Below are positions 1 to 64,000 of a stretch of 64,000 nucleotides of DNA, in pieces (the stretch's first letter is position 1; every line of letters begins with the position of its first letter). The position numbers were made by a program, and so were the translations under genes. The notes beneath the pieces were generated by a model. The model made no database searches. It had not been told where the DNA came from and saw only the letters and a program-made list of their open reading frames with translations. Source of the stretch: Terriglobia bacterium (GTDB lineage: Bacteria > Acidobacteriota > Terriglobia > 20CM-2-55-15). The stretch spans positions 928,001-992,000 of the forward strand of contig CBDAOY010000007.1 in assembly GCA_965198225.1 (NCBI GenBank), read 5' to 3'.

Positions 1-14
1 TTGGGCGACGCCGG

Positions 15-659
15 ATGAGACCGCTGATTATCTTCGATCTCGACGGCACCCTCGTCGACTCAAAACCGGACCTGTGCGCTTCGGTCAACTACGTTCGGCT
101 GCAGTACGGCCTTTCTCCCCTGCGCGAAGAGGAGATCGCCGGCTTGATCGGCGACGGCGCCTCCGCGCTCATCCGGCGTGCGCTCGAAGATCAGGCCTCG
201 GAACGCAACATCGAGGATGGTCTGCACATGTTCCTGTGGTACTACCGGGATCACATGCTCGATCAGACCGGACTGTATGATGGGGTGGAGGAGACTCTTC
301 ACGCGCTCGAAGACTGTGAACTGGCGGTTCTCACCAACAAGCCCTACCGATTCAGCCGCGCAATGCTCGAGGGGCTGGGCGTCGAGCACCATTTTTCGGC
401 GATCTATGGCGGTAACAGCTTCGAGCAGAAGAAGCCCGATCCTGTAGGCGTGTTTCGCATCCTGTCCGACACGAAGGGTCGTCCGGAATCGACCTGGATG
501 GTCGGCGATTCCTCGATCGACGTGATGACCGGACGCAACGCGGGCGTGACGACCTGCGGAGTCACTTACGGCTACGCCGCGGAGACGTTTGAAGCCACAC
601 CTCCCGACTTCCTGATTGACAAAATTGACCAGTTGGAGGATCTAATAAGGCGCCGTTAG
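15..659 (+). CDS. gph: HAD-superfamily hydrolase, phosphoglycolate phosphatase-like
   Basis: FDLDGTLVDS motif I, TNK, KKPDP and MVGDS..D motifs. Confidence 0.8.
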   Translation: MRPLIIFDLDGTLVDSKPDLCASVNYVRLQYGLSPLREEEIAGLIGDGASALIRRALEDQASERNIEDGLHMFLWYYRDHMLDQTGLYDGVEETLHALEDCELAVLTNKPYRFSRAMLEGLGVEHHFSAIYGGNSFEQKKPDPVGVFRILSDTKGRPESTWMVGDSSIDVMTGRNAGVTTCGVTYGYAAETFEATPPDFLIDKIDQLEDLIRRR

Positions 660-717
660 CCTTGGATTTCTCATAAGAAGCACAGGCTGCCGCGTCTCAA
701 GCGCGAGAAACCCGCTC

Positions 718-790
718 GTGTAGGTGCGCTCTATGAGCGCACAAATGTCCGCGGAACGACAAGTTGTGAGGTCATAGACCGCACCTACAC
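718..790. repeat. REP doublet (REPIN), GTAG family
   Basis: GTAGGTGCGCTCTATGAGCGCAC ... GGTCATAGACCGCACCTAC inverted pair; recurs at 29156, 47120, 48545-49228, 58984. Confidence 0.85.
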
Positions 791-833
791 CCGGAAGAAG
801 GGTTAGTGAGAATCGGCGGGTTTAGGGGGTCCC

Positions 834-2303
834 TTGCTCGAGGTCCGAAACTACATCCACGGGGAATGGATCGTTCCCGATTCCGGTCGAGCAATCGAGG
901 TGCGAAACCCTGCCGACAGGGACGATGTCGTGGGAAAAGGCTTTCTCGCGGGGCCAGCGGCAGCGGAGGCTGCTGTTGCGGCAGCGGAGGGAGCTCGTGC
1001 CGGTTGGGCGGCCACACCCGTTCCCAAGCGCGGTGAGATCATCGAACGCGCCGCAGACCTCCTCAAGTCCGCCCAGGATGACCTCGCTCGTCTGCTGACG
1101 CGCGAGGAGGGAAAGACGCTAGCCGATGCGCGCGGCGAGTTGTACCGCGCATACAATGTACTGAACTACGTTGCGGCTGAGTGCCGGCGTCCCGCGGGGA
1201 ATCTGATCCCGTCGGAACTGGAAAGGAACCTCACCTACACAGTAAGGCAACCTCTCGGGGTTGTTGCTCTGATCACCCCCTGGAATTTTCCGGTCGCGAT
1301 TCCGGCGTGGAAGATCGGACCCGCGCTGGCGGCGGGCAACACGGTCGTTTTCAAACCCTCATCGACGACCCCGCTGACCGCAGCAATGCTCGTGGAGATC
1401 TTCGAGCAGGCGGGAACGCCGCCGGGCGTGCTGAACCTGCTCGTCGGATCCAGCTCGGAGATCGGGGATCGCCTCATCGACGACCGGCGTATACGTGGAA
1501 TCTCGTTCACGGGATCGTCTGAGAACGGAACCCGCATCTACACGGCTTGCGCGAATCGGGCAGCCAAGGCGCAGTGTGAGATGGGTGGGAAGAACCCGGT
1601 GCTCGTGCTCGAGGACGCGGATCTCGACCTCGCGGCTGACGGTATCGTCAGCGGCGCGTTCGGTTCGACCGGCCAGCGCTGTACTGCGACCAGTCGCGCT
1701 GTCTTCGAAGAAGCAATCGCCGACGAGATGATCGAGAAGGTCGTCGATCGTGTTTCGGAGTGGAAGATCGGGAACGGGCTCGATCCCGAGGTCCACATGG
1801 GGCCTCTCGTCAGCGAGGCGCAGCTTCGAACTGTCGAGGGGTACATCGACATCGGGCGGAACGAGGGCGCGACGCTGGTCTACGGCGGTGGGCGGGTCGA
1901 AGACGTGCCTGGGTTTTTCATCCAGCCGACCGTATTCGACCGTGTCGAGCGCACCTACCGTATCGCCCAGGAAGAGATCTTCGGCCCGGTTCTCTCGGTG
2001 ACGCGAGTCGGTGACTACGACGAGGGGCTGGCTGCTGTCAACGATTCCCAGTACGGGTTGGCCGGCTCGATCTACTCGGCCGACAACGCCCGGGTCTTCG
2101 ATTTCTGTGAGCGGGCCGAGGTGGGTATGGTCCACGTCAATTCCCCGACTGTCGGCGGCGAAGCTCAGATACCGTTTGGAGGCATCAAAAACTCCGGTAT
2201 CGGAGACCGCGAGCAGGGACCGACGGCGCTGGATTTCTACTCCGATTTGAAGATCGTCTACGTGGACTACACCGGGCGTGCCCGGAAGAGCAAATTCTAC
2301 TGA
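834..2303 (+). CDS. Aldehyde dehydrogenase family protein (alpha-ketoglutaric semialdehyde DH-like)
   Basis: ITPWNFP, FTGS, EMGGKNP, GQRCTA catalytic Cys, EEIFGP, PFGG. Confidence 0.9.
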
Positions 2304-2319
2304 AAGAGGAGAGTTTGAA

Positions 2320-4377
2320 ATGAATGTACGCAGCCATTCCACCTCCGGACGCGGACTGGTAATCGCAATGCTGTTCGTCGCGACCTCCGCGGCCGCTTTG
2401 ATCCAGCCCGTGGTCGCAACCGAGGCCGGTCAGGCCGGTCCGAGCGGGACGGGGCTACCGATAGATGCTCTTGCCGAAACGGTCTGGGTGGAGGAGTTCG
2501 ACGTTTCTCCCGACGGGCGCTTGCTTGCCTACAAGTCCGCGAAGGCCGGCACCTATGACATCTGGGTGGCGCCGATCGCAGGTGGAGAGCCCACTCAGCT
2601 GACGAACTTGAGTGGGCGCGAGATGGCGCCGAAGTTCAGTCCCGACAGCCGCTGGATTGCTTTCGAGGTGGACTTCGGTGGCGTCAATGTGCGTGATCTC
2701 TATATCGTACCCTCCGCCGGCGGCGAGGCCATCCGCTTGACCAAGCATCCGCTCAACGACAGCTCTCCGATGTGGTCTTCCGACAGCAGGAAGATCTACT
2801 TCTCGACCGGTATGTTCTTCGACAGTTCCGTCGCGGTCGTTGACGTCGAGACTCACGAGATCGAACGGGTGCGCTCGGGTGGAGGCGGTCAGAGCCTCTC
2901 GCCGGACGGCACGATGTTCGCTTTTACAGGGAACCGCAGGCCCAACGACGACGCCAATAGCAACCGGGACATCTATGTCGCTCCCGTTGGCGAAGGTGAA
3001 GCCCGTCTGCTGACCCCGGACACCTTCGACGCGCGGGATTCGGCTCCCGTGTGGTCCCCCGACGGGCGGAGCATCGCTTTCATTTCCGACCGCGACGGCT
3101 TCAACAACCTTGGGGTGATCGATGTCCGATCCGGGCAGACGCGAATGCTGCTCACCGAAGAGATCGAACACAGCGAGCCGCGCTGGTCTCCCGACGGGGA
3201 GTGGATCTCGTTCACGAAGAACCTGGACTACCAGTACCACATCTTCAAGATACCCGCCGCGGGTGGAGAAGCGATTCAGTTGACCCAGCGGGGCGGTGTC
3301 AACGGCGGCTCGTCTGCCATGGGCCAGACGCGTGGAGATCACGTGTGGCACCCCGACGGGCAGAGGCTGGTCTTTTACCATTCGGATCCCACGATGACCG
3401 GCGACGTCTGGATCATGTCCGACTCCGGTGACAATGCGCGCCAGATCACCAACCACCAGCCGGCGACGCTGACGGATCCAGATCTCTTCGTCTGGCCGGA
3501 GTTCATGGAATACAAGAGCTTCGACGGACGCGAGGTTGCCGGTCTTGTGTACAAGCCGAAGGGAAGCCAGGCCGGAGACCGCCTGCCCGCGCTGTTTTTC
3601 TTCCGAGCGAACGCCAGCGGCCAGCACCCCGTGCAGTGGCATCCCTACGTCCAGTACTTCGTCAGTCGGGGGTATCTGGTCTTCGCTCCCAACTTCAGAG
3701 GGAGTACGGGCCGTGGGAAGAATTACCGGCAGGCCGTGCACAGGCACGGCGGCGACCACGACCTGCGCGATGCTTTCATCGGGATGGACAAGCTGGCGGC
3801 GGATGGATGGGTCGACCCGGACCGGGTCGGCGCCTTCGGCGGCTCAACTGGTGGTTTCTTCACGACCACGGCGGTGACGAAGGACCCTCAACGGTTTAAG
3901 GCGGGCGTCGTCTGGTACGGATCGACCGATCTGGTAACGCTGTCGACCTATGGTGGGATGGAAGGTTGGAACAAGTTCCTGATCGGGGACACTCCCCTGG
4001 AGAATCCGGAGAACTATTACAGCCGATCCATCATCTATCATGCGGATCGCGTGAAAGTCCCTCTGCTGTTTCTCTACTCCCAGGGTGACTCCGCGGCACG
4101 CTTCCAGCAGATCGAACAGTACGGAATCCAGGCCCTGGTGCACGGAAACTGGTTCGACTGGGTGGTCTATGCGAACGAGCCGCATGGCTGGTACCACTGG
4201 CGACCCGACAGCGTCCGGAACTCACTCGCGATCATGAGCCGGTTGTTCGACAAGTTCATCCTGGGCGTCGAAGGTGACGTGAAGGGTCTGGCTGCCGAGC
4301 AACGTGAGGGCATACGAATCCGCCGAAACCCGACGATCGAACTCTGGAACTCGCTGCGGAACGGCCGCCCCCAGTAG
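2320..4377 (+). CDS. S9 family peptidase with N-terminal PD40/TolB-like beta-propeller
   Basis: RBS GAGGAG before ATG 2320; signal-like N-terminus; repeated W/FSPDG; NFRGSTG, GGSTGG nucleophile, EPHG His. Confidence 0.85.
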   Translation: MNVRSHSTSGRGLVIAMLFVATSAAALIQPVVATEAGQAGPSGTGLPIDALAETVWVEEFDVSPDGRLLAYKSAKAGTYDIWVAPIAGGEPTQLTNLSGREMAPKFSPDSRWIAFEVDFGGVNVRDLYIVPSAGGEAIRLTKHPLNDSSPMWSSDSRKIYFSTGMFFDSSVAVVDVETHEIERVRSGGGGQSLSPDGTMFAFTGNRRPNDDANSNRDIYVAPVGEGEARLLTPDTFDARDSAPVWSPDGRSIAFISDRDGFNNLGVIDVRSGQTRMLLTEEIEHSEPRWSPDGEWISFTKNLDYQYHIFKIPAAGGEAIQLTQRGGVNGGSSAMGQTRGDHVWHPDGQRLVFYHSDPTMTGDVWIMSDSGDNARQITNHQPATLTDPDLFVWPEFMEYKSFDGREVAGLVYKPKGSQAGDRLPALFFFRANASGQHPVQWHPYVQYFVSRGYLVFAPNFRGSTGRGKNYRQAVHRHGGDHDLRDAFIGMDKLAADGWVDPDRVGAFGGSTGGFFTTTAVTKDPQRFKAGVVWYGSTDLVTLSTYGGMEGWNKFLIGDTPLENPENYYSRSIIYHADRVKVPLLFLYSQGDSAARFQQIEQYGIQALVHGNWFDWVVYANEPHGWYHWRPDSVRNSLAIMSRLFDKFILGVEGDVKGLAAEQREGIRIRRNPTIELWNSLRNGRPQ

Positions 4378-4598
4378 CTCTCGATCGGGTGGCAACGTCC
4401 AGATCTGTTGTCAACGCAAGAGTCGCGGAGACACAGGCAGGGAAAGATTCGGGATGTTTGGGGTACCGGTCAGCTCCGGTCCTTCGCCGGTCGGCGATCT
4501 GCCTCGGCAGGTTCTGAAGCCCACATGTCCGATAATGCGTTACTCAAGCATGTGACTTGCTGATTGACCCCAACTCCTTCCTGTAGTCTTATTTACGG

Positions 4599-7217
4599 GT
4601 GATTCAGCCCGGTTCCAAGCTTGCACACTACGAAATCGTTTCTGCCCTAGGAAAGGGCGGTATGGGCGAGGTGTGGCGTGCGCAGGACTCCAAGCTCGGG
4701 CGCGAAGTGGCCATCAAGACCCTGCCCGAAAGGTTCGCACAAGACGGGGAACGCCTGGCCCGATTTGAGCGTGAGGCCAAACTGCTCGCCTCGTTGAACC
4801 ATCCCAACATCGCTGCGATCTACGGTCTGGAAGAAGACAACGGCACGCGGTTCCTCGTCCTCGAACTCGTCGAGGGCGACACGCTTGCCGACCGGCTCAA
4901 GCAGGGGGCCACCCCGGTCGAGGAATCCCTCAAGCTCGCACTCCAGATTGCCGAAGCACTCGAAGCCGCGCACGAGAAGGGCGTCATCCACCGCGACTTG
5001 AAGCCCTTAAATATAAAGGTCACGCCCGAGGGCAAGATCAAGGTCCTGGACTTCGGACTAGCGAAGGCGTTTGCCGGGGACGGTTCAGACCCGAACCTGT
5101 CGCAGTCACCGACGTTGAGCATGGCGGCGACGCAGCAAGGGGTCATCCTCGGCACCGCCGCCTACATGTCGCCCGAACAGGCACGGGGCCAGGAAGCCGA
5201 CAAGCGGGCCGATGTGTGGGCGTTCGGATGCGTCCTGTTCGAGATGCTGGCCGGTCGACGCGCGTTCCCAGGCGAATTGGCCTCCGACATTCTGGCCGCC
5301 GTGATCCGGGCCGAACCGGAGTGGAGCGGATTGCCCGCGAACCTCCATCCCCACGTCGTCGAGTTGCTCGAACGCTGTCTGGAGAAAGACCCGAAGAACC
5401 GCTGGCACCATGTCGCCGACGTTCGTGTGGGCATCGAAAGAGTTCAGGCGGACCCCGCAGGGCTTCTGGATCGGACCGGTTCGGCCTCACCTGAGGTGGG
5501 GCGTCGCCTCTTGCCCTGGGCAACCGGTGTTGCTGGCGCAGTTCTTGCCTTGATGTTCACAACCGTATTTGTGGAGTCGCCTACCACCCCCGGTGACGTG
5601 ACCCGCCTGACACTGACGCTCCCGTCCGACCAGCGGCTCGCCGGTAGAAAATCGATGACGCTCTCACCCGACGGCAGTCGGGTCGTGTACACGGCCAGCA
5701 CCGGCGGTCGGCCCATGCTGTACGTGCGGCCGCTCGACCAGTACGAGGCCACTGCAATTACTGGAACCGAGGGGGCGGCGGATCCGTTCTTCTCTCCGGA
5801 CAGCCAGTCGGTGGGCTTCTTCGCGGAAGGGCGACTGAAGACCGTTCGGTTGTCAGGTGGGCTGCCGAATCCTCTCGCCCCCGCCCCGTTTGCTTTCGGC
5901 GCGGATTGGGGTGAAGACGAGCACATTATTTACAGCCCCACGCTGAACAGTGGGCTGTGGCGGGTCCCGGAAGGGGGCGGGCAGCCCGGGCAGCTGACTG
6001 CGCCGGATCCTGACGGCGGAGAGTACGGCCATGTCCATCCTCAATACCTTCCTGATGGCCACAGTGTCCTGTTCAGTGTGTGGGGGCCGCGCACCCCAGC
6101 GATCCTTTCGCTGGACACGGGGCAGTGGGAAGCAATAAATCTCTCAGCAAGATCCGGTCAGGCATTCTATCTTTCGACGGGCCATCTCCTCTTCGCCTCG
6201 GGGCCACAAGTAGAGGCGATCCCATTCGATCCGGCGAGTCTTTCGGCGGCGGGTAGCAGCGCCGGCGTCCTGACTGACGCTGCCAGGAGCGTGGGTTTCG
6301 TCTTTTCGACGGCGAACAACGGGACACTCGCCTACCTTCCGAAGCAGCCGTCCCAATTGGTGTGGGTCGACAGACGAGGGAATAAAGAGCCACTGGAGGT
6401 ACCCACGGGCGAGTACGGCAGGCCCCGGCTATCCCCAGGTGGCAACCGCGTTGCCGCATTGCAGTCGGGAGGCGTGGCCGCGTTGCTGGTGATCGATATC
6501 GCAAGCGGCACTCCGACGACGATACCGACACCGGGAAGGGGTACTTTAGGCCTTGTGTGGATGGACGACGGGACCCTGATCTTTGGATCGAACAGAGCCG
6601 ACAATTTCGACATCTATTACGTCGATGTGGACAGCGGTGGAGCGATGGAAGCGATCCTGGTCAAGGCGTTCGATCAGATGCCCTCATCCTGGCTTCCGGA
6701 AGAACGCCTGCTCGCTTACAGAGAGATCAATCCGGTCACCGGCGCCGACATCTGGTTGCTGGACCTGGACGACGGTGAGCCGAGACCGCTCGTTGTCACC
6801 TCGGGCTACGACCGTTTCGCCCAATTTTCACCCGACGGCAACTGGGTGGCCTACGCGTCCGATGAGTCGGGTCGCGACCAGGTCTTCATCTGCTCGTTAA
6901 CCGATTGCACCGGAGTTCGGAGGACCGTGGGGTTCGGGAGCGAACCGCACTGGTCACCCGATAGCCGGGACTTGTTCTTTCGCCACGGGAACCAGGTGAT
7001 GGCGAGAGAGATCACGGACGCGTCAACAATGACCCTTGGTAATGAGACGCGGATGCTCTTCGAGGATCAATTTCGGTATCCGACGTTCGACCTTGCTTCA
7101 TACGACCTCCATCCAGACGGCGACCGCTTCCTCATGATTAGCGACCCGACGAACGACGAGATCCGGGTAATCTTGAACTGGGTTGAAGAGTTGAAGGAAT
7201 TGGTGCCGGTCCCATAA
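4599..7217 (+). CDS. Ser/Thr protein kinase with hydrophobic segment and C-terminal PD40 repeats
   Basis: GKGGMGEV, VAIK, HRDLKP, DFGLAK, GTAAYMSPEQ; SPDG repeats. Confidence 0.92.
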   Translation: MIQPGSKLAHYEIVSALGKGGMGEVWRAQDSKLGREVAIKTLPERFAQDGERLARFEREAKLLASLNHPNIAAIYGLEEDNGTRFLVLELVEGDTLADRLKQGATPVEESLKLALQIAEALEAAHEKGVIHRDLKPLNIKVTPEGKIKVLDFGLAKAFAGDGSDPNLSQSPTLSMAATQQGVILGTAAYMSPEQARGQEADKRADVWAFGCVLFEMLAGRRAFPGELASDILAAVIRAEPEWSGLPANLHPHVVELLERCLEKDPKNRWHHVADVRVGIERVQADPAGLLDRTGSASPEVGRRLLPWATGVAGAVLALMFTTVFVESPTTPGDVTRLTLTLPSDQRLAGRKSMTLSPDGSRVVYTASTGGRPMLYVRPLDQYEATAITGTEGAADPFFSPDSQSVGFFAEGRLKTVRLSGGLPNPLAPAPFAFGADWGEDEHIIYSPTLNSGLWRVPEGGGQPGQLTAPDPDGGEYGHVHPQYLPDGHSVLFSVWGPRTPAILSLDTGQWEAINLSARSGQAFYLSTGHLLFASGPQVEAIPFDPASLSAAGSSAGVLTDAARSVGFVFSTANNGTLAYLPKQPSQLVWVDRRGNKEPLEVPTGEYGRPRLSPGGNRVAALQSGGVAALLVIDIASGTPTTIPTPGRGTLGLVWMDDGTLIFGSNRADNFDIYYVDVDSGGAMEAILVKAFDQMPSSWLPEERLLAYREINPVTGADIWLLDLDDGEPRPLVVTSGYDRFAQFSPDGNWVAYASDESGRDQVFICSLTDCTGVRRTVGFGSEPHWSPDSRDLFFRHGNQVMAREITDASTMTLGNETRMLFEDQFRYPTFDLASYDLHPDGDRFLMISDPTNDEIRVILNWVEELKELVPVP

Positions 7218-7268
7218 GGCCCTTCCGTCTCGCTGACCAACCCCTCCAATCACCGATAACCTTCTCCC

Positions 7269-8276
7269 ATGCCTCCTCGCAATCGCCACTGCCCGAAGTG
7301 TCAGGCCCAGGCCCGCCAACGTTGGCTTGAAGCGCGCCAGAGCGAACTGCTACCCACACCCTATTTCCATGTCGTGTTCACTCTCCCGCATCAGCTCCAT
7401 CCGCTGATCCGACACAACATGGTCGTGCTCTACAACCTGCTGTTTCGGACCGTCGCCGCAACGCTTCGGGAAGTCGCGGCCAATCCGGAACGTCTGGGCG
7501 CCCAGGTCGGTTTCTTTGCCGTCCTCCACACCTGGAGCCAGAATCTGCAGTTTCATCCGCATATCCACTGCGTGGTTCCCGCCGGCGGACTCGATGCCGA
7601 CCACACCCGTTGGGTCCCCGGTTCCCAGAGATTCTTCTTACCCATCCCGGTACTCCGCGACGTGTTCCGCGGTAAGTTCGTCGATGCCCTCGAGGCCGCC
7701 TTTACCAAGAACCAACTCCGTTTCTCTGGATCCATTCAGTTCCTAGAACTCTCCAAGTGCTTTCGCGCTCTGATCCGTAGCCTCCATCACCGCCAATGGG
7801 TCGTCTATGCCAAACCGCCCTTCGGAGGACCCGAACAGGTGCTCCGCTATCTCGGCCGCTACACCCACCGGGTCGCGATCTCCAACCATCGATTGGTTTC
7901 GTTTGACCGAGACCAGGTCCGATTCCGTTGGCGGGATTACCGCAACGGCAACAAGAAACGCAAATTGACGCTGAGGACCGAAGAGTTCATCCGACGATTC
8001 CTGCTCCACGTTCTGCCCAAACGTTTCGTCCGCATTCGCTACTTCGGCTTCATGACCAACCGTTCCCGCAAACCTTCAATCGCGCTGTGCCGGCAACTGA
8101 TATCGAAACAAACTGCGTCTGGAGAAGAATCCATCGCACCGCCGTCCACGACCACGACTCGTTCCACATGGACGTGTCCGGAATGTGGTGGACCTATGAA
8201 AGTTCGACAGCGGCTCACCGCTCTCGACATACGACGAGGAGGACTGACCCGTTGTATGGGCTTCAATACGTCCTAA
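7269..8276 (+). pseudogene. IS91-like (Y2 HUH) transposase, N-terminally truncated
   Basis: RNRHCPKCQ, HTW..HPHIHC, YLGRYTHRVAISN; begins mid Zn-domain relative to the full paralog at 16931; no integrase partner. Confidence 0.8.
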
Positions 8277-8739
8277 TCCGCGATGAACAACTCGACCATC
8301 TGGATCTGCTCCCGCAGGCCCACGCACTGCTACGTCTACTCCCGCAAATCCAGCTCCCAATCTCCTCCCATCGCCCTCGATCTGGATCCACAATCACGAC
8401 CGGTTCCCATCATCGCCCTCACAATCACTCGATTCTTCCAACTTGCACGCGCACTTCGAGCTCAAAAACACCTGCCAGCCCATACCTTCTCCATAGGCCC
8501 ACCGTCTTCGCCTGATTCCCGCCCGCTTCCTTCAAACTTCGTTATCCATATTGCCCGGTCCGTCCGATTCCGCCGATCCTGCTACCGGGTCGACGCCGGG
8601 CAATTCCGATCAACGCTAGCGGTATTACGTCCGGGTGACTGTTTGTTGTGTTCAACTCCTTCCTGCCGTAGTATTTACCAAATTTTCCGACAGCGACAAT
8701 TTAACGCCAGCAAGGTAAAGCGACGGAGGCACCGTAGCT

Positions 8740-9027
8740 ATGCCCCTCGAATCCGGCAGCCATCTCGGTAGCTACGAGATCTTGTCCGCTCTGGGCGAGG
8801 GAGGCATGGGCGAAGTGTGGCGTGCCCGGGACGCGAAGCTCGAGCGTGAAGTCGCCATCAAGACCCTTTCCGAGGAGTTCGCCAAGGATGAAGAACGGCT
8901 GTCCCGGTTTGAACGTGAAGCCAAGCTACTCGCGTCGCTGAACCATCCCAACATCGCGTCCAACTACGGACTGGAAGAACAGACCGGCTCCCGTTCTCTC
9001 ATTCTGGAGGAGAAGAGGCTATGGTAA
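8740..9027 (+). pseudogene. Ser/Thr kinase N-lobe fragment
   Basis: Near-identical to residues ~1-88 of the 4599 kinase; stops before the catalytic loop. Confidence 0.85.
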
Positions 9028-10212
9028 CCCCTGATTTGCTTCAAATTGTACAAGACCTTGAACCGACGATCCTCCGTCACGCTGCCACGGCAGAGGACAA
9101 CCGGGAGATGGCACCGAGGTAATGTCGGCCCTTGTCGACTCCGGTTTACTCAAGATGTGGGTTCCGGAGGCATTCGGCGGACTGGAGATTGCGCCAAACG
9201 ATGCTCTCCATGTAATGGAAGAACTTTCGCGCATCGATCCTGCAACAGGGTGGGTGGTCAGCAATTGCGTGTTCATCTCTATCCTCGGTCAGTTCCTTCC
9301 ACTTCCCGTCGTGCAAGAGCTTCTAGGAGGCCCTGGGACTGTGACCTGCGGCACCTTCGTGCCACCGGGAACCGCGAAAGAGATCGGGGATAGCTACATC
9401 ATCAACGGTAATTGGTCCTTCGGCAGTGCATCGCACTACGCGTCGAGTCTGGTGACGTTGAGCGTATTGTCCGACGACGATGGTCCTGTGATGGGGGAAG
9501 GCGATGCGCCAGTGACTATTCTCGCCTTCTTCGAACCCAAGGACGTGACCTTCCTCGATACTTGGTACACCCTTGGGCTTCGAGCGACCGGAAGCAAGAA
9601 CTTCACGGCCGAAAACCTACACGTGCCTCGTGATCATGCCTACGTACTTGGCCCCTGGGAAACGACAGAGGGTCCGTTCGCCTCACCTCTTTATCGCATG
9701 GGCCTGATCATAGACGCCGTCCGTATAGCGCAGGTCGGCGTTGGCATCGCGCAGGGCGCGCCGATTTTTCAGCAGTGGGCGCGCTGGAGGAGTTCGTTGA
9801 GCTTGCGTCAGCTAAGACCCCAGCCTACACGGTGAAACTCACCGCCGATCGGGCGACGGTGCAAGAGCGCGTGGCCAAAGCCCAAGCGCTCATCCAGGCT
9901 GCCCGTCACACCCTGAGATACACCGTGGGCGATGCCTGGGACTCGGTTCAGGACGATCCCCGTATCACGGGACAAACATGCGTGCCTATGGGGCTAGCGG
10001 CATCGTACGCGCTAGATGCTTCGGTTCAGGGTGTCGATCTGTTGTATGAATCAGGCGGGTCCACGTCATTCCGCAACGAGTCACCTCTGCAGAAGCGATT
10101 TCGAGATTTGCAGACGCTCCGCCAGAACGCCATCGCTTCGTGGAGCCGCTACGAATCATTGGGTAAGCTCATCCTGGGGCGAGAAAGCGACTGGCCGTTC
10201 CACCAGCTATGA
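9021..10212 (+). pseudogene. Acyl-CoA dehydrogenase-fold flavin monooxygenase (HsaA/DszC-like), two frameshifts
   Basis: ATG 9021 frame reads [32 protein letters not shown], then shifts (~9117) into the 9122 frame (PEAFGG, NGNWSFGS, GLRATGS); a 23-bp insertion at 9762-9784 shifts into the C-terminal frame (LQKRFRD). Confidence 0.8.
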
Positions 10213-10281
10213 TGCAGACCCCAAATGCGTCAATGCCAGAAGCCGTGAGGACAGGCTCCCGTCCTTCAAAGGGGTTTGACG

Positions 10282-10821
10282 ATGCGACTTGAATCGTTCA
10301 TCGCATGCTGTTGGAAGAGTCATAGACTGACGACCGAAGCCTGCCGTTTGCTGCCGCCAGACAAGTGGGGATGGAGGCCAACAGATAAGGTCTTCACAGC
10401 GGGCGAACTGATTTGCCACATGGCCTACTTGCGGTGTTGGTTCGCCGAGTCGGCCGTGAGGGCGAACTCCGAGTGGAGGCCCGACGAGGCGGCCGGTCCG
10501 ATCCGCTCGATCGAGAGAGGGCTCCTCCTTCTCTCTGAGTGCCACGACTACGCTACGGAGCTCTATGGTACGTTGAGCGATGCTCAGTTTGAGGAAACGA
10601 TCGAGACCCTGTACGGGTTTGACTGCCCACGCTGGCAGCTAGCTGAGGGCATGATCGACCACGAAACGCATCATCGCGGTCAGCTTCACACCTACCTGCG
10701 ACTGCTCGGTGTGCCTGGCGACAGATTGGCGCCGATATTTCATCATGTGTGCACGCTAAGAGCGGGCTCGGACCCGGTATCGCAGCCTCTGGCCCTCGGT
10801 AGCACTCGGTGCCTGTCATAG
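10282..10821 (+). CDS. DinB family protein
   Basis: W(R)P...TAGELICH and HETHHRGQL motifs. Confidence 0.8.
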   Translation: MRLESFIACCWKSHRLTTEACRLLPPDKWGWRPTDKVFTAGELICHMAYLRCWFAESAVRANSEWRPDEAAGPIRSIERGLLLLSECHDYATELYGTLSDAQFEETIETLYGFDCPRWQLAEGMIDHETHHRGQLHTYLRLLGVPGDRLAPIFHHVCTLRAGSDPVSQPLALGSTRCLS

Positions 10822-10839
10822 CAACCGATTGGAGGTCAG

Positions 10840-11751
10840 ATGTACTACTTCACCCGAATCCAACTCGCAAAGGTGTTGGCCGTCGCCGCGCTATTCCTTT
10901 TGAGTCCGCCGCTGACTCGGGGACAGGCTCCAACCGGCGATCCCGTTGGTGTCGATCAAATTACTTGGGTAAACCCGCCAGAGGCACTGCCGCCGAACAC
11001 AAAGCACGACACGTTCTGGAGCCCGTCCATGGACCTGGAGGTTGGGTACTCCATCTACCTTCCGCCTGGTTACGAGGAGGGTGTTGCGCGATATCCCGTG
11101 GTCTACTGGCTCCATGGTCGCGGCGGCAACGAGGCGGGAGTCTCGCCGATCCCGGTGCTTCACGCCGCAATTCAGGACGGCCGCGCCAAACCGATCGTGT
11201 TCGTCATCGTGAACGGCGGTGTCGCTAGCGGCTACATTGACAACCCGACCACCGGAGTGATGGGAGAGTCAGTCGTCGTCCGTGAACTCATCCCCCACAT
11301 TGAAGGCACGTATCGCGTTGGTTCTAACGCAGCGAGTCGTGGCATCGGCGGCATGTCGATGGGAGGTGCGGGTGCAGTTCGAATGGCGCTCCGTTATCCG
11401 GAAATGTTCGGTGTGGTGGTGTCAGTGGCAGGTGCACTCTTCGATTACGCCTCAATCATGGAACGCCACTGGGTGCCTGATGCCGCCTTGGCGCGAAGCT
11501 ATGACCCCTATGTGCAAGCGAGTCGACAGGCCGTACGCCTGCACCAGTCACTTTCGCTGCGGATGTTTATCGGGACAAACGACGGGCAGTTGAATAACAA
11601 TCGCCGATTCAACACTCATCTTGATGACCTCGGCGTACCCTGTGAGTACACTCAACTCGAAGGAATCGAGCATAACTTGTCTCAGTACCTAAACGCCGTC
11701 GGATTAGAAATCTTCGGCTTCTACTCGGCCCATCTTGTGAAGCCTGATTAG
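10840..11751 (+). CDS. Secreted alpha/beta-hydrolase esterase
   Basis: IYLPPGY, YWLHG, GMSMGG, D..H triad; signal peptide; RBS GGAGG. Confidence 0.85.
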   Translation: MYYFTRIQLAKVLAVAALFLLSPPLTRGQAPTGDPVGVDQITWVNPPEALPPNTKHDTFWSPSMDLEVGYSIYLPPGYEEGVARYPVVYWLHGRGGNEAGVSPIPVLHAAIQDGRAKPIVFVIVNGGVASGYIDNPTTGVMGESVVVRELIPHIEGTYRVGSNAASRGIGGMSMGGAGAVRMALRYPEMFGVVVSVAGALFDYASIMERHWVPDAALARSYDPYVQASRQAVRLHQSLSLRMFIGTNDGQLNNNRRFNTHLDDLGVPCEYTQLEGIEHNLSQYLNAVGLEIFGFYSAHLVKPD

Positions 11752-11825
11752 ACGGTTGTCCGGACAGCCGTTGATGTATAGTCGCCGATACGGAAACGTG
11801 GATTGTTCGGAGAATCGGAGCGGAC

Positions 11826-12632
11826 CTAATACACGAATACCACGGGCCTCACGATCATCCCGTCACCATCCTCGATGTTGAGAGGCACGCCGACAAAGAA
11901 CATGTTCTGCTTATCGAGCAGCACTTCGACGTTGAACAACTGCTCATAAACCGGGATGCCTCTGGATAGAAACGAGTAGTGCCCCCCCGTCGTGCTCGTC
12001 TCACCGACATACCCGACGCTGAATCCGTCTGTCCCGTATGAACGAACGGGTAGCGTAGCGAGAAACTCGGCGGCTTCGTCAGTCAGTGTTGGAAACTGCG
12101 GGATTACCTGCTCGGGCGAGGGAGGGCTGTATCCAGTTACGATCAGCACAATGTCGTCTGGATCCACCTCGCCCCGGAACATTCCGATCGGGACGGACGG
12201 TCCGTTGGGATAACCGCGCGCATCAAAGACTCTCACTGGCCCCGCGAACGCCTCGACTGGAAAGCTATCGACACCTCCGCTGAATCCGTAGTGATTCGGC
12301 GCATCTACATGGGGACCGCCGTGGTTGAACAAGTTGTAGTAGGCGTTTGACCCTGCATCGTTTGTATGAGGGATCACCTCGAACGAATTCGAGTCGTAGC
12401 CTCTTAGCTCGAGTAAAGCACTGCCCCACACGCGCTCGGGAAGGTCCTCCGTCACCAAGGCACCGAGATCGATGACCTCCGAGGGCGCGAACACAACCTG
12501 GCTTTCAGGGACGGCTTCTGGGACTGTGCATGCGCTGACGCTCGCGAAAATGGCCAACCAGACCGCGTGCCACAAACTGCACGATAGGAGTGATGTGATC
12601 CAAGCAGCATCCTGACAGAGTGAGCGAGCCAT
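11826..12632 (-). CDS. Cyclase family (kynurenine formamidase-like) metal hydrolase
   Basis: HGGPHVDAPNH, GTD, GIPVYE, DG..VRPV. Confidence 0.8.
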   Translation of the reverse strand: MARSLCQDAAWITSLLSCSLWHAVWLAIFASVSACTVPEAVPESQVVFAPSEVIDLGALVTEDLPERVWGSALLELRGYDSNSFEVIPHTNDAGSNAYYNLFNHGGPHVDAPNHYGFSGGVDSFPVEAFAGPVRVFDARGYPNGPSVPIGMFRGEVDPDDIVLIVTGYSPPSPEQVIPQFPTLTDEAAEFLATLPVRSYGTDGFSVGYVGETSTTGGHYSFLSRGIPVYEQLFNVEVLLDKQNMFFVGVPLNIEDGDGMIVRPVVFVY

Positions 12633-13090
12633 AGGCCTCCTTCTCGGGTGGAACTGCGCAGAGGCTACCAGAGGAGGCGATCCGGCTCAAGCCTCAGCGG
12701 GATGACCCTGGGAAGCAAATTAACGCACGGCTTCGGAGCTTGAGCCGCTTCGTCAACGTGTGCCAGCTCCCTGATTTTTCGAGGCCAAGTCCCCATAAGT
12801 CGCCTACACGTCCTTGTGGATTGCGTTTGGAAATCTCCAGGCACCTCATCGCTACCGCCTGATGCTTCCCCTGGGGGCGCACCTACCGCAGCACCATGTT
12901 CAGCTTGGAGTGTCCGAGGAGGGCTGCGAGTGTAGCCGTCCGGGCCGAAAAGCGGCTCAATCACGCTCCGATGACTGCGCCGTGAAGAGTAACGCAGCGG
13001 GTGTTAGGGTTGTCCTGAAGGCAGCGGCAGGTGTGGAGAGACGAAGCTCTGATCGCTCCGGGCAACAGTCCGGTTACTGAACGCTGGCGC

Positions 13091-13921
13091 TTATTGCCCG
13101 TTGCACTGCGGACTAAGCATGTCCAGGTTGGTCAGGCTGATGCGATCACCGCTCGGACGGCTGATCAACGCGCCTCTCGCCAGCATCCGGTGACCCTCGT
13201 GAGCGGCGGGGTCGAAATCGCCAAGCATGAAGAAGTTGATCAGATCGAACGTCAGGTCGCCGATCGCGATTCTTCGGGCTGCGTTCAACTCTTCCGGCGT
13301 CGATTCCATCTCCGGGTCCGGGTTTCGGTTCCGGCTTGGATTGCTGGTCAGGGTCAGCGTCCATTGGTTCCCTTCTGTCCGCGTCAGGCAACCGACAGCT
13401 TGAACCAGCGAATTGGGTGGCAGCGGCTTTGGCCCGTCTTTGCCTTCGATTCGAATGTTGCCGGCGGAACTGGGATTCAACTCGACGTCTCCGGCCGGAA
13501 AGCCGAGCTTCTCCAGGAGGTGCGCTACGACAACAAGGTACTCCGAATCGCTCAATGGGGGTCTGCGACGGGGCATGGTCGATCGGACCTTCGCGTAAAG
13601 ACTACCGACGGTGTCCTCTCGCCAGTTCTCGAAGAAGACGGGCTCGTTGAGTCTCGTCCCCCCCCGCCCTCCGCCTCTGGTCGTCTCTCCGTGGCAACCG
13701 TCGCAGTTGGCCTCGAATACCACCTGGCCCGCCCGCGCCTGAGCCTCCGTGTAGACGCCTTCCCAGGCGGTCTTGCTTTCCGCCCCGGTTTGAAGGATCG
13801 TCCGCGCGGCCTCGCCTTTTGAAACCGGGTTCCACATCCCCACAATGATCAGGCCGGCAATCAAGAGAACCCCTCCCCTTCGTTGACTCCTGGCCTTCGT
13901 CTTCTCTTGGTAGTGCTGCAT
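13091..13921 (-). CDS. Monoheme cytochrome c with C-terminal beta domain
   Basis: GVYTEAQARAG, CDGCHG heme motif, STMP distal Met; ATG 13921 with GGGGAG RBS. Confidence 0.8.
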   Translation of the reverse strand: MQHYQEKTKARSQRRGGVLLIAGLIIVGMWNPVSKGEAARTILQTGAESKTAWEGVYTEAQARAGQVVFEANCDGCHGETTRGGGRGGTRLNEPVFFENWREDTVGSLYAKVRSTMPRRRPPLSDSEYLVVVAHLLEKLGFPAGDVELNPSSAGNIRIEGKDGPKPLPPNSLVQAVGCLTRTEGNQWTLTLTSNPSRNRNPDPEMESTPEELNAARRIAIGDLTFDLINFFMLGDFDPAAHEGHRMLARGALISRPSGDRISLTNLDMLSPQCNGQ

Positions 13922-14181
13922 GATGGTGTTCTCCCCTGGGTGCCGCTGAACCGAGCTCGTCCGCAGACACCCGACATCAATTCCTTTCCACAGACCGGTC
14001 TCAAGCCCATCGAGGTCCTTGCAGCGACCCTCCGGTCCGACCCGCACCTTGTAAGAAAATTTGGTAAATACTACGAAAGGTCGCAGATCAGTGCAAGCAA
14101 ACGCCACAACAAGGGACAGGATTCTCGAGTTTCGAAGAACAGCTCCTCCCTCGTGCGCACACTGCAACGCACCTATTCACA

Positions 14182-14313
14182 GCGGACACGAAACTCGGCC
14201 TCTACGAGATCACCGCACCCATTGGCGCTGGTGGTATGGGTGTGGTCAACCGGGCCGCAGACACGTCCCTCCAGCGTCAGGTCGCGTTGATTCTGGCGCC
14301 GAATCAGGAGTAA
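14182..14313 (+). pseudogene. Degraded Ser/Thr kinase N-terminal remnant
   Basis: Manual translation ADTKLGLYEITAPIGAGGMGVVNRAADTSLQRQVALIL matches the kinase P-loop region. Confidence 0.7.
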
Positions 14314-14374
14314 CCCGACTTGCCTGCCACTTGCGGAATCCGACTGTCTGGCCAACAGCGAGCCGCGACAATCC

Positions 14375-15932
14375 ACGCTATAAGAGAGGCCGCCCCTTTG
14401 TCGGCTGTTGTCAGGAGGAGAATCTCCCGACAACAACCGGTTCAACGTGGCTGCGTTGAACACAAGACAAAGGAACAAACAAATGAAGCGAGACAAGTAT
14501 ATCGGCATGGATGTGCACCAGGCAACGACAGTGGTGACGGTGTTAGACGCGAAGGGGGCGGTGGTCTGGGAGACGATCGTCGACACGCAGGCCGGAGCAA
14601 TCATCCGAATGTTGGAAAGCCTGAGTGGAGGGCTGCATGTGACGTTTGAAGAGACCACGCAGGCGGCATGGCTGTATGAAGTGGTGCGACGCTACGTCCA
14701 GGAAGTGGTGGTCTGTGATCCTAGACGCAACAAGCTTCTCGGGGAGGGATCCAAGGCCGACAAAGCCGATGCGCGGAAGCTGGCCGAGTTACTCCGTGCC
14801 GGAATGCTGCGAGCGGTTTACCACGGTCACGACGCAACCCGCGGGTTGAAGGAACTGGTCCGCGGATACGAAACCTTGTCGGCCGATACGATGCGGACGA
14901 TGACTCGGATCAAGTCGATCTATCGTGCGCGGGGCATCCGGACACCCGGCCACGGAGTCTACCAACCCGCGCAACGCACCCAGTGGCTGGAACGATTGAC
15001 CGAGCCCGGAGTCGGGCAACGTGTCGGGTGGTTGTACGAAGAACTGGATCATTTACGGAGGTTGAGGAAAGAGGCGAAGCAGGCCATGTTGGCCGAGAGC
15101 CGGAAGCACAGGGCGATCACACTGTTGAGAAGCATTCCCAAACTGGGGCCGATTCGGAGTGCGTTGATTGTCGCGACCGTGGACACGCCCCATCGATTTC
15201 GCACGAAGCGTCAACTCTGGAGCTACTGTGGACTGGCTGTGAGAACTCATATGAGTTCGGAGTACGAACTCCAGGATGGTCGAGTCGTGCGCCGGCGTAA
15301 ACCGATTGCCACCCGGGGACTGAATCGCAATTGCAACCATCGTTTGAAGAACGTATTTATCGGTGCGGCGACCGGCGGGAGTCGGGCCGGGATCTCGGTC
15401 CCTACCTGGAACGTCTCAAACAGGATGGGATGCGCGCGGAAATGGCGCGACTGGCACTGGCACGCAAGATCGCCGCAATCGCACTCCGGATGTGGAAAAC
15501 AGGAGAGACGTTTGATCCGAAGAAGCTGAACTGGACAACATAGCCGTTTCGAACTGCTCGACCAAGGACATGAGGACATGGTCGCTCGTCGTTGGTGGTT
15601 GTTCGAAACGGTAGGGTCGAGGGTGAGGATCCGCAGGCATGTTGGCACACGATTACGATCGAAGGCCCATAATTCACTCTATCCCCCCTCGTACGGCCTG
15701 GAAAAGCAATAGCCCCTCGAGGCTCAGATAGAACTATGGCCGGCAACTAGGACCGATGCGCTTTTCAGTTTCTTGAACGACTCGACGTTGTGATGAGTGA
15801 ACCCGTTATTCGAAAACCTTGGATCTCGAGGGTTGCTTAGCGGAGACAGGGGCTGGTTGCCAAGACCTGTTTCATCGTCAGGGTGCCCCGCCGGTGGGAA
15901 GATGTTTCTCTTGACAACCCCTCTCATAGAAC
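14375..15932 (+). mobile_element. IS110 family element, IS1111-like architecture (subterminal IRs, long 3' non-coding region)
   Basis: CTATAAGAGAGG (14378) vs CCTCTCATAG (15920-15929) imperfect IR; TTGACA inside the right end; AC at both boundaries. Confidence 0.65.
14483..15543 (+). pseudogene. IS110 family DEDD recombinase/transposase, frameshifted near 15390
   Basis: YIGMDVH, FEE, KADKADARKLA, IPKLG; C-terminus ARLALARKIA continues in another frame after G-run 15389-15391. Confidence 0.85.
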
Positions 15933-16043
15933 ATGCATGTAAAGTCGACTTGAACGAAGCCGCTGGCGCGGCGGACGCTACGCGTGTGCTGAGCGAAGAG
16001 TGATGAGCCCCCGATAGAGTGTGAGCCTCACAAGGAGGCTCAC

Positions 16044-16934
16044 ATGACGAAGCTGCGACAACGGATGCTGGAGGAACTCCAGCGCCGGAACTACTCACCC
16101 GCTACGATTCGGCTGTATCTTCACGCGGTCGAAGACTTCGCCCGCTACTTCGGGAAGTCCCCCGACAAGCTCGAACAGGAACAGATGCGGCAGTACCAGC
16201 TGCATCTGCTTCAGGAGCGCAAGCTCGCTGTCGACACCATCATCGGACGGATCGCCGCACTCCGGTTCTTCTACGTGAAGGTGCTTCGCCGTCCCTATCA
16301 CCAGGTCGATCTGGTCTATCCGAAACAGCCGTCCCGGTTGCCCACGATTCTGAGCGAAGAGGAAGTGGCGCAACTGCTGGCCTCCGCCAACAGTGCCTAT
16401 CACTTCGTCATCCTGATGACCTTGTATTCGACGGGACTGCGGCGGGCCGAGCTGTGTCGTCTGAAGGTCGAGGACGTCGATAGCGAACGCATGGTGATCC
16501 ATGTGAGGCAGGGTAAAGGCAATCGCGACCGCGACGTGCCGCTGTCACCGAAACTGCTGGAAGTCCTGCGCGACTACTGGCGTTGGCGGAAACCCGGCGA
16601 GTACCTCTTCCCCAGTTTGCTCCGGACCCGGCCCGGACAGCCCATCGATGTGAAGACGGTTTGGTACGCCGTCCAACAAGCCGCCCAACGTGCCGGCATC
16701 AAAAAGAAAGTATCCCCACATACGCTGCGCCACAGCTGGGCCACCCACCTGCTGGAGAGGGGAACCGACCTGCGAACCATCCAGCTCCTGTTGGGTCATG
16801 TCGATCTGGAAGCGACGACCCTCTATCTCCATTTGTCTCAGGCGCACATGCAGCGCGTGGTGAACCCGATCGATTCTCTTCCGGTTCCCGATCTGGGACC
16901 GTCTCCCCGTCTGAGAAAGAAGAAAGGCGAATGA
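16044..16934 (+). CDS. Tyrosine recombinase/integrase
   Basis: TGLRRAE, GKG..DR, HTLRHSWATHLL, LGH..T..Y; RBS AAGGAGG. Confidence 0.93.
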   Translation: MTKLRQRMLEELQRRNYSPATIRLYLHAVEDFARYFGKSPDKLEQEQMRQYQLHLLQERKLAVDTIIGRIAALRFFYVKVLRRPYHQVDLVYPKQPSRLPTILSEEEVAQLLASANSAYHFVILMTLYSTGLRRAELCRLKVEDVDSERMVIHVRQGKGNRDRDVPLSPKLLEVLRDYWRWRKPGEYLFPSLLRTRPGQPIDVKTVWYAVQQAAQRAGIKKKVSPHTLRHSWATHLLERGTDLRTIQLLLGHVDLEATTLYLHLSQAHMQRVVNPIDSLPVPDLGPSPRLRKKKGE

Positions 16935-18100
16935 GCCGGCCCGCCGTCGAGGTGGCCGACATCGTCCGCGCCCGGGTTCGAGGTTTCCTCCAGCGTCACC
17001 GCCTCGGCATCCAGAAGCTCAAGGTCCTGCGCGCCATCCTGAACTGTCGTACTGCGGCTCTGGGTGGCCACATCGACCGGTGTGCCGATTGTGGCCGGGA
17101 GTCCGGAATCTCGTTCAACTCCTGCCGCAACCGCCACTGCCCGAAGTGTCAGACCCAGGCCCGACGACGGTGGCTCGAAGCACGAGAAGCCGAACTGCTG
17201 CCCACCCCCTACTTCCACGTCGTGTTCACCGTCCCGCACCAGTTCCATCCGTTCTTCTTCCACAACCCTGCCCTACTCTACAGCCTGCTGTTTCGCAGCG
17301 TGGCCGACACGATGATCGAGGTGGCGGCCAATCCGAAACGACTCGGCGCCCGGATCGGCTTCTTCGGCATCCTGCATACCTGGAGTCAGAACCTGGAGTT
17401 CCATCCCCACATCCACTGCGTGGTACCGGCCGGCGGACTGGCTCCGGATCAGTCCCGTTGGATTCCGGGTTCTGGGCGCTTCTTCCTCCCCAAGCAGGTG
17501 CTCGCCCGAGTCTTCCGTGGCAAGTTCATCGACGGGCTCGGGCGAGCGATCGCCGACGGTTCGCTCGAACTGTCCGGCTCGATTCGACCCTTCGGCGAAC
17601 CGCAACACTTTCGGCGGTTCCGCCGCCAGATCCATTCCCGCAACTGGGTCGTCTATATCAAACGACCCTTTGGTGGCCCCGAACAGGTGCTCCGCTACCT
17701 GGGCCGCTACACCCATCGGGTCGCCATCTCCAACCATCGATTGATCTCGTTTGACGGTAACCGGGTCCGGTTCCGTTGGCGGGATTACCGCAATGGCAAC
17801 AAGAGTCGCATCATGACACTCGCGGCCGACGAGTTCATCCGACGGTTCTTATTGCACGTTCTGCCGAAGGGCTTCGTCCGCATCCGACACTTCGGATTCA
17901 TGGCCAACTACCGCCGGTCGGCCGCCTTCGCTCTCTGTCGCCAACTCCTCGATGCCATGCCGAGGGTCGAATCTGACGAAACCACCACCTCGAACTCTTC
18001 CTGGTCGTGTCCGCACTGTCAGGGACCGATGACTCTCATCCAACGCTTCACCGCTCTGCAACTCGTAGCGAGGCTCGCCTTCCAATGCGATACGTCCTAA
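16931..18100 (+). CDS. IS91-like transposase (Zn-binding + Y2 HUH domain)
   Basis: CRT..LGGH..C..C, SCRNRHCPKCQ, HPHIH, YLGRY, C-terminal CPHC. Confidence 0.92.
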   Translation: MSRPAVEVADIVRARVRGFLQRHRLGIQKLKVLRAILNCRTAALGGHIDRCADCGRESGISFNSCRNRHCPKCQTQARRRWLEAREAELLPTPYFHVVFTVPHQFHPFFFHNPALLYSLLFRSVADTMIEVAANPKRLGARIGFFGILHTWSQNLEFHPHIHCVVPAGGLAPDQSRWIPGSGRFFLPKQVLARVFRGKFIDGLGRAIADGSLELSGSIRPFGEPQHFRRFRRQIHSRNWVVYIKRPFGGPEQVLRYLGRYTHRVAISNHRLISFDGNRVRFRWRDYRNGNKSRIMTLAADEFIRRFLLHVLPKGFVRIRHFGFMANYRRSAAFALCRQLLDAMPRVESDETTTSNSSWSCPHCQGPMTLIQRFTALQLVARLAFQCDTS

Positions 18101-18596
18101 TCCTCCTTCACAAACCGACGACCGACGTGCGGTTCAGCCACGTCCTCGCCGGAGTGTGCCTCCGCTGCAAAATCCCCTCAGATCCCGTCCTTTCAACCCA
18201 CCGATTCCCCGACCCAACTGCTTTCCGATTCACACCATCGACGCGGTCATCGACCGCCGGTCCCCCTCCTCGCCCCAACGCCACTCCAGATCCGGCCCGC
18301 TTCCGGCTACTTTCTCCATAGCCCACCGCGTCCGCCGCATTCGGCCAGCGCCCTCCTTCAAGTCTTGTTATCGAAACTGCCGCGGTGGGAACTTCTCGCT
18401 CATCCTGTGGCCGCGCTCGCCGCGGCACTTCCGATGAACGCTAACGACTTATCGGAGAAGTGGTTTCCGTCGCAGCTCCAGTTTCTTGCCCCCTCGTCGA
18501 CTCAACTTGACTCAACCACGGACGGCTTCTTTTGTCTGTTGCGCCTTTGCGCTTTTGGGTTGATCAACAGCCGTTCAATAGGCGGGATGCCACAGT

Positions 18597-19073
18597 TCAC
18601 TTGGAGTGGAACCAGTAGTCGACGCGCTGCCGGACGTGGTCGCGGTGCGTTCCCGGCCAATAAACGCGACTGCAGTCCGGGCAGGACTTGAACGATTTCT
18701 GAGTCTGGAAGACGTACGGAGGCACCCGGTCCTCGATGGCCTCCCGGGTTTCGGGATCCAGCGGCCGATTGCATTCCAGGCAGCGTGAGAACAACTCGAG
18801 CCGTTCGAGGTGCAGGGTTCCGATAACCTGCTCCATCTGGGCGTCGAGGTCCCCGCTTTCGATGAAGACATGTTTCCGGGCTTTGCGTCGCTCCAGCATA
18901 CGGACGTCGCGCGTGAGGATGACACGATCGTCCTCCAGCGCCCGGGCGACGATTTCCTGATCGGCGAAGACGTTGGAGTACAGAACGTCGTAGCCCAGGA
19001 TTCGGAGCCACCGTGCCAGCTTCCCGAGCATGACATCGGCTATGAACCGCGGCGGAATGGGCGGATCGGGCAT
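18597..19073 (-). CDS. Mut7-C RNase (PIN-like) domain protein
   Basis: FIADVMLGKLARWLRILGYD, RCLECN, CPDCSRVYWPGTH. Confidence 0.9.
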   Translation of the reverse strand: MPDPPIPPRFIADVMLGKLARWLRILGYDVLYSNVFADQEIVARALEDDRVILTRDVRMLERRKARKHVFIESGDLDAQMEQVIGTLHLERLELFSRCLECNRPLDPETREAIEDRVPPYVFQTQKSFKSCPDCSRVYWPGTHRDHVRQRVDYWFHSK

Positions 19074-19179
19074 TGGTCGTTGACAACGTTCGGCGGACTC
19101 CGATACAACCGAAAGTTACTTCATTCGAGAGGGAGTTACCAGGACCAGCGGCCGAAGGAGACTGGGGCGAAAAGCAATC

Positions 19180-20337
19180 ATGAAAGAAACGGCAGAAGTT
19201 GCGATCATCGGCGGGGGCATCGTCGGGTTGAGTATTGCCTACCACCTGGCCGAGAGGGGGATGACAGACGTTGTTGTTCTCGAGAAGGAGGACATGGTTG
19301 GAACCGGTTCGACCGGGAGGTGTGCCGGGGGGTTCCGTTATCAGTTTTCGACCGAGGCCAACATCCGGCTGTCCATGCTCAGCGTGGGCAAGTTGCTGGC
19401 GTTCCAGGAGGAGATGGACCAGGAGCTGGACTTCCACCAGGACGGCTACCTGTTTCTGCTCGACAACGAGAAGGATGTCGAGGTTTTCAAGAAGAACATC
19501 CAGCTTCAGCGGCAGTTCGACATTCCTGTGGAATTGCTCCAGCCGGACGAGATTTCACGCGTGTTGCCGGACACCGAAGTGAACCTGGACGATATTCTCG
19601 CAGCCAGCTACTGCCCCTGGGACGGCGTGTCGGACCCCGCCGGCGTCACTGAAGGCTACCGCAAGAATGCCCTTCGACTGGGGACCCGTATAGAGACAGA
19701 CCAGGAGGTCGTCGGGATCGATATCGAAAACGGGCGCGTGCAGGGTGTCCGCACGAAGAACGGTCCGGTCTCCGCACGCTTCGTCATAAATGCGGCCGGA
19801 CCCTATGCCGGGGCGATCGGCCAGATGGCGGGTGTCGAGGTTCCAGTCGTGCCGCTGCGACGGTTCATCTGGACGACCAAGCCTTTCGAACACGTCCCAC
19901 CCCGCTGGACGCTCGTGATCGATTTTGCCACGGGCTTTTATTTCCACCGAGAGAGCGGAGGGGTTCTCTTCGGGATGGGGAATCGAGACGAAGGACCAAC
20001 CTTCGACCTGAGTGTCGACTGGGACTTCTTCGAGAAAGTGATGGAGATCGCGATTGACCGTTTTCCGCCGATCGGCGATACGGCGATCCACAAGTCCTGG
20101 GCGGGCAGCTACGAAACCTCGCCCGACGCCAATCCCATCCTCGGACGTGTCCCGGAGCTGGAAGGTTTCATCCTGGCCAACGGTTTCAGCGGCCACGGCT
20201 TCCAACACGCTGCCGGTGTCGGCCAGCTGATCGCCGAAGAAATCCTCGACGGCAAGGCATCGGCAGTGGATATCTCACCCTTCTCGATCGAACGTTTCGC
20301 TGCGGCCGGGACAGAAGTCGAACACGGAGTAGTTTAA
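19180..20337 (+). CDS. FAD-dependent oxidoreductase (DAO/sarcosine oxidase beta-like)
   Basis: IIGGGIVG, GSTGRCAG, SPDANPILG, GFSGHGF. Confidence 0.88.
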   Translation: MKETAEVAIIGGGIVGLSIAYHLAERGMTDVVVLEKEDMVGTGSTGRCAGGFRYQFSTEANIRLSMLSVGKLLAFQEEMDQELDFHQDGYLFLLDNEKDVEVFKKNIQLQRQFDIPVELLQPDEISRVLPDTEVNLDDILAASYCPWDGVSDPAGVTEGYRKNALRLGTRIETDQEVVGIDIENGRVQGVRTKNGPVSARFVINAAGPYAGAIGQMAGVEVPVVPLRRFIWTTKPFEHVPPRWTLVIDFATGFYFHRESGGVLFGMGNRDEGPTFDLSVDWDFFEKVMEIAIDRFPPIGDTAIHKSWAGSYETSPDANPILGRVPELEGFILANGFSGHGFQHAAGVGQLIAEEILDGKASAVDISPFSIERFAAAGTEVEHGVV

Positions 20338-20347
20338 GAGGGAAGGG

Positions 20348-20425
20348 TTAACCACGGAGGCACGGAGGAGGAAGTTGTTTTCTGACAGAGTCTTTTTCTC
20401 CGCGTCTTCGTGCCTCCGTGGTTAA
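20348..20425. repeat. Intergenic 17-bp inverted repeat built from CACGGAGG units
   Basis: TTAACCACGGAGGCACG / CGTGCCTCCGTGGTTAA between convergent genes. Confidence 0.7.
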
Positions 20426-20444
20426 GATCCCGTCCGACCCGCCG

Positions 20445-21407
20445 CTAGGCCAGGATCTTGCGGAGTTGCTCGGCCGTCAGGTTGCCGCCGCTCATATCCA
20501 GGGCGACTTTCTTCCCCGCCAGCTGTTCCTTCATCTTGATGCAGCCGGCCATGGCTGCCGCACCGGCGCCTTCCGCGACGTTGTGGGTGTGGTCGAACAG
20601 TATCCGGATCGCGGAATAGAGTTCCTCGTCGGTCACGAGGACGAAGTCGTCCAGGCGATCGATGAGGATGCCGAGAGTCAATTCGAAGGCCTGACGCGTA
20701 GCCATTCCCTCGGCGAACGTCTCGCAGAGATCCGAAGAAAGGAGTTTGCGGGCCTTCCAGGATTCATACACGACAGGAGCGTGGGCGGACTGGACCCCGA
20801 TGACCCGGACATCGGGTTTGATGCTCTTGGCAGCGATCGCGACGCCGCTGGCACCGCTGCCGCCACCGACCGGCACCATGATGACGTCAACGTCCGGGGC
20901 GGCTTCGAGGATCTCCAGTCCCATCGTCCCGACGCCGGAGATCAGCAACGGTTCGTTGGCCGAGTGGATGTAGCGGTACCCGTGAGCTGCAGCCTCGGTT
21001 TCCACCCACTGCCGGGCCTCGTCGAAATCCTTTCCGTGAAACTCCACGCTGGCGCCGAGCGCCTCCATCGAGGCCACCTTGTCCGCATTGGCTCCTTCGG
21101 GCACCCCGATCACGGCGCGGACACCGAAGAGGCGCGCCGCGTACGCCACGGACTGTCCATGGTTGCCGGTCGACGCGGCAATGACCCCGGCCGCTCGCTC
21201 TTCGGGGCTCAGCTGCGAAATGAGATTGATTCCGCCGCGAACTTTGAACGCGCCGATAGGCTGATGGTTCTCGTGCTTCACGTGTATCTCGACACCCAGG
21301 AGCTCTGACAGGCGCGGATACTGGTGCAGGGGCGTGGGGTTCAGGTAGCGGGCGATAACCTTTCTGGCCTGAAGGATGTCGGGTAGAGTGGGTGCTGCTG
21401 TCATCAC
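20445..21407 (-). CDS. PLP-dependent threonine/serine dehydratase
   Basis: GAFKVRG, ASTGNHG, PVGGGS, SGGN; no regulatory domain. Confidence 0.88.
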   Translation of the reverse strand: MMTAAPTLPDILQARKVIARYLNPTPLHQYPRLSELLGVEIHVKHENHQPIGAFKVRGGINLISQLSPEERAAGVIAASTGNHGQSVAYAARLFGVRAVIGVPEGANADKVASMEALGASVEFHGKDFDEARQWVETEAAAHGYRYIHSANEPLLISGVGTMGLEILEAAPDVDVIMVPVGGGSGASGVAIAAKSIKPDVRVIGVQSAHAPVVYESWKARKLLSSDLCETFAEGMATRQAFELTLGILIDRLDDFVLVTDEELYSAIRILFDHTHNVAEGAGAAAMAGCIKMKEQLAGKKVALDMSGGNLTAEQLRKILA

Positions 21408-23362
21408 ATTCGTTTCGGTACTTCGATCCCCATCAGGTCCAGCGCCCTTGTCAGGCTTCGCCGGGAAAAATCCACGACCAGCAGGTAGAACAGGCGACGA
21501 TCCGCGTCAACCTCGGAGAGAATCCGATGCTTGTGGTAGAAAAGGCTGAACCCCTGCGCCACGGCGAAGGCGAACTTTGCCAGGGTTGCCGGCTCCATGG
21601 TCATGACCACTTGATCGGCGATCTCATCCAGACGACTGGCCGAATAGATGAGTTCCCAGATGTCGTCGTCCTCCAGGAACTCCGCCAGCCGGTCGCTCTC
21701 GAGAATCCCGTAGACGTGCTCTATGGAGAAGCCCTCGTCTGCCGCCTGGACGCGGTTGAAGATGTTGTTGGCGCGGACTGTTGCATACTGGATGTACGGC
21801 CCGGTTTCGCCGTCGAAGTTCAGAGCGTCGTCGAAATCGAACGCGATCACGGCCGTTCGAGTAAACCGGAGGAGGAAGTACCGTAGCGCTCCGACCGCGA
21901 TCTGCCGGGCGATTTCGGCCTGCTCCCCGGCGCTGAAGTCCGGGTTCCGTTTCCGGACCTCACCCAGAGCATCGCCCTCGAGCATGTCGAGCAAGTCGTC
22001 GGCTTTGACGCCCCGGCCTTTTCGGCCGGAGACTTCGACGTAGGGCTTCCTGCGGTCCTCGTCGGAAAGTTGGACCCCGAGTTGTGCCGCGCAGGCGGGA
22101 GTCAGCGCGACCATCTCGTATGAGAAGTGGATCGAATGGTCGGCTTCGGCGGCGAAGCCCAACGCCCGGACGCCCTGCTGCACGACTGTCTGAGGATAAG
22201 ACTGTCGAACATCGATGACGTTGTAGACAGCCTGGCCGCCGCCGAACTGAGGATGTTCCGCCTCACCCGACGCCGAGGTCGTCACCCAGACCGGCGCCCC
22301 GTCCGGGTGGGCTTCAAAGACCTCGTAGTTGAAATCCCGTTCCAGGAGACCGAGTTTCCAGAGTTGGTATGCGATGTCCTTCCCAACGTAGGTCACGGTG
22401 CCGTTCGAGCGCACGATGATCTTGTCCTCGTCCCCGGAATCCCCCTCGAGCCGCATGACCCAGCAGCCCTCGTTCTTACCGGTTTCCTCGAAGAAGATCG
22501 CCTTGCGGTCTTTCAGGAGCTCGAATGCACGATCCCAGAACTTCAGGTGCAGGATATCGCTCTCGCGGGGCAGGACATCGTAGCCCACGTTTATGCGACC
22601 CATCGTTGCGAGATGGCGCCGGACGATCTTCATCGCGACGGCTTCAGCCATCTCTGCCGTCTCGTTGTCCCCTTCTTCGATTTCCCTCAGCGTTTGTGCC
22701 CGAGTCTTGTGTTCTGGATCCTCATTCTCGTAGAAGTCCGCTGCCTTGGCGTAGAGGTCCCAGCAGTAGAAATCGAACTTTCGTCCCGGATGTTTGATAA
22801 GCGCTCGGACTTCGGCGAGGGATCGCTTCTCGATGTGGGTGAACCCCACGATCACGTCGGCCACCTGGACGCCGGTGTTGTCGATGTAGTTCTGGATTTC
22901 AACCTTGCGGCCTGCGAGTTGCAGGATACGGACGAAAGTGTCCCCGATCACCGCGTTTCGAAGATGTCCGACGTGCGCGGCCTTGTTGGGGTTGATGTTC
23001 GTGTGCTCGACGATCACTTTCCCGCCTGAATGGTCCAGTCCCTCGAATCGGCCCGTCCGGAACTCGTCCAGCGAGCCTCGGAGCGTCCTGGGCCGGTCGA
23101 GGAAAAAGTTGATGTAGCCCGGCCCCGCGATCTCGACTCTCTGAACCCCCTCGATTTGAAGCTTGGGCGACAGCTCTTCGGCGATCGCCCGCGGAGCTTT
23201 CTTCAGCTGCTTGGCAAGGCCGAGGCACAGCGGTGTCGCCAGTTCCCCGAACTCGGCCTTGGGGGTCTGGTTGAGGACGATTTCGGGAGTGTCGATATCC
23301 CACAGATTGCGGACCGCAGCGTCGACACCGGCCTTGATCCGCTCTTGGAGTCCCAACTGCAT
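21404..23362 (-). CDS. argS: Arginine--tRNA ligase
   Basis: EHTNINPNKAAHVGHLRN, GETGPYIQYA, C-terminal P.RM. Confidence 0.95.
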   Translation of the reverse strand: MQLGLQERIKAGVDAAVRNLWDIDTPEIVLNQTPKAEFGELATPLCLGLAKQLKKAPRAIAEELSPKLQIEGVQRVEIAGPGYINFFLDRPRTLRGSLDEFRTGRFEGLDHSGGKVIVEHTNINPNKAAHVGHLRNAVIGDTFVRILQLAGRKVEIQNYIDNTGVQVADVIVGFTHIEKRSLAEVRALIKHPGRKFDFYCWDLYAKAADFYENEDPEHKTRAQTLREIEEGDNETAEMAEAVAMKIVRRHLATMGRINVGYDVLPRESDILHLKFWDRAFELLKDRKAIFFEETGKNEGCWVMRLEGDSGDEDKIIVRSNGTVTYVGKDIAYQLWKLGLLERDFNYEVFEAHPDGAPVWVTTSASGEAEHPQFGGGQAVYNVIDVRQSYPQTVVQQGVRALGFAAEADHSIHFSYEMVALTPACAAQLGVQLSDEDRRKPYVEVSGRKGRGVKADDLLDMLEGDALGEVRKRNPDFSAGEQAEIARQIAVGALRYFLLRFTRTAVIAFDFDDALNFDGETGPYIQYATVRANNIFNRVQAADEGFSIEHVYGILESDRLAEFLEDDDIWELIYSASRLDEIADQVVMTMEPATLAKFAFAVAQGFSLFYHKHRILSEVDADRRLFYLLVVDFSRRSLTRALDLMGIEVPKRM

Positions 23363-23413
23363 GAGCCGAACATCATAGCATTCAACCCGGAGGGACTCAG
23401 GCGAGGACAGGAT

Positions 23414-23920
23414 GTGGAAGACGCCTCGCGATTCCTAGTTGATCGCTTCCGAGGTCGCTTGATCGCCCACTTCCTCACCCACCGTTTTCAACATTCGGAT
23501 GCGGAAGATCTCGTGCAGGAGGTTTTTGATCGTGCGTTCAGAGGCATCGCCGGCCTGAGGGAAGAAAAGCTGTTCGAGGCCTGGCTTGCCCGGATCACGC
23601 GAAACGTTCGTAGCAGCGCGCAGACCTCCAGGCGAAGCAGGGTCGAAGGCTCCGAACCGGTCGAGGAAGTCGAGGTTGCGGCGAGCAACCCGGGGTCGGA
23701 CCCTCTGAGAACAGCCATCACGACGGACGAACTCGACCGCGTATGGCGCGCGGTGGACCGACTGCCCCCTCAGCAGCGGCAGTGCCTGCTCCTGAGGGCT
23801 GTCCGTGAGATGAGTTACGAAGAGATCGCAAAGGTTCTTCAACTCAGCGTCCGGACGGTTCGGAACCACTTGCACGAAGCTCGATCCAACCTGAAAAGTC
23901 AACTTCGAGACCAGCAATGA
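23414..23920 (+). CDS. ECF RNA polymerase sigma factor
   Basis: DAEDLVQEVF, FEAWL..I.RN, LPPQQR, SYEEIA..L..S..TV; start (GTG 23414) inferred. Confidence 0.8.
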   Translation: MEDASRFLVDRFRGRLIAHFLTHRFQHSDAEDLVQEVFDRAFRGIAGLREEKLFEAWLARITRNVRSSAQTSRRSRVEGSEPVEEVEVAASNPGSDPLRTAITTDELDRVWRAVDRLPPQQRQCLLLRAVREMSYEEIAKVLQLSVRTVRNHLHEARSNLKSQLRDQQ

Positions 23921-24009
23921 GGTCGGCCCGCTTCTGATTCCCCGGGACCCGGATTGCGTCCCGACTCGGGTGTGGGATAGCATGATTGTTTGTCTTTTGC
24001 GGGTGAGAC

Positions 24010-25266
24010 GTGGTGAAGACCCTTTACTTTGATTGCTTTTCGGGAATCAGCGGCGACATGACCCTCGGTGCTCTGATCGACGTGGGTCTCGACTTCGACT
24101 ACCTTCGCGTCGAGCTCGGCAAGTTGCCCGTCGAGGGCTTCGATCTGCAGCTGTCCCGCGTCGAGCGGGCAAGCATCAGTGCGGCCAAATTCGATGTCCT
24201 GACTGAATCGGACGGAGGGCACCACCATCACGACGGGGACGACGGCGGGCACAGTCCGGGTCACTATCACCGCAAAGCGTCCGAGATCATCGACATGATC
24301 CGTGGCAGCGGGCTCGGTCCCGGCATTCGGAAACGGGCCGTGGAGATCTTCGAAAAACTTGCGATCTCGGAAGGGCAGGTTCACGATCTTCCCCCTGAGG
24401 ACGTCGAGTTCCACGAAGTGGGCGCGGTGGACTCGATCGTGGACGTCGTCGGGACGGCCATCGGCCTGGACGCGCTCGGAATCGAACAATTCCTGTGTTC
24501 GCCGATCAATGTGGGTGGAGGTTTCATCCACTGCCAGCACGGCTATTACCCCGTACCGGCCCCTGCGACGGCGAACCTGCTGAAGCATGCGCCGGTCTAT
24601 TCCAGGCACGTGGAGGCCGAGCTGGTCACGCCGACAGGCGCCGCGATCCTCGCCGCGACCATCGACCGATTCGGGCCCATGGACGGCTTCGAGATCGACC
24701 GGGTCGGCTACGGTGCCGGCACGAAGGAGTTCGATCAGTTTCCGAACTGTCTGCGTCTGTTCCTGGGCAAAGGGGAGACTGCCGTCGGGGACACCTTCGA
24801 GGATCGGATTGTCGTGATCGAAGCCAACATCGACGACATGAGTGCGGAGAACCTCGCATACGCCGCCGAACGGCTGCTGGCGGCCGGCGCGCTGGATGTC
24901 ATCACGATCCCGGTGCAGATGAAGAAAGGGCGGCCCGGCCATCTTCTCCAGGTTCTCGCGCCATCAGGCAGTGAGGAAGACCTTTCGCGGACCATGTTCG
25001 AGGAGACCACGACGATTGGAGTGCGGATGCGTCCGATGTCCAGAAGGGTTCTGGACAGGGAAACCGTCCGGGTGGAGACCGCTCAGGGCAGGGTGGACGT
25101 CAAGGTGTCCCGCTTCAACGGCAAGATCGTCAATGTCAGCCCGGAATACGAAGACTGTGCCAGGCTGGCGCGAGCGAGCGGACGACCGTTCAAAGACGTG
25201 CAGGCCGAAGTCCTGAAGAACTACGTCGAGAGACAACAAACAGGTGAGTCGAAAGAAAATGTCTGA
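24010..25266 (+). CDS. larC: Nickel pincer cofactor biosynthesis protein LarC
   Basis: DCFSGISGDM, His-rich linker, FHEVGAVDSI, ELVTPTGAA, MKKGRPG, PEYEDC. Confidence 0.92.
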   Translation: MVKTLYFDCFSGISGDMTLGALIDVGLDFDYLRVELGKLPVEGFDLQLSRVERASISAAKFDVLTESDGGHHHHDGDDGGHSPGHYHRKASEIIDMIRGSGLGPGIRKRAVEIFEKLAISEGQVHDLPPEDVEFHEVGAVDSIVDVVGTAIGLDALGIEQFLCSPINVGGGFIHCQHGYYPVPAPATANLLKHAPVYSRHVEAELVTPTGAAILAATIDRFGPMDGFEIDRVGYGAGTKEFDQFPNCLRLFLGKGETAVGDTFEDRIVVIEANIDDMSAENLAYAAERLLAAGALDVITIPVQMKKGRPGHLLQVLAPSGSEEDLSRTMFEETTTIGVRMRPMSRRVLDRETVRVETAQGRVDVKVSRFNGKIVNVSPEYEDCARLARASGRPFKDVQAEVLKNYVERQQTGESKENV

Positions 25267-27217
25267 GACATTCTACATCACGACCCCGCTGTACTACGTC
25301 AACGCGGCGCCGCACCTGGGCGGCACCTACACGACGATCGTGGCCGACACGATCGCACAGTACAAGCGCATGATGGGGTTCGATGTGAAGTTTTTCACCG
25401 GGACGGACGAGCACGGTCAGAAGATCCAGCGTTCCGCCAGGGAGCAGGGCATCGAGCCGGCGGAACTGGTGGATCGCGTCTACAAGCAGTACGACGAACT
25501 CTGGAAGAGTATCGACATCTCTTTCGATGAGTCGATCCGGACGACCGACCCGCGACATCGCGCAGCCGTGCACGAAATCTACCGGCGTGTGAAGGCGAAT
25601 GGGTTCATCTACAAGGGGGACTATGCCGGTTGGTACTGCGTCAACTGCGAAGCCTACGCTCCGGAAACCGATCCGGAAACTCCTGCGGCGTGCCCCGATT
25701 GCGGCCGGCAGACCGAGTGGTTCTCCGAAGACAGCTACTTCTTCAAGCTGTCCGAGTTCGGGGACCGCCTGTTGGAATACTACGAGAAGAACCCGCTTTT
25801 CATCCGGCCCGAAACGCGTCGAAACGAGATCACATCCTTCGTCAAGGGAGGGCTGCGGGACCTTTCGATCAGTCGCGCGACCCTGAAGTGGGGAGTCCCG
25901 TTGCCGGATGACCCCGAGCACGTCTTCTACGTGTGGTTCGACGCTTTGACCGGCTACATGAGCGGGATCGGCTACCAGTCCAAAGAAGACAAGTACCAGA
26001 AATACTGGCCCGCGAACATCCACCTCGTCGGCAAGGACATTCTCAGGTTCCACGCCGTTTACTGGCCCGCGTTCCTGCTGGCTGCGGACCTGCCGGTGCC
26101 CGGCACGATATTCGGTCACGGGTGGTGGCTCTTCAAGGACGAAAAGATGTCTAAATCACGAGGCAACGTGTTGGATCCTTCGCTGCTTCGGGACGTGTTC
26201 GGCATCGAACTGCTGCGCTATTTCCTGTTGAGGGAGATGGTCTTCGGACAGGATTGCAACTTCAGCTTTGACGCGATCATCCAGCGCGCGAACAGCGACC
26301 TCGCCAACGATCTCGGCAACCTGTTGAGCCGGACCGTGGCGATGGTCTCGAAGTATCGGGATGGTGTCGTTCCCGCTCCAGGGGAGGCAAAGGGCGATGC
26401 CGGGGTGCAGGAGCTTGCGGCCCGTGTCGTGTCGGACTTCAGGAAGAACTTCGACGATTACAGCCTGTCGCGCGGGTTGGAGAACATCTGGGAACTAGTC
26501 GGCCGAGTGAACAAATACATCGTGGAGAACGAGCCGTGGGCGATCGCCAAGGATCCTTCGAAGGCCGGCACCCTCGACAGTGTGCTGTTCCATTCGGCGG
26601 AATCGCTGCGCATCGTCGCGGTCCTGCTCGCCCCGACGATGCCAAAGGCTTCGCAGACGATCTGGGGTCAGCTGGGGCTCGAAGGAGAGGTCGCCGCGGT
26701 TCGTCTGGACCAACTCGCATGGAGCGATACGCTCGCCGGCCGGAAGCTCGTGGGAGGACCCGCCCTTTTCCCGCGCGTCGACAAGAAGGCGATCTACGCG
26801 AAGCTGGAGTCGGGTGCCAGTGGTCAGGACGGCCACGATGCTCCGGACGGAGCGGAACCGGCCGCCGACGGACCACCCCCGCTGGCTCCGACGATCGCGA
26901 TCGAGGATTTCGTCAAGCTGGACCTGCGCGTCGGGACCGTCGTGGAGGCGGAACGAGTCAAAAAAGCCGACAAGCTACTGCGTCTGGTGGTCGACCTGGG
27001 ATTTGAGAAACGCCAGGTCGTGGCGGGCATCGCCAAGGTCTACGAACCGGAGAAGCTGATCGGCCGCCAGGTCGTCGTCGTCGCCAACCTGAAAGCCCGA
27101 AAGCTGCGCGGCCTGGAGTCGAACGGCATGATCGTCGCCGCCTCCGTCGGTCCGGACGACCGACCGGTGCTGGTCGGTTTCCACGAAGAGGTGTCCGACG
27201 GAGCGAGGCTCAAGTAG
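25259..27217 (+). CDS. metG: Methionine--tRNA ligase with C-terminal tRNA-binding domain
   Basis: FYITTPLYYVN, GTDEHG, YVWFDAL, GKDILRFH, KMSKS, C-terminal OB fold. Confidence 0.95.
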   Translation: MSETFYITTPLYYVNAAPHLGGTYTTIVADTIAQYKRMMGFDVKFFTGTDEHGQKIQRSAREQGIEPAELVDRVYKQYDELWKSIDISFDESIRTTDPRHRAAVHEIYRRVKANGFIYKGDYAGWYCVNCEAYAPETDPETPAACPDCGRQTEWFSEDSYFFKLSEFGDRLLEYYEKNPLFIRPETRRNEITSFVKGGLRDLSISRATLKWGVPLPDDPEHVFYVWFDALTGYMSGIGYQSKEDKYQKYWPANIHLVGKDILRFHAVYWPAFLLAADLPVPGTIFGHGWWLFKDEKMSKSRGNVLDPSLLRDVFGIELLRYFLLREMVFGQDCNFSFDAIIQRANSDLANDLGNLLSRTVAMVSKYRDGVVPAPGEAKGDAGVQELAARVVSDFRKNFDDYSLSRGLENIWELVGRVNKYIVENEPWAIAKDPSKAGTLDSVLFHSAESLRIVAVLLAPTMPKASQTIWGQLGLEGEVAAVRLDQLAWSDTLAGRKLVGGPALFPRVDKKAIYAKLESGASGQDGHDAPDGAEPAADGPPPLAPTIAIEDFVKLDLRVGTVVEAERVKKADKLLRLVVDLGFEKRQVVAGIAKVYEPEKLIGRQVVVVANLKARKLRGLESNGMIVAASVGPDDRPVLVGFHEEVSDGARLK

Positions 27218-27235
27218 GCCGTCCGAATCGGATGT

Positions 27236-28003
27236 ATGTTGATCGATTCCCACGCCCACCTGGACGACCCCCGCTTCGACGAGGACCGGGATGCAGTCAT
27301 CGAGCGGGCGTGGACCGCCGGCGTGCGTAAGATCCTGACGATCGGCAACGGCAAGGGGCCCGACGACATGGGCTGCGGCATCCCGCTCGCCGAATCCCAC
27401 GAATGGATCCACGCCACCGTCGGGATACATCCCCATGACGCGGCCAGGGCCGAGCCGGGCCATCTGCCGTTGATGGAGAAACTGGCCGGGGGAGCCCGTG
27501 TCGTCGCCATCGGCGAGACGGGTCTCGACTACTACTACGACAACTCTCCCCGGGAGGTTCAACGGCAAGTGTTTCGGTCCCAGCTCCAACTCGCGAAGCG
27601 GATCAACCTGCCGGTCATCATCCACACTCGCGACGCCGACGAGGACACCATCCAGATTCTTACCGAAGAGGCTCCCGATCGCGGTGTGGTCCATTGTTTT
27701 ACCGGTGGGGTCGAGCTGGCGGATTGTAGCCTCGAGCTTGGCTTGTCGATCTCCTTCTCGGGTATCGTGACCTTCAGGGGTGCGGACTCACTCCGAACGA
27801 TCGCCGGGCGCGTTCCCCGCGAACGAATCCTGATCGAAACGGACTGTCCCTATCTTGCTCCCATACCGCATCGCGGCAGACGCAACGAGCCCGCTTTCGT
27901 GGCGGACACGGCTGCCGTCCTGGCCGATATCCGCGGTGTGACCCTCGACGAACTGGCTGCGGACACGAGCCGGAACTTCCTTGACTTGTTCGAGATAGCC
28001 TGA
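27236..28003 (+). CDS. TatD family DNase
   Basis: DSHAH, GIHPH, GETGLDY, HCF, ETDCPYL. Confidence 0.92.
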   Translation: MLIDSHAHLDDPRFDEDRDAVIERAWTAGVRKILTIGNGKGPDDMGCGIPLAESHEWIHATVGIHPHDAARAEPGHLPLMEKLAGGARVVAIGETGLDYYYDNSPREVQRQVFRSQLQLAKRINLPVIIHTRDADEDTIQILTEEAPDRGVVHCFTGGVELADCSLELGLSISFSGIVTFRGADSLRTIAGRVPRERILIETDCPYLAPIPHRGRRNEPAFVADTAAVLADIRGVTLDELAADTSRNFLDLFEIA

Positions 28004-28059
28004 ATCCGGTTGAGCGAACGCCTTTCTTATGAAACCGAACCTGTCGTACAATGCCTGAA

Positions 28060-29046
28060 GTGAAGACGCTCCCCACACAGCAGGAGATCCACGGCCTGGT
28101 GGCCGCGGATCTCGAGAAGGTCGAGGAGGAGTTGCGTTCCTACGCCGAGTCCCCGGTCGAGCCGATCGCGGAAATCGGACGGTACCTGATCGAAGCCGGC
28201 GGCAAGCGTCTCCGACCAACGCTGTTGCTGCTGACGGCCCGCTCCCTGGGCGAAGTGTCGGATGCCACGATTCGCCTGGCCGCCGTGATGGAACTCATCC
28301 ACAACGCGACACTCATCCACGACGATGTGATCGATGATGCCGATACCCGCCGGGGCCGTCCCTCGGCCAACTCCAACTGGGGCAACCCGATGACCGTTCT
28401 TGCAGGAGACTGGCTCTACATGCAGTCGTTCGCGATGGCCCTGCGGGAGCGGAGTTTCGACGTCCTGAACACGCTCATCGAGATCACGCAGAAGATGGTC
28501 GAAGGAGAGTTGCTTCAGCTGACGCTGCTGGGCCGGACCGATGTCGAGGAGCAACAGCTGCTGGAGATTGCCCGCTGCAAGACTGCTTACCTGTTCGCCG
28601 GCTGTACGAGTATTCCCGGTGTTCTCGCCGGCCTCGATGACCGAGAGGTTCAAAAGCTTTCCGACCTCGGCATGAACCTCGGTATGGCGTTCCAACTCGT
28701 CGACGACCTGCTGGACCTGACGTCCACCCGGGAGTTGACCGGCAAACCCGTTGCCAACGACCTCAAGGAAGGTAAGGTAACGCTTCCTGTCTACTACGTC
28801 CTGAAACGGCGGTTGCCGGAGTACGACGATCAGATCGAGACGGTGTTGAAAGAGCAGGGGTTTGAGTCTGTGTCCTCGGACGAGATTCTAAGCCTCGTCC
28901 AAGAAGTTGACGGAGTTCGACGCACACGCACTGTGGCGGGTGACTTTGCCCGCAAGGCCGTCGCCGAACTGGAAACTTTCCCCCCATCCGTGTTCAAAGA
29001 CGCGATCGTCAGCATTCCGGAGTTCATACTCAACCGTCAGGCGTAA
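28060..29046 (+). CDS. Polyprenyl diphosphate synthase (IspB-like)
   Basis: GGKRLRP, HDDVID..RRG, KTA, FQLVDDLLD; start GTG 28060 or ATG 28051. Confidence 0.9.
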   Translation: MKTLPTQQEIHGLVAADLEKVEEELRSYAESPVEPIAEIGRYLIEAGGKRLRPTLLLLTARSLGEVSDATIRLAAVMELIHNATLIHDDVIDDADTRRGRPSANSNWGNPMTVLAGDWLYMQSFAMALRERSFDVLNTLIEITQKMVEGELLQLTLLGRTDVEEQQLLEIARCKTAYLFAGCTSIPGVLAGLDDREVQKLSDLGMNLGMAFQLVDDLLDLTSTRELTGKPVANDLKEGKVTLPVYYVLKRRLPEYDDQIETVLKEQGFESVSSDEILSLVQEVDGVRRTRTVAGDFARKAVAELETFPPSVFKDAIVSIPEFILNRQA

Positions 29047-29155
29047 GACAAGAAGGGGAGTGATCAGTTTGCTCGCCTTTGAGGGTTTGCTGTCCTAAAA
29101 CAGTTGGAAGAGACCCTTCCATGACGGGTCCCGGGACAACGAGACTTCAGGATCG

Positions 29156-29227
29156 GGTGTAGGTGCGCTCTATGAGCGCACATCGTTTCGGCTCGAAGAA
29201 TGTGCGGTCATAGACCGCACCTACACC
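29156..29227. repeat. REP doublet (REPIN), GTAG family
   Basis: Same palindromic pair as 718-790, between convergent genes. Confidence 0.85.
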
Positions 29228-29252
29228 TCCGTTAGGACAGGGCCGACACGCA

Positions 29253-30056
29253 TCAGGTCTTCTGCAGGAATTCTCCAACGACGTGGTTGAAAGCTGCCGG
29301 GTTTTCGAGGTTGCTCAGGTGTCCCGCATCGGGGATTTCTGCGTAGCGGGCCCCGGTGATCGCGTCAGCCATCTTCCTGGATTCTTCGACCGTCGTGACG
29401 ACGTCCTCCCGCCCGACGATAACGAGTACGGGACAGGTGATTTCTGCTAGCAATGAGGTGGAGTCGGGGCGGTCTCGCATTGCGCGCAGTGCCTGGCCCA
29501 CCGCGTCGGGTCTGGCGCCGGCGATCTTCGGCTCGATGAGTGCCCGGACTCCAGGATCTGCCTTTTCCCGTAGCAGGCGCGGCATCATCGCTTCCACGAG
29601 ACTTTCGGTCCCGCGGCGGTCGACGGCCTCGGCGAGTCGAGTGCGCGCGTTCTGTTCGTCCGGGTTGTCGGCCCGTGCGCGGGTATCGGCGAGGATCAGC
29701 CGTTGGACCATCCTGGGCCTCTTCCTCAAAAGTTCGAAGGCGAGATAACCGCCCATCGACAGACCGGCGAGCGCGATAGTGGAGACATCCAGCGTGTCCA
29801 GCAGGCCGAGGACGTCGTCGGCCGCGTTGCCGAGGGTCCATTCGTGGTCGAAGGAGGGGGATTTGCCGAAGCCGCGTACGTCCGGCGCGAGGACGCGGCA
29901 GTTCTCGGAGAGCGCATCGATTTGAGGCGCCCACATCGTGTGATCCAGGGGGAACGCGTGCAGCAGAAGAACTACCGGCCCGGTCCCGACATCGCTGTAG
30001 TGGAGTGGGGAACTTGGGGCGGGAGACCGAGGCCCGGAATGGATACGATCAGACAT
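29253..30056 (-). CDS. Alpha/beta fold hydrolase
   Basis: LLHAFP, PDVRGFG, GLSMGG, AGHLSNLE. Confidence 0.88.
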   Translation of the reverse strand: MSDRIHSGPRSPAPSSPLHYSDVGTGPVVLLLHAFPLDHTMWAPQIDALSENCRVLAPDVRGFGKSPSFDHEWTLGNAADDVLGLLDTLDVSTIALAGLSMGGYLAFELLRKRPRMVQRLILADTRARADNPDEQNARTRLAEAVDRRGTESLVEAMMPRLLREKADPGVRALIEPKIAGARPDAVGQALRAMRDRPDSTSLLAEITCPVLVIVGREDVVTTVEESRKMADAITGARYAEIPDAGHLSNLENPAAFNHVVGEFLQKT

Positions 30057-30126
30057 CTTTTTCCCGGCCTGAACTCGCTCTTCCTCGGCGACTCGGAACG
30101 GGCCGCTAGTGACCTGTTGCAGGCCG

Positions 30127-30558
30127 CTAGAACGTGGAGGTGCCGGAATAGACCGATGAGATGTAGCTCTTGATCTGCTCCAGGGTACTGCCTTGGTCGT
30201 GCAACCTTCTCGCGTCCAGCGAGATATCCTGGCAGAGCACTCAGCCGGCGGCGTGGCTGTCGATGTAGCAGAAGAGGTTGTTGTCGTGACCCTCCGTCTG
30301 GTCACAACCGCAGTAGCAGGGCAGCTCGGCCAGCACTTCTGGAATGTCCCGAGCGGCCACGTAAGCCTGCCGTGTCTTTCCCTGGAAGAGGTCCGGTGAG
30401 AGCGTAGCGATATCCATCGATGCTCCGGCGCCGCCCGTGCCGGCACCGCTGTCGGAACGGATGGAATACCAGCTCATGACTCCGAGCAAAATGGCCACAC
30501 CGAGCAGTAGCAATGTCTGGTAGCCGGGACTGCCTTTATTCGTCTTCTTCTTGTTCAA
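30127..30558 (-). CDS. PCYCGC-motif protein, candidate selenoprotein (UGA at 30241-30243 in UxxC)
   Basis: PCYCGC..GH.N..C..SHAAG-TGA-VLC; frame stays open to TAG at 30127; hairpin 3' of the UGA. Confidence 0.7.
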
Positions 30559-31055
30559 CTTTCGGAACTCCAGGTTAGGGATGAGATCACCGTCTTGAGT
30601 GCAAACAGTATTGTACCCTTTTCTTCTTCGCTGAGTTCCAGGCCTGCCTCGTTCATTTCGGCGATGACGAAGCCCAGCAGGTGCAGTTGGCCGTCACGGC
30701 CCGAGACCGACGATCGGTCGATGTCGGCCCCGTCGAGGCCGTTCATCTCCTGGATCCACTCGCGGCTTTCGCCGCAGGCCGACGTTATCGTCTGCGCATC
30801 GACCCGCTCGGGGGCCCGGCTGCGGCCTTCCTCGACGGCCTTGTACACCATGTAGGCCATGAACAGTGCCAGCTCCCGGGCCTGCTGGCCGCTCTCTGAC
30901 GTCAGATCCGTGACGAAATCGCAGATTTCAGGCTGTTTCGAAAAGAACGCCTCGAACTCTCCGTCCAGGACATCGTCGGGGAACTCGGCAACCCTCTGCC
31001 GGACGCGGTCGATGGTCTCCGGCCCGATCACCTCGACTGGTTCTGTCTGGCCCAC
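30555..31055 (-). CDS. Hypothetical protein
   Basis: Operon-like overlap with both neighbours; protein-like composition. Confidence 0.7.
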   Translation of the reverse strand: MGQTEPVEVIGPETIDRVRQRVAEFPDDVLDGEFEAFFSKQPEICDFVTDLTSESGQQARELALFMAYMVYKAVEEGRSRAPERVDAQTITSACGESREWIQEMNGLDGADIDRSSVSGRDGQLHLLGFVIAEMNEAGLELSEEEKGTILFALKTVISSLTWSSES

Positions 31056-31882
31056 AGAATAGCTCCTCTCTCCGGTGAGTCTAGCGGGGATTCGAACGGG
31101 ATCGCGATCAACTCCTGCATCAGCGGGTGCGATGCGACGTCGCCGGTCGCCGAGGTGAGCGGCGTATCGGCGTCGATGAGGGCCACGGAACGCTGCGTCA
31201 GGACCCGAAGATGCTCCGCCGCATCATGAAGGATTCTCCGGGCTGGTTCCATCGGATAGTCGTCAGCGAGGACGGAGAAGAGCGAGGCAACACGGGCTAC
31301 GGTGAGGGCCCCCGAAGCCCATTCCGTGACCGCGGCTTCGACCGACGCGAGCCCGAGAGAGTCCTTGACGCGGTCTCGGAATCTGCGGTTTGTCTTGAAG
31401 TCCCGGCTTCGAAGCGCGGTACGGATGGCCTCCCTGCCGATCCAGAATCCACCGCCGTCGTCCCCGAACTGGGGTCCCCAGCCCCCGCAACGGAATATCC
31501 GACCGTCGGCCCGACGCCCGATGACGATCGATCCGGTGTCGGCGATCAGCAGTAGCCCCGGTCGGATTCCGATCGCCCCGACGTAGGCGACGAAGGCATC
31601 GCTTTCGGTGATGATGCGAGAGTCCGGTAGGGCGCGCCGGAGCGTGTCCTCGTAATGCCGGAGGCCCTCCCGGCGCCCCGCCCCGGCAAACCCTCCGCAA
31701 ACTACGTCGGGCTGTTGAGGCAGACTCTGGATTCCCTCCTGAATTGCCCGGGTGGAGGCTTCGTGGCCGACGGACACATAGTTTGACGGTCCCGTCTGTT
31801 CGCGGGCCACCTCGCGGTCGTTCTCGTCGACCAGCAGGAATGTGGTCGTGCTACCGCCGCCGTCGATTCCGAGAATAGTCAT
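31028..31882 (-). CDS. BadF/BadG-type N-acetylglucosamine kinase-like ATPase
   Basis: LGIDGGGS.T, GGWG..FGD.G.GFWIG. Confidence 0.8.
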   Translation of the reverse strand: MTILGIDGGGSTTTFLLVDENDREVAREQTGPSNYVSVGHEASTRAIQEGIQSLPQQPDVVCGGFAGAGRREGLRHYEDTLRRALPDSRIITESDAFVAYVGAIGIRPGLLLIADTGSIVIGRRADGRIFRCGGWGPQFGDDGGGFWIGREAIRTALRSRDFKTNRRFRDRVKDSLGLASVEAAVTEWASGALTVARVASLFSVLADDYPMEPARRILHDAAEHLRVLTQRSVALIDADTPLTSATGDVASHPLMQELIAIPFESPLDSPERGAILWARQNQSR

Positions 31883-31893
31883 GGAGAGGACTC

Positions 31894-31982
31894 AGTAGTC
31901 AGTAGCCAGTAGTCGGTAGTCAGTTACCGGAAGCGTCTTGGTCTTTTAGCTGACTGCTACTGACTACTGATTACTGACTACT
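31894..31982. repeat. Inverted array of 7-bp tandem repeats (AGTAGTC / GACTACT)
   Basis: 4-5 heptamers facing their reverse complements. Confidence 0.75.
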
Positions 31983-31984
31983 TC

Positions 31985-32500
31985 CTACGGTCTCCCCCAC
32001 GCAGCAGGGGCGCCGGCCCTGCGAAGTGCGGTGCGAAGGTCGGCGATCGCCTGCGTGGCGGTTTCAATATCTGCCCGCGCGGCCTCGAGATTCTCCTGAG
32101 TGCCCTGTATCTGAGGTAGCAGGCGAGTTTCCCGATTGTACATATCGCTCTGGGAAAGCAATTGTCGGTTCAGCTCGTTCAGTTGCAGTTCCAGCAAAGC
32201 GACGCGATCCTGGTTGCGAGCGAGCTCGGCGCGGGCATTGCGGAAGTCCGCCCGCCATTCGGCTTCGCCGCGAACCGCCTGGGCCGCCTCTTCCGCCGGC
32301 TCGGCCCGGGCAGGACTCTCCTCTGCGTTTTCGGAGGCGGGGCGATCGGTCCGGACGATGTTCTCGTTCGTGAAGATCCGTGTACTCGAGATCTGTTTCT
32401 GCCGTTCCCGCTCTCGTTTCGCGACGTCGACCACGGACTGGGCGCTGCACTCGAGAGCGTAAACACCGACGATCAGAAACGCCAGAACTCGGAGCGTCAT
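31985..32500 (-). CDS. Secreted coiled-coil hypothetical protein
   Basis: Signal peptide, AQS..DVA..ER, FTNE, helical heptads, RRAG.P..W end. Confidence 0.75.
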   Translation of the reverse strand: MTLRVLAFLIVGVYALECSAQSVVDVAKRERERQKQISSTRIFTNENIVRTDRPASENAEESPARAEPAEEAAQAVRGEAEWRADFRNARAELARNQDRVALLELQLNELNRQLLSQSDMYNRETRLLPQIQGTQENLEAARADIETATQAIADLRTALRRAGAPAAWGRP

Positions 32501-34695
32501 CGTTGTCTCCTTTCGGCGGTTCCCACACCTGGCAACACCGCCGGGATCGTTTCCTGCACATGGCTCAAGGCGGGTATCGGCCGGGCGAACTCTTCGTCCG
32601 GTCTGTCTTCATGGATTCTCTCCATGAAATCGATCCAGATCGGCAGAGCCGTACGGCCGCCGGTTTCGGCGTAGCCCAGGGAGACCTTCTCGTCAAAGCC
32701 GACCCAGGCGCCGGCGGTGATCGACGGCGTGAAGCCGACGAACCACGCGTCGGTGAAATCGTTGGTCGTGCCGGTCTTTCCGGCCACCGCCCGGTCGAGA
32801 GATTGCGCCCCTCTGGCCGTTCCGCTGCGCACCACTTCCCGGAGCAAACCCACCATCGCGTCTGCCGTTTCAGCCGACATGACCTCGTTCGCCTCGGGCA
32901 GGTTTTCCTCCAGAATGTCGCCGTCGTAGTCGGTCACGCGATTGATGAGCCGCGGTATTACGCGGACCCCGGTGTTGGGGAAGGCTGAATAGGCCGAGGT
33001 CAACTCGAGGAGAGTGATGTCGGTCGCCCCCAGGGCGATCGGCAGGTACGGTTCGATCACCGAGGAGATGCCGAAACGCGCCACCACCGGAACGAGCACG
33101 TCAAACCCGATCTGATTCAGAAGCTTCACCGCAGGAACATTCCTGGATTGCGCGAGAGCCTGGCGCAGTGTGATGGTTCCGCGGTATTCCCCGTCATAGT
33201 TCGTCGGAGAGTAACCGTCGAAATCGACCGGTGCGTCCTCCACCGTCTGATCCGGCGTCAATCCGTAGTCGAGAGCCGCCGTGAACAGCAGGGGCTTGAA
33301 GGCCGAACCGGTCTGTCGTAACGCCTGCGTCGCGCGGTTGAACTTGCTCGTGCCGAAATCGTACCCCCCCACCATTGCTTTCACTTCGCCGGTCCGATGG
33401 TCGATTGCGACCAACCCACCCTGAACCTCGGGCGTCTGTTCGAGCTCGAGCTCGATCGTCTTCTCGGCCGGGTTGATCGATTGGACGCGGAACACGCCGA
33501 CGTCACCCGGGGTGATCAACTGTTGAGGTGCGCTTCGGCCTGTCCATGCGACCTCCCGCGAGCCGATCTCGTCCCGGTAGTCTCCGACCCGGATCAGGGC
33601 GCTCCGCGCGCCCGACTCCACGACGACACCGCGGACGATGTCGCCGGCCCGAATCGGCTGCGTCCATTCGGGCAGAGAGTAGTTTTCCAGATCGTCTATC
33701 CCATTCTCCGTCAGGTTGAACTCCGCTCCGCGCCAGCCATGTCGTTTGTCGTAAGCGCGAAGTCCCGCCCTGAGGCTGGCCTTCGCGGCGCGCTGCATCT
33801 CCGCGTTCAGAGTTGAATAAACACGTAATCCGCCTTCGTGGACCGCGAATGTTCCGTATGTGCTTTCCAGGTACTGGCGCAGCTCCTCCACGAAGTAGGG
33901 AGCGAGTTGGTCGGGGGCCCGTTCGTCATTGAGTCGGATTGGTCTCTGCTTGGCCTGCTCGCCCTCATCGACCGCAATCTTGCCTTCCGCGACCATTCGG
34001 TCGATCACGTAGTTGCGGCGCATCATCGCACGCTCGGGATTGGCTATCGGAGAATAGCTCGACGGGGCTCGCGGCAGAGCGGCTAGCAGAGCCGCCTCTT
34101 CGATCGTCAGGTCCTGGATATTCTTACCGAAGTAGAACTCGGCGGCGGCCGCGAATCCATACATTCCGTGTCCGAGGTAGATTTGATTGCAGTACAGCGT
34201 GAGGATTTCATCCTTGGTATAGCGTCGCTCGATCTGTATGGAGAGCATCGCTTCCTTGACTTTCAAGGACCAGAGGCGCTCGTGGGAGAGAAAAAGGTTT
34301 TCGCTCAAGACCTGAGTGATCGTACTTCCGCCTTCCACGACGCGTCCCGCAAATATGTTCTTCACGGCTGCTCGCGAGATGCCGTAGAAGTCGAGGCCCC
34401 AGTGGTCGTAGAAATTCTGGTCCTCCACCGACACGATCGCGTCCTTAAGCACGCTGGGCAGCTGGTCGGATTCGACAATGATTCGACGCTCCAGGGCGAA
34501 CGAACCGATGACCTGGCCGCCATCACCGTAAACTTCGGTAATCACGTTGGGCCGGTAGTCTTCCAGGGATTCGACCTGCGGGAGCTCGCTGTTGTAGACA
34601 AAGAGAATACCACCTGTAGCGCCCAGCGTGATGGAAAACACAAGCAGTGCGGCAAACAGGAACGAACCGAAGTAGCGTCGGATCTGGAGTCTCAC
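32497..34695 (-). CDS. mrcA: Penicillin-binding protein 1A
   Basis: EDQNFYDH, GGSTITQ, GSAFKP, SRN, GKTGT. Confidence 0.92.
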   Translation of the reverse strand: MRLQIRRYFGSFLFAALLVFSITLGATGGILFVYNSELPQVESLEDYRPNVITEVYGDGGQVIGSFALERRIIVESDQLPSVLKDAIVSVEDQNFYDHWGLDFYGISRAAVKNIFAGRVVEGGSTITQVLSENLFLSHERLWSLKVKEAMLSIQIERRYTKDEILTLYCNQIYLGHGMYGFAAAAEFYFGKNIQDLTIEEAALLAALPRAPSSYSPIANPERAMMRRNYVIDRMVAEGKIAVDEGEQAKQRPIRLNDERAPDQLAPYFVEELRQYLESTYGTFAVHEGGLRVYSTLNAEMQRAAKASLRAGLRAYDKRHGWRGAEFNLTENGIDDLENYSLPEWTQPIRAGDIVRGVVVESGARSALIRVGDYRDEIGSREVAWTGRSAPQQLITPGDVGVFRVQSINPAEKTIELELEQTPEVQGGLVAIDHRTGEVKAMVGGYDFGTSKFNRATQALRQTGSAFKPLLFTAALDYGLTPDQTVEDAPVDFDGYSPTNYDGEYRGTITLRQALAQSRNVPAVKLLNQIGFDVLVPVVARFGISSVIEPYLPIALGATDITLLELTSAYSAFPNTGVRVIPRLINRVTDYDGDILEENLPEANEVMSAETADAMVGLLREVVRSGTARGAQSLDRAVAGKTGTTNDFTDAWFVGFTPSITAGAWVGFDEKVSLGYAETGGRTALPIWIDFMERIHEDRPDEEFARPIPALSHVQETIPAVLPGVGTAERRQR

Positions 34696-34708
34696 GGCGA
34701 TGATTATA

Positions 34709-36508
34709 TCAGGAGCCCACCCTCAATACGGCCAGGAACGCCTCCTGAGGGATGTCGACCTTGCCGACGCGCTTCATGCGTTTCTTGCCTTCCTTCTGTC
34801 GTTCCAACAGCTTGCGTTTCCTGGTGATGTCGCCGCCGTAGCATTTGGCGACCACGTTCTTCCGGATCGCCGGTATCGATTCGCGCGCGATCACGCGGCT
34901 GCCGATGGAAGCCTGGATTGCGACTTCGAACATCTGGCGGGGAATGAGCTCCTTCATCTTCTCGACCAGGGCGCGTCCGCGGGCATATGCAAAGTCGCGA
35001 TGGACGATCCAGGAAAGTGCGTCGACGGTTTCACCGCCGACGAGGATGTCGAGTTTGACCAGATCCGAGGTCCGGTAGCCGGACAGGTGATAGTCGAAAG
35101 ACGCGTACCCCCGCGAGACGGACTTGAGGCGGTCGTAGAAATCAAGAACGATCTCGTTGAGCGGCATTTCGTAGGTGAGCAACACGCGCGTCGCCGAAAG
35201 GTACTCGAATCCTTTCTGGATGCCCCTTTTGTTCTCGAGAAGTTTGAGGATGGGCCCGAGGAAATCGTCCCGCGTCATCACCAGAGCGGTGATGATGGGC
35301 TCCTCGATCGTGTCGATGAACTGGGGGTCCGGAAACTTTGTCGGGTTCTCGACGTCCTCCAGGCTGCCGTCCGTTTCGAGGATTCTGTACCTCACGCCGG
35401 GCGCAGTAGAGATCAGCGAGAGCTCGAACTCCCGCTCGAGGCGTTCCTGGATGATTTCCATGTGCAGCAGGCCGAGAAACCCGCATCGGAACCCGAAGCC
35501 GAGCGCGGTCGAAGTCTCGGGTTCGTAGAAGAAGGAGGAGTCGTTCAGGCGAAGCTTGTCGAGCGCGTCTCGGAGCGATTCGTACTGGTTTGGTTCGACG
35601 GGATACAGCCCGGCAAAGACCAGCGGCTTGATCTCCTGGAATCCGGGAAGCGGCTCTGTCGTCGGGCGTTCGTCCTCGGTGATCGTGTCTCCAATCTGGG
35701 TGTCGGAAACGGTCTTGATGTTGGCAATTATGTAGCCGACCTCGCCCGCCCTCAGGCTCCCAGTCGGGTTCATTTTCGGTCTGAGTGTGCCGATCTCATC
35801 GGCCTGGTAGACCTGTCCGTTGGACATCAGTCGAATCTTCGTGCCGCGCTCGATCAGACCGTCGATCATCCGAACCACAACGATGACGCCACGGTAGGTA
35901 TCGAACCAGGAATCGAAGACCAGGGCCTTCAACGGGGCGTCGACGGAGCCCGCAGGCGGTGGAACTCGCGTCACGATAGCTTCCAACACGTCGGTGACTC
36001 CCTCGCCATGCTTGGCGCTGATGTGGAGCGCCTCGTCAGGGTCGAGACCGATCACGGATTGGAGTTGCTCCTCGACCCGTTCCACTTCGGCGCCCGGCAG
36101 GTCGATCTTGTTGATGATCGGGACGATCTCGAGATGGTTCTCGATGGCCAGGTATGTGTTGGCCAGCGTCTGCGCCTCCACCCCCTGAGAAGCGTCGACG
36201 ATGAGCAAAGCACCCTCACAGGCTGCGAGGCTCCGGGATACCTCGTAGCTGAAGTCCACGTGACCGGGTGTGTCGATCAGGTTCAGGATGTAGTCCTTAC
36301 CGTCACGGGCTTTGTGATCGAGACGCACGGCTGCCGCCTTGATCGTGATTCCGCGCTCCCGCTCCAGATCCATGGCGTCCAAGACCTGCGAGGACATCTC
36401 CCGCTCCGACAGCGCGCCGGTCAGTTCCAGCAGCCGGTCCGCCAGTGTCGACTTGCCGTGATCGATGTGCGCGATGATCGAGAAATTGCGTATATGGCTC
36501 AATGGCAT
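34709..36508 (-). CDS. lepA: Translation elongation factor 4
   Basis: [42 protein letters not shown]. Confidence 0.97.
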
Positions 36509-37059
36509 GAGCTCTAAGTATAAGTGAACATCGTAGTCCGTAGGCCGTTGTGCTTCGCCGAAGGCGAACCCTGCGTTGGTGCGCCTGCCGCTCCTTTCCG
36601 GGAAGGTTCGCGGCATAGCAATCGCGAGCGGAACGTGGCCTGGATGCCTCTAACCGGTACTGTGAAGGTAACGGACGCAAGTCAGGGGAAGGCTGGTCGG
36701 ACGCAGACTAGGCCGCTGTGACCGCCCAGGTGGTCAAAGATCGCGCCCGAAATGTTCGATGATGAACGGACCTGAGCCGATGCCTTCCCACGCGGAACAG
36801 ATTCTGAATCACACCGTGAACATGCAGGAATCGCTGAGCCTGATCGGTTGATTTGAAGCGTCTCATCTGACGCTCCCTCAGTCGGCTCGATTGGTGGGAT
36901 ACTTCGCGGGCCCTGATTAGCTGCCAATTTCGTAGCTATTCTGATCTTACTCAGGGAGACCAGCCACAGACCTCTATTCGATAATACAAGTCGTCGTTGC
37001 TGTGTCGAGCAGTCAGGGAGAGGTCGACATAAGAGGCGTAGTCAATCACCGCGCCGGTG

Positions 37060-37314
37060 CTAGTGCTTTCCAATCCCGAAGGCATGAATCAATACCACGA
37101 GCCAAACCACCCCCATCCAAACTACCACGATGCCCGGGTGACGTTCGCCTAGGAGCAGCGACAGCGCCAGGAGAGCGTAGACCGCAATCACCCCGAGCCA
37201 CTTCGCCCTAATCTGGTAGCGACCCAACCAATCGCGGCCGCTTGACCTGTGTTGAGGTATCACCTGCATCCCGAATACACTCTTTGCCAGAAACCATCCG
37301 GTGCCGTCAGCCAT
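37060..37314 (-). CDS. Small membrane protein (84 aa, two TM helices)
   Basis: ATG overlaps the presumed original stop of the upstream gene (TGATG); two hydrophobic segments; currently fused in frame to the upstream ORF. Confidence 0.55.
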   Translation of the reverse strand: MADGTGWFLAKSVFGMQVIPQHRSSGRDWLGRYQIRAKWLGVIAVYALLALSLLLGERHPGIVVVWMGVVWLVVLIHAFGIGKH

Positions 37315-38475
37315 CAAGGTGCAACAAGCACATGAGCCGGCGCGATGCCAACGTCGTCTATCGATCTGAGCTGTTGTCCGGACTCGACATCGATGAGACC
37401 GAATATCACCACCTTGACTCTTTGCCAGAAACCAGATGCCAACGTCGTCTATCGATCTGAGCTGTTGTCCGGACTCGACATCGATGAGAAGAATATCACC
37501 ACCTTGAAGAGTTGGTAGGTACAGCAAGCCGTCTTCAGATGTCATGCTCGAAAACTGTTGACTCGGGTGAATCGATTGAATGTGTTGAAGCGTCTCCGCA
37601 TCAAAAACGAGAATCCGGTCTGCCAACCGCATGTGGCTTGGTCCGTCACTCTCGCTGGCCGCTACCAGTATCATAGCGTCAGCCGCTATCGTCAAGAACG
37701 GGTGAACGTCGACGTTCGGAATCATCCGAGAAACCGTCTTCAACACCTCTCGCTGCGATAAATCAAGCGACAAAAGAGACGTATCCTCTTTGACAATGAC
37801 CATCCGTGTCGCACCATCAAGAAGCATGGCACCCGAATTTCGTCCTTGGGGCAAGGGCTGCCCTGACGGGGAACTAGGAAGTATCCACATGCTCGTTTGC
37901 GGCAGGCCATTCACCCATTCGGTAAACCGAACAGCGTTCCGGAATGGCGGAACGAATATCAGGCGACTCTCCAATTCAGCCGACATCATTAGCCACGGTA
38001 GACAGTCCGGTAGGCCGGTTCGCATTCCGTTGAGCCGTCCTGTAATCGGGTCGAAGGCAGACACTACCGTGAGACAGGAGCCTTCTGGTGGTCTGAGCTG
38101 AGTCTGAACATAGACCAAGCTGGGGCTTGAAAACAGATAAGGAAACCCTGGCTCAAGGGATCCCCTCACCCGATCAGCTACGTCAACTTCGTGAGTCACG
38201 ATTCCCTGTTGGACATCAAATACCACGAGCCGGTCGTCTTGAAGAATGGCGAGGGCGCTCCCTTCATTCACCACGGTGACGGCAGCGTCATCGGCGACCA
38301 GGATTCGGCCGTGAGCCACTCCCCATGCATCGATGAGTAGGATCTCATCATTGTCCTCTCCGCTTCGATCAAGCACATAAAGCCACCCTGATGACGGGGC
38401 TTCCCATGACTGTGGCTGTTGACCAGACAGGCTGGTGACCGACAAGGCTAGAATGACGATGATTCTACTAAACAC
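37314..38475 (-). CDS. Secreted beta-propeller protein, amine dehydrogenase heavy chain (MauB)-like; 3' end disturbed by a duplication
   Basis: Signal peptide; LYVLD, VFD repeats, LPDC, C-terminal IDVESGQQLRSIDDVG(IAPAHVLVAP*). Confidence 0.6.
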
Positions 38476-39082
38476 AGGGATCGACCTTCCGATAGCGATC
38501 TTGGCGATTCGGTTCCGATAGCCGGCGGTCGAGCGGCCGATCCGTGTGGAACAGACCGGTCCGCCTCAAGTGAGAGCCAACTAGATGGCCTTGCCGTCGA
38601 TCTCGTTGTCGTTCGCCGTCATGATGAAACCGCATCAATTCCTCCTCTCTCCTCGACCTCGACTGGCAAGACCCATCGGCGATGGTGCCGATCTCTCCGT
38701 TACAGGCCACTAGTAAGCCTTCGCTCTCGAGCCAAGTTGATTCATCCTTCTAACTCTCGTCACAGTAACACGTTGGGATTATTACTCCCGGAACTGCGCC
38801 AGAAGAAACAAAGAAGCACTGCACATCGCCGCCCGTTCTGGCGCGAAGAATGATGTTCAGGTTGTGATTCCACGGTATGTATTCCCCGCCAGGGATTGTT
38901 CGGCAAAACGGATTCGAAGAGGAAGTGCACTGGAACTCCCCTGTACTTTCATAGTAGATTTCCCAGCCTACTGGTTCAATAAGGCCGATGTGGCAATCTA
39001 GGACCTCAGTGGTCACTTCAAAACCGGCCAACGATGGTCACTTCAAAACCGGCCAACGGGGATGGCCCGGGACGGTGTTGTT

Positions 39083-39838
39083 CTACCTCTTTGGGACTGG
39101 ACTCGGCAAGCCCGTTTTAGTCCTCCAACTCCGAGGGCCGCATTTGAGGATGTGGCCGTGATGGAGCAGCCGGTCCAGCATGGCTGTGACGGCGGCGCTA
39201 TCACCCAGTAGTTTTCCCCAGTCTTGGACGGGTCGATTCGATGTCAGTAACGTACTGGTCCGTTCATAGCGTCGCATCACGATCTCGAGGAGTTCCTCTG
39301 CTGCAGTGGGAGGAAGCTTCCGCATCCCCAGATCGTCGATGATCAGCAGCGGGACCGTCGCCAAAGCTTCCATGCACTCCTTTCGGGTACCGTCAATGGT
39401 GGCTTCGGCGATGTCGTCGAGAAGCGCATGAGTTTCACGGTAGACGACCCGATAGCCCTGCTCAATGGCAGCCAAGCCGATGGCCTGAGCCAGATGACTC
39501 TTGCCGGTGCCAGGAGGACCGAGAAACAAGGCATCGTCGTGCCTGGAGATGAAGGCGCCCGTCGCCAGGTCGAAGACCAGACTACGATTCATCTTCTTGT
39601 TGAAAGTAAAGTCGAAGGAGTCGAGCGTCTTCTGGGGATCGCGGAACCGGGCCTGTTTCCGACGCCGTTCCAACAACCGGATGCTGCGACGGTCCAGTTC
39701 ATCCGAGACCAGACGAGAGACCAAGTCGATCGGCGCCATGGCTTCGGTCTGGGCCTGGTGGAGGCGTGTTTCCAACACCTCGGCAATGCCGCCGAGCCGG
39801 AGTTGTCGGAGAGCCCGCTGGAGTTCGATCAGATTCAT
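39083..39838 (-). CDS. istB: IS21 helper ATPase IstB
   Basis: GPPGTGKSHLA, LLIIDDLG, TSN, LDRLLHH. Confidence 0.95.
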   Translation of the reverse strand: MNLIELQRALRQLRLGGIAEVLETRLHQAQTEAMAPIDLVSRLVSDELDRRSIRLLERRRKQARFRDPQKTLDSFDFTFNKKMNRSLVFDLATGAFISRHDDALFLGPPGTGKSHLAQAIGLAAIEQGYRVVYRETHALLDDIAEATIDGTRKECMEALATVPLLIIDDLGMRKLPPTAAEELLEIVMRRYERTSTLLTSNRPVQDWGKLLGDSAAVTAMLDRLLHHGHILKCGPRSWRTKTGLPSPVPKR

Positions 39839-41445
39839 GAGTGTTCCTGCTCCTGGATTTTGAGGTTGATGAGATCGCGATACTGAGTCAGTTCGCGAAT
39901 GAGAGGATCGACCTGACGCAGGGCGAGTGGAGGTCGCCGCTCCAGATAGCGGCGGACGAAACGATACTCGTAGACGTGGAGTTCCAGTGCCGCAGCCGAA
40001 GCATCCTCCACGGCGGAGACACCGTACTTCTTGGCCAGGGAGAGCACACCCAGGATGCGGCGGACCGCAGCTTCCCCTTGTCGGCGGTGAATGGCGTCAC
40101 AGAGTGTGCCGATGTGGGTGCCAGCGCGGCGGGCTCGGGCCAGCAGTTGCACCGTCGTTAACGGGGTTTTCTTCGGGTTGTCTTCAGCACGGACACGGTA
40201 TCCACCCCGCTTCTGGCGGACATGCTCGCGGAGGAGTGGATAGGTGTTTGGGTCCAGGATCCGGACGTGAAGCGTGTCCCACTGGACCTTGACACCCCGT
40301 CCGATCCAGCCCGGCGGTACACTGTAATAGGCGGCTTCGACTTCGACGCAACCGTCGAGATGGACGACACGTTCACCGAATTGGTAATAGCGAAACGGTT
40401 CGATCGGCAGCGGCTTAAGAGATGGTTTCTCTTCGGCGAACATGGCCGCCACCTGCCGCTTGGTCGTGCCGTGGATGCGGGTGTCGGCCCATCGGACTTC
40501 CCAGCGATCCAGATACCCCTGGGCCTGGTCGAGGCTCTCGAAGCGCTGTCCCTTCAATGGGGTCTTCTGGGCGTGCCCGACACCGGATTCGACTTTGCCT
40601 TTGCGGTCTGGATCGCGCACCCGGCATGGCATGGCCACCACGCCGTAATGGGTCAGGACATCTCGAAACAACGGATTCAGGGTGGGGTCGTAATGGTCCG
40701 GGACGATCACGCCTTCGCGCAGGTTATCCAGCACGATGAGGCGGGGAGTGCCGCCGAGTCGGCGGAACGCGGTCTCGTGCAACTGGGCCCAGATGCGGGA
40801 ACTGGACTTGAACGTCAGCAGCCGGACCGATTTGCGGCTGTAGCCCAACGTCATCACGAACAGCCGCGTCCGTCGGTACTTGCCCGTCTTCGGATCCCGG
40901 ACCATCGGTCCGGTCCCGTAGTCGACCTGCGCTTCCTCTCCAGCTCCGGTCTGGATGATTCCGACCGCTTCCGGGGATCGCACTCCCCGGAGTTTGCGAA
41001 CGAAACGCTTGACCGATTCGTAGCTGCCGACAAAACCGTGATCCGTGACCAGGTCCTGCCAGATCGCCATCGCGTTGCGGCCACGCTCCAGCGCCTGTTG
41101 GATGGTCTCCCGGTACGGCTCGCAGGAACTGCCCGACGGTGGGCTTGGAGGGGGAGCCGACGACTCTGCCGAGACCGGATTCTCGGCCTCCGGGTCGGTG
41201 GTCACCGTTTTGAAGTATCTCGACACCATTTACGCCTCCGGGTCGGTGGTCACCTCGTTGGCCGGTTTTGCCGGTCGCCGGCCCCAACTCCCGGGCGGCC
41301 GAATGGGGATTCCGGCCGCTCTCAGATACGCACTGGCCGTCTCACGACGCACGCCGGTGGTCTGTTCGATCCGACGCAGCGGCCATCCAAGCCGCCCCAA
41401 TGCAACAACTTGCTCTCTCTTTTCTGTGCTCAAGACATTGCTCAT
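39835..41445 (-). pseudogene. istA: IS21 transposase IstA with in-frame TAA after residue 71
   Basis: HTH ORF 41230-41445 in frame with 39835-41229 (EAQVD, DNL, KGKVE). Confidence 0.85.
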
Positions 41446-42271
41446 GCCGACGGAGCCTGTTTCGGCTTCCCGTCGGTGTCAATGTCCCGGGCTTATCTAT
41501 GTTCGTTGGCCGGTTTTCAGGTGACCACCATTGGCCGGTTTTGGGTGACCGCCGAGGCTAGGACATCAAACGTAGAGCCGTCGCAATCCGGGATCCAACT
41601 TTGGGTTATACACACTTGTCCGGGAGGACAACCAGGCAACTGATCCTTAAACTTCATCTGAGTGATATTCCTAGAAAGCCACAATCCAACGGGGTCATAG
41701 ACGCGCATATCGCCTTTGGCATGGTATTCAGTCTGCTGCTGCGCTGATACTGTTTTGAATACCGGAGACTCGGTCGACACGGCAGGTATCAACTCCCACT
41801 CTCGGTCCGAGTCCATCGCTACAGCCTGAGCTTGGCGTTTGTCGTTCAGCGACGCTTGGTCCCCAAAGAAGTTACGCGGGCCAAATGACTTACTGATGAC
41901 AATCAAGTTGCATTCGGCGTCCGGCATGATCGCCATTCTCCGACCGAAACCGGGCGGCGTGCGCATCGAGATTGTAAAGGCATCATATGTGCAGACTCCA
42001 CTAGGTGCTCGGGTGCCTTGGAGCACCGTCTGCCCAACCGCTAGCTCTCGATCGACAAAGACACGTTCAGCGGGGACCGGCTCCCTCTCTCTTCTCTGCG
42101 CTGAGACTGGGGACGGAGTTAGCAACAACGTACCAAGTGCTGCAACTAAAAGCGCCACGATGTAGCGGGTTCGGTTTGAAGAACGGTTTCTGAGTGTTTT
42201 CACGGCGGCCTCCTTCTTTTGGCGGGTTGAAAGCGACGTTTCCTTGAACCGCGCAGAACTGTACGAGACCG

Positions 42272-42721
42272 TTACGAGTGGCGGTAGGGGGCCGAGTTGC
42301 GGTTTATGTGCCCTTGAGCTGTGCCGTTATCGTTGCGGTATTCACTGGGCGTAATCCCGTGTTCCCGTTTGAACATCCTCGAGAAGTATCGGAGGTCTCG
42401 ATATCCGAGTTTGTATGCGATTTCAGAGACTCTCAGGTTGGTCGACCGAAGCAGTATCTCCGCGATGCTTAACTTGACTCGCAGTCGGGCTTCCCGGAAA
42501 GAACTCCCGTGCAGACGTTTGAACTCGTGAGAGAAATGATTCGGACTGACGCTGAGAAGTTCTGAAGCGTCCTCCTGGCTCAGGTTCCCGTGAGTTGATA
42601 TCAGGGCCGTGAACACTTCTTCGAGACGTTCATCGCAGTCTACAAGTTGCAGAGTGAGTTCCATGCCGGGCACCCTTGAAGGGCTATTCCTTGCACGGAG
42701 ATCCCCAGCCTGTAAGGTCAA
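42272..42721 (-). CDS. AraC-family HTH regulator (DNA-binding domain only)
   Basis: S..HFS..FK, SEIAYKLGY....FSRMFK...G.TPSEYR; start may be ATG 42664. Confidence 0.85.
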   Translation of the reverse strand: MTLQAGDLRARNSPSRVPGMELTLQLVDCDERLEEVFTALISTHGNLSQEDASELLSVSPNHFSHEFKRLHGSSFREARLRVKLSIAEILLRSTNLRVSEIAYKLGYRDLRYFSRMFKREHGITPSEYRNDNGTAQGHINRNSAPYRHS

Positions 42722-43016
42722 CAGATGGCTTAGTTAGCTTCTTGGCGGTGTCGGTGTGTCCTTGAGAAGCGCGACTAAGAATCGCGTTTGCTGAGACCTT
42801 CTGATTCCGTGGAGATTAGATATCTTGCGACACAGCCGATTGGCCGGGGTACGACCTGCCCGCTGTGGAGAAGACCCGTATTGCTGACTTTTGACCAGCC
42901 AACTTGTGGCTCCTGAAAGATCGGTTTGGCGAGAGTGGAGTTCTTCGGTGGCGGTGCGGGCACTTCAAATCTGAGAGTGTTGGGTCCACCTGCGACCTGA
43001 TAAGTGGAACAACGGC

Positions 43017-43943
43017 CTACGGACTACGGCCTACGTCTTGCCGCCTACGCACAACGTCCCGGGCATACAGCGCGGCACCGATAACGCCGGCGTCCGATCC
43101 AAGTTTTGCGGGGACGATCCGGCAGGCGTTGAAAGTCTCGGCGTAGGAGCGTCGACGGGTCTCTTCGATGGCGGGGTCGAACAACCATCGACCGGCGTTG
43201 GCTACGCCCCCGCCGATGACGATCATCTCCAGGTTCAGCGTGTTGATCAGGTTGGCGCACGCGAATCCCAGGAATTGGCCGGCCTCCTCGAGGACCCTCC
43301 TCGCCTCCGCGTTGCCCCGAGCCGCGGCCCTCACCAGGTCCTCGGCGCTCAGTTCACCGTCGGTTTTCACGCGATCGCGTGCTCGGGCGACGATCCCGGT
43401 CGCCGATGCACGGGTCTCCAGGCAGCCGCTACCGCCACAGGGGCAGGCGTAGCCGTCGGGTTCGACGACCATGTGGCCGACTTCGGCAGCATGTCCCCGG
43501 CTGCCTCCGTAGAGCTGACCGTCAAGGATCAAGCCCGAGCCGACGCCGGTACCCAGTGTCAGGCATGCCATGTACCGGACATCCGTAGCCGCGCCAACCT
43601 TGAATTCTCCCCAGGCGTTCATGTCCGCATCGTTCCGGCCGACGATCGGCAGCTGAATCCTTTCTCGGAGGAGAGCTTCCAGATTCTGTTTCACGAGGCA
43701 CGGAACGTTCGGCGAGGCTTCGATCAGCCCGGTCCTGGATCGCAACCCCGGAATGCCGATGCCGACTCCGTCGACCACGCTTTCAGCCGACAGCGTCGCC
43801 ACGAGCGACGACAGGTTCCCCAGCAGCGCGGCGATGTCGATCGCCTCGGTCGGACGACGAAGCGATTCGAGAACAACACCATCGCTGCCGACCCGTCCGG
43901 CCTTAATCGTGGTTCCCCCGATGTCGATCCCGATGTAGGACAT
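43017..43943 (-). CDS. ROK family sugar kinase (glucokinase-like)
   Basis: GIDIGGT, NDA, LGTGVGSG, EVGH, CPCGGSGCLE. Confidence 0.9.
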   Translation of the reverse strand: MSYIGIDIGGTTIKAGRVGSDGVVLESLRRPTEAIDIAALLGNLSSLVATLSAESVVDGVGIGIPGLRSRTGLIEASPNVPCLVKQNLEALLRERIQLPIVGRNDADMNAWGEFKVGAATDVRYMACLTLGTGVGSGLILDGQLYGGSRGHAAEVGHMVVEPDGYACPCGGSGCLETRASATGIVARARDRVKTDGELSAEDLVRAAARGNAEARRVLEEAGQFLGFACANLINTLNLEMIVIGGGVANAGRWLFDPAIEETRRRSYAETFNACRIVPAKLGSDAGVIGAALYARDVVRRRQDVGRSP

Positions 43944-44248
43944 AGGCGGTTCAATATACTACGTGTTACGAGTGCGACAGCCCTCGTCTTACCCGCGTTG
44001 ACTTCCCGCCGGGCCGGTCGTAACATGGCCGGCGAGGAGAGGCGTTCAGGTCGGCAATCAGCCATCAGTGTTTAGCTATCAGCTCAATCGGATGCGACTA
44101 TCATCGCGTTCCCGAAGTAGCTCTCCGCGCAACGTGTCGTCAGCTGTTCGTAAGCTGACGGGCGCAGTCAGGCTGCAGCGACCCGGCATCGGAGCTCAAC
44201 CCTCAAACGCAAGGATCAAGCGTCCGAACACCAACCCGGAGGAGAAGA

Positions 44249-44692
44249 ATGAGCGTCAAACAGATCAATCCTGAGGAGGCCAGTGGATTCATGCAGGGCG
44301 ACAAGGGGGTCCTCTACATCGACGTTCGCACGGAACCCGAGTTTGAAAACGGCCATCCGCCAAACGCGATAAACATACCGGTGGTCTTTCCCGATCCGGC
44401 GACTCGTCAGATGACCCCGAATCCGGAGTTCATGAAAGTCGTGGAAGCGCACGTCGCGAAGGACAAGCCGGTCATCGTCGGATGCCAGATGGGCGGCCGG
44501 TCACAATACGCCGGAGAATTGATGGTGGGCGCAGGCTACACCGATGTCTCCAACATGCATGGGGGATTCGGGGGCGCTCGGGACCCGATGGGACAGATCG
44601 CCGCACCCGGTTGGCTTCAGATGGAGTACCCGGTGGAGAATCGGGTGGATGAGTCGAATAGCTACGCGGGGCTGAAGAAAAGTAGCCAGTAG
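44249..44692 (+). CDS. Rhodanese-like domain protein
   Basis: IDVRTEPEF..GH, GCQMGGRS. Confidence 0.88.
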   Translation: MSVKQINPEEASGFMQGDKGVLYIDVRTEPEFENGHPPNAINIPVVFPDPATRQMTPNPEFMKVVEAHVAKDKPVIVGCQMGGRSQYAGELMVGAGYTDVSNMHGGFGGARDPMGQIAAPGWLQMEYPVENRVDESNSYAGLKKSSQ

Positions 44693-45550
44693 TCAGTAGT
44701 CAGTTGGGGTTGGCGAACCCGGCGCATCGTTTCTTTCCCGGAAGAATCTGGTCAAGAGTTTGAGTAACTGGGTCTCTGCTTTCTTTCCGGCTGCGAGGAC
44801 CTCGTCGTGGGTGATGGGGGACGCGTTTCGGTGGGCGGCGACATTGGACAGGACGGAGATAGCTGCCAGACGGATGCCCATGTGGTGGGCGACGATTGCT
44901 TCAGGGACGGTGGACATGCCGACGGCGGCGGCTCCGATCTTGCAAAGGAACTCGACTTCAGCCGGCGTTTCATACGTCGGCCCTGAAACCGCGGCGTACA
45001 CGCCTTCTCTCAGATGCACTCCCTCCAGCTCGGCTGCCCTCAGCATGCGATTCCGCAACGCTCGATCGTAGACTTCCCGTTGATCGAGGAACCGCGGTCC
45101 CCATCGTTCCTCGTTGACTCCGCGAAGAGGATTGGCGCCCAGCAGGTTGATGTGATCCGAGATCAGCATCAGGTTCCCGGGGGCGAAGTCTCGGGGTTTG
45201 AGGGAGCCGGCCGCGTTGGTCAGGACCAGTTCTTTTGTGCCGACCTTCCCGATCACGCGGATCAGGAAGGTCACCTCATCCATTCCGTACCCCTCGTAAT
45301 AGTGAATCCGCCCCGAAAAGATCCACAGATGGATTCCGCCGAGGCTGCCGAACACCAGACGGGCTGCGTGTCCCTCGACGCTGGAGGCAGGGAAGTGCGG
45401 TATGTCTCCATACGAAATCGACAACGGGCCTGGCACCAGTGTTTCCAGACCCGCGAGGCCGCTGCCGAGAACGAGCGCCGCGTCAGGTGCCTGACCCGAG
45501 CGCTCGAGTATGTATTCGGAAGCAGCTTCGACTCGTTCGTAGTTCGTCAT
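44693..45550 (-). CDS. punA: Purine-nucleoside phosphorylase (trimeric type)
   Basis: LGSGL, GRIHYYEG, TNAAG, GPTYETPAE, VGMSTVPE. Confidence 0.92.
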   Translation of the reverse strand: MTNYERVEAASEYILERSGQAPDAALVLGSGLAGLETLVPGPLSISYGDIPHFPASSVEGHAARLVFGSLGGIHLWIFSGRIHYYEGYGMDEVTFLIRVIGKVGTKELVLTNAAGSLKPRDFAPGNLMLISDHINLLGANPLRGVNEERWGPRFLDQREVYDRALRNRMLRAAELEGVHLREGVYAAVSGPTYETPAEVEFLCKIGAAAVGMSTVPEAIVAHHMGIRLAAISVLSNVAAHRNASPITHDEVLAAGKKAETQLLKLLTRFFRERNDAPGSPTPTDY

Positions 45551-45565
45551 TAGTCGTGGACCTGC

Positions 45566-45843
45566 CTAGCAGCCCGTGGCAGAACTCTGCAGGGTCGCGC
45601 GCAGGGGTCTTCGGGTTGCAGGCGCGAAGAGAGGAGCGGAGCGATGATCATTCATCGTGACCGACGAGCGACAAAGCCTGCGGGCCGACCCCCCCCTGCG
45701 CCCTTCGGGTTACGGCGAAACGGGGCCGTCTTCGTTGTCGCCGACTCCTCCCAATGAATGAGCATTGTTTCGTCCTCGCCTCCTAGAATCCGGCCCCGTT
45801 TGGCCGCAACGCGCCCCTGCAGAGTTCTGCCACGGGCTGCTAG
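45566..45843. mobile_element. MITE-like element with 29-bp perfect terminal inverted repeats including CTAG
   Basis: CTAGCAGCCCGTGGCAGAACTCTGCAGGG and its exact reverse complement; no transposase inside. Confidence 0.8.
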
Positions 45844-47045
45844 AGGAGGATGCCTGCGATCGAAGCGGTCATCAGCGTAGCCATGGTTCCCGCCAGAAGA
45901 GAACGGAGGCCGAGCCGCGCCAGGTCGTGTCTCCGGTCCGGCGCGATGCCTCCAATACCGCCGATCATGATGCCGATCGAGCCGAGGTTCGCAAAGCCCG
46001 CCAGTGCGTAAGTCGCGATCGTGACAGAACGAGGATCCAGAGCGTCCGGGTTTCTCAGCATCTCTGTCAGGCTTGAATACGCGATGAACTCGTTCAGCAC
46101 GATCTTCTGTCCCAACAGGCTTCCTACCGAAACGATGTCGGGCGCCGGTACGCCTATGATAAAAGCAACGGGGGCGAAGAGGAATCCGAGTATCTGCTGC
46201 AATGAGATCCCCGCCAGGCCCAGGACCCCGTTAGCCATCGCGATCAGAGCGACGAACGCTATCAGCATTGCCGCGACGTTCAGTGCAAGACGCAGCCCGT
46301 CGGAGGCTCCCCGCGCGACGGCATCGATCACGTTCACGTCTCCCTGATCGAGGTCGAGTTGGACATTGCCCCGCGTCTGGGGTTCTTCGGTTTCCGGATT
46401 GAGGATTTTCGCGATCACCAGCCCGGCAGGAGCGGCCATCACGCTCGCTGTCAACAGATGACCCGCGCTCACACCCATCCGGATGTATCCGGCCATCACG
46501 CCCCCGGCGATCGTGGCCATCCCCCCTGTCATCAGGGCCATCATCTCCGACTGCGTCATCCTGCCGACGAACGGCTTGACGACGAGCGGAGACTCGGTCA
46601 TTCCCATGAATACGTTGGCTGCCGCGGCCAGAGACTCCGCACCGCTTGTTCGCATGGTCTTCGACATCAGCTTCGCGAAGACGAGCACGACCTTCTGCAT
46701 GATGCCCAGATGGTAGAGCACCGTGAACAAGGCGGAAGTGAATATGATGGTCGGCAGCACCTGGAACGCGAAAACAAGGCCGAAAGTGTCGACATCGGAA
46801 GCCAGGCGCCCGAAAACAAAGATCGCTCCTGCGTCGGCGAACGACAACATTCGCGTCACCGCTCGGCTGATGTTGTCGAACACGATCACCCCGGGGGATG
46901 TCTTGAGTATGAAAACGGCGAACCCGAACTGGAGCGCCAGGCCCCAGCCTACGATTCGAAAGTCGATGGCTCTCCGATTGTTGGACAATCCGTATGCTGC
47001 CAGGAGCATCAGGAAGAGACCGCCCACGCTGATGATGTTCGTCAT
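45840..47045 (-). CDS. nupC: CNT/NupC family nucleoside transporter
   Basis: FAFQVLPTIIF, GMTESP, GGMATIAG, NEFIAY, GFANLGSIGI. Confidence 0.92.
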   Translation of the reverse strand: MTNIISVGGLFLMLLAAYGLSNNRRAIDFRIVGWGLALQFGFAVFILKTSPGVIVFDNISRAVTRMLSFADAGAIFVFGRLASDVDTFGLVFAFQVLPTIIFTSALFTVLYHLGIMQKVVLVFAKLMSKTMRTSGAESLAAAANVFMGMTESPLVVKPFVGRMTQSEMMALMTGGMATIAGGVMAGYIRMGVSAGHLLTASVMAAPAGLVIAKILNPETEEPQTRGNVQLDLDQGDVNVIDAVARGASDGLRLALNVAAMLIAFVALIAMANGVLGLAGISLQQILGFLFAPVAFIIGVPAPDIVSVGSLLGQKIVLNEFIAYSSLTEMLRNPDALDPRSVTIATYALAGFANLGSIGIMIGGIGGIAPDRRHDLARLGLRSLLAGTMATLMTASIAGILL

Positions 47046-47119
47046 TGGTTCCTCACTTGGATGAACGAATCGAATTTTAGCCCGCGCCGGGCCCGCACGA
47101 TTGTATCGCCGAACCGCGA

Positions 47120-47188
47120 GTGTAGGTGCGCTCTATGAGCGCACGTGTTTCGGTTCGAAGAGCGTGCGGTCATGGACCGCACCTACAC
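47120..47188. repeat. REP doublet (REPIN), GTAG family
   Basis: Same palindromic pair; followed by a heptamer-repeat hairpin at 47193-47261. Confidence 0.8.
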
Positions 47189-47290
47189 CGGCCAGTCATC
47201 GGCAGTCAGTTGTCAGTCAGGGTCTCTTGCTGACTACCGACTACTGACTACTGACAACTACAGGTCCGAAGGACCGGTTATAATTCCCCG

Positions 47291-47824
47291 ATGGAAGCCA
47301 GCGTCGAAGGAGTCCGAATCTCCATCACCAAAGGCGACATCACCGAAGTCGAGACCGATGCTGTTGTCAACGCGGCGAACAACCACTTCTGGATGGGTGG
47401 CGGAGTTGCCGGTGCACTGAAGCGGGCCGGTGGGGGTAACATCGAGACCGAAGCGATGAGCAAGGGGCCGGTGCCGGTCGGACAGGCTGTGGTGACCGCT
47501 GCGGGCACACTACCGGCACGCTACGTCATCCACGCGGCTGTAATGGGCCAGGACCTGGCGACAAGCAGTGACGCGATCCAGGAGGCGACGCGCAGCAGCC
47601 TCGAGCGTGCCGAAGCCCTGAAGATAAAAAGCATCGCGTTTCCCGCTTTCGGAACCGGTGTCGGCGGGTTCCCCCCTGAAGAATCGGCGGTGGCGATGAT
47701 CGGCGCGAGTGTGGACTTTCTCAAATCAGTCCCCGTCAGGCTCGAGTGCGTCGAGTTCGTTCTGTTTTCGGACGAGTTACGCCAGGCGTTCGAGAAGAAA
47801 CTGGCGGCCCTACTGCCCTCTTAG
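47291..47824 (+). CDS. Macro domain protein (ADP-ribose binding/hydrolase, YmdB-like)
   Basis: GDIT, VNAAN...GGGVAGA, VIHA, FPAFGTGVGG. Confidence 0.92.
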   Translation: MEASVEGVRISITKGDITEVETDAVVNAANNHFWMGGGVAGALKRAGGGNIETEAMSKGPVPVGQAVVTAAGTLPARYVIHAAVMGQDLATSSDAIQEATRSSLERAEALKIKSIAFPAFGTGVGGFPPEESAVAMIGASVDFLKSVPVRLECVEFVLFSDELRQAFEKKLAALLPS

Positions 47825-47870
47825 TAAAGCGCTGCGGTTCGGTTTCATGACGAGGAGGAGTGCTGAACGC

Positions 47871-48236
47871 ATGTTCTGTCCAAGCTGTGGTTCGGAATAC
47901 GTTGAAGGAATCGTCAGGTGTGCGGACTGCGATGTCGATCTCGTCGCACAGGCACCGAACGTGGAATCTGGCGCCGAACCGCTTTGTCTGGCTAGGATAT
48001 GCGGGCCGACGGACGCCCCGATGATCGAGGAATTGCTCAAGAACAACAACATCGATTCGGTCGTTCAGGGAGAGAGGTCGGCGGCTACGATTCCTGCTGC
48101 CGGTGAACTGACAGAGGTTCGGGTCTGGGTGCGCGAGCGGGACCTGGCCAGGGCAAACGAACTGATCGAAGCTTTCTTTTCCGACAACGCCGAAATTTCC
48201 GAAGATCCGAACCCGGAAGATGAGGAAGTGACTTGA
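47871..48236 (+). CDS. Zn-ribbon + DUF2007-like protein
   Basis: MFCPSCGSEY...CADCDVDL; V.V...D..RA..LI; RBS GAGGAG. Confidence 0.75.
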   Translation: MFCPSCGSEYVEGIVRCADCDVDLVAQAPNVESGAEPLCLARICGPTDAPMIEELLKNNNIDSVVQGERSAATIPAAGELTEVRVWVRERDLARANELIEAFFSDNAEISEDPNPEDEEVT

Positions 48237-48271
48237 GGACGCCATCGGACAATTTGCTAAACTGATCTGGT

Positions 48272-48406
48272 ATGGATAGTTTCACGCTAGCCGTCGTTAT
48301 CGGAGTAGTCGGCATCGTCGGAGTCCTCATCCTCCTTGTCGCGATAGACAAGGGAGCTCCGGAACCGACCGGCACCACGAAACCACGCGGTAAAAAGTCT
48401 GCCTAG
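48272..48406 (+). CDS. Putative 44-aa single-TM small protein
   Basis: MDSFTLAVVIGVVGIVGVLILLVAIDKGAPEPTGTTKPRGKKSA; extended -10 TGCTAAACT 8 nt upstream. Confidence 0.5.
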   Translation: MDSFTLAVVIGVVGIVGVLILLVAIDKGAPEPTGTTKPRGKKSA

Positions 48407-48528
48407 GGCATCGCGAACCTGACCCGTCACTCATCCCTATGACTACGGGTAGCCTGTTTCCCGGCACCAGTGACGACACTGGAATATGGCGTGTCGACAC
48501 GGCTGGCTCGGTCTATCCCTTGAATAGC

Positions 48529-49229
48529 GTAGATGAAGGCAAGTGTAGGTGCGCTCTGTGAGCGCACATCCGACGAAACAGAACAACTGTGCGGTCATAG
48601 ACCGCCCCTACACCGGCCGGTCAGCACACCCTTGCCGGACACTTGGCTGAGAGATTTCCGCGGTTGGCGGAGATGTAGGTGAAGGCAAGTGTAGGTGCGC
48701 TCTGTGAGCGCACATCCGACGAAACAGAATAATGTGCAGTCATAGACCGCCCCTACACCGGCCGGTCAGCACACCCCTGCCGGACACTTGGCCGAGAGAT
48801 TTCCGCAGTTGGCGGAGATGTAGGTGAAGGCAAGTGTAGGTGCGCTCTGTGAGCGCACATCCGACGAAACAGAACAACTGCCACTCCGATATCCGACGAA
48901 ACAGAACCTGTGCGGTCATAGACCGCCCCTACACCGGCCGGTCAGCAGACCCCTGCCGGACAACACTGGCCGAGAGATTTCCGCAGTTGGCGGAGATGTA
49001 GGTGAAGGCAAGTGTAGGTGCGCTCTGTGAGCGCACATCCGACGAAACAGAACAACTGTGCGGTCATAGACCGCCCCTACACCGGCCGGTCAGCAGACCC
49101 CTGCCGGACAACTTGGCTGAGAGATTTTCGCAATTGGCGGAGATATAGGTGAGGGCGAGTGTAGGTGCGCTCTATGAGCGCACATCCTGCGAAACAGAAC
49201 AAAGTGCGGTCATAGACCGGACCTACACC
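48529..49229. repeat. Tandem array of five REP doublets (BIME-like), period ~146 bp
   Basis: GTAGGTGCG starts at 48545, 48691, 48836, 49014, 49161; linkers conserved. Confidence 0.9.
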
Positions 49230-49378
49230 TACTGATTACTGGAATCCTCCGCCTCCTCTATCAAGGCCCGCAGTTCCTCGATCCGCCGATCCAGTTCCTT
49301 CTGCTTTCGGGACATCAACATCGTGTAGGCGAAGATGGCGACCCAGAAGACGGTATAGGCGGCGACGACCCAGCTCAT
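49229..49378 (-). CDS. ccmD: Heme exporter protein CcmD
   Basis: 49-aa TM + charged helix (AYTVFW..IFAY) overlapping the ccmC stop. Confidence 0.8.
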   Translation of the reverse strand: MSWVVAAYTVFWVAIFAYTMLMSRKQKELDRRIEELRALIEEAEDSSNQ

Positions 49379-50049
49379 TGCGACATCACCACCTGTTCGA
49401 AGTAGGCGACTTGTTGATCGGCCCGTTCGACAGCCAGGCGCTTTCTCAGCAGGAAGACGAAGAGCAGGAGAAACGCCGCCATGCTCACCGCAAGGGCCAG
49501 CGCGATCGCCGGGTCCGCCCCTGAACCATCCCCCCCCGCGATAACAGGGGCGGGATGCTGCGTGCGCCACCAGCGGATGGCCATGTAGTTGATCGGAACG
49601 TCGACGGACCCGAGAATCCCGAACACGGCCTGGAGACTCGCTCGTTTCGTGGGATCGGCGACGTAGGCTCCCAGCATCAGGTAGGAAACGAAGATGAGTG
49701 CCAGGAGCAGCTGCAGGGTCAGCCGCATGTCCCAGGTCCACCAGATTCCCCAGATCGGCTTGGCCCACAACATGCCCATCAGGATATTGGCTCCGGCAAA
49801 CACGACACCGACTTCCGCCGAGCAGTAGGCCAGGCGATCCCATTTGCTGTCCCGGCTGAACAGGAACATGATGCTCCCGACTCCGACCGTCAGGAATGCA
49901 ACGTAGGAGGTGATGCCTGCGGGCACATGGAAGTAGAAGATCCGCTGAACGATGCCCATCGTCGCTTCGGTCGGCGCGAAGATGAACGCGGCGAACATGG
50001 CCGCCGTCATGCCCACCAACGTTGCGATTCCGATAATCCGATCTGTCAT
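49375..50049 (-). CDS. ccmC: Cytochrome c biogenesis protein CcmC
   Basis: RIFYFHVP, WAKPIWGIWWTWD, WWRTQHP. Confidence 0.93.
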   Translation of the reverse strand: MTDRIIGIATLVGMTAAMFAAFIFAPTEATMGIVQRIFYFHVPAGITSYVAFLTVGVGSIMFLFSRDSKWDRLAYCSAEVGVVFAGANILMGMLWAKPIWGIWWTWDMRLTLQLLLALIFVSYLMLGAYVADPTKRASLQAVFGILGSVDVPINYMAIRWWRTQHPAPVIAGGDGSGADPAIALALAVSMAAFLLLFVFLLRKRLAVERADQQVAYFEQVVMSQ

Positions 50050-50051
50050 TG

Positions 50052-50717
50052 TTACTCTTCCACCACGTAATCGAAGAGGAGATAGGAGACGACGAAAAAG
50101 ATAATATCAAACCCGATCAGCAAGTTCATCCAGGAGGACAAGCCTTCGCCTTCGTCGGTGAGCACGGCGACAGTCGCGGCGACTGCGGCAAGAATCATCG
50201 GTAACGTCAACGGGATCTGAAGAACCGGAAGCATCACCTCGCTCATGCGGGTGTTCGAAGAAATCACCGACAGAATCGTTCCGACAGTCGCAAAACCGAA
50301 CGTTCCCAGTACCGCAATCAGGACGAGCCAGAGTATTTCTGTTTCGAGTCTAAGGTCGTAGAAGACGATGAACAGCGGCAGAATTACAGCGTCGGCGACG
50401 AGCATGAAAAGAAAATTGCTCAAAACCTTGCCGATGTAGAGGTTTCCCCGACTCACCGGCGCCAGGAGCAGTCCCTGCAGGGAGTCGTTGTCCAGGTCGA
50501 TCGCAAGAGAGCGGTTCAGGCCGATCATGCCGGCGAAAATCAGGGCAACCCACAGGACCCCCGGCGCGATAAACAGGCTCTGAGCCCCGCTCGGTTCGAA
50601 TGCAAAGTTGAAGATCACCGTGACCAGAAGTCCGAACATCATCATCGACGTTACGGATTCCTTCCTTCGGAGTTCAACGGCGACGTCTTTGGCGACCAGA
50701 GCTAGAAGCTGCTTCAT
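50052..50717 (-). CDS. ccmB: Heme exporter permease CcmB
   Basis: KD...ELR, GVLW, LP.L..P; multi-TM; synteny. Confidence 0.9.
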   Translation of the reverse strand: MKQLLALVAKDVAVELRRKESVTSMMMFGLLVTVIFNFAFEPSGAQSLFIAPGVLWVALIFAGMIGLNRSLAIDLDNDSLQGLLLAPVSRGNLYIGKVLSNFLFMLVADAVILPLFIVFYDLRLETEILWLVLIAVLGTFGFATVGTILSVISSNTRMSEVMLPVLQIPLTLPMILAAVAATVAVLTDEGEGLSSWMNLLIGFDIIFFVVSYLLFDYVVEE

Positions 50718-51430
50718 GGCTTTGCACCGGTACGAATGTACCGATCGTAAGCTTCTCGTACAGACGCATCTCTCGAACTGCCGGAATAGACGATCCGGCC
50801 CCTTTCGATGATGTGAACCTCGGTGGACGCGCGCAAGCCGCGGTCCAGGTCGTGCGTCGTCATCAGGACGGTCCGTCCTTTCGCCACGGCTTCGTCGAGC
50901 ATGGTGTTGAGGATCTCGACGGCGTGGGCGTCCAGCCCGGTGTATGGCTCGTCGAGCATCAAGAGAGAAGGGGTATGGAGCATGACGCGCGCCAAGCCGA
51001 CGCGTTGCTGCAGACCCCGGGAGAACGACCTGACGGGGTCGTTCTTGCGTCGGGCGAGTCCGACGCGTTCGAGCAGGTTGTCGAGATGGTCCTCCCCGCC
51101 GTCTACCCCATAGAGTCGCGAGAAGAAACGAAGGTTCTCCTTGGGGCTCAGATCCCGATAAACGTAGGTGTTGTGAGAGAGGAATCCCAGCCTCCGGCGG
51201 GCCTCCTCGGGATCTTCCAGGATGTCGAAGCCGTGGATTCGCAGGTTGCCTCCGCTCGGTCGAGCCAACGTCGCAGCGACCTTCAGAAAAGTCGTCTTGC
51301 CCGCACCGTTCCGCCCGAACAACGTCACGAAGGCTCCGGCCGGTACCCGAAGGGAGACTCCTCGCAGCGCCGGAAAATGGCCGTATTTCTTCGTAATCTG
51401 TTCAGCCTCGAGGGCGAATTCCGTGCTCAT
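50714..51430 (-). CDS. ccmA: Heme ABC exporter ATPase CcmA
   Basis: GRNGAGKTT, FSRG, LDEP, H-loop; synteny. Confidence 0.9.
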   Translation of the reverse strand: MSTEFALEAEQITKKYGHFPALRGVSLRVPAGAFVTLFGRNGAGKTTFLKVAATLARPSGGNLRIHGFDILEDPEEARRRLGFLSHNTYVYRDLSPKENLRFFSRLYGVDGGEDHLDNLLERVGLARRKNDPVRSFSRGLQQRVGLARVMLHTPSLLMLDEPYTGLDAHAVEILNTMLDEAVAKGRTVLMTTHDLDRGLRASTEVHIIERGRIVYSGSSRDASVREAYDRYIRTGAKP

Positions 51431-51569
51431 CTTACAAAACGTCGGAAGCCGTGAAGAAGTGACAAGTGACGAGTGACAAGTGACGGGTCGGAGGGTGTTT
51501 TCTTACTCGTCACTTGTCACTCGTCACTGCTCTCGGACCGCTATTGCGTGGGATTCGGCGAAGGAAAGA

Positions 51570-51962
51570 CTACGCGCGGCTCTTCGATGCCTTCTGGCCC
51601 TTCAGCTTCTCGATCACGCGCGCCAGTTGTCCACGCTTTTCCTTCATCCGCTTCTTGTACTGACCACCACTGATGGTACCCGATTCCCGTGCCATTTCGA
51701 GTTTCGTGATTTGGTCGAGGAGAGATTCTTTGAGCCGGAGGAGTGTTTCAAGCGCCTTCTTCCCGCCCGCACGTTCCTTCAACAGCTGGATCGAGTAGCT
51801 CGCGGCCCAGGCCAGAAAAGCGAAAGTGATCAGGATGATGAAGACGGTGTGGGTGGCCATCGGGTTGGGAACCGAGATTGGCCCCCTCTGGGCCCGGGCG
51901 GGCAGAGCGATGACGAAGATGGCAGCAGGTATCAGTAGCCCGCGGCCTACCAGGTACCGCAT
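51570..51962 (-). CDS. Hypothetical membrane protein in the ccm cluster
   Basis: Signal/TM segments plus L..I..LE...G.I...Y helical tail; coupled to the upstream gene. Confidence 0.65.
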   Translation of the reverse strand: MRYLVGRGLLIPAAIFVIALPARAQRGPISVPNPMATHTVFIILITFAFLAWAASYSIQLLKERAGGKKALETLLRLKESLLDQITKLEMARESGTISGGQYKKRMKEKRGQLARVIEKLKGQKASKSRA

Positions 51963-52384
51963 CAACTTTCCAGCTTGGATCCGCACTCGGCGCAAAACCT
52001 GTTGACGACGACGTTCGCGTGGCCGCAGGTGGGACAGACATTCTGGTCCGTGACGATCTCTTTGCGTGAAGCCACTTCGCGCCGAATCAGGGCGTCCAGG
52101 TCCTGCGAAGTCTCGATGTTGTCGATCTCGCCCATGACAGCCGCTGCTTCCCCGGCCATTTCGCGACGCAGAGTCTTGTAGTCCTCTTCGGAAAGCTTGC
52201 CGCAGCTGTACTCGAAGTCGAGATCCTGGATGTTGCCGAGGATGACCTCTTTCTTGCGCTGAACCAGATCCCACTCGGTTTCGTCCAGTATCACCGACTC
52301 GAGGGAGTCGGACCTGGCAAACAACGGCCAGCAAACCGCCGTCAGGACGCCGCCGGCCAACAGCCCCGAGAGTATGTAGATCAT
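51962..52384 (-). CDS. CcmI-N-like membrane protein with C-terminal Zn ribbon
   Basis: TM..WPL, DLDFEY..GKLSEEDY, CPTCG...FCAECG. Confidence 0.7.
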   Translation of the reverse strand: MIYILSGLLAGGVLTAVCWPLFARSDSLESVILDETEWDLVQRKKEVILGNIQDLDFEYSCGKLSEEDYKTLRREMAGEAAAVMGEIDNIETSQDLDALIRREVASRKEIVTDQNVCPTCGHANVVVNRFCAECGSKLES

Positions 52385-52409
52385 GTTCCCTGGTCGATGA
52401 AACGGAGGA

Positions 52410-52869
52410 TTAGTCTTCAGGAGCGTAGCTGGACAGCTCCTCTTCGAGTCGTTCCTGGAAACTGCGGTCATCGACGCCGGCGGCAACGGCCGGTCGTTGG
52501 AAGCGATCGCGGAACCGGCGAACGTAGTATGCGACAAAGAAGAGCCCACCGATCAGTACGACGAAAGGCATCAACCAGGCCGAGATGTTGAAGGCGCCGG
52601 TTGTCGGTGGCGCTGCCAGGACCGTGAGCCCGTATTTTTCGACGAATCGTGCCAGGATGCTTTCTTCGTCCAGGCCTTCGTCGACGAGCCCGGCCAGTTC
52701 AGCCCGCATCGGCACGGAGTTGGAGCAGGCGATCATGTTGCATGCCCTGAGGATCTGGTTGCAGCCACAGGTACAGATCATCTGGCTCCCGATCTCGTCG
52801 ACCTTCTCTTCGTTGGACACCTGCGGAGCGGACGAAACGCCTCCGACCGCAAACGCGATGAGCGCCATG

Positions 52870-52892
<23 letters not shown>
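52410..52892 (-). CDS. ccmH: Cytochrome c biogenesis protein CcmH
   Basis: ICTCGCNQIL..C, F..KYG..VLAAP, W..P. Confidence 0.85.
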
Positions 52893-54897
<2,005 letters not shown>

Positions 54898-54916
54898 TTA
54901 TTTCGTGTCCCGAGTT

Positions 54917-55336
54917 CTAGGTTGCGGGGAGGATCACTCCGGCCTCGGCCTCGCGTTCGTATTTCGACGCGCACTTGGCCTGGAGCTTGACGCCGGTGAA
55001 GACACCGCCGCCGGTGTAGGAGCCATCGACAACGGCTTCGGCGTAGTCGCGGAAGGTGTCGGGCAGGGGCGCCGTCCCCACGTAGCGCACCTTGAGGGTC
55101 TGGTCGCTCTCGGTGATGACGAAATCGACGGAATCATCTCCACGGACGATCGAGCCGGGAACCACTTCTCCCATCACTCTGAACCGCTTGCCTTCCAGGG
55201 AGTCTTCCATCGCGTAGAGTTCGGAAACGGTCTGGAAGTACGCCTTGTTGTCGTTGAACGCCGAGAACGCGATCCACGCAAGGGTCAGCACGATGACCAC
55301 CGGACCGATGACAAACTTAAGCTGCTTGCGCTTCAT
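54917..55336 (-). CDS. ccmE: Heme chaperone CcmE, Cys-type (CxxxY)
   Basis: G.V.PGSI, LPDTF, AKCASKY. Confidence 0.9.
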   Translation of the reverse strand: MKRKQLKFVIGPVVIVLTLAWIAFSAFNDNKAYFQTVSELYAMEDSLEGKRFRVMGEVVPGSIVRGDDSVDFVITESDQTLKVRYVGTAPLPDTFRDYAEAVVDGSYTGGGVFTGVKLQAKCASKYEREAEAGVILPAT

Positions 55337-55509
55337 AGAGTTAGCCTCTCCTGATTCGATACTGGCATTATATCAACTTAGTTATTAGAATGCTGGCGAA
55401 TATATTTTATCCGAAAGGTCTGTATACAATCGAGGTATTTGGACACGAGGACGGCTTCGGACTGATCACAAAGAGCTTCTAATCAAATCAAAACGTGCCG
55501 GGAGGAGAC

Positions 55510-56652
55510 ATGGAGCAGAAGCAAGGCGTTTCGCGCCGCAGATTCATGGGTGGTGTGGCCACCGCACTGACCTACGCGGGAATGAAGCCCGCAATCGAAC
55601 TGGTGGCGGCGCCGGCACAAGCGCCGATGAGGCCATCCGGTTACGTCAAGATCAGCAACAACGAGAACCCATACGGCCCTTCGGATGGCGTCCGTCGCGC
55701 CATGACGAGGGCCTTTGAAGAGTCCCACATGTATGTGGGTTCGAGCAGGATTACTGAGGCGATTGCCGATCATCATGGCCTCGAAACCGACCACATCCTG
55801 CTCGGGGCGGGCTCGAGCGAAACGCTGAAGACGATCGACGATGCGTTCCTCCAGGGCGGTGGAAACATCGTCGGCGTGGAGCCGACTTATGAGACGACCT
55901 ACCGCTATCTCACCAACACTCATGCGGAAGGCAAGATTCTTCCGCTGACGTCGGACTACCGTCATGACCTGCCGGCCATGGCGAAAGAGATCGACTTCAA
56001 CACGCGGTTCGTCTACATCTGCAACCCGAACAACCCGACGGGGACGATCGTCACGGACGCCGAGATTCGGGAGTTTCTCGACAGCATTCCCGACAACATG
56101 ATCGTCGTGATCGACGAGGCCTACCATCACTTCGTCGAGGACCCGGGTTACGCGAGCGCCATCAAGTACGTCAAGGAAGGCCGGAACGTAGTCATCACAC
56201 GTACCTTCTCGAAGGTCTACGGCATTGCCGGGTTGCGCCTGGGTTATGGCATCGCGAAGCCGGAATTGATCCAACGTATGCGACCCTTCAACCTGGGAAG
56301 CATCAACGTCATCGCGAAGTCCGCCGGAATTCAGGCACTGAAGGAACCGGAGGTCGAGACCAGGGTCATTCAGCTGAACAACAGCATCAAGAAACGCGTG
56401 ATGGGCCAGCTGAGCGACCTGGGCTACGAAGTGATCCCGTCGGAGACCAACTTCTTCATGGTCGGTGTCGGACGCGACATCGATCCGGTACGGCGGGCCT
56501 TCCGGGAGCGCAACGTCGAAATCGGCCGGCGGTTCCCGCCGATGACCCAGCATCTCCGGATCTCGGTCGGCACCGAGGCCGAGATGGACCGCTTCATCGA
56601 CGTCTGGAACGAAGTCATGGGGCCCGCCAACTCTCAGGCGGCACGAGGCTAG
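55510..56652 (+). CDS. HisC-like PLP aminotransferase with Tat signal peptide
   Basis: SRRRFMG, NENPYGP, CNPNNPTG, DEAY, RTFSKVYGIAGLRLG. Confidence 0.85.
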   Translation: MEQKQGVSRRRFMGGVATALTYAGMKPAIELVAAPAQAPMRPSGYVKISNNENPYGPSDGVRRAMTRAFEESHMYVGSSRITEAIADHHGLETDHILLGAGSSETLKTIDDAFLQGGGNIVGVEPTYETTYRYLTNTHAEGKILPLTSDYRHDLPAMAKEIDFNTRFVYICNPNNPTGTIVTDAEIREFLDSIPDNMIVVIDEAYHHFVEDPGYASAIKYVKEGRNVVITRTFSKVYGIAGLRLGYGIAKPELIQRMRPFNLGSINVIAKSAGIQALKEPEVETRVIQLNNSIKKRVMGQLSDLGYEVIPSETNFFMVGVGRDIDPVRRAFRERNVEIGRRFPPMTQHLRISVGTEAEMDRFIDVWNEVMGPANSQAARG

Positions 56653-56661
56653 AGACGAAGA

Positions 56662-56733
56662 AGTGACGAGTGAATAGTGACGAGTGACGAGTAAGAGCTC
56701 TGACTTGTCACTTGTCACTCGTCACTTGTCACA
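56662..56733. repeat. Inverted heptamer tandem repeats (GTGACGA / TCGTCAC)
   Basis: Same motif family as 51459-51528. Confidence 0.7.
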
Positions 56734-56787
56734 CCTGTACCCCCCCCCTTCCTGAATCCCGCCACACTGCAGTACACTTTCCCTCCT

Positions 56788-57873
56788 ATGCGCAGATACG
56801 CGATGTTCGATCCGCCCGAGTACGCGGAGTGGAGACCCGATCGGAGAGTCACCGAAGAATACCGTCGGACCATCGAGACGGATCCCGGGCGATACGAAAT
56901 CATCAAGAGCCTGTCTGAAGACACGCTCATGGGGCTCTACGCCGGGATGTTGCGGTTTCGCCTTCATGACATCACGCTGAAGCGCTGGGTCAAACAGGGC
57001 GTGCTTTCCAAGGCATGGCTCGGAACAGGAGAGGAAGCGGTCACGGTTGGTAACGTGCATGCGCTGGACCGCACCTGCGATTTGGTGGCCCCGATGATCC
57101 GGAACGCCGGGGCCTGCCACGAGATGGGCATGCCGGTCGCTGACATGCTGCGCGAGTATCTGGCCACGGAAGACTCCCCGAGCAAGGGGAAGGACCTCCA
57201 TCTCGGAGATCTGAAGTACGGTGTGATCGCGCCCCCCAGCCAGGTGGGATCTCTGGGAGCCGTCGTCCCCGGCGTTGGGCTGGCCTTCAAGAGACGTGGC
57301 GAGGCTCGCGTCGTGCTCACCTGGATCGGCGACGGTGCGACCAAGACGACAGCGAGCCACGAGGGTGTGAACATGGCCGCCGTGTTGCGGGTACCGGTCC
57401 TCTACGTCTTCCAGAACAACCAGGTCGCTCTCGGCACCAGCTTCCGCGACCACCAGGTTGGCCCGTTCACAGCGTGGAGCAAGGCGTATGGGATCCGTGG
57501 TTTCTCCTGTGACGGCAACAACGTCCTGGACACTTTCGCGGCGACCCGGCAGGCAGCCGACCACGCCCGCGGCGGCTCCGGTCCGGCCATTATCTATGCC
57601 GATACTTTTCGGATGGGCGGGCACGCAACCCACGACGAAAAAGAAGCTCGATCAATGTTTGACTCGGACATATTTAATGAATGGGGTCAGAGAGATCCAA
57701 TAGGTAATTTCGAGGAATACTTGAAATCTATCGACATTTCCGACTCGGCCCTGGAGGAGACCGAGCAAGGAATCATCGACGAGCTGGCCGAGGCCGAGAA
57801 GCGGGCCCTGGAGAGCCGCGAGAATTGCATGCCCGCCCCGGAAAGCGCCTTGGAGGGGGTTTACGCGGAATAA
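56788..57873 (+). CDS. TPP-dependent 2-oxoacid dehydrogenase E1 alpha subunit
   Basis: GEEA, GDGAT...HEG.N, QNNQ, RMGGHATHD, RDPI. Confidence 0.9.
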   Translation: MRRYAMFDPPEYAEWRPDRRVTEEYRRTIETDPGRYEIIKSLSEDTLMGLYAGMLRFRLHDITLKRWVKQGVLSKAWLGTGEEAVTVGNVHALDRTCDLVAPMIRNAGACHEMGMPVADMLREYLATEDSPSKGKDLHLGDLKYGVIAPPSQVGSLGAVVPGVGLAFKRRGEARVVLTWIGDGATKTTASHEGVNMAAVLRVPVLYVFQNNQVALGTSFRDHQVGPFTAWSKAYGIRGFSCDGNNVLDTFAATRQAADHARGGSGPAIIYADTFRMGGHATHDEKEARSMFDSDIFNEWGQRDPIGNFEEYLKSIDISDSALEETEQGIIDELAEAEKRALESRENCMPAPESALEGVYAE

Positions 57874-58028
57874 TTGACGGCTGATAGCCCGCTACCGCCC
57901 CTTGAAACTGGCTCTCTTTTGAACCTTTCCGCTTAGCCAACACGCGGGGACAGGGCCATGCCCCTCCACCTCACAGTGGCTCCCTCGCGAACCTTTCGCT
58001 CCACGTACGGGCGTGGTAGAGTCCGGCC

Positions 58029-58979
58029 ATGCTGATCAAACCTCTTCTCTCTCTCGTGTGGATTGCGGCCGCTTTCCAGAACCCGGACCCTGCTCTGGAG
58101 GCACAGGCTGCAGAGTTACGCTCCATCATCAGTCAGGCGTCGAAACTGGCGCTCGAGGCGGGCGAAATTACGGCGGTTCCTCCCCGCCAGGGCTGGGAGA
58201 TGGGCATGGTGTCGTGGGTTGCGGCGGGCGACGACGATGTGACGTACCTCCTCCAGCGCGGCGAAAACGCAGATCCGGTCGTCGTTCTGGATCGGGACGG
58301 GAACGTCGTCCGATCCTGGGGCAAGGGCCTCTACTCTACACCGCACTCGATCCGAGTCGATCCGGAGGGCAACGTCTGGACAACCGATGCCAAGAGTTCC
58401 AAGGTCATCAAGTACAGTTCTCTGGGCGAGAAACTGATGGAGATCTCGGTCGGAGGCCAGCCTCCGGATTGCCGGGGAAACTTCTGTGGCACAAGTGACG
58501 TCGCCTTCGGGCCGGACGGACGCATCTTCATCGCCGACGGTTACCGCAACGCGAGGATACTGGAATACACGGCTGAGGGAAGAAAAGTTCGCGAATGGGG
58601 GAGTGCCGGAGATGGTCCCGGAGAGTTCCGTTTACCGCATTCGATTGCCGTCGACGATGAGGGCGTCATCTACGTTGCCGACCGCGAAAACGGCCGCATC
58701 CAGCGCTTCGACCTCGACGGGGATTTTCTTGGGATGTGGACCCAATACGGCAAGACCTTCGGACTGCACCTGGAGCCGGGAGTCGTCTGGCTGGCGACGC
58801 AGCACCGCAACGAACGGAACGCTTCGCCGGGCTGGCTGTTGAAGATCGATCGTCGGAGTGGGGACCTGCTCGGGTACGTGAGCGTAACCGGTGTGCACGG
58901 CATGACCGTCCTCGACAACGGCGAGTTGATGGTCGGACCAGGTCCGGAGAATCGCCCGCAGTGGTTCAGGAAGAACTAA
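58029..58979 (+). CDS. NHL-repeat protein, peptidyl-alpha-hydroxyglycine amidating lyase-like
   Basis: PHS..VD..GNVW.TD, ADGYRNARI, F.LPH.I, YVADREN.RIQ. Confidence 0.85.
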   Translation: MLIKPLLSLVWIAAAFQNPDPALEAQAAELRSIISQASKLALEAGEITAVPPRQGWEMGMVSWVAAGDDDVTYLLQRGENADPVVVLDRDGNVVRSWGKGLYSTPHSIRVDPEGNVWTTDAKSSKVIKYSSLGEKLMEISVGGQPPDCRGNFCGTSDVAFGPDGRIFIADGYRNARILEYTAEGRKVREWGSAGDGPGEFRLPHSIAVDDEGVIYVADRENGRIQRFDLDGDFLGMWTQYGKTFGLHLEPGVVWLATQHRNERNASPGWLLKIDRRSGDLLGYVSVTGVHGMTVLDNGELMVGPGPENRPQWFRKN

Positions 58980-58983
58980 TAAC

Positions 58984-59052
58984 TGTAGGTGCGGTCTATG
59001 ACCGCACATTGTTGCTGATGATGAAAACGTGCGGTCATAGACCGCACCTACA
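58984..59052. repeat. REP doublet (REPIN) overlapping the VKOR stop codon
   Basis: GTAGGTGCGGTCTATGACCGCAC inverted pair. Confidence 0.85.
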
Positions 59053-59449
59053 CCGGCTTGTTCCTCGCCGTCAGGACCACAAAGAAAATTGCTGTCGACA
59101 GGGCAGCAGACCCGAGACAGTACTCGCAGTAGGCTTCCAGGACGAACATCTGGATCCCCGTTAGAGCGACCGAAGCGATGAGTGCGATGGTCGCCGGCCA
59201 GATGAGGAGGTGAATGGTGCGGGTATTTCCCGACGCCTCGAACACCGCTGCTCCGAAAACGACCACGTAGAACGCCAGGCCGAGCCACGAAAGCGGTATC
59301 CCTGCCACTTCGGAGTACGCGCTGGTCAGGACGTCCTCGCATCCGAGAGTGATGTGGCAGGGGGGCGGTCCCGATGGCCGCGACAGCGACAGATAAAGCG
59401 TGTCTATCATTCCCAGAAAAGAGAGGAGAGCGACACCGAGGGCTTTCAT
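59048..59449 (-). CDS. Vitamin K epoxide reductase family protein
   Basis: C....GC..VL.S.YS..GIP, CEYC; 4 TM; adjacent to DsbA. Confidence 0.9.
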   Translation of the reverse strand: MKALGVALLSFLGMIDTLYLSLSRPSGPPPCHITLGCEDVLTSAYSEVAGIPLSWLGLAFYVVVFGAAVFEASGNTRTIHLLIWPATIALIASVALTGIQMFVLEAYCEYCLGSAALSTAIFFVVLTARNKPV

Positions 59450-60135
59450 CAGCGATTTTCTATCGCTCGGTAGAGCAGCCGCTCGAACCCCTCGACCCCG
59501 GGCGGAAGGTCGATCGGGAACCCATCGACGAAGAAAGAGGGTACCGAGGCGATCGCGAGTTCCCGGGCTCGAGCCACATCTTCGAGTACCCGCGATTCCA
59601 CCGACGTGTCGCGCATCGATCGCATAAAGCGGTCCTGGTTCAGATCCAGGCCGGCGGCGTAGCTCACGAAGAGGGCTTCGGGATTGGGGGACCGGGCCCA
59701 GGTGTCCTGGTTTTCGAACAACAGGTCGTGCATCTCCCAGAAACGGCCCTGTTCACGCGCGGCTTCGGCCGCGACGGCCGCTGCCATCGCGTTGGGGTGG
59801 ATGCCCACGAGGGGGAAGTGGTGGAATTCCAGCTGGACCTCGGACGGGTACCGCTCGAACAGTTCCATGACGATCTCGTGGTAGGCCCTGCAGGCCGGAC
59901 ACTGATAGTCGCCGAACTCGACCAGCTTCAAGGCGGCGTCCTCGGCCCCGCGAATTCCGCCCGTCGCGGGAATGGCGACTGGAGCGTCCGCCCCAACCGC
60001 AGAGGCCTGTTCTTCGCCGGCCCCGCGAGACAGAAAAACGGCAATCGCCAGGGCCGCGCCGATGCCCAGGACCAGGATTGCGAACGGTTTCGTGGACGGT
60101 TTCTTGGTGGTCTTGGTCCGTGATTTCTTCGCCAT
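59449..60135 (-). CDS. DsbA family thiol-disulfide oxidoreductase
   Basis: EFGDYQCPAC, HFPL..H..A, FWEMHD, SVP. Confidence 0.9.
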   Translation of the reverse strand: MAKKSRTKTTKKPSTKPFAILVLGIGAALAIAVFLSRGAGEEQASAVGADAPVAIPATGGIRGAEDAALKLVEFGDYQCPACRAYHEIVMELFERYPSEVQLEFHHFPLVGIHPNAMAAAVAAEAAREQGRFWEMHDLLFENQDTWARSPNPEALFVSYAAGLDLNQDRFMRSMRDTSVESRVLEDVARARELAIASVPSFFVDGFPIDLPPGVEGFERLLYRAIENR

Positions 60136-60476
60136 GGCCCTAATACTACCCAAAGATACTTGAAATTTGCAGAAGCAATCAGCCTTCAGCGTTCACCTTC
60201 TTAAGAAGACCCTCGGCGTTCGATTCCTGTCTGAAAGCTGACCGCTGATCGCTGGCCGCACGCTTGATGCCCGCAATCTCAGAGCAAACCCTCAGACCTG
60301 GGGATCAAGCGTTTGGCACCCTTCGATTCGCTGCGTTACCGTTTCTGAAGCCCGAACCTGCCAGGCCCCGGAGGCGGCTGTCCAGTGCCACTGGTGCCCG
60401 AGCGGGCCGGATTCGTTCCCGGACTGGTGTCTGAGCAACTTCCAGGTCAAAAAATACATCAAAGTGTAAAAAACCC

Positions 60477-60505
60477 TTGCAATAAGGGTGTCACAGGTTA
60501 AGAAT
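60477..60505 (+). promoter_or_regulatory. Putative sigma70 promoter
   Basis: TTGCAA-17-AAGAAT with an A-rich UP-like tract upstream. Confidence 0.45.
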
Positions 60506-60510
60506 GCCTA

Positions 60511-60710
60511 TGGTCTCGAATCGAGACTGAATTTCTTCTAGTGAGTAAAAGGCTACTCCAGCCAGGGACGGTAGTCGGCTGCATCGGGTGCCAGGAGGCT
60601 GAGGCGGGACGGATCCCGGGCGAAACGGATTTCGCGATCAGAGCCACGACGTAGACGGTGAAGGCTAGAGGAAAAGCCTCACGGCGTAGGAAGCGCCGTG
60701 AGGCTTTTTT
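60511..60710 (+). ncRNA. Candidate structured sRNA or cis-regulatory leader
   Basis: Promoter, 5' hairpin, 10-bp closing stem TTTCTTCTAG/CTAGAGGAAA, intrinsic terminator; no convincing ORF. Confidence 0.5.
60672..60710 (+). terminator. Intrinsic terminator
   Basis: AAAAGCCTCACGGCG-loop-CGCCGTGAGGCTTTTTT. Confidence 0.85.
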
Positions 60711-60950
60711 AATGCAGTATTCGGTAGTCAGTAGTCAGCTACGTTCCGGCATCGCGAGGATGCCCCAACTGCTGGGTTCGGTATCCGTACAGTCACTCAA
60801 CTTGCAGCCGAAGCCTGACCACAAACAACTTTCGTCAATGCGATATAGTAGTCAGCAGTCGGTTTGTGCGCGACCGGCTACTGATTGCCTGCCAAGAAAC
60901 AGTAGCTTGCCCGCAATTCCAGCACGCAACTGACTACCGAATACTTCCCC

Positions 60951-61349
60951 ATGGCATACACTGATGAACACGCAAAATCGGGGATCGATACAGACCTTCC
61001 GGAGATCGAGTGCTGGCCGAATCAGTTTCCGGGCTACGACATCAGTATCTCCATTCCCGAGTTCACCTCGATCTGCCCTAAGACCGGGCTCCCGGATTTC
61101 GGGCTGATCACAATCGAATACGAGCCGGACGCGCGATGTCTCGAGCTGAAGTCATTGAAGACCTACGTGCTGGCCTACCGGGACCTCGGTATCTTCTACG
61201 AGAACGCGGTGAATCGAATGCTGAGGGACATCGTCAGGGCCTGCTCGCCGGTTCGAGCGAAGGTGAGGGGGGATTTCAACGCCCGGGGCGGGATGCGGGC
61301 CGTCGTGGAGGTCCGGTACGATCGTGCCGGCGGTGGTTCGGACAATTGA
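60951..61349 (+). CDS. queF: preQ1 synthase (7-cyano-7-deazaguanine reductase, unimodular)
   Basis: PEFTSICPKTGLPDFG, ELKSLK.Y, RGG. Confidence 0.93.
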   Translation: MAYTDEHAKSGIDTDLPEIECWPNQFPGYDISISIPEFTSICPKTGLPDFGLITIEYEPDARCLELKSLKTYVLAYRDLGIFYENAVNRMLRDIVRACSPVRAKVRGDFNARGGMRAVVEVRYDRAGGGSDN

Positions 61350-61355
61350 CTCCAC

Positions 61356-61874
61356 TCAGGAAGGCCGCCGGCCGCGTTGACTTTTCTTTTTCCTGTCGTC
61401 GCGGTAGATGATCCACTCTTCCTCCAGATCTGCGACCTCTCGTTCACCCAGCAGGTAGTCCCAGAAGAAACTCATGAAGTCAGCCCGGGACCCGCCGTCG
61501 GCGAGAATCTCTTTGAGTTCGTCGTCGGTCCGACCGAACACCTGTGCCGCCGCGTCCATCTTGAGGTACAAGTTCTCGATGTCGAGTTCGGCGCGGACCA
61601 TCTCATCGCCCAGGCCCTGGTAAAGGCGTCCCTCGAGCCGCCTCATGAACCGGCGGAGCACAGTGGCGTTCGCCACCGAGTCGAACTGCGCGCGCTTCAT
61701 CCACTCGATGTTGAGAGGATCGCGGTTTCTGTGATTGATGGCGGGCCACAGGCGGTCCCAGTCAAGGTCGAGCAGACCGACAGGATTGCCGTCGACTTCG
61801 ACGACCACCTGGACTTTAGAAGGCCGTGATTTCTTCGATGGCGTTCGCTTCGATGTCCTCTGCTTTTGAGCCAT
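61356..61874 (-). CDS. Hypothetical protein
   Basis: 6 bp downstream of transketolase on the same strand. Confidence 0.7.
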   Translation of the reverse strand: MAQKQRTSKRTPSKKSRPSKVQVVVEVDGNPVGLLDLDWDRLWPAINHRNRDPLNIEWMKRAQFDSVANATVLRRFMRRLEGRLYQGLGDEMVRAELDIENLYLKMDAAAQVFGRTDDELKEILADGGSRADFMSFFWDYLLGEREVADLEEEWIIYRDDRKKKSQRGRRPS

Positions 61875-61880
61875 CTTGCC

Positions 61881-63752
61881 TCAGACAAGTTTTCCGACGA
61901 GTTCGACGATACTCGCCGCGCTGATCCCGAACGCGTCGATGAGTTCGTCCGGCGTTCCGGACCTGGGAACTCCCCGAACCGCCAGCTTGTGGACTTCGGC
62001 CCTGGTACCGACCGCGTTGAGTACCGCGTCGCCAAGGCCTCCATCCCAGTAGTGATCCTCGACGACGACCAACCGGCCCCCTGTTTCCGCGGCTGCACGG
62101 ATCAGGCCCTCGGCATCGATGGGCTTGACCGAGTATGCGTCGATGACCCGGATGGAGCAGCCTCGCTCCTTCAGGATGTCGTGTGCCTTCAAGCCTTCGT
62201 GGAGCGTGATCCCGGCGCCGACCACCGTGATGTTGTCATCATCGGACTGTCTAAGAGTCTTCGAGCCGCCGATGTCAAAGACCTCGTCGGAGTCATAGAT
62301 GACCGGTGCTTTCGGGCGGGTCGTGCGCAGATAGGAAATACCATCTTGATCCGCCAGTCTTGAGACCAGGCGTTCAGTCGAAACCGCGTCGCTCGGATAC
62401 AGCACCACCGAGTCGGGAATGGCGCGAAACATCGCTATGTCTTCCAAGCCCATCTGGGACGGTCCGTCCTGTCCTATCGAGACGCCGCAGTGGGAACCGA
62501 CGAAGCGGATGTTCGCCCGGGAAATACGGGCCATCCGGATCTGGTCGAAACTTCTGGTCAGAAAAGCTGCGAACGTCGAAACAAACGGGATCTTGCCGCA
62601 GGCGGACATGCCTGCAGCCACACCGACCATGTTCTGTTCCGCGATGAACATCTCGAAGAACTGATCGGCGTGATCGGCGAGGAGTTTCTGGGAGAATGTC
62701 GAGTTCTTCGTGTCGCCGTCGAGCGCAACGACACGCGGATCCTTGTCGGCCAGCTTGACCAGGGCGTCACCGTAGGCCTCCCGCGTCGCGGCCTGATCTC
62801 CGCGGTTGCGGGTGACGTCGATGCGGTGTTCGACGTGGGCGGCTTCGATCGGAATGCTCGGTCGCGGAGACGGTTTGTAGCCGTCTGAGCCGAGCGGGGT
62901 CGACAACTCCCGGAGTGCCGAGCTGAGTTCGGTCTTCGGTACGGGCTTGCCGTGCCAGCCGTCCTTGTCTTCAAGAAGCGATACGCCTTTGCCCTTGAAT
63001 GTGCGGGCGACGATCGCGCGGGGCCGATCGCCTCCCTCGGCCCGACACTTCTCGAACGCGCCGGTGATCGCCTCGTAGTCGTGCCCGTCGATCGCGAGGG
63101 CGTACCATCCGAAAGCCCGGAATCGCTCTGCGTAACGGTCGACGTCGAAGCCGTACATCGTTCGCTGGCTCTGGCCCATGCCGTTGACATCGACGATGGC
63201 ATAGAGGTTCTTCGTCTCGTAGAAACTCGCCAGCGCGGCCGCTTCCCACACCGAGCCCTCGGCGCACTCACCGTCTCCCAGCAGCACGTAAGTATCGTAG
63301 GGCGCGTCGTCCATGCGCGCGGCCAGCGCGAGGCCCAGCCCGGCCGACAGCCCCTGGCCCAGAGATCCCGTTGCCACGTCGACCCACGGGATTCGCGGGG
63401 TCGGGTGGCCCTCGAGGTCGCTGTCAAACTTGCGAAGGCTCAGCGTCGCGTTCTCATCCACAATTCCGGCTTCGGCGTACGCCGCGTACAAGAGCGGTGC
63501 CGCGTGGCCTTTCGACAACACGAACCGGTCGTTCGAAGGGTTGTTCGGCTCCTGCGGGTCGTAATGCATCTGCCGGAAGAATATGACCGAGGCCAGGTCT
63601 GCGGCCGACAGGCATGATGAAGGGTGTCCAGAGCCGGCCTCGGTCGTGGCCTTGATGGAGAGGACGCGCATTCGGCGCGCCTTTTCTTTGAGGACTTCGA
63701 TGGGCGTGTCCATGATTTCGAACGCTGTTCCTTTTCGAACGGTTGACGACAT
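61881..63752 (-). CDS. tkt: Transketolase
   Basis: SGHPSS, DRFVLSKGHA, GSLGQG, GDGE..EG, IAEQNM, DGPSQM. Confidence 0.93.
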   Translation of the reverse strand: MSSTVRKGTAFEIMDTPIEVLKEKARRMRVLSIKATTEAGSGHPSSCLSAADLASVIFFRQMHYDPQEPNNPSNDRFVLSKGHAAPLLYAAYAEAGIVDENATLSLRKFDSDLEGHPTPRIPWVDVATGSLGQGLSAGLGLALAARMDDAPYDTYVLLGDGECAEGSVWEAAALASFYETKNLYAIVDVNGMGQSQRTMYGFDVDRYAERFRAFGWYALAIDGHDYEAITGAFEKCRAEGGDRPRAIVARTFKGKGVSLLEDKDGWHGKPVPKTELSSALRELSTPLGSDGYKPSPRPSIPIEAAHVEHRIDVTRNRGDQAATREAYGDALVKLADKDPRVVALDGDTKNSTFSQKLLADHADQFFEMFIAEQNMVGVAAGMSACGKIPFVSTFAAFLTRSFDQIRMARISRANIRFVGSHCGVSIGQDGPSQMGLEDIAMFRAIPDSVVLYPSDAVSTERLVSRLADQDGISYLRTTRPKAPVIYDSDEVFDIGGSKTLRQSDDDNITVVGAGITLHEGLKAHDILKERGCSIRVIDAYSVKPIDAEGLIRAAAETGGRLVVVEDHYWDGGLGDAVLNAVGTRAEVHKLAVRGVPRSGTPDELIDAFGISAASIVELVGKLV

Positions 63753-63969
63753 GCTAAAGCAGCCCGAGGCCAGGCATCTCCGAGGGAACGCCGGACCGAA
63801 ATTTGCCTGAGATGAAGTTGTGAATTATACGACACCTCTCGGGCCAGAAGCGGGGCCTAGAGGCAACGAAAACGGTTGGATGTTCGGCTTAGCCGTATCG
63901 CTGGTCCAATGTGATCCAGGTCTCTCCTGGCGGGCAGCCGATTCTTCTATAAAGACTGTAAAAAATGTA

Positions 63970-63998
63970 TTGACAACAAGATCACGAAAACAGATAAT
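63970..63998 (+). promoter_or_regulatory. sigma70 promoter pointing out of the window
   Basis: TTGACA-17-GATAAT. Confidence 0.6.
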
Positions 63999-64000
63999 TC

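Follow-up and report, generated by a model that had tools for sequence, protein, structure and literature searches.

Decoding of in-frame UGA as selenocysteine (Sec) through SelB and the SECIS hairpin is a standard, established mechanism in bacteria. One of the families that uses it is CYCXC, also named PCYCGC or OS_HP4 (Pfam PF13798), for which NCBIfam provides the equivalog model NF041379 ('OS_HP4_CYCXC', "CYCXC family (seleno)protein"). One review tabulates the family as a UxxC selenoprotein with one Sec (PMC13188914), and a 2022 review lists 'Hypothetical protein OS_HP4, UxxC', also with one Sec (PMC9312934); Sec-containing members are, therefore, already known, as the original prediction had suspected. 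Both reviews attribute OS_HP4 to Zhang and Gladyshev 2007 (PMC1976440). In that paper's main text OS_HP1-3 and further TGA-containing candidates appear and OS_HP4 is not named; the family is likewise unnamed in the main text of the BSepDB paper. Firmicute members are lipoproteins, according to PMC13068155. No function for the family is stated in the literature that we searched.

We have analyzed a candidate member of this family in a window of 64,000 nucleotides, the whole stretch of DNA under study, from a Terriglobia bacterium. In the ORF listing of the window the gene is split in two: an ORF of 105 aa on the minus strand (30241..30558) starts with TTG and ends at a TGA (30243..30241), and a second ORF of 37 aa (30127..30240, minus) follows in the same frame. 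When the TGA is read through, the two give a single product of 143 aa (…PCYCGC…HAAG-U-VLCQDISLDAR…STF, with the N-terminus M/L-NKKKTNK), encoded by 143 codons and a TAG stop (30129..30127) at 30127..30558. This agrees with the frame, length and coordinates that had been predicted from the letters alone; the strand, left unstated there, is minus. The TTG start (30558..30556) shares bases with the TGA at which the upstream gene stops (TTGA), and the ATG starts of same-genus relatives align with it.

The 143-aa protein scores 110.8 bits against NF041379 (cut-off 90), and the match to PF13798 spans the TGA, covering residues 60-138 with 50.5 bits (cut-off 25); a six-frame search of the genome returns the same PF13798 match with one TGA inside it. 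The family's CYCxC motif is present as C81-Y-C83-G-C85 (30304..30318, minus). The in-frame UGA (30241..30243, minus) corresponds to U106, which opens the UxxC motif U106-V-L-C109 (30232..30243, minus); an invariant H102 precedes the motif. With both family cut-offs passed, a CYCGC motif, a single Sec in UxxC and homologues that carry Cys instead, nothing essential sets the protein apart from CYCXC, and what we have is an ordinary gene of that known selenoprotein family. The frame is open and homologous to the family on both sides of the UGA, which demonstrates, at the level of sequence, that we are dealing with one gene.

Relatives allow the UGA to be placed in an alignment. A homologue was found in 32 of 60 related genomes, and in 12 of these (12 places) the match contains one TGA; all four genomes of the genus have the TGA form, so that the conservation check suggested by the original prediction came out in its favor. 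Thirty loci of relatives were read, and the 29 with the full motif were used for the alignment. The column of U106 holds TGA in 12 of the 29 loci and a Cys codon (TGC or TGT) in the other 17, in line with the earlier proposal that Sec takes the place of the first Cys. Invariant across the 29 rows are C81, C83, C85, H91, C97, H102, C/U106, C109 and I129; since C109 and I129 are among them, conservation goes on past the UGA. The remaining locus of the thirty (L049; G018:C425, ~1551, minus), a Cys form on a short contig, is either a copy with an internal deletion or a degenerate one: it is without the CYCGC segment (…TLPPEMF-GHKNNLFCF…) and retains HGSACAIC. Over the 31 ungapped codons after the UGA, dN/dS lies between 0.08 and 0.70 in ten of ten pairs drawn from 11 Sec forms, a range to be read with the shortness of the segment, the saturation of the deeper pairs and the hairpin constraint on synonymous sites in mind. 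The 12 Sec forms amount to about five lineages and are not 12 independent events. A tree of the loci requires at least two Sec/Cys changes (two to four in bootstraps), with an unresolved backbone, and gives no direction of change. A single-protein search of the genome contigs returned one distant locus only, at 29 % identity, which was left out of the analysis.

Inside the coding sequence, downstream of the UGA, lies a SECIS-type hairpin (30208..30224, minus) of the form UCUCGC-UGGAC-GCGAGA. The six base pairs of the stem (UCUCGC/GCGAGA) close a five-nucleotide loop, UGGAC (30218..30214), in which the second and third bases are G. Numbered from the U of the UGA, the hairpin occupies nucleotides 20-36, with 16 nt between the UGA and the stem and 22 nt between the UGA and the first base of the loop; the hairpin, the loop distance and the G at loop position 2 had all been predicted correctly. 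The limits for bacterial SECIS elements given in the legend of Fig. 2 of PMC13188914 are a loop of 3-9 nt, a stem of 4-16 bp, G in the first two loop positions, a spacing of 16-37 nt and an energy of -7.5 kcal/mol or lower. The hairpin is inside the limits for loop, stem, G, spacing and energy, and the fit to the consensus that was claimed for it from one sequence is now joined by conservation with covariation. It differs from the consensus in two respects: loop positions 1 and 5, which according to the same legend 'mostly' pair in the bSECISearch model, are here U and C and cannot pair, and the extended lower stem is not conserved. A basal GUGC/GCAC helix had also been proposed. The complementarity does exist, and the helix is not borne out: it is absent from the minimum free energy fold, and only 54.5 % of cells pair among the 11 Sec-form relatives. 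A scan of 29900-30700 against Rfam at E ≤ 10 returned no SECIS family, and its three matches (snoZ248, mir-48 and AS-traG) are at chance level, far below their gathering scores.

How strongly folding energy speaks for the hairpin depends on the region taken. The 21-nt hairpin alone folds at -8.7 kcal/mol (z -3.42; none of 200 shuffles as good), and the whole 67-nt region is no better than its shuffles (z +0.47; 136 of 200 fold as well). The real evidence for a SECIS element, at the level of sequence, is the comparison of relatives and not the folding of the whole region. When the register is fixed, at least five contiguous pairs and a loop UGGAN are found in 11 of the 12 Sec forms, ten of them with six pairs; among the 17 Cys forms a single one reaches at least five pairs (it has five), and the others have between none and three. 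In the alignment of the 11 Sec forms 98.5 % of cells pair, two stem pairs show compensatory change (CG<->UA and GC<->UA), and none of 500 shuffles reaches the observed covariation; sliding the stem partner makes pairing collapse to 20-61 %. The twelfth Sec form, L051, belongs to a distant subfamily and folds a hairpin of its own, with 7 bp and a GUU loop that lies 18 nt after the UGA (-16.4 kcal/mol, z -3.06), so that a fitting hairpin is present in 12 of 12 TGA forms. The hairpin lies within a conserved peptide (I-S/A-L-D/E-A-R/Q), and part of its conservation, therefore, comes from protein constraint. However, the peptide DIALDAR is encoded with one to five pairs in eight Cys forms and with six in two Sec forms; as those eight Cys forms share the identical peptide without the pairing, protein sequence does not explain the stem.

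Whether the UGA is read as Sec also depends on the cell's machinery, and here the genome (97 % complete) is well equipped. It encodes tRNA-Sec (Rfam, 72.9 bits; ARAGORN SeC with anticodon tca), SelB (387 bits, cut-off 242), SelA (537 bits, cut-off 268) and SelD (TIGR00476; 373 bits, cut-off 125), so that the selA/selB/selC/selD set that had been put forward as a check is present in full and above the curated cut-offs. The selD match (G000:C9:419380-420303, minus; locus L019, outside the window) itself contains one in-frame TGA, and SelD is, therefore, probably a selenoprotein in this genome.

Could the UGA simply be a stop, leaving a truncated PCYCGC protein of 105 aa and 37 decaying codons downstream? 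This is what gene callers report, and the six closest proteins in the public collection that we searched (58-99 % identity, 90-110 aa) all end in …HA[AT]G, which is at the UGA. Such a reading would, however, drop half of a Pfam domain that is matched as far as residue 138, and homology ending at the TGA, named beforehand as grounds for dismissal, is not what we see. It would also leave unexplained a downstream frame that all 12 TGA forms keep intact and conserved, with C109 and I129 invariant, dN/dS below one in every pair, the co-occurrence of hairpin and TGA, and a complete Sec machinery in the genome; we consider a true stop very improbable. Less probable still, to the point of being almost negligible, is that assembly or sequencing turned a TGC or TGT into the TGA, or that Cys or Trp is inserted at the TGA independently of the Sec pathway. 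Cys forms are indeed common in the family (17 of 29 loci), but the codon is TGA in 12 genomes, and an ordinary TGA stop ends the upstream gene next door (30557..30555). Contigs from three independent runs (X2, X4 and X7) show no difference over 30241-30243 and keep the TGA, as does a strain variant in X7 in which 30239 and 30240 are changed. The TGA is no assembly error, and the TGC or TGT that might have turned up in place of it did not. X4 and X7 also yield a second type of contig, with 11 differences over the 110 nt of 30128-30237 in the 3' part of the gene and a different sequence beyond 30128, which points to a strain or relative that co-occurs and has a different neighbor downstream.

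We conclude that the locus very probably encodes a 143-aa CYCXC/PCYCGC selenoprotein in which the UGA at 30243..30241 is decoded as Sec, and the decoding itself is well supported by the comparisons above. In the mechanism that we propose, the hairpin would act as a bacterial SECIS element and recruit SelB and Sec-tRNA(Sec) to the ribosome; because of this recruitment, translation would not end at the UGA, taken to specify selenocysteine, and would run for another 37 codons to the TAG. The six closest public proteins are then stubs that end at the UGA, which means that the Sec, the motif's second Cys and the last two helices are missing from the databases. As a real gene of a catalogued family cut at the UGA by gene finders, the locus calls for an annotation correction and does not amount to a discovery: standard ORF calling splits the gene, and the correct reading adds one selenoprotein to the organism's set.

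An AlphaFold2 model built on the 29-row alignment has a mean pLDDT of 81. Residues 13-35 are predicted as a helix, which a disordered linker follows; residues 51-140 form an all-helical domain predicted with confidence (block pLDDT 89-98), and the UxxC motif is at the N-terminal end of helix 107-121. The hydrophobic helix 13-35 (30454..30522, minus) follows a Lys-rich tail and is a predicted membrane anchor. Topology of membrane proteins is set by the positive-inside rule, and by this rule we infer that the N-terminal helix anchors the protein in the membrane, with the Cys/Sec domain outside the cytoplasm. The Sec/Cys pair with two-residue spacing at the start of a helix is common to this model and to the thioredoxin-fold UxxC/CxxU selenoproteins, families that are listed in PMC1976440. 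The predicted fold is, however, all-helical without beta strands and, therefore, no thioredoxin fold, unlike the thiol-oxidoreductase UxxC/CxxU families of that list.

Searches for a known structure gave little at stringent thresholds: the family profile matched no PDB sequence at E ≤ 1, and Foldseek with the model found nothing in the PDB at E ≤ 0.001. The best natural fold matches are to the three-helix periplasmic domain of CcmH, a thiol-disulfide oxidoreductase of cytochrome c maturation (2hl7 and 2kw0), and they are weak, with a Foldseek E of 1.4 and a TM of 0.51 on the target for 2hl7. By VIA the match to CcmH is likewise weak (Z 5.5, rmsd 3.5 over 69 residues), in a Z range that is common for helical proteins.

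Profile comparison points to the same protein. Aligned by hhalign with 30 CcmH sequences from relatives, the family profile reaches a probability of 91.5 % (E 8.7e-7, 62 columns), and the family alignment against this genome's single CcmH reaches 53 %; in the controls, reversed alignments reach 4-7 % (maximum 6.8 %) and 20 column shuffles at most 4.6 %. The alignment pairs PCYCGC with CxCGC, and U106 with the last conserved Cys of a variant CcmH. When the CxCGC columns are deleted, the probability falls to 40-65 % and the 37 C-terminal columns keep their register (scores 30.0 and 28.4). The Pfam model of CcmH, PF03918, has no match in the 143-aa protein at E ≤ 10. This genome's CcmH is encoded in the same window (52410..52892, minus; PF03918 65.7 bits; ICTCGCNQ…C….C), where it adjoins an ORF of 675 aa (52870-54897, minus). 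In CcmH of this lineage the canonical LRCxxC gives way to five Cys arranged as CxCGC…C(N/M)(H/I)xxC, all of them conserved to 90 % or more among the 30 relatives' sequences; LRCxxC is found in one row only (L055).

Taken together, the profile and fold comparisons suggest that the CYCXC domain is probably a remote homologue of the periplasmic domain of CcmH. Like CcmH (PF03918), it is predicted to be a small helical extracytoplasmic domain tethered to the membrane. Unlike CcmH, the protein has CYCGC in place of the canonical LRCxxC and a nine-residue insertion with H102 before the Sec, and its anchor is N-terminal, the chain ending at residue 143, whereas in CcmH the domain precedes the transmembrane helix. 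In the alignment the Sec falls on a later Cys of the variant CcmH and not on the classical CxxC active site; if the homology is true, Sec would occupy the place of a conserved Cys in the five-Cys CcmH of the lineage. The gene lies ~22 kb from the ccm genes, outside that cluster. In six genomes of the taxonomic family (this one, G002, G003, G009, G019 and G023) the CYCXC gene and ccmH are 15-25 kb apart on the same contig, which is loose synteny and no operon. We found no paper that links CcmH to CYCXC/PCYCGC in the literature searched. The link is the only new element here, a hypothesis that is concrete and cheap to test.

What would such a protein do? The N-terminal helix would hold the mature protein in the membrane, and keep the small all-helical domain outside the cytoplasmic membrane. 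Besides the Sec, this domain has five Cys and two His that are invariant, and the U106xxC109 pair at the helix start would probably form a selenenylsulfide/selenol-thiol redox couple. Given the probable remote homology to CcmH, we tentatively favor a membrane-tethered extracytoplasmic selenol/thiol oxidoreductase related to CcmH, a reading of sequence and model that falls short of being probable. More specifically, and rather unlikely as it stands, CYCXC/PCYCGC could be a divergent, Sec-using branch of the CcmH-type thiol-disulfide oxidoreductases that acts on an envelope substrate, such as periplasmic proteins whose Cys need maturing or repair, and in this bacterial family maybe together with the 166-aa protein encoded upstream.

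The same selenoprotein might instead bind or handle metal outside the cytoplasm, with C81, C83, C85, H91, C97, H102, U106 and C109 forming one or two sites (for Zn, Cu, Fe or similar) and the Sec as a ligand. H91 and H102, both invariant, suit a metal site no less than a redox site; over the 29 sequences, five Cys, the one Sec/Cys position and these two His show no variation. ZAS anti-sigma factors have the zinc motif HxxxCxxC, which H102-x3-U-x2-C resembles. The top VIA match of the model is a designed zinc-induced dimer (Z 6.2), although a match to a designed protein is uninformative on natural function. The literature adds a Firmicute PCYCGC lipoprotein gene that adjoins a gene for an Fe3+-binding protein (PMC13068155) and other metal-related UxxC/UxxU selenoproteins (PMC13188914). 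In this genome, by contrast, the neighbors are the 166-aa protein without a family, an alpha/beta hydrolase and a BadF-type ATPase, none of them a metal gene, and two other lineages are likewise without metal-gene neighbors; the profile link, too, is to CcmH, a thiol-disulfide oxidoreductase. We regard metal binding as possible and, on this evidence, doubtful.

The gene neighborhood gave no clue to function. Directly upstream, with overlapping stop and start, is a gene for a protein of 166 aa (30555..31055, minus) that has no Pfam or NCBIfam match and finds only unnamed clusters in an Atlas search. By tblastn, 16 of the 29 relatives' loci have it immediately upstream of their CYCXC gene, next to Sec and Cys forms alike, and it is a conserved neighbor within the taxonomic family. 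A single contig from the RNA run X12 covers 30688-30900 only, within this upstream gene, and so says nothing on transcription of the selenoprotein gene. Downstream, 70 nt after the TAG, is an alpha/beta-hydrolase gene (29253..30056, minus; PF00561, 93.8 bits), whose best NCBIfam match, 3-oxoadipate enol-lactonase, is below the cut-off; an alpha/beta hydrolase is downstream in 10 of the 29 loci (at one of these the match is partial), which makes it frequent and not universal. At L043 and L046, the loci of the two other lineages, the neighbors are housekeeping genes (SpoU methylase, a SLOG/LOG-like protein, DAP epimerase and a PfkB kinase).

Beyond the close relatives, a survey of the phylum found the family in 92 of 401 genomes, a tally that includes one genome flagged as unpublished (G082, a Cys form). 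Among the 102 places at which the family was matched, 18 (in 15 genomes) have one TGA, counted wherever in the match it falls. In one complete genome of the phylum (G312) the family is matched four times, at C1:2545756-2554631 and 4395413-4395673, and every match contains one TGA; three of the four lie within 9 kb.

Follow-up and report, generated by a model that had tools for sequence, protein, structure and literature searches.

The closest described systems are the amine dehydrogenases MADH and AADH, for which our references were the Paracoccus denitrificans mau cluster (NC_008688; PDB 2bbk, 2j55 and 3l4m) and the AauB/AauA pair (PDB 2agy family), together with the quinohemoprotein amine dehydrogenase (QHNDH; PDB 1jju and 1jmx), in which the propeller subunit holds a small cross-linked Cys-rich subunit. 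To our knowledge, every characterised propeller of this fold (in MADH, AADH and QHNDH) pairs with a small Cys-rich subunit. The light-chain signature given in the original prediction, CPPG-x6-SW-x3-C, is genuine: it was present in 107 of 121 MauA-family proteins, and in P. denitrificans MauA the motif is followed by YRDCC and by a W-C that lies 51 residues past the motif Trp. The same string occurs in a Cys-rich protein encoded beside a propeller gene in the window, the whole 64,000-nucleotide stretch of DNA analysed here (Table 1). The host is a soil acidobacterium.

The Cys-rich gene in the window genome is cut by a copy of an IS21-family element. Its reading frame opens with a GTG (42203, minus strand) preceded by AAGGAGG and then enters the element, which is 2,553 bp long with 40-nt imperfect terminal inverted repeats and carries istB (39083-39838, minus strand; IstB_IS21 E 9.9e-62) and an istA split into two minus-strand ORFs (41230-41445 and 39835-41229) with rve and Mu-transpos_C_2 domains. 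The genome holds at least 13 near-full copies of the element (97.7-99.9% identity), and the istA frame is unbroken, at 557 codons, in the five other copies checked. Deletion of the element plus one copy of the target duplication regained the Cys-rich frame. A scripted join of 42203..41558 to 38997..38750 gave 894 nt encoding 297 residues, with no internal stops, 11 Cys, and Trp at positions 203, 227 (+24) and 258 (+55). An uninterrupted allele from another assembly, P0001, had the same residue as the restored tail at 218 of 218 positions, and short-read contigs from four runs passed from the 5' part of the gene into the end of the element. The scripted join and the intact allele, a homologue of the kind that had been sought, thus agree with the original prediction that excision yields a secreted 297-residue protein with this Cys content and Trp spacing.

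Table 1 Features of the locus (window coordinates)
Feature	Position	Strand	Remarks
Small two-helix membrane ORF, ~50 aa	37060..37212	-	P0024 match; outside the pair
MauB-like seven-bladed propeller gene	37314..38475	-	356 aa with 37344-37434 skipped; as assembled, runs to 37060
91-nt near-duplicate in the last codons of the propeller gene	37344..37434		Repeat families D1, D9, D11
~123-nt interspersed repeat between the Cys-rich and propeller genes	38591..38713		Found by blastn
Cys-rich gene, 3' part including stop codon	38750..38997	-	P0001 covers the junction without interruption
Target-site duplication	38998..39004 (copy 1); 41558-41564 (copy 2)		7-bp direct
IS21-family insertion sequence	39005..41557		istB and split istA, terminal inverted repeats
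Cys-rich gene, 5' part	41558..42203	-	Codons 1-215 and one base of 216; Sec-type signal peptide
Motif codons for CPPGQVCITQSWIPDC	41583..41630	-	Restored residues 192-207; MauA-like
AraC-type HTH-only regulator gene, 149 aa	42272..42721	-	HTH_18 E 8.2e-22, HTH_AraC 2.3e-17

As assembled, the propeller gene continues after ...IDVESGQQLRSIDDVGI into the near-duplicate, where a 1-nt indel shifts the frame and carries the ORF to its end at 37060. Short-read contigs from three runs of three different studies (X1, X2 and X5) lack exactly those 91 nt, with no mismatches, and without them the protein ends ...DDVGIAPAHVLVAP, its stop codon lying at 37314. The C-terminus quoted in the original prediction is therefore absent from the assembled window and present in the contigs of those three runs. 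The gene's apparently broken 3' end is probably an artefact of the assembly. The small membrane ORF beyond it is a separate gene; P0024 (50 aa) aligned to query residues 423-470, and no such ORF was found beside the pair in G002, a second genome of the same genus. When the spacer between the Cys-rich and propeller genes was compared with the genome by blastn, 138 matches were obtained (~78-98% identity), mainly to the interspersed repeat, where word depth was 180-1290 versus 2-17 in the flanks and where contigs end.

As had been proposed, the propeller is MauB-like: it is a genuine, though distant, homologue of TTQ amine dehydrogenase heavy chains (MauB and AauB). Its family profile matched the MADH heavy chain over 354 positions, the full length, with E 1.4e-23, and hhalign with P. 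denitrificans MauB gave 95.6%. Foldseek with an AlphaFold2 model (pLDDT 89.6) returned MADH or AADH heavy chains as all of its top 26 matches (TM 0.70-0.73), with lower TM values for NirF (0.56), the QHNDH beta subunit (0.57) and YncE (0.61); chains of MADH, AADH and QHNDH were among both the profile and the Foldseek matches. The LPDC named in the original prediction was seen, and the N-terminus is signal-peptide-like, in keeping with the secretion put forward there. A library of 1.84 billion proteins contained 47 relatives, and PF06433 was detected in 25 of the 46 scanned. In tblastn searches of the genome with the G002 and window propellers this locus was the sole match.

The Cys-rich protein gave a different result. 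It had no matches in Pfam, NCBIfam or PDB, and PF02975 found nothing at the locus. With filters off, the MauA HMM gave P0001 5.7 bits over 19 residues (43rd among 58,235 genomic ORFs) and its ortholog -3.9 bits, and hhalign of the Cys-rich family against 26 MauA sequences gave a probability of 0.7%, or 0.4% when two divergent MauA-like proteins were added, both at the low power of a family of two sequence types. The only ortholog, that of G002, is ~50-53% identical and reads CPTHGTVCITQSFLPDC; CPTHG replaces CPPG and SF replaces SW, so that Phe stands where the TTQ Trp would be. The second Pro, this Trp and an Asp, the residues that give the match its force, all differ there, whereas the motif Trp was invariant across the 26 aligned MauA sequences; hence the SW pair is not conserved among homologues, and a Trp-derived quinone at that position is not a conserved property of the family. 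The ortholog showed no similarity to MauA, its best local score being equalled by 917 of 3000 shuffles. The family lacks the Tat leader, PLLP, N-terminal Cys, DCC and WC that are invariant in ten canonical plus divergent MauA sequences and, beyond C-P...C...DC, none of the family-wide MauA invariants was found. The Cys spacing past the motif is likewise unlike that of MauA, and the AlphaFold2 model had a pLDDT of 29. Given these profile scores and the Phe in the ortholog, we rejected the protein as a MauA-family light chain; judged by its sequence it lies outside that family, and the MauA-like, TTQ-like subunit of the original prediction is not upheld.

The motif itself might nevertheless be a remnant, if an ancient light chain had diverged past profile detection, gained a long N-terminal addition and lost TTQ while keeping the loop of the TTQ Trp. 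The likeness to MauA is limited to ~30 residues (BLASTP E 8e-4, single comparison), and 4 global and 7 windowed shuffles, out of 3000 of each kind, attained the local score. The nominal chance of the motif match is p about 1e-3 to 2e-3, which overstates the evidence because the case was picked for the match itself. The motif expression matched once in the 12.8 million six-frame residues of the 6.4-Mb genome, in a gene adjoining the only propeller of its family in that genome, and a Smith-Waterman alignment with MauA reached DG-x-[ST]-[FY] plus a DC ~30 residues further on. Relatives of the propeller are located in mauE-mauD-MauA-like clusters of soil metagenomes, the light chains of which have altered forms of the motif (CPTG..TW, CPNC..FW) and go undetected by Pfam (no family matched PF02975 at E 0.001), so that negative Pfam results are weak evidence. 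Although all of this speaks for descent from a light chain, we consider such a remnant rather unlikely in view of the ortholog's lack of resemblance to MauA, the hhalign probabilities, the missing invariants, the differing Cys spacing and the overgenerous p value.

Both genes lie in an islet of GC 0.50-0.54 and GC3 0.55-0.61, flanked by housekeeping genes of 0.60-0.65 and 0.75-0.79. The AraC regulator that had been reported near the pair belongs to the same low-GC islet (GC 0.536 versus 0.604 for the genome); it does not adjoin the pair in G002. Two of the four genomes of the genus (G000, the window genome, and G002) have both the Cys-rich and the propeller genes and neither gene was found in the others (G001 and G003), so that the one further genome with either gene has both. 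Strand and order are alike in the two genomes despite differing flanks, IS elements flanking the G002 pair. This arrangement, the two genus members that lack both genes, and the pairing of characterised propellers of the fold with a small Cys-rich subunit argue against two unrelated neighbours that co-travel on a mobile islet, with products that do not interact and a propeller that acts alone as most of its relatives do. However, among 36 loci carrying relatives of the propeller, the Cys-rich protein was encoded at one alone, that of G002, many relatives have no Cys-rich neighbour of any kind, and the co-occurrence is based on two genomes of one genus; on balance we judge such unrelated neighbours distinctly unlikely.

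The absence of mauG, mauD and mauE from the window, stated in the original prediction, was borne out among the ORFs listed for 34000-46000 and by tblastn along the window's contig stretch. These genes were linked to the pair in neither genome, and no electron-acceptor gene such as amicyanin was found near it. The search for a MauG-like gene did yield two CCP_MauG-family genes, both on contigs other than that of the pair; the family is common, occurring in 4 of 14 control genomes. All 11 mature Cys and the two further Trp (+24 and +55) are kept in both orthologs. A working undescribed quinoprotein, in which the Cys-rich protein, bearing a TTQ- or CTQ-like cofactor derived from Trp, would oxidise an amine or similar substrate together with the propeller, could draw on these retained Trp, the odd number of Cys, the two CCP_MauG genes and everything that speaks for a remnant, but it is highly improbable given a Cys-rich protein that is no recognisable small subunit, the Phe in place of the motif Trp, the unlinked maturation genes, the missing electron acceptor, the commonness of CCP_MauG genes and a leader of Sec-type appearance where MauA has an invariant twin-arginine leader.

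The reading we favor, and hold to be probable, is that of a genus-restricted, horizontally acquired islet composed of an AraC regulator, an orphan 11-Cys secreted protein and a MauB-type propeller, the last two forming an accessory pair that is IS-inactivated here. In such an islet the two proteins would act together outside the cytoplasm, where the propeller may bind the disulfide-rich protein or act as its scaffold, by analogy with MauB and MauA, and the pair would work without amine-dehydrogenase chemistry. A point against this reading is that the soil-metagenome relatives of the propeller sit in real mau clusters, so that its lineage was once paired with light chains.

The locus resembles MauB/MauA and AauB/AauA in having a secreted seven-bladed propeller of one superfamily with a Cys-rich secreted protein alongside, and it shares the CPPG-x6-SW-x3-C string with MauA. 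In contrast to MauA, the Cys-rich protein has no MauA domain, a motif Trp that varies in the ortholog, a Sec-like rather than a Tat leader, and 297 rather than 188 residues, with a 190-residue N-terminal part. Its gene precedes that of the propeller, unlike the mauB-E-D-A order of P. denitrificans, the islet lacks mauE, D, G and amicyanin, and the propeller, unlike MauB, scores below the PF06433 Pfam cut-off. The propeller of quinohemoprotein amine dehydrogenase is of the same fold class (E 1.7e-10; TM 0.57), but the similarity is weaker than that to MADH and AADH, and the pair has no haem subunit and no linked radical-SAM or protease maturation genes; a radical-SAM gene lies 4.4 kb from the pair in G002 and elsewhere in the window genome (C7:601 kb). 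The soil-metagenome clusters (L044-L046 and L047-L049) have the order mauE-mauD-MauA-like-DsbD_2-type membrane protein-propeller. They retain MauE (E 2.4e-23) and a thioredoxin-like MauD, both missing from the islet, and their light chains, of 160-173 residues, have the Tat leader, Y-x-DCC and W-C, none of which the islet has. Their propellers share the family of the window propeller, in a different subgroup from its clade in a quick tree, and a short AraC-type regulator heads the L046 cluster as well.

The insertion element in this locus belongs to the IS21 family. It ends in 40-nt terminal inverted repeats, contains 24-nt subterminal direct repeats, is flanked by a 7-bp target duplication, and encodes istB (IstB_IS21, E 9.9e-62) and an istA having integrase-core and Mu-transposase C domains (Pfam rve and Mu-transpos_C_2). 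The genome carries at least 13 further near-full copies, which are 97.7-99.9% identical. The istA gene of the window copy is split into ORFs of 71 aa and 464 aa; all five of the other copies checked have a single 557-codon frame. Contigs from four runs pass out of both parts of the Cys-rich gene into the IS ends and none has the empty site; thus, the insertion is real in those samples, with the caveat that short-read contigs can conceal rare variants. The Cys-rich/propeller system is dead in this genome (G000). The AraC regulator gene of the original prediction is present, and a paralog 76% identical to it directly abuts another copy of the IS on contig C8. The spacer contains an interspersed repeat of its own: blastn of the spacer against the genome gave 138 matches (~78-98% identity), word depth over the repeat was very high in the public runs, and the repeat forms a modest hairpin (z -2.2) with no Rfam match. 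Rfam had no match within 36800-43000, a promoter and terminator scan of the locus gave chance-level results, and PADLOC returned no defence family. Only small fractions of the sequence words of this stretch were present in RNA runs.

Features of the locus and of the related loci discussed in the text
Feature	Position	Strand	Length	Remarks
AraC-type HTH-only regulator gene	42272-42721	-		HTH_18, E 8.2e-22
Cys-rich ORF, 5' part	start 42203	-		good Shine-Dalgarno upstream; foreign sequence entered after ...CPPGQVCITQSWIPDCDGSTFDVL
IS21-family element	39005-41557		2,553 bp	interrupts the Cys-rich gene
Cys-rich ORF, 3' part	stop at 38750	-		continues beyond the IS
Spacer, Cys-rich to propeller			274 nt
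Interspersed repeat	38591-38713		~123 nt	within the spacer
Propeller gene	start 38475	-		last in the gene order AraC, Cys-rich 5' part, IS, Cys-rich 3' part, spacer, propeller
Near-copy at the propeller 3' end	37344-37434		91 nt	1-nt indel
Two-helix membrane ORF	37060-37212	-	~50 aa	relative, P0024
AraC paralog and abutting IS copy	G000 C8:1109155-1112163
mau-like cluster	L046:800-5110			soil metagenome; near-copies L044, L045, L048, L049
mau-like cluster	L047:891-4974			soil metagenome; same near-copies
DsbD_2-type membrane protein	L016/L034, ~5405-5728, 3405-3728			directly upstream of propeller; light-chain gene absent
DsbD_2-type membrane protein	L040:194-790			directly upstream of propeller; light-chain gene absent; contig ends there

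Removal of the IS21 element had been said to restore a 297-residue protein having 11 Cys residues, with further Trp residues 24 and 55 positions after that of the SW motif. Joining the gene parts by script gave just these figures (297 aa, no internal stops, 11 Cys and Trp at 203, 227, and 258). The same protein is encoded uninterrupted in another assembly (P0001, 218 of 218 residues identical), and a truncated form, P0002, bears an IS-derived tail. These two proteins were the only matches when 5.8 billion clusters were searched with the 5' gene part, and searching the same clusters with a two-row profile gave P0001, P0002, and P0171, which is of the type found in G002, the only other genome that carries the pair. 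When 400 genomes of the class were searched in six frames, the Cys-rich protein came up in two, G000 and G002; among 40 relatives G002 gave the sole real match (E 1.7e-63), the remaining matches having E values of 0.04 or worse. None of 206 pattern matches from a metagenome scan was confirmed, and no metagenome contig has the protein. Pfam, NCBIfam, the PDB sequences, and PADLOC yielded no match to it, and in the ESM Atlas it met no more than unnamed clusters below the threshold (scores of 0.77 for the whole protein and 0.83 for the C-terminal part). The sole result of a PDB profile search with the alignment, colicin E2/E3, was a chance match (E 3.5). An AlphaFold2 model from the two-row alignment had a pLDDT of 29. 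Judged by its sequence, the Cys-rich protein is an orphan.

The propeller is another matter, and the proposal that it is MauB-like (MauB being the methylamine dehydrogenase heavy chain) is well supported at the superfamily level. A scan of 1.84 billion representatives gave 47 relatives at E values up to 1e-3; a cut-off of 1e-10 left 8 of them and one of 1e-30 left 2. The profile of 46 relatives matched the methylamine dehydrogenase (MADH) heavy chain 1mg2_A end to end (E 1.4e-23, positions 37-390 on 34-387), and also matched AADH (~1e-12) and the QHNDH propeller (1.7e-10). The top PDB row, an archaeal YVTN S-layer propeller (2.3e-39), owes its score to five repeated short stretches rather than to a full-length match. 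When the five closest propellers were aligned with Paracoccus denitrificans MauB by hhalign, the probability was 95.6% over 306 columns, and the PDC and D-x-ESG-x-x-LRS tail to which the original prediction had pointed both fall inside the alignment. An AlphaFold2 model of P0003, a relative 73% identical to the window propeller, had a pLDDT of 89.6, and Foldseek searches with this model returned MADH and AADH heavy chains at all of ranks 1-26 (TM 0.70-0.73, E ~1e-14) followed by other seven-bladed propellers (TM 0.5-0.66). The Pfam family PF06433 (cut-off 21 bits) matches 25 of the 46 relatives (best 7.3e-16); it matches neither the window ORF nor anything else in the genome and scores 11 bits with P0003 and 12 bits with the G002 protein.

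As assembled, the propeller frame runs past ...IDVESGQQLRSIDDVGI into a 91-nt near-copy of the sequence just before it and continues out of frame to 37060, thereby swallowing a small membrane ORF. Contigs from three public short-read runs belonging to three studies (X1, X2, and X5) join 37343 to 37435 with no mismatches, the shorter flank of the junction covering 238-255 nt. Upon removal of the near-copy the propeller becomes a 356-aa protein ending in ...DDVGIAPAHVLVAP, in agreement with the intact 354-aa P0003 (end ...EPVHVLVAP). Given the contigs of three studies that skip the near-copy and the match to P0003, we take the duplication for a probable artefact of assembly or, failing that, for no more than a minor variant. 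A paralog of the membrane ORF lies on contig C2. The ORF was considered as a member of the pair and rejected, as it is unlinked to the pair in G002.

In MauA, the methylamine dehydrogenase light chain, the Trp of the SW motif is the residue converted to the quinone. The MauA signature given in the original prediction is accurate, CPPG.{6}SW.{3}C being present in 107 of 121 family proteins, and P. denitrificans MauA, taken from the mau cluster of that species, reads ...NCPPGTKLATASWVASC...YRDCC...IIWCFG... In 12.8 million six-frame residues of the genome the pattern occurs once. BLASTP of P0001 against MauA aligned 29 residues, 11 of them identical (24.3 bits, E 8e-4 for the single comparison), and the Smith-Waterman alignment reached a DC 30 residues on with a score of 60, which global shuffling reached 4 times in 3000 and windowed shuffling 7 times in 3000. 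As a likeness between sequences the string match is real and nominally improbable, and homology has no support beyond it. The string (p ~1e-3), the adjacency to a MauB-type propeller, and the history of the propeller family, with its mau-like clusters, leave some room for the Cys-rich protein being an exapted light chain, the descendant of a MauA-type subunit. However, it was the string itself that led to the case, and thus the nominal p is inflated.

The domain-level comparisons weigh against such descent. PF02975 (cut-off 25 bits), which gave 181 bits with the P. denitrificans plasmid as positive control, had no match to P0001 at E values up to 10; in the genome it found nothing at the locus and its sole match, elsewhere, was 16.1 bits. 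Two divergent MauA-like proteins also escape Pfam, and hence the lack of a Pfam hit is by itself weak evidence. Profile comparison by hhalign gave the Cys-rich protein a probability of 3.9% against MauA alone, 0.7% against 26 diverse MauA proteins, and 0.4% when divergent light chains were added. With the filters off (hmmsearch --max), the MauA HMM gave P0001 5.7 bits over 19 residues, ranking it 43rd among 58,235 genomic ORFs. The claim that the Cys-rich protein is a MauA/TTQ-like subunit (TTQ, tryptophan tryptophylquinone) is not supported by any domain-wide profile match. All 26 aligned MauA proteins have the quinone-position Trp (W114, in S-W). A second Trp, in W-C ~51 residues after the first, and a Y-x-D-C-C between the two are invariant in ten canonical plus divergent light chains; R21, P42, L44, P45, C59, C65, and C72 are likewise light-chain invariants (Tat leader, PLLP(V)D motif, and Cys-rich N-terminal half). 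The window protein has neither Y-x-D-C-C nor W-C but a DCH at +13/+14, and its Trp residues at +24 and +55 lie within GWE and PWN. Its leader, MKTLRNRSSNRTRYIVALLVAALGTLLLTPSPVSAQ, is not of the twin-arginine type, PLLP(V)D is absent, and the 93 residues that precede the motif contain no Cys. Missing, then, are the three N-terminal Cys residues, the P, Y-x-DCC, W-C, Y-x-C, and the Tat leader of the light chains, which is to say every domain-level signature of MauA.

The ortholog in G002, a genome of the same genus recorded as a Terriglobia MAG, bears on the same question. G002 encodes an intact 287-aa Cys-rich protein followed by an intact 366-aa propeller. The Cys-rich proteins align with 53% identity and retain all 11 mature Cys residues together with the Trp residues at +24 and +55, but the motif reads CPTHGTVCITQSFLPDCFG, which has another residue for the second Pro, one extra residue, and Phe in place of both the Trp and the following Asp. 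Conservation of the SW Trp among homologs had been set in advance as a test, and the residue that is invariant in the 26 MauA proteins is Phe in the G002 protein; by the original prediction's own measure this exchange refutes the light-chain reading. The best local score of the G002 ortholog against MauA was ordinary (reached by 917 of 3000 shuffles) and its HMM score was -3.9 bits. An ortholog without MauA signal is a further argument against an exapted light chain, an explanation that we consider unlikely.

MauG, MauD, and MauE have roles in TTQ maturation, and QHNDH has a small subunit. The remark in the original prediction that no mauG, mauD, or mauE lies in the window agrees with the locus: none turned up among the ORFs listed for its surroundings or next to the G002 pair. 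The two CCP_MauG-family genes of G000 lie on contigs C9 and C6 only, and 4 of the 14 control genomes also have this family. The P. denitrificans Mau proteins, used as tblastn queries, picked out a weak MauD-like thioredoxin on C7 at a distance of 197 kb, and a MauE-like match on C6 was below the cut-off. None of G000, G001, G002, G003, and G106 yielded a MauA-family gene.

The two genes also occur together in G002, on the same strand and in the same order. G001 (94% complete) and G003 (96% complete), other genomes of the genus, yielded neither gene; only four related genomes enter this comparison. The flanks of the G000 and G002 pairs differ, the orthologs of the G002 flanking genes being on C6 and at 601 kb of C7 in G000. 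The G002 pair is bracketed by IS21-, IS3-, and IS256-like transposase ORFs (from translations only). In the window the AraC, Cys-rich, and propeller genes have GC contents of 0.50-0.54 (GC3 0.55-0.61), and the adjoining LepA, PBP1A, and ROK kinase genes 0.60-0.65 (GC3 0.75-0.79). The AraC, Cys-rich, and propeller genes are an imported islet. The G002 pair does not have this AraC gene beside it. A radical-SAM/SPASM gene near that pair was rejected as a linked gene, its G000 ortholog (83% identity) being 365 kb away. Only one of 36 loci with propeller relatives, that of G002, encodes the Cys-rich protein. Complex prediction for the G002 pair (score 0.00), in which the fold of the partner was uncertain, speaks neither for nor against an interaction.

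Tblastn of 39 loci with the P. denitrificans Mau proteins detected MauD-like genes in seven (L044-L049 and L031) and MauA-like genes in three (L047-L049). The soil-metagenome clusters L046 and L047 encode MauE (E 2.4e-23), a thioredoxin-like MauD, a Tat-exported light chain of 160-173 aa, the propeller, and a membrane protein of DsbD_2 type. In the light chains Y-x-DCC and W-C are retained, whereas the first motif varies (CPTG...TW, CPNC...FW); they match no Pfam family at E 0.001, PF02975 included. By these gene assignments the propeller family includes genuine, undescribed mau-like systems. A short AraC-type regulator heads the L046 cluster; its similarity to the window AraC is that of generic HTH domains (E 0.002) and gives no indication of a common cluster ancestry. 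A quick tree placed the window, P0003, and G002-type propellers as sister to P0005 plus P0006 and then P0008 plus P0011, with the MauA-linked L046 and L047 in another subgroup among the light-chain-less L059 and L031, and with P. denitrificans MauB as a long outside branch. DsbD_2-type membrane proteins directly precede the propeller at L016, L034, and L040 (the last of P0008 type), a hint that the propeller family is accompanied more constantly by this protein than by MauA.

The reading that we think probable, although far from assured, is that of an accessory pair made up of a secreted, disulfide-rich orphan protein and a propeller of MauB type. The two would work jointly in the envelope but carry out no amine-dehydrogenase chemistry, and IS21 has inactivated the pair here. 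Joint action of the two proteins is suggested by analogy and by their co-occurrence. Less likely than an exapted light chain, and in our view doubtful, is a rebuilt one, which would have gained an N-terminal domain of 190 residues and a disulfide core that is wired differently but still holds the old cofactor loop; the window lineage, which kept the Trp, might then have a redox cofactor derived from Trp or Cys whose making needs no linked MauG. If true, the Acidobacteriota would have a new branch of enzymes with protein-derived cofactors. That the pair is a working TTQ-type enzyme we consider highly improbable.

An accessory pair would, if the reading is right, be of modest interest as a MauB-type propeller re-used with a non-homologous disulfide-rich partner. 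A full-text literature search on TTQ, methylamine dehydrogenase, and MauG topics listed no paper on such a Cys-rich/propeller pair; in one preprint, "methylamine dehydrogenase chain H-like" is simply the name of a CATH fold. The case illustrates that a textbook active-site string can recur beside the "right" neighbor without family membership. The propeller family, with its 47 representatives and with light chains that Pfam misses, suggests that TTQ-type dehydrogenases may be under-counted in soil bacteria, and the L044-L049 clusters look like an undescribed branch of the TTQ-type dehydrogenase clusters.
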